Shown here one piece after another: positions 1-32,000 of a stretch of 32,000 bases of DNA. The first letter of the stretch is position 1. Each line of letters opens with the position of its first letter. Origin of the DNA: Halomicronema hongdechloris C2206 (GTDB lineage: Bacteria > Cyanobacteriota > Cyanobacteriia > Phormidesmidales > Phormidesmidaceae); contig NZ_CP021983.2 in NCBI RefSeq assembly GCF_002075285.3, forward strand, positions 1,410,001 to 1,442,000, in the 5' to 3' direction. The notes beneath the pieces are model-generated. The model saw only the letters and a list, made by a program, of their open reading frames with translations, did not search any database and was not told the origin of the DNA. Position numbers and translations under genes: made by a program.

Positions 1-29
1 CTGATGAGTCTGCAGGTGTTGACGTCAGC

Positions 30-305
30 ATGTCTATGAGTCAGGGTGAAGGGGCTGATCTGCCCCAGTTGGTGCGTACGACCACGCGGTTGGAAGAGGA
101 GATTGATAAGGCGCTAAGGCATCTCTGCATGGATGAGAAGATCACCAAGGAGGTGTGGTTTGAAGCGGCGTATCAGTATCTAGCGGAGCATCCCAAGGCG
201 ATGAAGGTGGTGAATGGGATGGCGAAGGAGCGGTATCAACGGCGGAAGCGGGCAGCGGATTTAAGGAAGTTGGAGACGATGCAGAAGCGGTTAAAGGGAT
301 CGTGA
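30..305 (+). CDS. small ribbon-helix-helix-like DNA-binding protein (ParG/CopG-like), possibly 5'-truncated by the window edge
   Basis: 91-aa ORF. The segment VRTTTRLEEEIDKALRHLCMDEKITKEVWFEAAYQYL fits the strand-helix-helix pattern of plasmid ParG-type RHH proteins, and the C-tail is basic. There is no in-frame stop between nt 3 and the ATG at 30, so the frame is open to the left edge. Confidence 0.5.
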   Translation: MSMSQGEGADLPQLVRTTTRLEEEIDKALRHLCMDEKITKEVWFEAAYQYLAEHPKAMKVVNGMAKERYQRRKRAADLRKLETMQKRLKGS

Positions 306-355
306 GCTACCATCCAAGAAAATAGTTTAAAGAGTGATCTTTCTATATAACCGCA

Positions 356-3300
356 ATGCCTCTTCCTGAATCTTTTGCTGCTGGAGCCTTTGCGGCAGGA
401 ATCGCAACGAATCTTGCAAGCGATATCCTTACCCATCATGCTGCCTCGCTCGACAATTCGGTCATTGGCAAAGCCTTGAAATGGGCAGGTTTTGCTCAAC
501 CTAATTTTCAAGAAAGGCTACGGGATGCCCTGGAAAAAGCTTTGAAACTTTATTTTAGTGAGTATTCACAGAGACAGGCCTTGGGGGTCGATGAGTTTTT
601 TCAAAATTCTGTAGTGGTCGAACAGATTGGGGGGGCAATCTTGAATCGGGCTCCTTTAGATAGGGCAGCACTGCAAGATGCCTGGAAAGCATATCTGAGC
701 GCGAACCCAGTTTTGTCACTTTTGAATCAGCAGCAGAACTTTACCGCTGTAGAAATTATTGACGATTTTTTGGGTTGTTATCGGCGAGTTTTGAGAGAGC
801 AGCAGAGCATACCAGAACTAGCCATTACTTATGACCTTCTGGAGCAAAGAGAAGAGTTCATAAGAGAACTGGAGGCTAGTGAGGAGAGACTAAAAAATTA
901 TGTTTCTGAGCTTCTGAAGTACAGATCTTTAATTCAGGAAAAAGACACTTCATTTTATGGTCGAGAAATTGAAGAGAAAATCAAGGAGATTATTAATGAA
1001 TATGCTCATCAACCGTTTGCAGGGCGTTCTAATGAACAACTAGATATTGATCGATTTCTCGAAATAAATAATAAAGGAGTTTTATTGGTAACTGCACCAG
1101 CAGGATTCGGGAAATCTGCACTCTTAATAAATTGGCAGCAAAGATATCGAGAAGATTCCTACATTGTCTTTCACTGCTTCCGGTCTAATTCCGATATCGT
1201 AAGTTCGCTTCAAAATGGTTACCGACATCTTTTAAGGCAACTCCTCCATTACCACAAGCAGAGATATCGAGAGTTTCCCAAGGATGAAAGTGAGATGCGA
1301 GATCTACTTTGCGATCTTATTCAATCCGGCGCTTCTACAGGAGACCGTTTAATTATTATGATTGACGGTTTAGATGAAGCCGATAAAGTTCTGGAACCCT
1401 TTTGGGGATCATCACTACCTGACGGAGTCTACATCATTGCATCAGCTAGAGCCGATAAAAAAGATGAACCAGACTATTTAAAGAATTGGATTATAAATGC
1501 AAAAAGAATGGCGCTGGAACGTTTGCCAATCGAGGCAATTGCAGACTGGTTAAAAAGAGTTAATGAATTAGCTCCTTATGCAACAGACAACTCTTTTATC
1601 GAGACATTAGACAGAATTACTGTGGGCTTCCCTTTATATTTGAAATACCTGATAGATGATTTAAGGTTAGCGGTCATACAGAAACAAGACATCAAGCCTT
1701 TAGTGGCAAAAACTCATAAAGGATTCTCAGTTTATGTAAAAGATCAATTTAAACTTTTAGCTAAGCTTGACGAAGTTCAACAACGAGCGGAAACCCAAGA
1801 ATTATTTGTATTATTGACAGTAGCCCGAGGTCCACTCTCTGAGGATGATATTCAAGTAATCACAAGTTTGACTTCTTGGAATTTGGAAGCGCTTCCTTGG
1901 CAAATCACTCGTTGGTTCAGCATCCGTTCTGGCTTTTATAGTTTTGCCCATCCACTTTTAGCTCAAGAATTTGCGAGTGTTTTAGGCCAACAAGGCCGGA
2001 AATCGGAGCAGAGACTACTTGAATACTGTGCCAATTGGTTAAATCATTACAGCAATTATGCTTTACGACACTATACAGATCACCTGAAAGCGATGGAGCG
2101 GTGGAATGATCTATACGACCTGGCCCGCGACGAGGCTTTTGCAAGTGCTCAACAGGAATATCTTGCAGGTGAGCCTGAAGCTCCATTAAAGGTAGTCAAG
2201 ACTGCTCTACAAAGAAAAGCTGAGACGGATGATGCAGCAGGGATGGCAGAGTTCGTTCTTTTACATGCACAGCGTTGCTCAGACACAATCTTTCAAAAGT
2301 CTCCTCTGGATTTATTGCACAAGGATAATTTGGAAGGTGCGTTAAAGGTAGCAGATTTGAATGAAATCAGAGATTGTATTTTATGGTATCTGCTACTTAT
2401 CTGGGAGCTGTTAAGTCTAAATAGAATAAAAGAAGCAAATAGCGTTGCAAAACGTTTACTGACTAAAAGCCTACCTCGTTTTTCGAGGGACCATTGGCAC
2501 GAAAGGCAAAATTCTGCTTGGAAAAGTGAATATCTAATCTTTTTGCTCCAACGAATATCTCAGCTTCAAGGAAATTTATTTATTGAGCTTTGCCAGCAAC
2601 TCTTAGATAGTCAACTATATGGCCATCTGTGCAGTCGACTCATCGAGAATAACAAACAGCCATTCGTTCTAAATCTAGTAGGCAAAATATCTGCTTTTCA
2701 AGATAGAGATAAATATACCTTATGGAATTTAGTAGATAGCTATGCAGAAGCAAAAGACTTTGTCAAAGCTAGAGAATGCATAGAAAAGATGAGGGATGAA
2801 TCTACAGTCTCCTTTGCCTGGAGAAATTTATCTATTTCATATGCTCAAAATGGGATGGTCTCTGAAGCTATTGAGAGCTGTCAAAAAATCAATAAATATG
2901 ATTCCTACTTTAGAGATGCAGTTTTAGCCGAAGTGGCGTTGGCATATGCAAGACTTGACGATATTGATTCTGCTTTGAAAACTACTCAAGAGCTTGGTGA
3001 TAGACGTGCATATACACTGATTGAAATTGCCAAGATCCAATCTAGAAATCATTTTTATAAATCTTCAAGACAAATATTCAAAGATGTATTAGACATAACC
3101 AAAAACTTCGATTTAGAAAAAAAGGATCTGATTTTTTCAGAGATTGCTTTAGCGGAATCTGAAATCAGTACCCTTCCAGAGGCATTAATTTGGGTCTCGA
3201 AAATTGTTTCGGCCCAAAAAAGAGTATTTACCTTATGCAAGCTGGTAAGAGTGCAACATGCAGCGGGAGATTGTGAATCCGTCAATCATTTGATTGAAAT

Positions 3301-4708
3301 GGCAATTCATGAAGTCGCACTAATCAGTTCTCACTATGAGTTTGAGAAAGCCATCTGCACAATTGCAATTGCTCAAGTTGAATTTCAAGACTTTGAATCT
3401 GCAATGGAATCCATTAATCGAATAAACTCTAAAGACGGTCAATCTAAAATCTTGAGAGAAATCTGTCAAAGCCTTATAACATCGAAAGATTTATGTGAAG
3501 CTTTTAGAATTGCAAAGAGAATTGAAGCAAAAGATCAGAGGATACTCACATTACTTGATGTATTCGATGCATCAGAAAAGTATCAAATAATACTTGTGGA
3601 AGAGAAATCTCACTTGTCTGAGATTCTTTTTGATTCTCTACCCAAATCCCAGGAAATACAATTACAAAAGCTAACCTTAGCAAGAGTCCTAGCTCATGGA
3701 CAAAAGCTACAGGAAGCACTTTATATTACTAATCAAATAGAAGATAAAAATCAAAGAGTATTTGCGCTTGTCGGGATTGCCAGAATCCGAAAAATATATG
3801 ATAAACAAACTTATTTAAATATCTTTGACCAAGTTAGAGAGATTATTCAAGAGTCTACTGACACGAGAGAGCGTAGGTGGTTGTTGGTCAACGTGGTGCA
3901 AAACCTTTCCGAGATCGAAGAATTCTCTCTTGCACTTGAAATTGCCCATGGAAACGAAAATGAATTGGATTTACCATTTTTATTAAAGGAAATTGCACTG
4001 GCGCAAATCAATCAGTGCAGGATAGATTTTCTTTACGACGTGTTAACTGAAATCAAAGAGATTGAAAAAAGACTTCATGAGTTTTTAGGTCATTGGGAAT
4101 CAACAGAATATTTTCAAGTATTGTCTTTACTAGAGGCCAAAAGAGGGAATTTTGAAGAGGCTTTAAAGGCAGCCAAGGAAGTAAATATCATCCCTGAGAA
4201 ACATAGATTAGTAGGAAAAGTAGCTTTAGAACAAGCAAGGCTTGGGGCGCTATGGAAAGCATTTGATATTTTAGAAAAACATTACGATGAATGGTTCAAC
4301 CAAAGCTGGCTCTGGGTTAAAGCTGAATCCCTAGCAGATATTGCTGCACTAAAAGCTGAGCATGGAGAGCAGAATCTTGCACTTCAGATATTTGAAGATG
4401 CTTTCGCATTAGCAAATTCTATAAATCAGGAATTTGACCGAACGATGGGAATTGTGGGAGTGGCCAGAGCACAAATTCGTGCAGGCTTTAGCCAACAAGC
4501 AGTTGAGACTTCGAAAGAAATTCGTGTCAATCAATCGGATTATTGGTCTCGGTTGGCTTTTGCTCTTGCTGAAGCGGGGGACAAAAACAACTTTAAACAC
4601 ATGCTATTTTCTTGTGCCAACGATTTAGAAAGCGCTTATGCAATTTGTATTCATTTATCTCAACTTTATCCAGAGCAGGCTGAAGAAATCGCCAGAGTAG
4701 TAGCATAG
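356..4708 (+). CDS. NACHT-type STAND P-loop NTPase with an unassigned ~225-aa N-terminal domain and a ~850-aa C-terminal TPR-like helical repeat array (NLR-like; candidate antiphage sensor)
   Basis: Uninterrupted 1450-aa ORF. Walker A is APAGFGKS (nt 1094-1117). Walker B is LIIMIDGLDEA (nt 1346-1381), in the hhhhDGLDE form typical of NACHT. The C-terminal half consists of degenerate 35-40 aa Ala/Leu/Ile-patterned helical repeats. Hand-sampled lines give about 35-37% G+C versus 55-70% in the flanks. Confidence 0.85.
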   Translation: MPLPESFAAGAFAAGIATNLASDILTHHAASLDNSVIGKALKWAGFAQPNFQERLRDALEKALKLYFSEYSQRQALGVDEFFQNSVVVEQIGGAILNRAPLDRAALQDAWKAYLSANPVLSLLNQQQNFTAVEIIDDFLGCYRRVLREQQSIPELAITYDLLEQREEFIRELEASEERLKNYVSELLKYRSLIQEKDTSFYGREIEEKIKEIINEYAHQPFAGRSNEQLDIDRFLEINNKGVLLVTAPAGFGKSALLINWQQRYREDSYIVFHCFRSNSDIVSSLQNGYRHLLRQLLHYHKQRYREFPKDESEMRDLLCDLIQSGASTGDRLIIMIDGLDEADKVLEPFWGSSLPDGVYIIASARADKKDEPDYLKNWIINAKRMALERLPIEAIADWLKRVNELAPYATDNSFIETLDRITVGFPLYLKYLIDDLRLAVIQKQDIKPLVAKTHKGFSVYVKDQFKLLAKLDEVQQRAETQELFVLLTVARGPLSEDDIQVITSLTSWNLEALPWQITRWFSIRSGFYSFAHPLLAQEFASVLGQQGRKSEQRLLEYCANWLNHYSNYALRHYTDHLKAMERWNDLYDLARDEAFASAQQEYLAGEPEAPLKVVKTALQRKAETDDAAGMAEFVLLHAQRCSDTIFQKSPLDLLHKDNLEGALKVADLNEIRDCILWYLLLIWELLSLNRIKEANSVAKRLLTKSLPRFSRDHWHERQNSAWKSEYLIFLLQRISQLQGNLFIELCQQLLDSQLYGHLCSRLIENNKQPFVLNLVGKISAFQDRDKYTLWNLVDSYAEAKDFVKARECIEKMRDESTVSFAWRNLSISYAQNGMVSEAIESCQKINKYDSYFRDAVLAEVALAYARLDDIDSALKTTQELGDRRAYTLIEIAKIQSRNHFYKSSRQIFKDVLDITKNFDLEKKDLIFSEIALAESEISTLPEALIWVSKIVSAQKRVFTLCKLVRVQHAAGDCESVNHLIEMAIHEVALISSHYEFEKAICTIAIAQVEFQDFESAMESINRINSKDGQSKILREICQSLITSKDLCEAFRIAKRIEAKDQRILTLLDVFDASEKYQIILVEEKSHLSEILFDSLPKSQEIQLQKLTLARVLAHGQKLQEALYITNQIEDKNQRVFALVGIARIRKIYDKQTYLNIFDQVREIIQESTDTRERRWLLVNVVQNLSEIEEFSLALEIAHGNENELDLPFLLKEIALAQINQCRIDFLYDVLTEIKEIEKRLHEFLGHWESTEYFQVLSLLEAKRGNFEEALKAAKEVNIIPEKHRLVGKVALEQARLGALWKAFDILEKHYDEWFNQSWLWVKAESLADIAALKAEHGEQNLALQIFEDAFALANSINQEFDRTMGIVGVARAQIRAGFSQQAVETSKEIRVNQSDYWSRLAFALAEAGDKNNFKHMLFSCANDLESAYAICIHLSQLYPEQAEEIARVVA

Positions 4709-4732
4709 TCCTTAAATGAGTTGACTGTCCTT

Positions 4733-5335
4733 TTATTCTTCAGCCGCCAAAATTTGTTCCACAGTCAACTCCAACTCGGGAAATGTCAGACACGGCACCG
4801 TCTCCCCCTCGACATATTCCGCCTTCCGATAAACCCTATCCTCCAGCGTCAGCACAATCACCTTCTTGCCCTTCCCCCGCTGACAATACTTCGCTGGAAT
4901 CTGCCCTCGGTAGTCCACAATCCAGAACTCCGGCACCTGCAGCGCCTCATATTCCTCCTGCTTCTCCACCAGGTCCGTACTCCAGTTGCCAGAAGCAATT
5001 TCCACAATCATTCGAGGAACGCTGCGAATCCCTGGTTGCCGATCCTCCCGTCGGGTTGCAGGCCGATCAATCACCGCCACATCGGGGCGTCGGCCCCTCG
5101 TGTTGTCAATCATCAACGCATTCCGCTTTCGCACCGAGTACCGCAGCTTCATGCGCCGATACTGCAGTTCAAACATAAACGAGAGGAACTCTAAAATCTC
5201 TTCATGCCAATCATCCGGCTCCGGCATGAGCACCAGCCTCCCATCAACTAGCTCAAATTCATTGAGTTCATTGCCATCCTCAACGTCAATGAACGCATCA
5301 AACGTCAGGTCTCGCGAAACAGCCGGAATCATCAT
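4733..5335 (-). CDS. Uma2-family (DUF820) putative restriction-endonuclease-like protein
   Basis: 200-aa ORF. It has a PD-(D/E)xK-like pattern (RPDVAVI ... MIVEIASGNWSTDLVEKQEEYEALQVPEFWIVD) characteristic of the Uma2/DUF820 family that is expanded in cyanobacteria. It is convergent with the NACHT gene, with 24 nt between the stops. Confidence 0.8.
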   Translation of the reverse strand: MMIPAVSRDLTFDAFIDVEDGNELNEFELVDGRLVLMPEPDDWHEEILEFLSFMFELQYRRMKLRYSVRKRNALMIDNTRGRRPDVAVIDRPATRREDRQPGIRSVPRMIVEIASGNWSTDLVEKQEEYEALQVPEFWIVDYRGQIPAKYCQRGKGKKVIVLTLEDRVYRKAEYVEGETVPCLTFPELELTVEQILAAEE

Positions 5336-5550
5336 GGCACTTTCGATCAGTCCGTATCGGCGTCAGCTTATCAGCCAATCTGAACACCTTGGCCTACAAA
5401 GGGGCATCAATCTGTTGTCATTCTAATCCATCTTTTTTCGGCCCATAATGACCGCAGCTCAATAGGACTGTGGCTTTAGAGGCAATGATCTTAGGGTCAA
5501 GCCTGCGTCTTAGAATGAGAGGCAAGAAAATTCACTTTTCTCGGGCCGTC

Positions 5551-5820
5551 ATGCAAGTGTTTCTCACGCCAGAGCTTGAACAACTCATCCACCATCAAAT
5601 TGCCACTGGGAAATATCAATCTGCCTTAGAGGTCATCACCGCTGGCTTGCACCTGCTCGAACAACAAAACGACATCTACGAAGGGCGACTGATGGAACTT
5701 CAGCAAGATGCTCAAATCGGACAGGAGGCTGCTCAACGGGAAGAAGTTTTAGAAGGCTCCACCGCAATTAATCAAATTCGAGAAAACCTGCAACTACGCC
5801 ACGCCATATCCGAATCTTGA
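5551..5820 (+). CDS. ParD-like (COG3609-type) RHH antitoxin/regulator with no adjacent toxin gene
   Basis: MQVFLTPELEQLIHHQIATGKYQSALEVITAGLHLLEQQ matches the N-terminal pattern of ParD-family antitoxins. I prefer the ATG at 5551 over the GTG at 5470 given in the ORF track. No ParE/RelE-like ORF follows; the next 190 nt are iterons. Confidence 0.6.
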   Translation: MQVFLTPELEQLIHHQIATGKYQSALEVITAGLHLLEQQNDIYEGRLMELQQDAQIGQEAAQREEVLEGSTAINQIRENLQLRHAISES

Positions 5821-5850
5821 CGCCTTGCCCTGATTTCTCCTACCGCTTCA

Positions 5851-6081
5851 GTAGACATGGTAGACAGTGGTAGACGCTTGGTAGACAGCCAAGCTACTGC
5901 CCAACCCCCTTTATCCATAAGCTTTTAAAGCATTTCGGTAGACAAGTAGACACTTTCTAGAGGCTCCCCACAGACAAAACCTGTCTACTTGTCTACCGTT
6001 TCGCTATAACCCTTATCCATCAGTGATTTCAGCGGTAGACAGGGTGTCTACTGTGACCTCAGATCTGTCTACCGCGTCTAC
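5851..6081. repeat. iteron array: 12 copies of GTAGAC (extended consensus GGTAGACA), 7 forward and 5 inverted; putative replication origin or primase-helicase binding region
   Basis: Forward copies start at 5851, 5860, 5870, 5881, 5939, 5946 and 6035. Inverted copies (GTCTAC) start at 5983, 5991, 6046, 6067 and 6076. The first four are spaced 9-11 bp apart, about one helical turn. 6035-6051 forms the palindrome GTAGACA-GGG-TGTCTAC. Confidence 0.75.
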
Positions 6082-8406
6082 CGTTGCTCGCCACTGCAAC
6101 CGATTCCCCACCCCGCACGTCTCCCCATACCCCATTGCCTCCAGTTCTCGAAAGTGAGATCGAATCACCTCCGCACTCGCCTTCCGCAAGCTACGCTCAT
6201 AGTTGCGCACATCCTTCGCCCGCAGCCACCCTCGCACCCGCGACAACTGAATCAGCTTCGTATAAACCGCCTCCAGCGCACCGTCTACCGAGTCGCCCTC
6301 CGCATACAGCAGCTTCACCTGCCCCATAAACCATCGCGCCAGCTTGATGGCTGCCCCCATCGTCTGGGCCGATATTCTCTCTGCCGGTAGACACCCGTCC
6401 ACCGCCCCCTGCAAACAGTGCAAAATCAACGATAGCCGCCCCGTGTGGCCCTGCATCTTCGAGTAAACCGCCTGCAAACCTTGGTGCGTCTCCGTTACCC
6501 GCAGATGATCCAACTGGTCATACCACTCTGCAAACAGCGCTTTCGCCTCTGCTGTCAGCCGATAGCACTTGGGAGGAGAGTCCTCCAACTGTCGGTACAG
6601 ACCATAAAGCCTTTCCGAAAGGTCATACCGCACTGTCCGTTGGGGAAACGGGGCAGGCTTCAGCGGCAGTAAACACCACAGAAACCGTGCCCACTGCCCA
6701 TTAGTGTCAGAGAAATCGCCCATCATTTCCCGCAAGATGTCCGGCTGAATTGTGCCCGTAATGCTGAGACTGGTGCGAGGAATGCTAATGCGCATGCCAC
6801 TGGCCCGGTCCACCTTCAATCCTGAGCCATCAAAGGCCGTTAGCAGCGACTCCTTGTCGTTGCCTCGACCATTGCGGTACTGGTTCTGCCCCTTGAACAG
6901 GCCCGCCAACTCATCCGGCGTTACCAAAATGCCCCGCTCCGGCTGTTGGGATTGAATGCGGGCGATCGCTTCCCGTGTGGCATCCGAGGTGTGATATTCC
7001 CTGGGCATCGGTTTCCGAGGCCGCATTCCCCTGTCCTCAGCCTTGGCCTGCTCCCAGTCCCGCAGGTTCACCTCATACTCCGCAGCCGCATACTCATAGT
7101 CCTGATCGGCTTCTGCCTGTCGTTTCATGAGCGGCCCCAAAATCTGGCGCTGAAGGGGGCTCTTCTTACTGCCGGAGGGTGCCACCAGCCCCGTAAACAG
7201 AATCGGCGGTACAGAAAACCCCATCCCCGCATCAATTTCCAACTCCGTCCCGACCCGCAGCAGAGAAGCGGCCACTGGCAGCAGTGTTACCAACATGGCT
7301 GCAGGCGTTGCCCCGATCCAAGCCGCTATATGCTCCAATGGTGCCGCCAAATCAGGGTGCAGATATTCTCCTAACTGCAGTTGGTAATCACCAATCTTCA
7401 GGAGTTGCCGGATTTGAGCCGTGCGATCGCCCCGCTCTTCTTGCTGCTCCAAATCCGCCTGCAACGGTTTGACCAAACTCCAAATGTCTTTAACCGTGAG
7501 CTGGGTTTCCCGATGCCACTGCAAAACTCGGGCTGACAGCTCCAACTCAGAGGGATCCGCTGCCAGGTAATGACGAATCTGGTCTTGCAGTCCAGCCACA
7601 TCGAGTGTTTTGGGAACCGCTTGAACGGTTGCCAGTTCCCGCTTTGCCCCAACCGCCGCTCGAATCTGCTCAGCCGTTGCGCCCTCGGCAATCCAGTCCG
7701 CAACATCAAGCCCGCCATGCTTAGGCAGGGTTTGCCAACACAGACTCACCGGATAGGGATAGCACCACTGAGCGTCCGGAAAATCCTGGGCAATCTCTTC
7801 CATGTGAGCCATGCCGACTTGGTCGCGATCGGGGCACAGCACCAGGCGAGCCCCCTCCAAGTCCTGCGCATAGTTGCCATAACTGTGATACTTCTTGGAG
7901 CCACCCAGCGTAGTCGTTGCCGGAATGCCAATGTTCCACAACGCATCCGCGCAGCCTTCCCCCTCCACCATCCAAATGGATTGGCCCGCGGAGATCGCTC
8001 GCCTCACTTCCGCATAGCGATAAATCGGCACCTGCTTCCTAGCCGCTGGCGTCAGCCCCTTCACCCACCGTTGCCCATCCCAGTGGTACTGAACAAAGAA
8101 CTTGGTACCACTCCCGCGATCCACCCGCGTCACCTTCACCAGGGGCTGTCCCTGCCGAGTCGGATAAAAGAAGTCCTGCCGCCGCTGGGGACGAGCAGGC
8201 TTCTCTGCCCGGGCCGATGTCGAGAAATACTGTCCCCATAGACCATCAGCGGTTGCCCCGCGATAGACGTAGCCCTCAATACTGGCATCCTGATCGATAT
8301 AAGTGTGACAGAAGACCACCTCATCATTCCAGCGGCAGTCTGGGTCCTTAGTGCGATCGCAAATTGGGCAGGGGCGCGATCGCCCCGAGTAAACGTACTG
8401 TGTCAT
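6013..8406 (-). CDS. DNA primase / helicase-like replication protein (N-terminal Zn-binding cluster + Toprim + DUF3987-like domain + C-terminal winged-helix-like tail)
   Basis: 797-aa ORF. It has a Cys cluster (CPICDRTKDPDCRWNDEVVFCH), Toprim motifs (IWMVEGEGCADA and LVLCPDRDQVG) and a DUF3987-like block (YHTSDATREAIARI...VTPDELAGLFKGQN). AGGAG lies 6 nt upstream of the ATG at 8406. Confidence 0.85.
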   Translation of the reverse strand: MTQYVYSGRSRPCPICDRTKDPDCRWNDEVVFCHTYIDQDASIEGYVYRGATADGLWGQYFSTSARAEKPARPQRRQDFFYPTRQGQPLVKVTRVDRGSGTKFFVQYHWDGQRWVKGLTPAARKQVPIYRYAEVRRAISAGQSIWMVEGEGCADALWNIGIPATTTLGGSKKYHSYGNYAQDLEGARLVLCPDRDQVGMAHMEEIAQDFPDAQWCYPYPVSLCWQTLPKHGGLDVADWIAEGATAEQIRAAVGAKRELATVQAVPKTLDVAGLQDQIRHYLAADPSELELSARVLQWHRETQLTVKDIWSLVKPLQADLEQQEERGDRTAQIRQLLKIGDYQLQLGEYLHPDLAAPLEHIAAWIGATPAAMLVTLLPVAASLLRVGTELEIDAGMGFSVPPILFTGLVAPSGSKKSPLQRQILGPLMKRQAEADQDYEYAAAEYEVNLRDWEQAKAEDRGMRPRKPMPREYHTSDATREAIARIQSQQPERGILVTPDELAGLFKGQNQYRNGRGNDKESLLTAFDGSGLKVDRASGMRISIPRTSLSITGTIQPDILREMMGDFSDTNGQWARFLWCLLPLKPAPFPQRTVRYDLSERLYGLYRQLEDSPPKCYRLTAEAKALFAEWYDQLDHLRVTETHQGLQAVYSKMQGHTGRLSLILHCLQGAVDGCLPAERISAQTMGAAIKLARWFMGQVKLLYAEGDSVDGALEAVYTKLIQLSRVRGWLRAKDVRNYERSLRKASAEVIRSHFRELEAMGYGETCGVGNRLQWRATVDAVDRSEVTVDTLSTAEITDG

Positions 8407-8744
8407 TATCAGCTCCTGATTCCAGAAGCTGGGCCATCAATCTCAAGCTGCTAATTCTTGGTAAAGCAATGACCAAAGCTGCCTTTTTGTCATGGACATT
8501 TCCAGCAACTTTGCTATAGTTGGAAGCACAAGTTTTACTAGCAGGGCGATCTCTGAAGCGGTTCTGACAAACCCCTTAAAATTCTTGATTGACCCAGCTC
8601 AAATGACAAAAAGTAAAAGCGATGCACCCTGACAATCCAATGCTTAGGGTGTATTTTTTTACCCTTCTGGTTTAGCTATCTTTTTTAGAAGAGTATTCAA
8701 CTTATTGATGAATTCTCAAGAAGTTTTTTGTCCGTTTTACAACC

Positions 8745-9020
8745 TTAAGTTCGCTTTGAAGAGACTCGCTGAGATGATTTCTTTTGGTTGCTTAACAAAC
8801 TGGACTGGTAGATGTGAATAGTCCTTTGGTGAGCAATGGGGTCATGGCGATTATGTAGCCAATCTTGAATCAGTTCTAGGTTGTAGCGGATGCAGCGGCT
8901 ATTGACTCGAACCCAGTGAATGCCCTCGACCAGCAGTCCCTGCAAGCGATAACGTTTTAGAGTCGAGTCGCTGAGTTTGAGATATTGGATGGCTTCCTGT
9001 TTGCTGACAAATTGGGGCAT
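8745..9020 (-). CDS. excisionase/AlpA-like (MerR-type HTH) DNA-binding protein
   Basis: MPQFVSKQEAIQYLKLSDSTLKRYRLQGLLVEGIHWVRVNSRCIRYNLELIQDW fits the short Xis/AlpA HTH pattern. I chose the ATG at 9020 because GAGGAAAGG sits 6 nt upstream. The track ORF start at 9101 adds a non-homologous N-extension. Confidence 0.6.
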   Translation of the reverse strand: MPQFVSKQEAIQYLKLSDSTLKRYRLQGLLVEGIHWVRVNSRCIRYNLELIQDWLHNRHDPIAHQRTIHIYQSSLLSNQKKSSQRVSSKRT

Positions 9021-9228
9021 GGCTGACCTTTCCTCGTTTGTACCGCTGGGGCCAAATCTCATGGGGAGACAGACCGAGTTTGCTGGCAATGACCTGCTCA
9101 ATCCGGCGCGATCGCTGGCGGGTTAAGGCATGGGATACTGCCGAAGGACCAATATCGAGTTCTTTAGCGATGCTGGCCAGGGTCCATCCCTGCTTCCGCA
9201 AAGCGGCTTTAATGTCTTCTACATGCAT
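8899..9228 (-). CDS. Ner/Nlp-like HTH transcriptional regulator (Cro-like early regulator)
   Basis: IKAALRKQGWTLASIAKELDIGPSAVSHALTRQRSRRIEQVIASKLGLSPHEIWPQRY parallels phage Mu Ner / Nlp proteins, which end near WPSRY. The gene is divergent from the cI-like repressor. Its ~45-aa tail overlaps the next gene in another frame. Confidence 0.65.
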   Translation of the reverse strand: MHVEDIKAALRKQGWTLASIAKELDIGPSAVSHALTRQRSRRIEQVIASKLGLSPHEIWPQRYKRGKVSHAPICQQTGSHPISQTQRLDSKTLSLAGTAGRGHSLGSSQ

Positions 9229-9266
9229 AGGCTTTTCTAAGCTCCATCACGATATCGATGAGGCTA

Positions 9267-9282
9267 GCAATTTATAAATTGC
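9267..9282. promoter_or_regulatory. 16-bp perfect palindrome GCAATTTATAAATTGC in the ner / cI-like divergent intergenic region; candidate operator
   Basis: I checked the perfect dyad by reverse-complementing it. A related half-site AATTTGCA recurs at about 9297-9304, and TATAAT at 9294-9299 lies 31 nt upstream of the cI-like ATG. Confidence 0.4.
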
Positions 9283-9329
9283 ATGTCAAGAACTATAATT
9301 TGCAGCTGTAGCCAACGAGTGAATGACAA

Positions 9330-9965
9330 ATGACGAACCCAACCTCTGAGGAGAAATCGGCGGGTGTTGAGAGCGCTGAAACGTTTCCGATGCGCTTAAG
9401 GCAAGCTCTTGGAGATCAAAGTATTCGCGGTTTTGCCCGTGAATGCGGGTTCTCGGACACCGTGCTACGGCAGTATCTGAATGGACAGAGCGAGCCAACC
9501 CGCCCCGCTCTACTCGCTATAGCTCGCACAGCCAACGTCAACTTGGAGTGGCTAGCGGCTGGTCCAGCGACAACAAAAGCTTCGGCTACATCGCCAGCCG
9601 AAAAGTATACCTACAAGGATCCACTAGCCTTTCAGACTGATTGGCTTCAAAAGGAGTTCCCTGATTCGTTTGACAACCTGCTCCTCACTCAGATGCCAGA
9701 CGAAAGTATGGAGCCGACTTTGCATAGGGGAGATTTGGTTCTAGTCGATACGAGCGATCGCGACCTTGACACCATCAGTCATGGTATTTATTTGCTGAAG
9801 TTGGGCGATCGCATTTTGGTGAAACGCCTGCAATATGTCGTAGGCAAGGTCCTGAGAGTTTTAAGTGATCATTCTGCCTATGAAACTTTTTCGATTGGAT
9901 TGCCTGATGAATCCAATCATTTAAGCCTGATGGGAAAGATTGTTTGGAGTGGTCAGAAACTCTGA
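9330..9965 (+). CDS. cI/LexA-type repressor (XRE-family HTH + S24 self-cleaving peptidase domain)
   Basis: 211 aa. The HTH is IRGFARECGFSDTVLRQYLNGQSEPT. S24 motifs are PDESMEPTLHRGDLVLVD (Ser nucleophile) and ILVKRLQ (Lys). Confidence 0.85.
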   Translation: MTNPTSEEKSAGVESAETFPMRLRQALGDQSIRGFARECGFSDTVLRQYLNGQSEPTRPALLAIARTANVNLEWLAAGPATTKASATSPAEKYTYKDPLAFQTDWLQKEFPDSFDNLLLTQMPDESMEPTLHRGDLVLVDTSDRDLDTISHGIYLLKLGDRILVKRLQYVVGKVLRVLSDHSAYETFSIGLPDESNHLSLMGKIVWSGQKL

Positions 9966-10031
9966 ATCCAACATTTCTGACAGAAGCAGCACCACAGAAA
10001 TCACCCGAGGAGTTTGGCTTTGCATCAGTAG

Positions 10032-10709
10032 CTAACACTTCCAGTCCCAAATTTGTTGAAATGCTCGCTTAGCATCTGCCTCCGTCACTAGCGGCAAGCG
10101 GTTCTGGATATAGGCTTCCGAAATCCCAGTTTGGTCCGCAAACTTATCCTCGATGCCGTCCAACAACTGAGGATGGGTATACGTCACTTGCCAATCGCGG
10201 TCCCAAAAGATGCGGTCGGCCAACTCATCAATACATTCTGCCCATTCCAGCGAATCTTCAGATTCCACTTCAATGGGCAGAATGTCATCCTCATCGTCAA
10301 ACTCGGCTTCTAAAACCTTGAGCATTCCCAAGGCATTCAGGGTTTCCCAGATCAGTCTTCGCCAGTAAAACGGATCGCCATCCTCCTCAATACAGTCAGC
10401 GAAGGCAATTTCATCCTCTACCCGTTGGGTCAACCAAACGAAAGGGAAATAGGCTGCCGCTTCGAGCACATTGGTAAGGGGTGGCACCGGCACCTCGGGC
10501 TTGAGTAACGCCTCCAGGCACCGATGCCACAACACCACCCGTTGCTCAAAACTGGCGCTGTCGAAGATGCGGTCTCCAGTGATAACCTCTACATCGTCGA
10601 ATTCAACCGCTTCCTGGCTGAACTCAACCGCCGCTTGGAGAATGTGCAGGTAAAACTTAGCCTCTGTCCCCTCCAGCACGCGCTTGCCCAAATGGGTGTT
10701 CCAGGTCAT
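10032..10709 (-). CDS. hypothetical, strongly acidic protein (225 aa)
   Basis: Long ORF lying between the integrase and the repressor in the integrase orientation. A hand count gives about 48 Asp/Glu versus about 19 Lys/Arg. I recognise no motif. Confidence 0.55.
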   Translation of the reverse strand: MTWNTHLGKRVLEGTEAKFYLHILQAAVEFSQEAVEFDDVEVITGDRIFDSASFEQRVVLWHRCLEALLKPEVPVPPLTNVLEAAAYFPFVWLTQRVEDEIAFADCIEEDGDPFYWRRLIWETLNALGMLKVLEAEFDDEDDILPIEVESEDSLEWAECIDELADRIFWDRDWQVTYTHPQLLDGIEDKFADQTGISEAYIQNRLPLVTEADAKRAFQQIWDWKC

Positions 10710-10741
10710 GACGGATAGCGCTCCTCGACAACTACCAACCC

Positions 10742-11905
10742 CTAAAAGAACGTTGGCACCTCAATCTGACTAATGAGGCCAGCATAGTGCTCTAACAGAA
10801 TTCTAGGATCATGGCCGGTCAGCTTTGCCACTTCAATTACCGACATCCCCTTTGCCAGCATGTGGCTAATAAACGTGTGCCGGGTGTTGTATTGGGTGCG
10901 ATACAATCCGTTTTCTTGAGTCATGCCGCACTTCTTCAAAATGCTCTGCCAGGCCCGATTTAAGAAGTTCGTCGCATCAATTGGTTTGCCCTTGGGGCTG
11001 GGAAAGACCAAGGTATCGGGCTTGTAGTCTTCAGGGCGAATGGCTAATAACAGGTTCTGTAGGTCACCATTGCACGGGAAGAACCGAGCCCGATTCGTTT
11101 TGGTGGCCTTTCGCAAACGAGCCGTGCCAGTGCCCTTGCGCACCAGGGTTTCATTAAACGTAATCCCGGTACAGTCGCGGCGGATATGCTTCCACTGGAG
11201 GCCGATGGCCTCACTGGTTCTACAGCCTGTCATAAACAAGAACCGCACATAGTCGGTGTAGTGGGCGTAGTAGCGATCGCCGCGAAAGGTATCGATAATC
11301 TGCTTAATTTCTGCTTCGTTGAAGGGAGGAACTTTGAGCGGTGGCACTGGGTGACACATCTCTGTCAGCCCGGTAAACGGGTTTTCCCAGCCTGCTTCCA
11401 CCCGATTATGCTGCTGCACCCAGTTACCAAAATCATTCAGAATGATCACCTGTTTCTTAATGGTGGCGGGTGAGGCACTTTGGAGCATAAACGTGACGAA
11501 TTCTTGGGCTTCACGGCGTCCAATGATCTCGCGCCCGAAATTACGCACCTTTTTGGGGATCGGGTTGTACATACCCACGATGGTGAAGGGATTGTCTAGC
11601 CGCTGCCCCTTATCTTCCACAAACTCATCCCAGTGCTGCTTAAAAACATCGGTATAAGTCTGAGTTTTCTCAGGCTCAGCTGCAACCATCGGTAGTAGAT
11701 CCTCAGGCTTATATTTCTGCAAAGTAGGATCAAAGTTACCACTGAGCATATCCAGTTCAATCTGTTGGGCTTTCTGCGCCGCGACTTTACGATTAATGAT
11801 GCTGTCCGGCAGCCCGATTGACAAACAATAACGCTTGCTCCGATAGCTCCATCTCAAGCGTAAGCGTTCGGCGTAAGCTTCAACCTTGACTTGTCCTTTG
11901 GCCAT
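10742..11905 (-). CDS. int: tyrosine-type site-specific integrase
   Basis: 387 aa. It has an Arm-type N-terminus (VKVEAYAERLRLRWSYRSKRYCLSIGL) and catalytic motifs TGCRTSEAIGL, NTRHTFISHML and LTGHDPRILLEHY (R...HxxR...Y). It sits 233 bp from the 3' end of the tRNA-Gly gene. Confidence 0.9.
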   Translation of the reverse strand: MAKGQVKVEAYAERLRLRWSYRSKRYCLSIGLPDSIINRKVAAQKAQQIELDMLSGNFDPTLQKYKPEDLLPMVAAEPEKTQTYTDVFKQHWDEFVEDKGQRLDNPFTIVGMYNPIPKKVRNFGREIIGRREAQEFVTFMLQSASPATIKKQVIILNDFGNWVQQHNRVEAGWENPFTGLTEMCHPVPPLKVPPFNEAEIKQIIDTFRGDRYYAHYTDYVRFLFMTGCRTSEAIGLQWKHIRRDCTGITFNETLVRKGTGTARLRKATKTNRARFFPCNGDLQNLLLAIRPEDYKPDTLVFPSPKGKPIDATNFLNRAWQSILKKCGMTQENGLYRTQYNTRHTFISHMLAKGMSVIEVAKLTGHDPRILLEHYAGLISQIEVPTFF

Positions 11906-12138
11906 AGTTCGGAAGGGGGGTAAAGTACATCGCCTGCACCCTCACTGTCAGTCACGGTTACCTCTGACCCATTCCATCCGCTTTTCGTGCCCGGTGTTTT
12001 ATACCAATTTCGTACCAGTTTTTACACCCAAACTGGCCCAAAGTGACCTAACCTCTCCACCATTCTCCGGGAAATCAATCAACACCATGATGGCTGAAAC
12101 TGTTTCCTGAAGAGTGTTTGAGGCTAAAAAGTTTGAAA

Positions 12139-12209
12139 GCGGGTGAACGGACTCGAACCGTCGACATTCAGCTTGGGAAGCTGACGTTCTACCACTGAAC
12201 TACACCCGC
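12139..12209 (-). tRNA. tRNA-Gly (anticodon CCC), CCA not encoded
   Basis: The reverse complement GCGGGTG-TA-GTTC-AGTGGTA-GAAC-G-TCAGC-TTCCCAA-GCTGA-ATGTC-GACGG-TTCGAGT-CCGTT-CACCCGC folds as a 71-nt cloverleaf with all four stems paired. On the minus strand a TATAAT box (plus-strand ATTATA at 12229-12234) lies 20 nt upstream of the 5' end. Confidence 0.9.
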
Positions 12210-12351
12210 GGGTTGGGGTTGAACGCCTATTATAAGACGATTTGCCGACAAATATCGCGGTCGCCAGGGGGCTTTTGACAGGTGAGGTAGATGACACGGG
12301 CGTGACCAGGCAATGCTCTAGGATAACAGAGCTGTGATCCACTGGCTAACC

Positions 12352-13563
12352 ATGAGGCATCCGTGGCGGTTTCTCCTGGGTCTGATACTGGGGGTTGTGA
12401 TTAGTGTCGTAGGGGCCTGTGAGCGCACCGTAGTGACGTCTCCCCCATCAGCCCCTGAGACGGCAGTACTCTCTGAGGCAACGGATACGTCTGCCTCTAA
12501 GCCGGCAGCCTTACCACCCGAGACCGCTGCCATCGTCGCCAGTGCTGGGCCGCAGGGGCTATACGATCCACCCCGAGGTGACGTGCGGCTAGTAGTCATC
12601 AGCGACCTGAACGGTATCTATGGTGCCACTGACTATGACCCCGAAGTCGACAAAGCCATGGCCCTGCTGCCCTTCTGGCAACCGGACATGGTAGTGTGTA
12701 GCGGCGACATGGTGGCCGGGCAAGATATCAGCCTGCCGGAAGACCGCCTACAGGCCATGTGGGCCGCCTTCGACCAGCACATTGCCGCGCCCCTGCGTCG
12801 GGCCAATCTCCCCTACGGCTTCACCATCGGCAACCATGACGCCTCCAGTGCCCGAGGGGTGGGTAATACCTTTTTGTTTCAAAAAGAGCGAGACATCGCC
12901 GCCGCCTACTGGGACGATCCGGCCCACGACCCGGGGGTGAAGTTCATCGATCGGTTTGAATTTCCCTTCTACTACACCTTTATCTTCAACGACATTTTCT
13001 TTCTGGCCTGGGATGGGTCTTCCCACCATATTCCCGAGGCGAAACTGGCTTGGGTAGAGCAGGCCCTGGCCAGCGAGGCAGCCCAGCAGGCGAAACTGCG
13101 GATTTTGCTGGGACATTTGCCCCTCTATGCGGTGGCGGTGGGGCGCAATGAACCGGCTGAGGTGATGGACAATGCCGATGCCCTGCGGGCAATGCTGGAA
13201 AAGTACGACGTTCACACCTACATCAGCGGCCACCATCACGCCTATTACCCTGCCCACAAGCACGGCATGCAGCTATTGCACATGGGCATTCTCGGCTCTG
13301 GGCCCCGGCCTCTGATCGACGGCGATCTGCCTCCCTGGAAAGCCCTGACCGTGTTAGACATCCGCTTCGACTCACCGCAGGTGACCACCTATACCACCTA
13401 CAACATGCAGACCCTGGAGTTGATTGAGATGGAGCAGTTGCCTCGGTTTTTAACTGGCCACAACGGTATGGTGTTGCGGCGGGATGTGGAGATGGATGAC
13501 CTCAGTGCCTCGGAGCGCAACACCTGTGAAAAGCAACTGGAGGCTGCCCTGTGTAGGGCCTAA
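12352..13563 (+). CDS. metallophosphoesterase-family (calcineurin-like) lipoprotein, probably a phosphate-scavenging phosphoesterase
   Basis: Signal peptide and lipobox MRHPWRFLLGLILGVVISVVGAC. Metallophosphoesterase motifs are VVISDLNG, CSGDMVAG, GNHD and ISGHHH. It lies directly upstream of pstSCA. The ORF track start is GTG at 12334. Confidence 0.8.
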   Translation: MRHPWRFLLGLILGVVISVVGACERTVVTSPPSAPETAVLSEATDTSASKPAALPPETAAIVASAGPQGLYDPPRGDVRLVVISDLNGIYGATDYDPEVDKAMALLPFWQPDMVVCSGDMVAGQDISLPEDRLQAMWAAFDQHIAAPLRRANLPYGFTIGNHDASSARGVGNTFLFQKERDIAAAYWDDPAHDPGVKFIDRFEFPFYYTFIFNDIFFLAWDGSSHHIPEAKLAWVEQALASEAAQQAKLRILLGHLPLYAVAVGRNEPAEVMDNADALRAMLEKYDVHTYISGHHHAYYPAHKHGMQLLHMGILGSGPRPLIDGDLPPWKALTVLDIRFDSPQVTTYTTYNMQTLELIEMEQLPRFLTGHNGMVLRRDVEMDDLSASERNTCEKQLEAALCRA

Positions 13564-13575
13564 GCTTTAGCCGGC

Positions 13576-13605
13576 CTTTACCCTACCTTAGGCGGTGGTT
13601 AACCC
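13576..13605 (+). promoter_or_regulatory. candidate Pho box: three 8-mers at 11-bp spacing (CTTTACCC / CTTAGGCG / GTTAACCC)
   Basis: The units start at 13576, 13587 and 13598, 42-71 nt upstream of the pstS ATG. They resemble the cyanobacterial PyTTAAPyPy(T/A) SphR/PhoB repeat with 11-bp phasing, but each unit is degenerate. Confidence 0.35.
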
Positions 13606-13646
13606 TAGCGGCCGATGATGGTACACCATTGGTTGATAGCGTAGCA

Positions 13647-14732
13647 ATGCGAATAACTGTCGGATTTCCCCTGCGGCGCCGCCTGGGGGTGCTGATGCTC
13701 ATGGTGTTGCTGTGGGTGGTGGCCTGCCAACCCCAGTCCCCCGAGGCACCACCTCCTGCCGCTGATGCTTCCTCATCGGAGCCGGTGTCGTTATTAGGCA
13801 CTGGCGCTACCTTTCCCCTATTTCTCTACCAGCGCTGGTTCAGTGACTATAGCCAGCAGCACCCCGAGGTGCAGGTGAACTATCAGCCCACAGGCAGTGC
13901 GGTGGGCATTCAGCAGGTGATGGCAGGCACCACCGACTTTGGCGCCAGTGATGTCCCCATGACCGATGAGGAGATGGCCCAGGTGGAGCAGGGGGTGGTG
14001 TTGCTGCCGGTGACGGCGGGGAGTGTGGCCATTGTCTATAACCTGCCGGGGGTGGCGTCGGGCCTGAAACTGCCGCGGTCGGTCTATCCCCAGATTTTCT
14101 TGGGGGAGATTACCAATTGGGCTGGCCCCCAGATTGCCGCTGCCAATCCTGAGCTGACCCTGCCGGATTTAGAGATTACCGTGGTGCACCGCTCCGATGG
14201 CAGTGGCACCACCGCCACCCTAACGGAGCACCTCAGCGCCGTCGATGCCCAGTGGCGAGAGACGGTGGGAGCTGGCCTCAGTGTGAATTGGCCCACAGGC
14301 GTTGGCATTAAGTCTAATGCGGGGGTGAGTGCCCAGGTGCAGCAGGCCCAGGGCACCATCGGCTATGTGGAGTACAGCTATGCTAAGCAGCTGGCCATGC
14401 CGGTGGCCGCCTTGGAAAATCGAGCCGGTGACTATGTGGCCCCCAGTGCCGAGGCGGCGGCAGTGGTGATCAATAACACCACTTTGCCCGAGGATTTGCG
14501 TATTACTCTGCCCGATCCGGAGATGGCTGGGGCATACCCGATTGTGACCTACAGTTGGATTTTGGCGTTTCAGCGCTATGCCGATGCGGCTAAGGCAACG
14601 GCCCTGCGGCGGGTGCTGGCATGGAGCCTGACGGAGGGGCAAGCCGTGAGTGAAGACTTGGGCTATGTGCCGCTACCAGAGTCTGTGACGCAGCGGGTAA
14701 TGGCGGCACTGGAGACGATCACGGCGGATTGA
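13647..14732 (+). CDS. pstS: phosphate ABC transporter substrate-binding protein PstS
   Basis: GTGATFPLFLYQRWFSDYSQQHPEVQVNYQPTGSAVGIQQVMAGTTDFGASDVPM is a typical PstS N-lobe. Lipoprotein signal is MRITVGFPLRRRLGVLMLMVLLWVVAC. I prefer the ATG at 13647 over the TTG at 13629. Confidence 0.9.
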   Translation: MRITVGFPLRRRLGVLMLMVLLWVVACQPQSPEAPPPAADASSSEPVSLLGTGATFPLFLYQRWFSDYSQQHPEVQVNYQPTGSAVGIQQVMAGTTDFGASDVPMTDEEMAQVEQGVVLLPVTAGSVAIVYNLPGVASGLKLPRSVYPQIFLGEITNWAGPQIAAANPELTLPDLEITVVHRSDGSGTTATLTEHLSAVDAQWRETVGAGLSVNWPTGVGIKSNAGVSAQVQQAQGTIGYVEYSYAKQLAMPVAALENRAGDYVAPSAEAAAVVINNTTLPEDLRITLPDPEMAGAYPIVTYSWILAFQRYADAAKATALRRVLAWSLTEGQAVSEDLGYVPLPESVTQRVMAALETITAD

Positions 14733-14736
14733 TGCA

Positions 14737-15708
14737 GTGACTTTGACTCGTCTAGAGGTTCCGGCATTGAGAGGGCCATCGCATCGCCGGGCTCAACATT
14801 TCGGGAGTCGAGCCTTTGTGGTGCTGGCTCAGGCCAGTGCGATCGCAGTGGCGGGATTGCTGGTTGCGATCGCACTGACGTTGTTGATAGTCGCCTTACC
14901 GGCCATACAGACCTATGGCCTGAGTTTCCTCACGGGCCGGGTCTGGGATCCGGTGGCAGGGCAGCAGGTGTTTGGCGTCTTGCCCATGATCATAGGGACG
15001 GCTGCCAGCTCCGGCCTAGCCCTATTGCTGGCGGTGCCGGTGGGGGTGGGCAGCGCCATCTTTCTGAGTGAGGATTTCTTGCCCCTGCCCCTGCAGCGGC
15101 GGCTAGTCAGCCTGGTGGAATTGTTGGCGGCGATTCCCAGCGTCGTCTATGGGTTCTGGGGGTTGGTGGTGTTAATTCCAAGATTGCAGCCCCTGGGCTG
15201 GTGGCTGCACACCCACCTGGGTTGGATGCCCCTCTTCAGCACACCGCCGGTTGGCCCCGGCCTACTACCGGCGGCGATAGTGCTGGCGATCATGATTGTG
15301 CCGTTGATCACGGCCATTGCCTGGGATGCCCTGATGGCAGTGCCCCTGGAGCTGCGGTTAGCGGCGGCGGCGCTGGGGGCCAGTCGTTGGTCAGCTCTGT
15401 TGGGGGTGTTGATACCCGCTGCTGGTGCCGGCATTATGGGGGTATTTTTGCTGGCTCTGGGGCGGGCCCTGGGCGAGACCATGGCCGTGACTATGGTGAT
15501 CGGCAACGCTAACCAGCTCAGTCCCTCCCTGCTGGCCCCGGCCAATACCCTGGCCTCCTTGTTGGTGAACCAATTTACCGAAGCCCGCGGTATGCAAATC
15601 TCGGCCCTGATGTATGCGGGTCTAGTGCTGCTGCTGATCAGCAGCCTGCTGGTGAATCTGCTGGCTGACTGGATCGTCAGGGGTGCCCACCACCGCTCCC
15701 GACGATGA
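14737..15708 (+). CDS. pstC: phosphate ABC transporter permease PstC
   Basis: 323-aa polytopic membrane protein with an EAA-type loop (ALGASRWSALLGVLIPAAGAGI). It starts 4 nt after the pstS stop and overlaps pstA by ATGA. Confidence 0.85.
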   Translation: MTLTRLEVPALRGPSHRRAQHFGSRAFVVLAQASAIAVAGLLVAIALTLLIVALPAIQTYGLSFLTGRVWDPVAGQQVFGVLPMIIGTAASSGLALLLAVPVGVGSAIFLSEDFLPLPLQRRLVSLVELLAAIPSVVYGFWGLVVLIPRLQPLGWWLHTHLGWMPLFSTPPVGPGLLPAAIVLAIMIVPLITAIAWDALMAVPLELRLAAAALGASRWSALLGVLIPAAGAGIMGVFLLALGRALGETMAVTMVIGNANQLSPSLLAPANTLASLLVNQFTEARGMQISALMYAGLVLLLISSLLVNLLADWIVRGAHHRSRR

Positions 15709-16535
15709 CAGGCCTTGTGCTCACGGCCTTAGCGGCAGCCTGCACGGTGCTCACACTGCTGCCCTTGCTGGCCATTGTGATCTATGGGGTCAGCCAGGGA
15801 TGCCATCGGCTCGATGCCGCCCTGGTGACGCAATTGCCCCCTGCCGCAGGGCTAGAGGGGGGTGGCATTGGCAACGCCATTCTGGGGACGCTGATGGTGA
15901 TTGGCATGGCCACACTGATCGCGGCTCCCGTGGGCATCTTGCGGGTCTACCTCTCGGAATTGGCCGGTGATACTCCCCTGACTCGGTGGATCCGTCGAGC
16001 CGCCAGGATCCTCAGCGGCGTGCCCTCCATCATTACTGGCATGGTCGCCTATGGTGTGTTGGTGGTGACTGGGGTGTTGGGATTCTCGGCCATGGCCGGG
16101 GTGGCCTTGGCCATTCTCATGCTGCCCACCCTGGTGCTGACCACCGATGCGGCCCTACAAGGGGTTCCCCAGGATCTACGCTGGGCCGCCGCCAGCCTGG
16201 GGGCCTCCGAGGCCCAAACGGTGCTGCAGATCGTGCTGCCCCAGGCTCTCCCCGGCATTGTCACGGGATTGCTGCTTGCGATCGCACGGGCCGCCGGAGA
16301 AACGGCCCCAGTCCTCTTCACCGCCCTGAATTCCTCCCTGTGGCCCCAGGGCTGGCTGGAACCCACCCCCACCCTGGCGGTCTTAATCTACGACTTTTCC
16401 ACCTCGCCCTTTCCGGCCCAGCAAGAACTGGCCTGGGCCGCGGCCCTGATGCTAATCACCCTGGTGTTCATCACCAACCTGCTGCTGCGGTGGGGGTGCA
16501 TCGGCGTGGATCCTGATATCGGTTTGGGGAATTAG
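15705..16535 (+). CDS. pstA: phosphate ABC transporter permease PstA
   Basis: 276-aa membrane protein. The loop SLGASEAQTVLQIVLPQALPGIVTGLLLAIARAAGETAP is the conserved PstA permease loop. It is translationally coupled to pstC by an ATGA overlap at 15705-15708. Confidence 0.85.
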   Translation: MTGLVLTALAAACTVLTLLPLLAIVIYGVSQGCHRLDAALVTQLPPAAGLEGGGIGNAILGTLMVIGMATLIAAPVGILRVYLSELAGDTPLTRWIRRAARILSGVPSIITGMVAYGVLVVTGVLGFSAMAGVALAILMLPTLVLTTDAALQGVPQDLRWAAASLGASEAQTVLQIVLPQALPGIVTGLLLAIARAAGETAPVLFTALNSSLWPQGWLEPTPTLAVLIYDFSTSPFPAQQELAWAAALMLITLVFITNLLLRWGCIGVDPDIGLGN

Positions 16536-16550
16536 TGGAGGGGGGATGGG

Positions 16551-16744
16551 GGAAGTAAGAAGGCAGAAGGCAGAAGGCAGAAAGGTCCATCGCATCCCTG
16601 CCGATGCGACGCGATCCATCACGACTCACCGATATGCCCTTCCGCAGGTCCAGGGCAGCGGTTCGACTCCGTTGCTCCTGTGGAGCCGCTTTGCGAACAC
16701 CACAAGCGGTTTGCCCTGGTCGTAGGGGTCCGGGGGAAGCGCGG
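16551..16744 (+). repeat. repeat-element copy A, 3'-truncated, with a 48-nt insertion in its central hairpin
   Basis: It starts GGAAGTAAGAAGGCAGAAGGCAGAAGGCAG. It shares the blocks CTGCCGATGCGACGCGATC (16598-16616), CCGCAGGTCCAGGGC and GCGGTTTGCCCTGGTCGTAGGGGTCCGGGGGAA with copies at 16745 and 27142. Confidence 0.7.
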
Positions 16745-16950
16745 AAAAGGCAGAAGTTAGAGGGCGGAAGGCAGAAAAGTCCATCGCCTCCTTGCCGATG
16801 CAACGCGATCTGGAACGACCAACCGACAGGCCCTTCCGCAGGTCCAGGGCGGCGGTTTGCCCTGGTCGTAGGGGTCCGGGGGAAGCGAAATTCCCCCGGG
16901 TGAGCACCCCGAGCTACACGATTAAGTGCAGTCTTATCGTGAGCCATCGC
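16745..16950 (+). repeat. repeat-element copy B, full length, directly abutting copy A
   Basis: It has the same conserved blocks (16789-16810, 16835-16850, 16851-16883). It also has the 3' blocks GAGCACCCCGAGCTAC and AGTCTTATC shared with copy C. Hairpins lie at 16844-16866 and 16876-16899. Confidence 0.7.
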
Positions 16951-17026
16951 CACCGAGCAACACGCCCTGCCAGCGTATCCAGAGTAGTAACCTACACAGG
17001 CTAAAGCCTGCACTACCCCCTCCCTG

Positions 17027-18541
17027 TTAGGGCAACCAGGGGAGCGGTCCCAAGCGATCCAGCCCCTGGCGCAGATAGCGATTGAGCCCACGGGCCAGTT
17101 GGATGTGGGGTTCATCGGGAATCACCGGCAGAATGTCGGCCGGTTGTCCCCGTTGATGGTGCTGAATCACCCGGTTGGCAGCCTCCAGGCCAGTGACATA
17201 GGCCTTTTCCTGGGACCAGGAGCCATGGCGGGTGACGATCCAATCGCCGCTCATGTAGACGTTGTCGAAGCTGGTGGTGCCGGGGAGGAGGTAGCGATAG
17301 CTGCCAGGGGCAAAGTGGGTTACCCCCTGGGCAATGCGGATGACGCTGTGATCGAGAATCTGGGCCTGGCCAAAGGCGGGAATGCAGCGGGCAAGGTCCC
17401 GTTTGACCAGGGGAATCAGCTCCTCGTCATCTAGAGGAAGTAGTTGGTTGGCATGGTAGAAATCGACCTCGACCACGGTGCCTGCAGCATCGCGGTACTG
17501 ATCGTGGAGGGCGTTGAGGTCGAAGAAGGTCCAGCCGGTGGTGGGGTGGAAGCCGAAACAAGCGTTGGAGGGATGGGGAATGGGAATGATGCGATCGCAC
17601 CACAGCCGCGTCGCCACCACATCGACGGCCCCCAAATTACTGACATCACGAAATTCCTGGCGACGGCGTAGGGCCGGACAATTGGCCACCAGCTTCTTCA
17701 TGCCAGTGATGCCCACGGCAAAGATCACGGCATCGGCCTCAAACACCTGATCGCCACAGACCACCCCGGTGATGCGATTATCGTGACCCGCCACCAGGTC
17801 ACTCACCCGATGATTCGCCAACAGGCGCCCCCCTGCCGCCTCGATGGCCTGCACCCAGGGCCGAAAGATGGTCTCCCCCACCGTGCCCCGACACCAACGC
17901 ACATCGAAATCCGGCTGGTGGGCCAGGATGAAATAATAGAGCATCCCCAGGGCGGCCGCCGCCGAGCACTGCTCCCCCGGGGCAAACAAGCCCACCAGTA
18001 GCATCGGTTCGAAAGAGTCCTGGTAGAGGCGGGCCGACACTCCATACTGGCGAAATAATTCCCGGGCAGTGATGCGATCGTAGGTTCGCCAGGCCCGGTC
18101 GGAATTGTCGAAGTCAATCAGCGCCTGCAGTAGCGGCAGGGCCGAGAGCCGATCCCACAGCGGTAACCGCTTAAAGTCCGTGTAGGCAAAGGTGCCCAGG
18201 GGACTGGGCAGATAGGGCATGGCCTGAAATAGGGGCGATTCCACCTCCAAGCCCTGGGGGGAATACTGGCCCGAGCGGGTCCAGGGCGTAAACGGCTGCA
18301 GGCCCAGATGATCGGTGAGGGCAAAAATATTGCGATAGGGATACCAGAACCCATGGATGCCCGCCTCCACCGGCCGCCCCTGGGCGGTTGTCCACCCGGC
18401 TACCAGACCACCAGGAGCCGCCCCTGCCTCTAGCAGTGTGACGTCATAACCCTGCCGGGCCAGATGGTAGGTGGCCCCCAACCCAGCCCAACCGGCTCCC
18501 ACCACCACGACCTTGGGCCTAGACGAGGAAGAATGAACCAT
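17027..18541 (-). CDS. FAD-dependent oxidoreductase of the amine-oxidase / PDS-ZDS-like family
   Basis: 504 aa. Dinucleotide-binding motif is KVVVVGAGWAGLGATYHLARQGYDVTLLEAGAAPGG. GIHGFWYPYRNIFAL resembles the desaturase-family GLHVFFGCY block. Confidence 0.8.
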   Translation of the reverse strand: MVHSSSSRPKVVVVGAGWAGLGATYHLARQGYDVTLLEAGAAPGGLVAGWTTAQGRPVEAGIHGFWYPYRNIFALTDHLGLQPFTPWTRSGQYSPQGLEVESPLFQAMPYLPSPLGTFAYTDFKRLPLWDRLSALPLLQALIDFDNSDRAWRTYDRITARELFRQYGVSARLYQDSFEPMLLVGLFAPGEQCSAAAALGMLYYFILAHQPDFDVRWCRGTVGETIFRPWVQAIEAAGGRLLANHRVSDLVAGHDNRITGVVCGDQVFEADAVIFAVGITGMKKLVANCPALRRRQEFRDVSNLGAVDVVATRLWCDRIIPIPHPSNACFGFHPTTGWTFFDLNALHDQYRDAAGTVVEVDFYHANQLLPLDDEELIPLVKRDLARCIPAFGQAQILDHSVIRIAQGVTHFAPGSYRYLLPGTTSFDNVYMSGDWIVTRHGSWSQEKAYVTGLEAANRVIQHHQRGQPADILPVIPDEPHIQLARGLNRYLRQGLDRLGPLPWLP

Positions 18542-18939
18542 GGCAATTTTCAGTGAATCGGGACATTGCTTAAGCTAACGAATTGAGATGGCAGCCAGCC
18601 CGCTGGAGGCGACCAGGTGGTCCCCATCCGTACTGCTGGACACCTGCTAGGAACAGTGCATTCATCCCCGCCTGAGCGGCAGCAGGCTGATGGTGCTGGC
18701 TGATGGTGCTGGCTGTCAAGGGGTGACAGCAGCGCCTCGATGCTAAGTGCATAGGGCAGAGATGCTCAGAGATAACACCTATTGCAATGGCTGTGGAGAC
18801 AAACGGCAACGGCTGCTGCGACTAGCAGCCTAATGCCCCCAGTTGGATGTACGGCAGGGCAGTACCTTGACCAATTTAATGGCCGTTCACAATAATCTGT
18901 CTAGCGACTCAAGGGTGTTGAGGTGAGTGAGGATCTATC

Positions 18940-21900
18940 ATGCCCGCTTCTTGCGGAAAGCTTTGCTATCGCCGTCTCATGGGCCCAGCAGTGGTGCTGG
19001 GCCTGGCTATTTTCCCAGGGCTGGCGGGGGTCCCAGCAGCCGCCCAGAGGCCTGAGGTAACCGAGGCCGAACGTCAATCCTTGGCAGAGACATCTGCAGC
19101 TGCTCAACTGCGGCGGCAGGGATTACAGGCCTTTTACCAGGGGCAGTTGCTGACGGCATTGGCCAGCCTAGAGCAGGCCTCGCAACAGTATCAAGCTGCC
19201 TCTGAGGCGGGGAAGCAGGCTGACGCTTGGGTTGCGATCGCACGCACCCAAGCCTGGTTAGAACGTCCCCAGCAGGCCCTCAGCCAGGCCCAGCAAGCGT
19301 TGGCCTACTACCGCGATGTTGGAGATCCCCTAGGGGAGGCCAAGACCCTGACAGTCTTGGGGTTGATCCATCGAACCGCAGGCGATGGCGAATCAGCGCA
19401 GCAGGCGCTAGAGGAGGCAATCGAATCATATCGATCCCTCGACACTCCCACTCAAGCAGGCATTGCCCAACTAGAACTCGCCGTCTTACAGATTCAGCAA
19501 GAGCAGTATCAAGCCGGATTAGACCGACTAAACCAAGGGTTAGCCCTGCTAGATGCTGCTGCTACTCCTGATGACCTAGCTCGCCTAGAAGCAGACTTTT
19601 ACCGCGGCTATACCTACGCTTGGATGGGCCGTGTCCATATAGCTCAGGGGCAACTTGACACCGCAATTACTCACCTTGAGCAAGCCATTACCATCGGCCA
19701 TGAGATTACTAATCCGGCCTTGCAGAGCACCGCCCTGATTCAGCTGGGCAATCTATTTCTGGACCAAGGTGAGCTTGACGCCACGGTCAGTCATTTACGC
19801 CAGGCCTTCGCCGTCACTAAGCGCCTGGAAAATTTACCGATCAAAGCCAAGCAGCAATTTCGAATCTTACAGGCCTATGCAAGCACCGCCCAAGAGTCCG
19901 CTGCCCAGGCACTAGCACAACTAGAAGATGGAGACGTGGCTGCCGCTCAGGCAGCGGCCAGGCAGGCCATTGACATAGCTCAACCGGCCATTGACCAGGC
20001 GCAGCCGGTCCTAAAGCTGGCTGACACCCTAGAATGGTCTGACGGCATGGTGCTGATTCACTCAGCCATAGCCCTGAACTACCAGGCCATGGGGCATGGA
20101 TATCACATGCTGGGGCGAGGTTACTCTGCAGAGGGACAATTACACGCCGATGCAGAGGCGCAAGCCAATGCCCTGGCCGCCTATCAGGCAGGAGTATCCT
20201 CTGCCCAAGCCGCCGTTGCAGTAGCCTCAGATGTAGATTCACAGTTCCAAGACCTGGCTAGCGGCATCGCCAAGCAGAGCCGCCTCAATGTTGCTCAGGC
20301 CCATGGAACCCTGGCTCAAGCCTACGAAGCCCTAGAGCAATACGATCAGGCGATTCAGCACTGGCAGCAAAATTTAGCGATATCTCAACAAATTGACGAT
20401 CCCGAGCGGCAGCAGCAGGTACTTTCAGGCCTCGCTAACGCCTACCACAGCTTGGGCGCACAGCATCAACAAGCTGGCCACTACGAGCAGGCGTTGGCAG
20501 CCTTTCAGCTGGGATTAGCGCATGCTCAGACCAGGGCAGAGGCGGCTCTCTCCTCAGGAGTAGACGCCGACTGGCAACAGCAGACACTATTCTCCCTGCT
20601 CTATTACGGCATCGCCAAGACCTACGCAGATCAATATCGCTACACCGAGGCGTTAGCGGTATACCAACAGCGATTATCTGTGATTCGGCAAACTGCCAGT
20701 CCTAGGCAGGAGTTTCTGGGGCTCATACCCATCGCCGAAGGTCATACCCGCCTCAGCCAGTACCATGAGGCCCTAGCGGTCGAGGAAGCCATGGTGGCCA
20801 TCGCCAATCAACTCGACGATGCCAAGCTAAGGCTCATCGCCCTGACCAGTCTGGCCAGCACCCATGGCGATCTGGGCAACTATGCAGAGGCGTCGGCCAT
20901 GTATGAACAGGCGTTACCCCTGGCCCGCAGCCAGGGTAGTCTGTCCTGGGAGTCAATCCTCTTCAATAACCAGGGCAGCATTCACACTAAGTTGGGAGAC
21001 TACGACAGCGCCCTAGCGGCCCATAACCAAGCCCTTGATTTGACCCGCGAGCTGCGGCGCCGCTTAGACACCCTCGAAACGGCAGAGCAGATCGATCGAC
21101 TGTGTTCCTATGTTCCTCTCAATGAGGCGGACGATGACGATGACTCCCTATCCCCAGATTTAGTTGCTCAGCAGCAACGGTTAGACACCACGCTACTAGA
21201 AGCAAAGCGTCAGGGTTGTATTGAGCTTACCTGGCATCTAGAGAGCACAACTCTTAACAATATAGCGTTGGTCTATGACAGCCAAGGGCGCTATCAAGAC
21301 GCCCTAACGCTTTATCAAAAATCTCTAGCTATTATCCGAAATCGCTTAAATGATAAAGACGGAGAAGCCATAGCTTTGGATAATATCGCTACGGTATATA
21401 CCAATCGCGGTAATTACCCCCAGGCTCTGGAGTTTCACCAGCAAGCCCTGACTATTCGCCAGGATATTGGTGACCGGGAAGACATTGCCCGTAGCCTCAA
21501 TAACATTGGCCAGATTTACTCTGAGCGAGGGCAATACCTAACGGCGTTAGACACCTTCAACCAAGCCCTGGATCTAGTCGAGGAGCTGCAGCTACGACCC
21601 CTGAAAAGCTCGGTACTCAACAATCTAGCCGGGGTTTACTCCAGCCAAGGAAACTACGACCGAGCCGAGGAGCTGTACCGAGATGCCCTCAAGCTAGATG
21701 CAGCCATGGGGCTTAAACCTAAAGAAGCCAATAGATTGCATAACCTGGGTCATCTCAGTTTCCAACGAGGGCAGTATACCGAAGCTATTGACTACGCCAA
21801 ACAATCTCTAGCCATTTTCCAAGAGATTGGTGAACGTTCCAATGAAGCTACTGGTTTGAATAATCTGGGCACCTACTACCGAGCCCAGGGCAACTATACC

Positions 21901-24129
21901 GAAACCCTTGAGGCGCAGCAGCAGGCCCTCGCCATCGCTCAGGAGATTGATAATCGTAAAAATACAGCCTATGCTCTAGTGCAACTGGGCAACACCTACA
22001 GCGCCTTAGGTCAGTATGACCAAGCCCTCGCCTATATCCAGCAAGCGCTAGAGTTGTTTCGGATTATGGGCGATCGCAAGGGGGAGTCAGGCGCTCTCAG
22101 CAGTCAAGGGAATATCTACCGGCAGCAGGATACTCCGGAGCAAGCCCTGCAAGCCTATGAACACGCTCTAGCCATCGATCGCGCCATTGGCGATGTGGCT
22201 GGCGAAAGCTATGACCTACAGCGCATTGGCTTCGTGCAAGAGCGCCTGGGCAATTACGCGGCGGCTGAGTCAAGCTTCAAGCAGGCCCTCGAGATTCAAC
22301 AGCGCATCGGTGCCCAAGGCCGCATGGCCACCAGTTGGCTGGGGCTAGGGGTGATCGCTGCCGCCCAAAACCAGCCAGAGGCCCTAGACTGGCTGCAGCA
22401 GGCCCTGCTACGCTATCGCGACCTGGGCGCTCGCCCCAATCAGGCCCAAACGCTGGCTGAGATTGGGCAGATTCTAGCCCAGCAAGAGCAGCCTGAACTT
22501 GCCATTGTCTTTCTCAAAGAAGCTGTCGAGGTGCAGGAGTCCATTCGCGGTCAGTTGGGCGGCCTCGATCCAGAACTACAGCAGTCCTATACCCGCACCA
22601 TCGCCGATGATTATCGCCTCCTAGCCGATCTGCTATTGCAACAGAACCGGATACCGGAAGCACAGCAAGTGCTGGATTTACTCAAGGTGCAAGAGTTGGA
22701 TGAGTATTTCCACGACTTGCAGCGCAATGCTCAGACCGCAGCTGGCGTCAACTTTTGGCAGGTGGAAACAGACCTGTTGGCTCTCTACGACCAGGTCCTG
22801 GCCCAGACCGCCGAACTAGAGCGCCTCACGGCGATTCCTCCTGATGCTCGTACCTCGGCCCAACAGCAGCGACTGGAAGAATTACGGACATTACGTGACC
22901 AGGCCGAAGGTTGGTTCTATGCCTTCCTGGATGATCCTGAGGTGCAGGCCACTGTTAATCGCATTCGCAGCCGCACCCGCGGTCAAAACTTAGAGCCTGA
23001 CAACCTACGAGACTTGGTCAACAATCTGCAGCGCCTGCCCCAAAAGACCGCAGTGCTCTATCCCCTGATTCTGGAGGAGCGCTTAGAGTTAGTGCTAGTG
23101 CTGCCCGAGGGACCACCGCTGCGCTATCCGGTAGCGGTGTCGTCAGCAGAACTAAATCGGGCCATCGTGGCCTTTGGCCAAGCCCTAAAGTCCCCCACCA
23201 GCGACATTGAGCCCCTGGCACAGCAACTCTACGGCTGGCTGATGGCTCCCCTAGCTGAGCAATTGCAACAGGCGGGCATCGAATCGATTATCTATGCCCC
23301 CGATGGCCCCTTACGCTACATCCCGCTAGCCGCTCTGCACGACGGCGAGCAATACGTGGCTCGGCGCTTTAGCATCAGCCACATTACGGCTGCCTCCCTG
23401 AGTGATCTGAATCTGCAGCCTCAACAGCAGCAGCGGCCCTTACTGGCAGCAGCCTGTGCCGAGTGTAGTTTTACGGTCGACGTGGGAGAGCAGACCTTTA
23501 CCTTCAGCGATTTGCCTGCCACTGCCACTGAGGTGCAGTTGCTTGAGCAGCAGATGGAATCGGTAGAGGTGCTGCTCAATCAGGCCTTTACCCCTGCCAT
23601 CATGGAGGAATCGACCCGTTATGGCATTGTCCATTTGGCCACCCATGCTGCCTTCGTCAACGGTGCCCCGACTAAATCCTTCATTCTCTTTGGGAATGGC
23701 GATATCGTTAATCTGCAAACCATAGACCGTCAATGGCAGCTAGAGAATACTGAACTAGTGGTGCTCAGTGCCTGTGAAACGGCTGTGGGCAGTACTGATC
23801 TAGGCAGTGGGATAGAAATTCTCGGCCTGGGCTATCGCCTAGAGCAGGCTGGAGCCCAAGCTACCCTGGCCTCTCTCTGGAAGGTTAGCGATGGGGGTAC
23901 CCAGGTGTTGATGAACGCGTTCTATGCAGCCTTGCGGCAAGGCCTCACTAAAGCCGACGCCTTGCAACAGGCGCAGGTGGCCCTATTGACCAATGACTTA
24001 GACTCGCTGGGAATCGAGCGTGGCACCATTGAGATCATCGGCACCGCCACGGGCCGTCCTATCAAGCGATCGTCCCTTAGCCACCCCTACTATTGGGCAC
24101 CGTTTATTCTCATCGGCAATGGCCTATAG
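18940..24129 (+). CDS. giant TPR-repeat protein with a C-terminal CHAT (caspase-like) protease domain
   Basis: 1729 aa. The alternative start at 18979 gives a signal-like N-terminus MGPAVVLGLAIFPGLAGVPAAAQ. It has more than 20 TPR-like units (for example LNNIGQIYSERGQYLTALDTFNQAL). The CHAT dyad is HLATHAAF (His codon 23644-23646) and VVLSACETA (Cys codon 23773-23775). Confidence 0.85.
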   Translation: MPASCGKLCYRRLMGPAVVLGLAIFPGLAGVPAAAQRPEVTEAERQSLAETSAAAQLRRQGLQAFYQGQLLTALASLEQASQQYQAASEAGKQADAWVAIARTQAWLERPQQALSQAQQALAYYRDVGDPLGEAKTLTVLGLIHRTAGDGESAQQALEEAIESYRSLDTPTQAGIAQLELAVLQIQQEQYQAGLDRLNQGLALLDAAATPDDLARLEADFYRGYTYAWMGRVHIAQGQLDTAITHLEQAITIGHEITNPALQSTALIQLGNLFLDQGELDATVSHLRQAFAVTKRLENLPIKAKQQFRILQAYASTAQESAAQALAQLEDGDVAAAQAAARQAIDIAQPAIDQAQPVLKLADTLEWSDGMVLIHSAIALNYQAMGHGYHMLGRGYSAEGQLHADAEAQANALAAYQAGVSSAQAAVAVASDVDSQFQDLASGIAKQSRLNVAQAHGTLAQAYEALEQYDQAIQHWQQNLAISQQIDDPERQQQVLSGLANAYHSLGAQHQQAGHYEQALAAFQLGLAHAQTRAEAALSSGVDADWQQQTLFSLLYYGIAKTYADQYRYTEALAVYQQRLSVIRQTASPRQEFLGLIPIAEGHTRLSQYHEALAVEEAMVAIANQLDDAKLRLIALTSLASTHGDLGNYAEASAMYEQALPLARSQGSLSWESILFNNQGSIHTKLGDYDSALAAHNQALDLTRELRRRLDTLETAEQIDRLCSYVPLNEADDDDDSLSPDLVAQQQRLDTTLLEAKRQGCIELTWHLESTTLNNIALVYDSQGRYQDALTLYQKSLAIIRNRLNDKDGEAIALDNIATVYTNRGNYPQALEFHQQALTIRQDIGDREDIARSLNNIGQIYSERGQYLTALDTFNQALDLVEELQLRPLKSSVLNNLAGVYSSQGNYDRAEELYRDALKLDAAMGLKPKEANRLHNLGHLSFQRGQYTEAIDYAKQSLAIFQEIGERSNEATGLNNLGTYYRAQGNYTETLEAQQQALAIAQEIDNRKNTAYALVQLGNTYSALGQYDQALAYIQQALELFRIMGDRKGESGALSSQGNIYRQQDTPEQALQAYEHALAIDRAIGDVAGESYDLQRIGFVQERLGNYAAAESSFKQALEIQQRIGAQGRMATSWLGLGVIAAAQNQPEALDWLQQALLRYRDLGARPNQAQTLAEIGQILAQQEQPELAIVFLKEAVEVQESIRGQLGGLDPELQQSYTRTIADDYRLLADLLLQQNRIPEAQQVLDLLKVQELDEYFHDLQRNAQTAAGVNFWQVETDLLALYDQVLAQTAELERLTAIPPDARTSAQQQRLEELRTLRDQAEGWFYAFLDDPEVQATVNRIRSRTRGQNLEPDNLRDLVNNLQRLPQKTAVLYPLILEERLELVLVLPEGPPLRYPVAVSSAELNRAIVAFGQALKSPTSDIEPLAQQLYGWLMAPLAEQLQQAGIESIIYAPDGPLRYIPLAALHDGEQYVARRFSISHITAASLSDLNLQPQQQQRPLLAAACAECSFTVDVGEQTFTFSDLPATATEVQLLEQQMESVEVLLNQAFTPAIMEESTRYGIVHLATHAAFVNGAPTKSFILFGNGDIVNLQTIDRQWQLENTELVVLSACETAVGSTDLGSGIEILGLGYRLEQAGAQATLASLWKVSDGGTQVLMNAFYAALRQGLTKADALQQAQVALLTNDLDSLGIERGTIEIIGTATGRPIKRSSLSHPYYWAPFILIGNGL

Positions 24130-24329
24130 TCTGGCATTGGATAGGCTCGCATCTGCGATAGCTTTAATGCTTATGTCACCCTACGATCGTCTCATTAGCC
24201 TTCTCTTGCTGAGCCTGATGACTGCGTGCGCCCCTCACGGACAGCCCTCTGGAGCTCCCACCGATACTCCTGGCTCCGTGTCTCCAAGGGCTGTGGTGCC
24301 GGGAGTCAATAGCTTCGATCTTGATGAGC

Positions 24330-24524
24330 TCAGCGGGCGTGGCTGTGGCATGATCCTACGTCGCGCCGAGAGTGAGCCTCGTCAGGGATATGTGCGGCGG
24401 GATAGTCCTTACCCCGCAAAAAGTAGACGCCACCGATGACCCGACCATTCCCAATCAACGGGGCCACCAGGCCGTGCTCAAGCCCATAGGGACGAAACAG
24501 CTGCTGATAGAGCGGGCTCTGGTG
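24330..24524 (-). pseudogene. possible GAF-domain gene fragment with no start codon, bounded by stops
   Basis: The minus-strand frame reads HQSPLYQQLFRPYGLEHGLVAPLIGNGRVIGGVYFLRGKDYPAAHIPDE. This resembles the C-terminal strands of GAF domains (xPLxxxGRVIGxxxxxR). It is preceded by an in-frame TAG and lacks a Met. Confidence 0.25.
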
Positions 24525-24615
24525 CTATGCTGGCAATGATTGTATCGATAGGGTGTGCCCGGAATGTCGGGACTGCTGTAGGTGGCAGTGACTGAAACTT
24601 GGCTGGAGTTGCAGA

Positions 24616-25398
24616 TTATCTTTGTTGGCGATACCAGCGCCCCAGGGTGGTGGGGGCAATGCCCAGGAGATAGCCCCCAATCATGACTTGATTAATCAAG
24701 GTGGTGCGGCAGGTGCCCAGAGTCTGCCAGCGGCGACCTGAGGTCAGCACCGCAGCCGGGGCCATGGCGATGCGGCCCTGACGCCGCAGTCGGCGCACCA
24801 GCTCAAAGTCTTCCATGATCGGCAAGTCGCGAAAGCCGCCTAGCTCTCGGAAACGATCTGCCCTCAGGAACAGGGCTTGATCGCCATAGGGCAGTTGCAG
24901 CAGCTGCGATCGCAGCTTCACGCCCCATTCCACCCAGCGCAATCCCCAGCCCGATCCCTGGATCGCCAGCTCAAAGGCCCCGGCCACCACCCGCGGTTGC
25001 GTCAGCGTGGCTGGCACTAGCTGCTCAAATCCCTGGGGCAGCCAGGTATCGGCGTGGAGAAACAACAGAACCTTCCCCCGGGCCATGGCTGCCCCTCGAT
25101 TCATCTGCCGCGCCCGTCCTGGGGGCGACGCCACCACCTGCACCTGGGCTGCCCGGGCCACGGCCACCGTGTCGTCTTGACTGCCCCCATCGGCCACGAT
25201 CACCTCCACCTGGGCAGCGGCCTGCACAGTTTTCAGCAGGGGTGGCAGATTAGTGGCCTCATTCAAGGTGGGGATGATGACCGAAATCAGGGGCCTAGAA
25301 GAATCGGCAGCCGTCAAGGGGAAGGCGTCGACAGAATTTGGTTGCAAATGTCTAAATCCTCTGGGGTATCCACATCGGTGAGGGAGCGCAGTTGCCAA
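24616..25398 (-). CDS. family-2 glycosyltransferase (TIGR04283-like partner of the DUF2064 protein)
   Basis: ISVIIPTLNEATNLPPLL ... VIVADGGSQDDT is a GT-A/GT2 signature. The ATG at 25398 overlaps the upstream gene by 85 nt. An alternative TTG at 25318 would overlap the upstream TGA (25316-25314) by 1 nt (TTGA). Confidence 0.75.
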   Translation of the reverse strand: MATALPHRCGYPRGFRHLQPNSVDAFPLTAADSSRPLISVIIPTLNEATNLPPLLKTVQAAAQVEVIVADGGSQDDTVAVARAAQVQVVASPPGRARQMNRGAAMARGKVLLFLHADTWLPQGFEQLVPATLTQPRVVAGAFELAIQGSGWGLRWVEWGVKLRSQLLQLPYGDQALFLRADRFRELGGFRDLPIMEDFELVRRLRRQGRIAMAPAAVLTSGRRWQTLGTCRTTLINQVMIGGYLLGIAPTTLGRWYRQQR

Positions 25399-25964
25399 TG
25401 ACTAAGTCCCAGCTGCTCGGCGGCGGCGACCGTCTGTTGATGCACTGCCGCCGTACTCCAGGGTATCCCCTGAAATAACGCGGCGACGGCTCGCTGTAGG
25501 CCAATTAGGTAATAGCCGCCATCGGTGGCCGGCCCCAACACCAGCTCGTGGTGATCCAGGGCGCGAAAGCCCTGATTTAACAGAGAGCTATCCAGCTGCG
25601 GACAATCGGTGCCGATGGCGATGACCCGGCGATAGCCTTGGGCAAAGGCGGCTTCAAAAGCCCAATGCAATCGGTATCCCAGATCGCCCTCAGGCTGGAG
25701 GCAATAGTCGATATTGGCTCCTAACCAGGCTGTCATGGCGGCGGCATCTGCCCCGGTAAACCACAGCGTAATCGATAGGGGTCGATACCGGCTCAGGGCA
25801 CGACCTTGGGCCAGGGTATGCTCGGCCAGTCGGCGATAGAGGTCACTGGCGGCCACAGGACCAAGGGCCGGAATCAAACGGGTTTTGACCTGGCCCGGCT
25901 GGGGATAACGGGCAAAGATCAACAGGCAGTCTTGGCCAGTAGAGCTGGAATCAGCGGATGACAT
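25314..25964 (-). CDS. DUF2064 / TIGR04282-like glycosyltransferase-fold protein
   Basis: CLLIFARYPQPGQVKTRLIPALG is the hallmark N-terminal motif of DUF2064 proteins. I prefer the ATG at 25964 over the TTG at 26024 in the track. Confidence 0.75.
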   Translation of the reverse strand: MSSADSSSTGQDCLLIFARYPQPGQVKTRLIPALGPVAASDLYRRLAEHTLAQGRALSRYRPLSITLWFTGADAAAMTAWLGANIDYCLQPEGDLGYRLHWAFEAAFAQGYRRVIAIGTDCPQLDSSLLNQGFRALDHHELVLGPATDGGYYLIGLQRAVAALFQGIPWSTAAVHQQTVAAAEQLGLSHWQLRSLTDVDTPEDLDICNQILSTPSP

Positions 25965-26225
25965 GGAACTCAGAGTGGGTGAATGGGTGCGGCACCGATA
26001 GCGGCAACATGTACCAGTATTCAAGGCTCAGGGACCAGCTCATAGGATCACAAGGAGGATGCCGCAGATGGCTATGTAACTACCTTGCTGGATCAGGCTG
26101 TTAGGTAGGTTAAGTCTCCCTGAGAGGAGGCTGAAAATTCTTGGAGGGGTAGCAACTGGTGGAGTATTACCGAATTACCTCAGCTCCACACCTCTATTGA
26201 ATAACGCCTGAATAACACCTGATTT

Positions 26226-27062
26226 TCAGGCATCTACTCGTTTAGTGGAACGATGTCGCCAGTACAGGGCCAAGCTGCTACCGATCACGGCCAGGGCCGA
26301 GAGAATGTGCACCACGTTAAACGGGGTGCCGGGGAAAAACCAGGAATCGGTCCGAAGAAACTCGATGAAAAAGCGCCCCAAAGGGTACCAGATCAGATAG
26401 CCTAGGGCGATATCCCCTGGCTTCAGTTGTTTCTGAAAGCGGCGGGAAATCCAGAACAGTAAGGCAAAGCCCAGAAAATTCCACAGGGATTCATAGAGAA
26501 ACAGGGGCTGAAATCGGATGCTCTCGGGATATTGAGCTAGGTTGTCGTAGGGAGGAATGCGATGATCTGGGTCGATGCGCAATCCCCAGGGCAACGTAGT
26601 CGGCGGGCCGTAGAGTTCCTGATTAATAAAGTTACCCCAGCGGCCAATGGCCTGGGCCAAGGGCAGACTCAATGCGATCGCATCCAGATAAATGGGCGTC
26701 TTCAGGCGACGCATGCGGGTGAATAGCCAAAGGGCGATACCGCCAAAGATGAAGCCGCCGAAAATATGGATGCCGCCGCCCCAGATCTTCAAAATTTCAG
26801 CGGGATTGTCTAGGTAGTAGCCCAATCCGCCAGCGCCCCGCGGCGACTGAATAAACACATAGTACAGCCGGGCGCCGATGAAGCCTGGAATTAGAATCCA
26901 GAACAGCATGTCCCAGAGGTTATCGCTATTTTCACCCCGCCGTTCTACCTCGCGGCTAGCAATCTGAGCTGCCGCCAGGATCGCGATCAGCATCAGCAGC
27001 CCATACCAGCGCAGGGCAAACGGGCCGATTTCAACGATGATAGGGTCAACAGGTGGGTACAT
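26226..27062 (-). CDS. lgt: prolipoprotein diacylglyceryl transferase
   Basis: Lgt motifs are IGPFALRWYGLLMLIAI, GGGIHIFGG and AIGRWGNFINQELYG. I chose the start at ATG 27062 (MYPPVDPIIVEIG). The 45-aa N-extension in the ORF track is a read-through of heptamer repeats. Confidence 0.9.
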   Translation of the reverse strand: MYPPVDPIIVEIGPFALRWYGLLMLIAILAAAQIASREVERRGENSDNLWDMLFWILIPGFIGARLYYVFIQSPRGAGGLGYYLDNPAEILKIWGGGIHIFGGFIFGGIALWLFTRMRRLKTPIYLDAIALSLPLAQAIGRWGNFINQELYGPPTTLPWGLRIDPDHRIPPYDNLAQYPESIRFQPLFLYESLWNFLGFALLFWISRRFQKQLKPGDIALGYLIWYPLGRFFIEFLRTDSWFFPGTPFNVVHILSALAVIGSSLALYWRHRSTKRVDA

Positions 27063-27063
27063 G

Positions 27064-27203
27064 GGAGGACGAAGAACGGAGGACGGAGAATGGAGGACGG
27101 AGGGCGGAGAATGGAGAACAGCAAGGGAGAAGGGGAGAGGGGGAAGTAAGAAGGCAGAAGGCAGAAGGCAGAAGGCAGAATTAAATTCAAAATTCAAAAT
27201 TCA
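27064..27203. repeat. three consecutive heptanucleotide tandem arrays (STRR-like): (GGAGRAY)x8, (GAAGGCA)x4, (AAATTCA)x3
   Basis: 27064-27119 reads GGAGGAC GAAGAAC GGAGGAC GGAGAAT GGAGGAC GGAGGGC GGAGAAT GGAGAAC. 27150-27177 is GAAGGCA x4, whereas the same heptamer is x3 at 16559-16579. 27183-27203 is AAATTCA x3. Confidence 0.8.
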
Positions 27204-27400
27204 TTGCTGCCTTGCCGATGCGACGCGATCTACAACGGCTGATCGACCATCTTTTCCGCGGGGTCCAGGGCGGTAGTTCGGCAAGCTCACCACCAGCGGT
27301 TTGCCTTGGTCGTCGGGGTCCGAGGGAACGAAATCCCCTCGGGCGAGCACCTCGAGCTACCAAGATAAGCGTAGTCTTATCAGGGGCCATTGCCCCTGAT
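27142..27400 (+). repeat. repeat-element copy C (same family as 16551-16950)
   Basis: Shared blocks are GCCTTGCCGATGCGACGCGATC (27209-27230), CCGCGGGGTCCAGGGC, GCGGTTTGCCTTGGTCGTCGGGGTCCGAGGGAA, GAGCACCTCGAGCTAC and AGTCTTATC. A terminal hairpin ATCAGGGG-CCATTG-CCCCTGAT lies at 27378-27399. Confidence 0.7.
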
Positions 27401-27432
27401 CGACAATACCTTTGTTCCACCCATCTCCTGCT

Positions 27433-28980
27433 TCAATCCTCCAGATACCCTAACTCTTCTAAGCGACGACGCACTTCCGGATCTTCAAAATTATTGGCCC
27501 GCTCGGGGGCGGTCACGGTGACCGGCACTGAGGACCGCTGGGCAAAGGCCTGCAGATAGTCCTGCAGCACCTCCACATTCTCCGGCAAGATGGCACTCAG
27601 GTTAAGGTCTTCGGTGGGGTCTTCTAGCACATCGTAGAGTTCCGCCCCCTGTCCTTCGGTGTCAATCAGCTTGTGCCGCCCCATCCAGATGGCCCGACGG
27701 GTGCGATCGCACCCCCGTTCTTGCACCAACTGGGGCTGTCGCCGCTGCATCAAATTCACCACATTCTGAGGCGGAATCGCCTCAGCAAACACCTGATCCG
27801 CCCCAGAGGCAGTAGTCTGGGCCAATTCCAGGGTGGCTTCTGCCGCCGTGGCCAATCCTGCCGCCACCAACACCGTATGGAATAACCGTCGCGTCGAGAC
27901 CACCTCTTCGGCCACCGTACCCGGCGTTAATCGAGCCGCCGGATCTCGAATGATCAGCGGCACCCGGATCAACTCATTGTAGATAGACAGGCTATGGCCC
28001 ATGAACTGCTTTTCCCCCAGATGCTCCCCATGGTCAGCACAGATCACCACCAGGGTGTTGTCCAAGCGCCCCGCCTGCTGCAACCGCTGGAAGAACTGCC
28101 CCAACAAAGCATCCTGATGGGCCACTTCAGCGTCATACATGCCATCGAGAGTCTGCTTTTGCTCCTCATCGAGGGCGCCCGTCAGCGGCGCCAACCAGCC
28201 ATACACATCCGTATTGAATCGCTGCAGGAAACTCTGGGCTTCGCGGTCAGCCAGCACATGGGGAGCAAATTGCTCGATATAAGACCGGGGAGGATGATAG
28301 GGCATATGGGTGCCCATCAAGTTGACAAAGGCAAACACCGGCTGATCAGCGGCAACCCGGGGCCGATTAATCAGAAAATTAGCCGTATCTTCTAAGGATT
28401 TGGCCGTATTCCCCTTAAAACTCAGGGCCGTTTGCCACAGTGGCACCATCAGCGGCGTGAAGGAAAGGGCCAGCAGGGTTTCAGAGCGGGCAAAGGCATC
28501 CTGGATCTGATTCAACACCTGGGCCAGTTGGCGCTTAAACCATTGTCGATATCGCCCCACCAACCCCGGTGAGGTGCCCGCCTGGTTAGGCCGAGAAGTT
28601 AGCAGCCCACTGTAATTCAAGAAGCTGTCAAACCCCCGCCGCAGGCCGTTGTTGATCACGCCCACCAAAGGATTGTTACAGAACCCGGCAGTGACATAGC
28701 CCCCCGCTTGCAGCCGTTGGGCCAAGGGGGTCAGCTCTGGTGACAATACCGAATAGGACTGCACCATGCCATGCTCAGACGGGTAAAGCCCCGTAAACAT
28801 GGAGGCATGGGAGGGCACTGTCCATTGGGCGGCTGAGATCGCATTGGCAAACCGGGTGGCATCGGCCGCAAATGCATCTAAATGGGGAGAGGTGGGCTGG
28901 TCATACCCGTAGCAGGACAGGCGATCGGCACGCTGGGTATCGAGGACCAGAAATAAGATATCGGGACGGGATTGAGACAT
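27433..28980 (-). CDS. sulfatase-family (alkaline-phosphatase superfamily) hydrolase/transferase with a non-canonical active-site motif
   Basis: 515 aa. The N-terminus PDILFLVLDTQRADRLSCYGY and ICADHGEHLGE are typical sulfatase-fold metal ligands. The nucleophile motif reads WTVPSHASMFTG instead of C/S-x-P-x-R. Confidence 0.85.
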   Translation of the reverse strand: MSQSRPDILFLVLDTQRADRLSCYGYDQPTSPHLDAFAADATRFANAISAAQWTVPSHASMFTGLYPSEHGMVQSYSVLSPELTPLAQRLQAGGYVTAGFCNNPLVGVINNGLRRGFDSFLNYSGLLTSRPNQAGTSPGLVGRYRQWFKRQLAQVLNQIQDAFARSETLLALSFTPLMVPLWQTALSFKGNTAKSLEDTANFLINRPRVAADQPVFAFVNLMGTHMPYHPPRSYIEQFAPHVLADREAQSFLQRFNTDVYGWLAPLTGALDEEQKQTLDGMYDAEVAHQDALLGQFFQRLQQAGRLDNTLVVICADHGEHLGEKQFMGHSLSIYNELIRVPLIIRDPAARLTPGTVAEEVVSTRRLFHTVLVAAGLATAAEATLELAQTTASGADQVFAEAIPPQNVVNLMQRRQPQLVQERGCDRTRRAIWMGRHKLIDTEGQGAELYDVLEDPTEDLNLSAILPENVEVLQDYLQAFAQRSSVPVTVTAPERANNFEDPEVRRRLEELGYLED

Positions 28981-29289
28981 GGTGTTGAGATCAACGGACG
29001 GGACGCAACAAAAGGATTGTCAGGGCTTCCTTGCCCCTTAATCTACCGGAGCAGGGTCCAGTCTGTCCTGGATCGGCGGCTGAGAGCCACGGAATTATTG
29101 AGAATTTCTTTCAACCATAGCAACTGCTGGCGCCGATGTGCGGTGGTGTCGCTAAGCTCATCTGGCCCTGAGTTATAGCCACTGCCACAATGTTTTGTGC
29201 GGTGGCGAGCCAGTCAGCCTGCCTAGAGTGGGCCATGGGGCGATCAGCCATGTCCTAAGCTGACTGGCCAACGCTATATCTGGCCCAGC

Positions 29290-30225
29290 CTATAGCTGGC
29301 TGAGGATTTGCGTGTCGATGGAGAAGTCGATGTCCTGTTGCTCCCGGCCCGACGGCAGGTAATCGCGCTGATAGGCATCCTTGAGGCCAGCTGTCAGATC
29401 AAACTCGGGTTCCCAATCCAGATCAGTAAGGGCCTTGGCAATACTGGTGAAGAAATGCTGTAACCGCAGCGGAAATGCCTTGCGCTTGCCAAAGTCGAAG
29501 GCACTGGGGTCATAGTGAATCAGCTGCAGCTGTTCGGGATCTCGACCCATAGCCCGGGCACAGGCCCGGGCTAGGCCATCCAAGGTGACGGCCTTTTCCC
29601 CCGAGATGTTGTAGATCTGGCCCACAGCATTGGCATTGCCTAGGACAGCCACCATGGCCCGGGCTAGGTCCTGGACATGGCCTAACTGAGTCAAGGCCAT
29701 ACCGTGGCCGGGAATAGGAATTGGCCGCGACCGGCCGATGCGATCGAAGAACCAAGCTTCTAAGTCATTGTAATTTTGGGGACCATAGATATAGACCGGA
29801 CGCACGGCCGTGAAGGGCACCCCTTGCTCGGCGAGGTAAACTTCTGTGTCAAACTTGCCCCGGTGACGACTCTTGGGATCAATGGCATCTCCCTCTATGT
29901 GGGGCATCTGATCGGATTTCTGGTACACCCCAGCGGAGCTGACATAGACAAAATGCTGTAGGTGATCTCGAAAGATTTCTATCAGCGGTTGTGTGTCTTG
30001 CAGTTCTCGGCCGTTGTTGTCGAAAATGGCGTCAAAGCGGCTATCGCTAAGGGCCTGCTTCAGGGCATCTGTGTCTTTGCGATCGCATCGAATCTGCTCC
30101 ACCCCAGCCACAGGAGCGGGCCGATTGCCCCGGTTTAGCAGCACCACCTCATGGCCTTGATCGACTAACAGCCGAGTCAGGAAGACGCCGATAAACCGCG
30201 TTCCCCCCATTACTAAAATCCGCAT
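29290..30225 (-). CDS. NAD-dependent epimerase/dehydratase-family protein
   Basis: Rossmann motif MRILVMGGTRFIGVFLTRLL. I chose the ATG at 30225 because GGAGGG lies 5 nt upstream. The track start at 30249 adds 8 aa. Confidence 0.8.
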   Translation of the reverse strand: MRILVMGGTRFIGVFLTRLLVDQGHEVVLLNRGNRPAPVAGVEQIRCDRKDTDALKQALSDSRFDAIFDNNGRELQDTQPLIEIFRDHLQHFVYVSSAGVYQKSDQMPHIEGDAIDPKSRHRGKFDTEVYLAEQGVPFTAVRPVYIYGPQNYNDLEAWFFDRIGRSRPIPIPGHGMALTQLGHVQDLARAMVAVLGNANAVGQIYNISGEKAVTLDGLARACARAMGRDPEQLQLIHYDPSAFDFGKRKAFPLRLQHFFTSIAKALTDLDWEPEFDLTAGLKDAYQRDYLPSGREQQDIDFSIDTQILSQL

Positions 30226-30517
30226 GGGACCCTCCATCCGTGTAATCAATGTTTATCTTAAGACGGGCCGATCCTGGAATTCGATGTTAAAAAGCGGCTC
30301 CCCTGGGAAAATGTCTCGTAAGCTAGGGCCATATCCCCTGGCCATTTGCCCCAGTGGGTGACTCGTTCCTATCCTAAATTCAGCTCGAGATAGTTGGGCT
30401 CGACATGAGTCATCGCCCCTGAGGCACCCCCCGTAGCTGGATTTGGACAAGGTTTAGAATAGGGATTGACTCTGGCTCTGCGGGCCTGAGCGGTCTGGCG
30501 TCGACATAAGGTCTAGC

Positions 30518-31546
30518 ATGCATCAGCTTGAGCACGCCTACAGAGTCCTGGATCTACACCCGGGAGCCTCCCTAGAGGAGATCAACCAGGCCTATAAGGA
30601 TCTGGTGTTTATCTGGCATCCCGATCGTATTCCCCAAGAGAATACCCGCCTGTTAGAGAAGGCCCAGGAGAAAATCAAGCAGCTCAATCAGGCCCGAGAC
30701 CTATTGAGGTCCCACAACAAGACCAAAGGCGGGGTCCGCTCCCATGCCTACAGCGCCTCCGGCAATAGCCATGGGAACCAGGCGTCAGGTTATCCGCGCA
30801 GTGACGCCTATCGGCCGCCAGCCGCTTCCTATTACAGCAACCGTTATCGCTCTGCTGGCTATACCCGTGGCTCCAGTAGCAGTTATCGCCCGGGATATAC
30901 CGACAGCTACCGTAACGGCTATCCTGGCAGCCACAATAGTTACAGCAGCCATCGCTCCGGTTATACGAATCCCTACCGCCCTGGCTCTACCCACCAGAGT
31001 CAGCCCAATGGCAGGAGTACCAATGGCAGTCAGTACTCTAGTCAGCGCTCTAACGGCAACTCATCTAGCAGCAATGGCTCCCAGGCAGCCAGCAGCACCA
31101 GCAGTAGCGGCCACCGGCAGAGCCCATCCCAGCAGAATGTGTCCCAACAGGCCTACAACGCCTACCGGGCTCGCCAGCAAAATCCCGACCTAAGCGGCAC
31201 CGATCTCAGTGGCGCCAACCTACGGGAGAAGGACCTCTCCGGGCGTAATCTCAGTAATGCCAACCTGAGCGGCGCCGATCTCAGTGATGCCTTTCTCCAC
31301 AAGATCAACCTGAATCGGGCTAATCTCTGCCGGGCCAAACTCTTTCGGGCCAATTTGCTGCAAGCCGACCTCAGCCACGCCAACTTGCGAGAGGCCGACC
31401 TGATTGGTGCCGATCTCAGTGGCGCCAACCTCAGCGGTGCCGATCTCAGTGGCGCCAAGGTGGGCTTTGGGGGCAAGGTCATGGTGAAACTAACCAGCAC
31501 TATTCTGACCGGTACCATCATGCCAGATGGCACTATCCATGACTGA
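30518..31546 (+). CDS. J-domain protein with a Ser/Tyr/Arg/Asn-rich low-complexity linker and a C-terminal pentapeptide-repeat domain
   Basis: The J domain is AYRVLDLHPGASLEEINQAYKDLVFIWHPDR, with the HPD motif. About 150 aa of low complexity follow (SYRPGYTDSYRNGYPGSHNSYSSHRSGY...). About 20 A(D/N)LxX pentapeptide units follow that (ANLSGADLSDAFLHKINLNRANL...). Confidence 0.85.
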   Translation: MHQLEHAYRVLDLHPGASLEEINQAYKDLVFIWHPDRIPQENTRLLEKAQEKIKQLNQARDLLRSHNKTKGGVRSHAYSASGNSHGNQASGYPRSDAYRPPAASYYSNRYRSAGYTRGSSSSYRPGYTDSYRNGYPGSHNSYSSHRSGYTNPYRPGSTHQSQPNGRSTNGSQYSSQRSNGNSSSSNGSQAASSTSSSGHRQSPSQQNVSQQAYNAYRARQQNPDLSGTDLSGANLREKDLSGRNLSNANLSGADLSDAFLHKINLNRANLCRAKLFRANLLQADLSHANLREADLIGADLSGANLSGADLSGAKVGFGGKVMVKLTSTILTGTIMPDGTIHD

Positions 31547-31849
31547 ATCTTGCCAGCATTCTTTCAAGAGTGCTGACATCCAGAACCCGACAGGCTTTCA
31601 CAAATTTGACGGCCATAAGCTGGCAAGACTCTCCCGACAACGCCGAAAGAGTCCTGCACGTGGATTGATTAACGGCTACAGCGCTTTTGAGGCCAGTGAG
31701 GTACACGACTGACCATGAACTTCCTTGATCCCGGGAGGCAGGCTGTACCTCATCCCGCAAGGAAATACTATATGGCTGGAATCACCAGATGGTGCTCTAG
31801 CAAAGAGGTCATGCCCACTGTTAGGACAGGTAGGGCCAGGTAGCATCGT

Positions 31850-32000
31850 TTAGCGACATACGGGCAACCCTGGGGCATAAGCCTCAATCACCCGCCCCGT
31901 CTGGCTGCAGGTGATCATCAAGTAATCACACTGGGGACACTGGGTCCGAACCAGATGTTCAGTGTCGATATAGTAACGCTCTGCTGTGTTGCCACAATTG
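31850..32000 (-). CDS. C-terminal part of a small Cys-rich protein; the ORF continues beyond the right window edge
   Basis: The minus-strand frame reads ...NCGNTAERYYIDTEHLVRTQCPQCDYLMITCSQTGRVIEAYAPGLPVCR, with a TAA stop at 31852-31850. It contains a CxxC pair. It is absent from the ORF track because it has no start in the window. Confidence 0.3.
   Translation of the reverse strand, partial: NCGNTAERYYIDTEHLVRTQCPQCDYLMITCSQTGRVIEAYAPGLPVCR

Follow-up and report, generated by a model that had tools for sequence, protein, structure and literature searches.

The window analysed here (the whole stretch of 32,000 nucleotides) contains a gene whose product is identical to the hypothetical protein XM38_013400 of Halomicronema hongdechloris C2206. 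The locus raises the question of whether this protein is an immune module complete in itself and, if so, what its N-terminal domain contributes. At 356..4708 the reading frame is intact and no other long ORF is present. The gene and its parts are as follows.

356..4708, + strand: XM38_013400 STAND gene, complete, 1450 aa plus stop, ATG start
356..910, + strand: N-terminal domain, residues 1-185, all-alpha, 10 predicted helices (AF2 model)
368..457, + strand: helix 1 of the N-terminal domain, residues 5-34, Gly/Ala-rich, moderately hydrophobic
911..1030, + strand: charged helical linker or stalk, residues ~186-225
1031..2215, + strand: STAND NTPase module, residues 226-620; Pfam NPHP3_N, AAA_16 and AAA_22 match residues 221-344
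1094..1117, + strand: Walker A, APAGFGKS, residues 247-254, with lysine K253
1349..1381, + strand: Walker B, LIIMIDGLDEA, residues 332-342, of the NACHT-type DGLDE form
2216..4705, + strand: C-terminal helical TPR/PPR-like repeat region, residues 621-1450, presumed sensor

Both Walker motifs are intact, and a preceding sequence-only reading had identified them, including K253, correctly. Its label NACHT was approximate, as the Pfam NACHT model reaches 16.7 bits, under its cut-off of 26.7, whereas NPHP3_N (37.6 bits vs. a cut-off of 24.8) and AAA_16 (37.0 vs. 32.6) pass. Likewise, the repeats that it called TPR-like give sub-threshold matches in XM38_013400 itself but clear TPR domains in homologues. 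Residues ~700-1200 (nt 2456-3955) are hypervariable, with 17-28% identity to the closest homologue compared to 61-79% in the N-terminal half. The only recognition by PADLOC was a weak generic STAND_TPR match (39.5 bits). Taken with the homologues, the Pfam matches support the proposed tripartite, NLR-like STAND architecture.

The gene is a clear composition outlier, since 18 other ORFs of the window have GC3 values of 47-78% compared to its 32%. Its G+C content is 39.0% (GC1/2/3 of 52/33/32%), ranges from 34 to 45% in 300-nt windows and declines in the 5′ to 3′ direction (N-terminal domain 43%, NTPase 40%, repeats 37%). The previously noted AT-richness thus holds with a slightly higher figure than the 35-37% estimated by eye, whereas the 55-70% assigned to both flanks was overstated: the left flank (1-300) has 54%, and the right flank 58% (4801-5100) and then 47-49% (5101-6000). 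Mean G+C is 52.3% in the remaining island and 58.2% in the DNA past the tRNA gene described below. As claimed, the shift is sharp, spanning ~60 nt at either gene end; in 60-nt windows, G+C falls from 0.57 at 240 to 0.33 at 320 and rises from 0.38 at 4700 to 0.52 at 4740. The HIP1 motif (GCGATCGC) is indeed absent from the gene, with 18 copies in the rest of the window (chance expectation 0.57), and the eight positions listed earlier were exact. Neither one-mismatch HIP1 sites nor CGATCG occur within 356..4708, while a homologue residing in a HIP1-rich genome has 12 HIP1 sites. Taken by itself, this absence carries little statistical weight (Poisson P(0) of ~0.06 at window-wide and ~0.009 at island density), and it is not independent of the low G+C. 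The GC3 of 32%, the sharp boundaries and the lack of HIP1 sites together support a foreign origin of the gene, which is surrounded by the following features.

30..305, + strand: 91-aa ORF of host-like composition (G+C 54%, GC3 70%); left compositional boundary
4733..5335, - strand: Uma2-family gene (putative restriction endonuclease-like), convergent with the STAND gene; right compositional boundary
5470..5820, + strand: ParD-like RHH antitoxin ORF
6013..8406, - strand: DUF3987 protein, 797 aa; island backbone
8745..9101, - strand: HTH_17 (excisionase/AlpA-like) ORF, weak match
9330..9965, + strand: HTH-Peptidase_S24 (LexA/CI-like) repressor
10742..11905, - strand: tyrosine integrase with Arm-DNA-bind_2 and Phage_integrase domains
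12138..12209, - strand: tRNA-Gly(CCC), right-end attachment site of the island

No family match was obtained for the 91-aa ORF. The arrangement resembles tRNA-integrated islands and satellite-like elements with defence cargo in that the integrase adjoins tRNA-Gly, in its excisionase-like, CI/LexA-like repressor and DUF3987 genes, and in a cargo region next to them that includes genes of toxin-antitoxin-like and defence-like type. It supports the earlier view of the STAND gene as island cargo, a membership inferred solely from its position, with the island's left end and second att site lying beyond the window. The gene is probably a later addition to the island, because its composition (GC3 of 32%) is distinct from that of the island backbone (47-65%), a further difference from such elements.

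For residues 1-225, searches of Pfam, NCBIfam and PADLOC yielded no credible match. The N-terminal domain also has no match among PDB sequences or in the Foldseek libraries, where E never fell below 0.86 in PDB or BFVD (0.89 in PDB alone). The former statement that the N-terminus matches nothing is accordingly correct for the annotation libraries, but not for sequence space, in which at least 91 protein clusters (50% identity) carry the domain at E<=1e-3, of which 51 remain at E<=1e-10. Judged by these matches, it is a widespread modular family without prior annotation in curated libraries, found in filamentous Cyanobacteria and Chloroflexota. It is N-terminal in nearly all clusters (internal in P0072, P0077, and P0113) and fused to six STAND types (NACHT, NB-ARC, nSTAND1/3/5, and NPHP3_N), to SAVED, EAD7, and bDLD1, to the enzymatic effectors TIR_2 (P0085), CAP12-type TIR (P0082), Trypsin_2 (P0088) and, weakly, SIR2_2 (P0100), and also to kinases.

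In the confident AF2 model (pLDDT 82, pTM 0.70) the domain is all-alpha; its first helix is long, and so is the stalk helix at its C-terminus. The final ~30-50 residues of the stalk are common to all sister STAND proteins, regardless of their N-terminal module. The start codon is consistent with MPxPEPF, the consensus of the family. In its longer form, MPIPEPF-x-AISAGILTNIATDIL, this consensus comprises an acidic residue, Pro and a small-residue helix and resembles a region, ‘MEPIS’, that has been reported in Bell, Hell, Avs2, and bNACHT proteins (bioRxiv 10.1101/2024.11.07.622273). Helix 1 follows an acidic-Pro-Phe motif (PEPF in the family, PESF in XM38_013400) and is conserved at N19 (85%), residue 22 (S/T, 89%), and D23 (~58%). 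It is amphipathic, with N19 and D23 as conserved polar residues, and below the usual transmembrane hydrophobicity threshold: its Kyte-Doolittle maximum in a 19-residue window is 1.34, and among 55 family members no more than four attain 1.6. A constitutive membrane anchor was therefore rejected. The helix suspected earlier of being hydrophobic is only moderately so, and its membrane activity stays an analogy, in which it would be a candidate for a releasable membrane-inserting helix. Conservation peaks in hydrophobic and glycine columns (L41, F67, F81, F138, G38, and G45), and no conserved Asp/Glu/His/Cys/Ser constellation was found in the 55 aligned members. The domain is best read, from alignment and model, as non-enzymatic and all-helical.

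Its context is informative in this regard. In the cyanobacterial STAND homologues the NTPase module is 40-67% identical while the N-terminus is swapped. One sister group has a SMEK domain at this position, and another an N-terminus of ~100 aa that, over its first 57 residues, aligns with the C-terminus encoded by the directly upstream TIR gene (40% identity, E 4e-7); within this STAND family only XM38_013400 and P0002 carry the present domain. Since the homologues keep the NTPase core and exchange SMEK, a TIR-linked adaptor or this domain, the N-terminal position is, by comparison of these proteins, the effector or effector-recruitment slot of the family. In a type II CBASS locus (L012, a 5.7-kb contig), genes for a CD-NTase (PADLOC 5.5e-120), an E1-E2 protein (8.5e-182), and a JAB protein (8.3e-48) adjoin a gene combining the domain with SAVED, which is the sole effector candidate; PADLOC effector models match its SAVED half only, and it is convergent with the three other CBASS genes rather than co-directional. 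At locus L013, a gene fusing the domain to EAD7 overlaps by 4 bp with a following Pkinase-EAD7-STAND gene, a pair whose domain content corresponds to the described pairing of effector-EAD and EAD-NTPase (PMC7159879). The CBASS and EAD7 contexts are represented by a single metagenomic contig each.

Defence genes occur beside both homologues of the gene and relatives of the domain. Relatives of the domain lie beside a type I R-M operon on nine contigs, near a TIR-NB-ARC-TPR gene and near EAD1/Trypco1 genes, and the homologue P0005 is surrounded by a patatin/TIR/ThsB island. The sister STAND proteins and the CBASS and EAD7 loci support placing the domain in an effector slot. The idea of a possibly new effector domain is thereby upheld as to its context and its absence from Pfam, NCBIfam, PADLOC, PDB, and BFVD, but not as to uniqueness. 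This widespread, undescribed family stands in the position of the cell-killing effectors of several bacterial immune systems.

We consider it somewhat better than an even chance (roughly 55%) that XM38_013400 is a self-contained NLR-like conflict protein, most likely antiphage and acting by abortive infection, borne as foreign cargo by the tRNA-Gly integrative island. An invader-derived ligand would be recognized by the hypervariable TPR-like repeats and lead to nucleotide-dependent oligomerization of the NACHT-like STAND NTPase (Walker A K253, Walker B D337/D340/E341), which would gather the ~180-residue all-helical N-terminal domains via the helical stalk. The domain is best read as a death effector, an unannotated non-enzymatic family serving as an interchangeable killing module across immune systems. 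Its mode of action would parallel that of HeLo, Bell/Babybell, plant CC domains and the four-helix bundle of MLKL, possibly also in targeting the membrane. As no partner gene is evident in the window, a single-gene module is plausible.

The main rival to the death-effector reading, unlikely in our view but to be taken seriously, is a homotypic adaptor or polymerization domain of Death-fold or EAD-like logic, by which the activated STAND protein would nucleate assemblies that recruit and activate TIR, trypsin, SIR2, or kinase proteins carrying the same domain and encoded elsewhere in the genome. The fusions to TIR_2, CAP12-type TIR, Trypsin_2 and, weakly, SIR2_2 fit such a role at least as well, and occurrence at the N-terminus of both NTPases and enzymatic effectors is the very distribution by which EADs were defined (PMC7159879). 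The lack of conserved catalytic residues also suits an interaction domain. Like EAD1-11 and the bacterial Death-like domains (Kaur, Burroughs, Iyer, Aravind 2020/2021; PMC7159879, PMC8195603), the family occurs in filamentous Cyanobacteria and Chloroflexota, in neighbourhoods with EAD1, EAD7, Trypco1, bDLD1, FGS/FGE-sulfatase, and nSTAND NTPases, and at one locus (L009) its trypsin fusion follows a Trypco1 gene, the usual place for EAD-trypsin fusions. However, a family HMM search of six-frame translations found no second copy, and so no partner in cis, in the window or 14 related loci, which differs from the paired EAD/bDLD arrangement, and the Pfam EAD, bDLD, and Death models do not match the domain. 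Moreover, an adaptor would leave the CBASS locus without any effector and turn the EAD7 locus into an adaptor joined to an adaptor, whereas fusion to EAD7 and bDLD1 puts the domain in the effector's place.

It is improbable that the domain is a regulatory or localization module (e.g., a tether to the membrane or the cell pole, or a cap that autoinhibits the protein), with the STAND protein signaling via a trans partner or acting outside defence, for instance in the control of cell fate in filamentous bacteria. Its promiscuous fusion to sensors, enzymes, and NTPases, the amphipathic rather than transmembrane-grade helix 1 and the host range would agree with this, the latter since STAND proteins are also linked to multicellular behavior in filamentous Cyanobacteria and Chloroflexota (PMC7159879). 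Left unexplained would be a CBASS operon whose sole non-core gene is the SAVED fusion and the SMEK domain or TIR-recruiting adaptor at the same position in sister STANDs, and foreign cargo acquired recently by a mobile island runs contrary to a housekeeping or developmental role. Most characterized STAND and CBASS effectors are enzymes, and the domain occupies an effector slot with moderate conservation of C141 (71%), Y142 (80%), K42 (76%), and N19. Still, an enzymatic effector of new fold, e.g., a nuclease or an enzyme that consumes NAD or modifies lipids, is very unlikely, as the 55 aligned members share no invariant polar residue, and neither PDB sequences nor Foldseek against PDB and BFVD revealed a resemblance to an enzyme fold.

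Among known systems, XM38_013400 shares its arrangement with the Avs1-5 and bNACHT defence proteins, i.e., a predicted N-terminal effector, a STAND P-loop NTPase in the center (Walker A GKS, Walker B DGLDE), and a fast-diverging, presumed sensor of TPR type at the C-terminus, with an effector slot swappable inside one NTPase clade and a gene on a mobile island. It differs in its NTPase type (NPHP3_N/AAA_16, with NACHT sub-threshold), in that the Avs/bNACHT models of PADLOC 2.0.0 do not match it, and in an N-terminal domain that is not among the annotated Avs/bNACHT effectors in the libraries searched. The SAVED-fused CBASS effectors (Cap4 nuclease-SAVED, TM-SAVED, and TIR-SAVED) have a counterpart in the relative P0061 (domain, coiled coil, and SAVED, adjoining CD-NTase, Cap2, i.e., E1-E2, and Cap3, i.e., JAB), whose N-terminal half matches no PADLOC CBASS effector model, while XM38_013400 has no SAVED and the window no CBASS operon. 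With the HeLo, Hell, Bell, Babybell, plant CC, and MLKL class the domain shares a small, all-helical, N-terminal unit on NLR-type proteins without catalytic residues, either NLR-fused or on a separate adaptor-linked protein (10.1101/2020.01.06.895854; 10.1101/2024.11.07.622273), and a first helix of small residues, preceded by an acidic residue and Pro, as best-defined motif. It is larger (~180 residues and 10 helices compared to 80-140 residues and 4-5 helices), its helix 1 falls short of the hydrophobicity of a transmembrane segment, and HeLo homology was not detected, with an hhalign probability of 0.4% against the verified HET-s sequence, which was included in the PDB sequence copy searched (2WVN). 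Reminiscent of MLKL, some relatives combine the domain and stalk with a pseudokinase, in which HRG replaces HRD and GFD/GLD replaces DFG.

The value of NLR-like STAND proteins, which are known as immune sensors in bacteria, lies largely in their effectors. The ORF at 356-4708 (+), on the chromosome of Halomicronema hongdechloris C2206, encodes a protein of 1450 aa that is 100% identical to the hypothetical protein XM38_013400 of this strain and carries a Walker A motif APAGFGKS (residues 247-254, with K253), fitting [AG]xxxxGK[ST], as well as a Walker B motif LIIMIDGLDEA (residues 332-342) of the NACHT-type DGLDE form, fitting hhhhDGhDE. In Pfam searches, residues 221-344 matched NPHP3_N (PF24883; 37.6 bits against a cut-off of 24.8) and AAA_16 (PF13191; 37.0 bits against 32.6), whereas the NACHT model itself (PF05729) reached 16.7 bits in this protein and stayed under its threshold of 26.7. 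The NTPase is thus classed as NACHT-like by its motifs and by the NPHP3_N model, and the NACHT label of the sequence-only reading is approximate. The C-terminal ~830 residues gave TPR/PPR matches below threshold only (residues 781-878 and 1323-1354); homologues of the protein contain clear TPR arrays (TPR_12, TPR_1 and related). Compared with its closest full-length homologue, P0002, the protein is 61-79% identical in residues 1-600 and 17-28% identical in residues 700-1200, and towards the C-terminal end the identity recovers to 39-52%; such a profile of divergence would be expected of a diversifying sensor. The PADLOC run proposed in the sequence-only reading returned a single weak and generic match (PDLC01173 STAND_TPR, 39.5 bits, residues 213-341), and none of the Avs or bNACHT models in PADLOC matched the protein, although it would presumably work in a similar way to these antiphage NLRs. 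Taken together, the interpretation of the gene as an NLR-like module is supported.

The protein has 58 homologues in the search results, mostly from filamentous cyanobacteria (Coleofasciculus, Microcoleus, Moorena, Tychonema), which share an NTPase core of 40-67% identity while their N-termini differ. One group starts with a SMEK domain (PF21941). Another has an N-terminus of ~100 residues and a TIR gene immediately upstream, as in the following two pairs:

L016:1257-1982, TIR gene
L016:1988-5983, STAND gene
L015:6750-7995, TIR gene
L015:8001-12287, STAND gene

The STAND protein shares its residues 1-57 with the C-terminal ~55 residues of the TIR protein encoded upstream (40% identity, E 4e-7), which points to a shared small adaptor that may couple a separate TIR effector to the NTPase in this group. 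A 95-aa ORF in L015 likewise matches STAND residues 1-57. The N-terminal domain of the window protein (residues 1-185, hereafter N-dom, also for its family) is common only to P0002 among the STAND homologues, with 71% identity. This exchange of SMEK, TIR-matching adaptor and N-dom on a conserved NTPase core argues that the N-terminal position is the effector or effector-recruitment slot of this STAND family. The gene of the homologue P0005 is surrounded by a defence island, in which a patatin gene, four TIR genes (one of them of the ThsB type) and Nuc_deoxyri_tr2 occur. One source calls the homologue P0020 a MalT-like transcription regulator, but it lacks an HTH domain and this identity was therefore rejected. 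Homology of N-dom to SMEK was likewise rejected (hhalign probability 0.1%). Within residues 1-165 of the SMEK-type sisters P0021 and P0026-P0039, a 'DLGDE...VAFQIT' stretch is conserved in the alignment and resembles a PD-(D/E)xK nuclease motif; if this reading is true, SMEK would be the nuclease effector of that STAND branch.

To determine the extent of the N-dom family, residues 1-180 were compared exhaustively by phmmer with 1.84 billion representative proteins. At E<=1e-3 this retrieved 91 clusters, of which 51 reached E<=1e-10 and 18 reached E<=1e-30, and in almost all of them the domain is at the N-terminus. A word-indexed protein search found nothing with N-dom alone and only three proteins with a 55-sequence N-dom profile, and the census therefore rests on phmmer. 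The genomic hosts identified are Cyanobacteria (Nodosilinea, Symploca, Xenococcus, Halomicronema) and Anaerolineae; a genome scan with a 10-sequence N-dom alignment gave six loci, the H. hongdechloris genome not being among them. No credible match was obtained with the isolated domain in Pfam (E<=10; 2025 copy), NCBIfam and PADLOC, nor with the 55-sequence profile in PDB sequences. The earlier statement that the N-terminus matches nothing is hence true of these collections, yet the domain is no orphan: absent from Pfam, NCBIfam, PADLOC, PDB and BFVD, it nevertheless forms at least 91 clusters across Cyanobacteria and Chloroflexota, and such genes are at present missed entirely by defence-finder tools.

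A single-sequence AF2 model of residues 1-230 (pLDDT 46) was replaced by one based on the 55-sequence alignment (pLDDT 82, pTM 0.70). The latter is all-helical: a long helix 1 spans residues 5-34, the core is compact (50-149, pLDDT 85-96), and the C-terminal part is a long stalk helix (152-184). Foldseek, which had also been suggested for this region, found no counterpart of this model better than E 0.89 and TM 0.26 in PDB and E 0.86 in BFVD, and no match to a HeLo, 4HB or CC fold. The best-conserved alignment columns are hydrophobic or glycine (L41, F67, F81, F138, G38, G45) and no conserved constellation of acidic, His, Cys or Ser residues is present in the alignment, which argues against an enzyme; N-dom thus appears to be non-enzymatic. 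At its start, the family consensus reads MPIPEPF, then, after three variable positions, AISAGILTNIATDIL. The hydropathy of helix 1 (Kyte-Doolittle, 19-residue maximum) is 1.34 in the window protein and 1.26 as family mean, with 4 of 55 members reaching 1.6. Since these values lie under the transmembrane level, a role of N-dom as transmembrane anchor was rejected; of the hydrophobic, possibly membrane-active helix proposed in the sequence-only reading, a possible membrane action is retained as an analogy.

The domains to which N-dom is fused are diverse. NTPase partners comprise NACHT, NB-ARC, nSTAND1/3/5 and NPHP3_N, one of these proteins having an FGE-sulfatase sensor; further partners are SAVED, EAD7 (EAD, effector-associated domain), bDLD1, TIR_2, CAP12-type TIR, Trypsin_2, a weak SIR2_2, FHA and protein kinase domains. 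At a single locus, L012, a gene for an N-dom-SAVED protein (P0061) lies 12 bp from a cluster of Cap3 (JAB), Cap2 (E1-E2) and CD-NTase genes (PADLOC E-values of 8.3e-48, 8.5e-182 and, for the cyclase, 5.5e-120). As all PADLOC CBASS-effector models align to the SAVED half of P0061 only, N-dom is the only candidate killing module of this type II CBASS locus. The likeness to CBASS effector modules, with a SAVED fusion beside CD-NTase, Cap2 and Cap3, is a feature of the N-dom family and not of the window gene. At another locus, L013, an N-dom-EAD7 gene and the start of a Pkinase-EAD7-STAND gene share 4 bp. Kaur et al. (PMC7159879) describe such a pairing of effector-EAD with EAD-NTPase, and N-dom stands in what would be its effector place. 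The co-occurrence of N-dom with EAD1, EAD7, Trypco1, bDLD1 and nSTANDs, including a relative located after EAD1 and Trypco1 genes, likewise places the family, as judged from domain content, in the world of filamentous-bacterial conflict systems of Kaur et al. In two stand-alone proteins of 462-492 aa, P0083 and P0089 (loci L017-L020), N-dom is joined through a helical stalk to a kinase-like domain in which HRG replaces HRD and GFD/GLD replaces DFG, so that they are predicted pseudokinases. In 9 contigs, a type I R-M operon (hsdM, hsdS, hsdR, YgjP-like) lies immediately upstream of the P0083 gene, and P0089 adjoins a TIR-NB-ARC-TPR gene. In the neighborhoods surveyed, defence genes were thus found both around P0005 and beside N-dom relatives (R-M, TIR-NB-ARC-TPR and EAD1/Trypco1 genes).

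In a few proteins N-dom is internal. It is located at residues 572-737 in P0077 (2094 aa), which ends with a Csx3 domain, and at residues 348-507 in P0113 (853 aa), where it is preceded by a kinase domain that retains HRD and is apparently active. In Nodosilinea sp. LEGE 07088 (L002:5707-13799), an 8-kb block of four genes has a G+C content of 38-47% in a genome of 59%. Its first gene encodes an N-dom 72% identical to that of the window protein plus about 350 aa with two TIR/NDT-like 'RNVYLELGIAIG' motifs, the second an 834-aa protein without family match, the third a 708-aa protein with three RRM domains, and the fourth a protein of 616 aa that combines a TIR-like region with two alpha-CTD domains of RNA polymerase and a sigma-70 region 4. 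In L004 (Anaerolineales), genes for an N-dom protein (564 aa), an 843-aa unknown protein and a GAF-GAF-receiver protein were found. L002/L004 may represent an undescribed multi-gene conflict system.

On comparative grounds, N-dom probably acts as an effector. It occupies the putative effector position in three unrelated designs, namely direct NLR fusions, a CBASS second-messenger sensor and adaptor-coupled NTPase systems, and what is new here would be an undescribed effector family on a known immune architecture, the effector role being our reading. The main alternative is that N-dom is an adaptor, which we regard as less likely. What gives it some weight is the occurrence of N-dom on TIR, trypsin and SIR2-like enzymes as well as, in other proteins, on NTPases (NACHT, NB-ARC, nSTAND), a distribution typical of effector-associated and Death-like adaptor domains. 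An adaptor pairing homotypically in cis should be found on an NTPase and on an effector within one locus, but the family HMM applied to six-frame translations detected exactly one N-dom per locus in the window and the 14 related loci, and no such homotypic pair, which does not fit this model.

As to how an effector of this kind might act, the favored mode is that a released helix 1 would attack the membrane. [quoted passage not shown] The consensus start is compatible with the published description of 'MEPIS', a short motif with an acidic residue near the start and then a hydrophobic helix of small residues. Bell itself is set apart by its size of about 100 residues, compared with 180 for N-dom, and by a different helix count, as judged from descriptions. 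Homology to HeLo was rejected by sequence and by fold: the 55-sequence profile aligned to HET-s HeLo (sequence identical to PDB 2WVN) with an hhalign probability of 0.4%, Pfam HeLo-type models did not match N-dom at E<=10, and Foldseek gave the best E-values of 0.86-0.89 already mentioned. The likeness to HeLo/MLKL-type executioners is therefore one of analogy, not homology, and membrane targeting by N-dom is a tentative proposal that we hold with less than even confidence. For the window gene, we infer both an immune role and membrane activity.

The broadest reading, to which we assign a probability of roughly 0.3, is that N-dom might be an undescribed family of prokaryotic regulated-cell-death executioners, a plug-in killing module of several immune architectures: STAND/NLR proteins (at least six clades), type II CBASS via SAVED, EAD7- or Death-like-adaptor systems, and stand-alone proteins of N-dom, helical brace and pseudokinase. 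It would be a bacterial counterpart, by descent or convergence, of the HeLo/CC/4HB modules with which eukaryotic NLR and necroptosis pathways attack membranes, and the window gene an NLR-fused member soon after horizontal transfer. If N-dom is such a non-enzymatic membrane executioner, it would be a new addition to the killing modules of prokaryotic immunity, and the N-dom-pseudokinase fusions would be a testable bacterial analogue of MLKL-type necroptosis; the literature searched contained no paper on a bacterial executioner-pseudokinase fusion. Overall, the sequence-only interpretation is partly supported: it holds for the NLR-like nature of the module, for its foreign origin and for a new domain in the effector slot. 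The domain itself forms a widespread family and is no orphan.

The foreign origin is supported by composition. The window gene has a G+C content of 39.0% and a GC3 of 32%, as compared to 52.3% G+C in the rest of the island (4709-12200), 58.2% in the DNA past the tRNA, and a GC3 of 47-78% in 18 other ORFs of the window. The contrast noticed before is real, but the figures given for it (35-37% for the gene, 55-70% for the flanks) were somewhat exaggerated. Along the gene, G+C falls from 43% in the N-terminal domain to 40% in the NTPase and 37% in the repeats, and ~60 nt at either end suffice for the change to host-like composition. Of HIP1 (GCGATCGC), the window has 18 copies where chance would give 0.57, the eight island copies listed in the sequence-only reading being exact in position, and none is in the window gene. 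Taken alone, this absence is weak evidence (Poisson P of about 0.06 to 0.009), and it is not independent of the low G+C. However, a homologue resident in a HIP1-rich genome has 12 sites in its coding sequence, and the closest relative of the window gene (L001, 38% G+C) is, like the gene itself, free of HIP1. As this case shows, recent defence cargo of cyanobacteria can be recognized by sharp breaks in GC3 and HIP1 within an island.

Features of the island to the right of the window gene

4733-5335 (-), Uma2-family gene, convergent with the STAND gene
5470-5820 (+), ParD-like antitoxin ORF
6013-8406 (-), DUF3987 protein
8745-9101 (-), HTH_17 ORF, weak match
9330-9965 (+), HTH-S24 repressor
10742-11905 (-), tyrosine integrase
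12138-12209 (-), tRNA-Gly(CCC), right end of the island

The tyrosine integrase adjoins the 3′ end of tRNA-Gly(CCC), as is characteristic of tRNA-integrated islands, and the region is an integrative island with its right end at the tRNA, to which the window gene would belong by its position. No direct repeat of the tRNA 3′ end (att) was found within 1-12400, and the left end therefore lies outside the window, beyond its start. Since the composition of the STAND gene is unlike even that of the island backbone, the gene is probably a later, gene-sized addition to the island. A convincing insertion scar was not found at the gene, and promoter and terminator scans gave sites no more numerous than in shuffles. 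The N-dom was absent from the phage collection searched, and matches of the full-length protein in the plasmid collection cover the NTPase region only. A 9-bp inverted repeat (ATTTAAGGA / TCCTTAAAT) is located at 259-267 and 4709-4717, almost exactly on both compositional boundaries; with ~0.1-0.2 such 9-bp matches expected by chance in the two short surrounding stretches, it is near chance expectation and suggestive at best. In the intergenic region before the DUF3987 gene (5840-6050), several 'GGTAGACA' and 'GTCTAC' words were seen by eye on both strands (for example at 5858, 5868, 5881, 5938, 5946, 5985 and 6036), which look like candidate iterated binding sites of an island replication or regulation module. 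Further downstream, at 18940-24129 (+), lies an ORF of 1729 aa with a host-like G+C content of 56%, in which residues about 770-1126 form a strong TPR block that matches TPR proteins of the PDB with E-values down to 1e-56.
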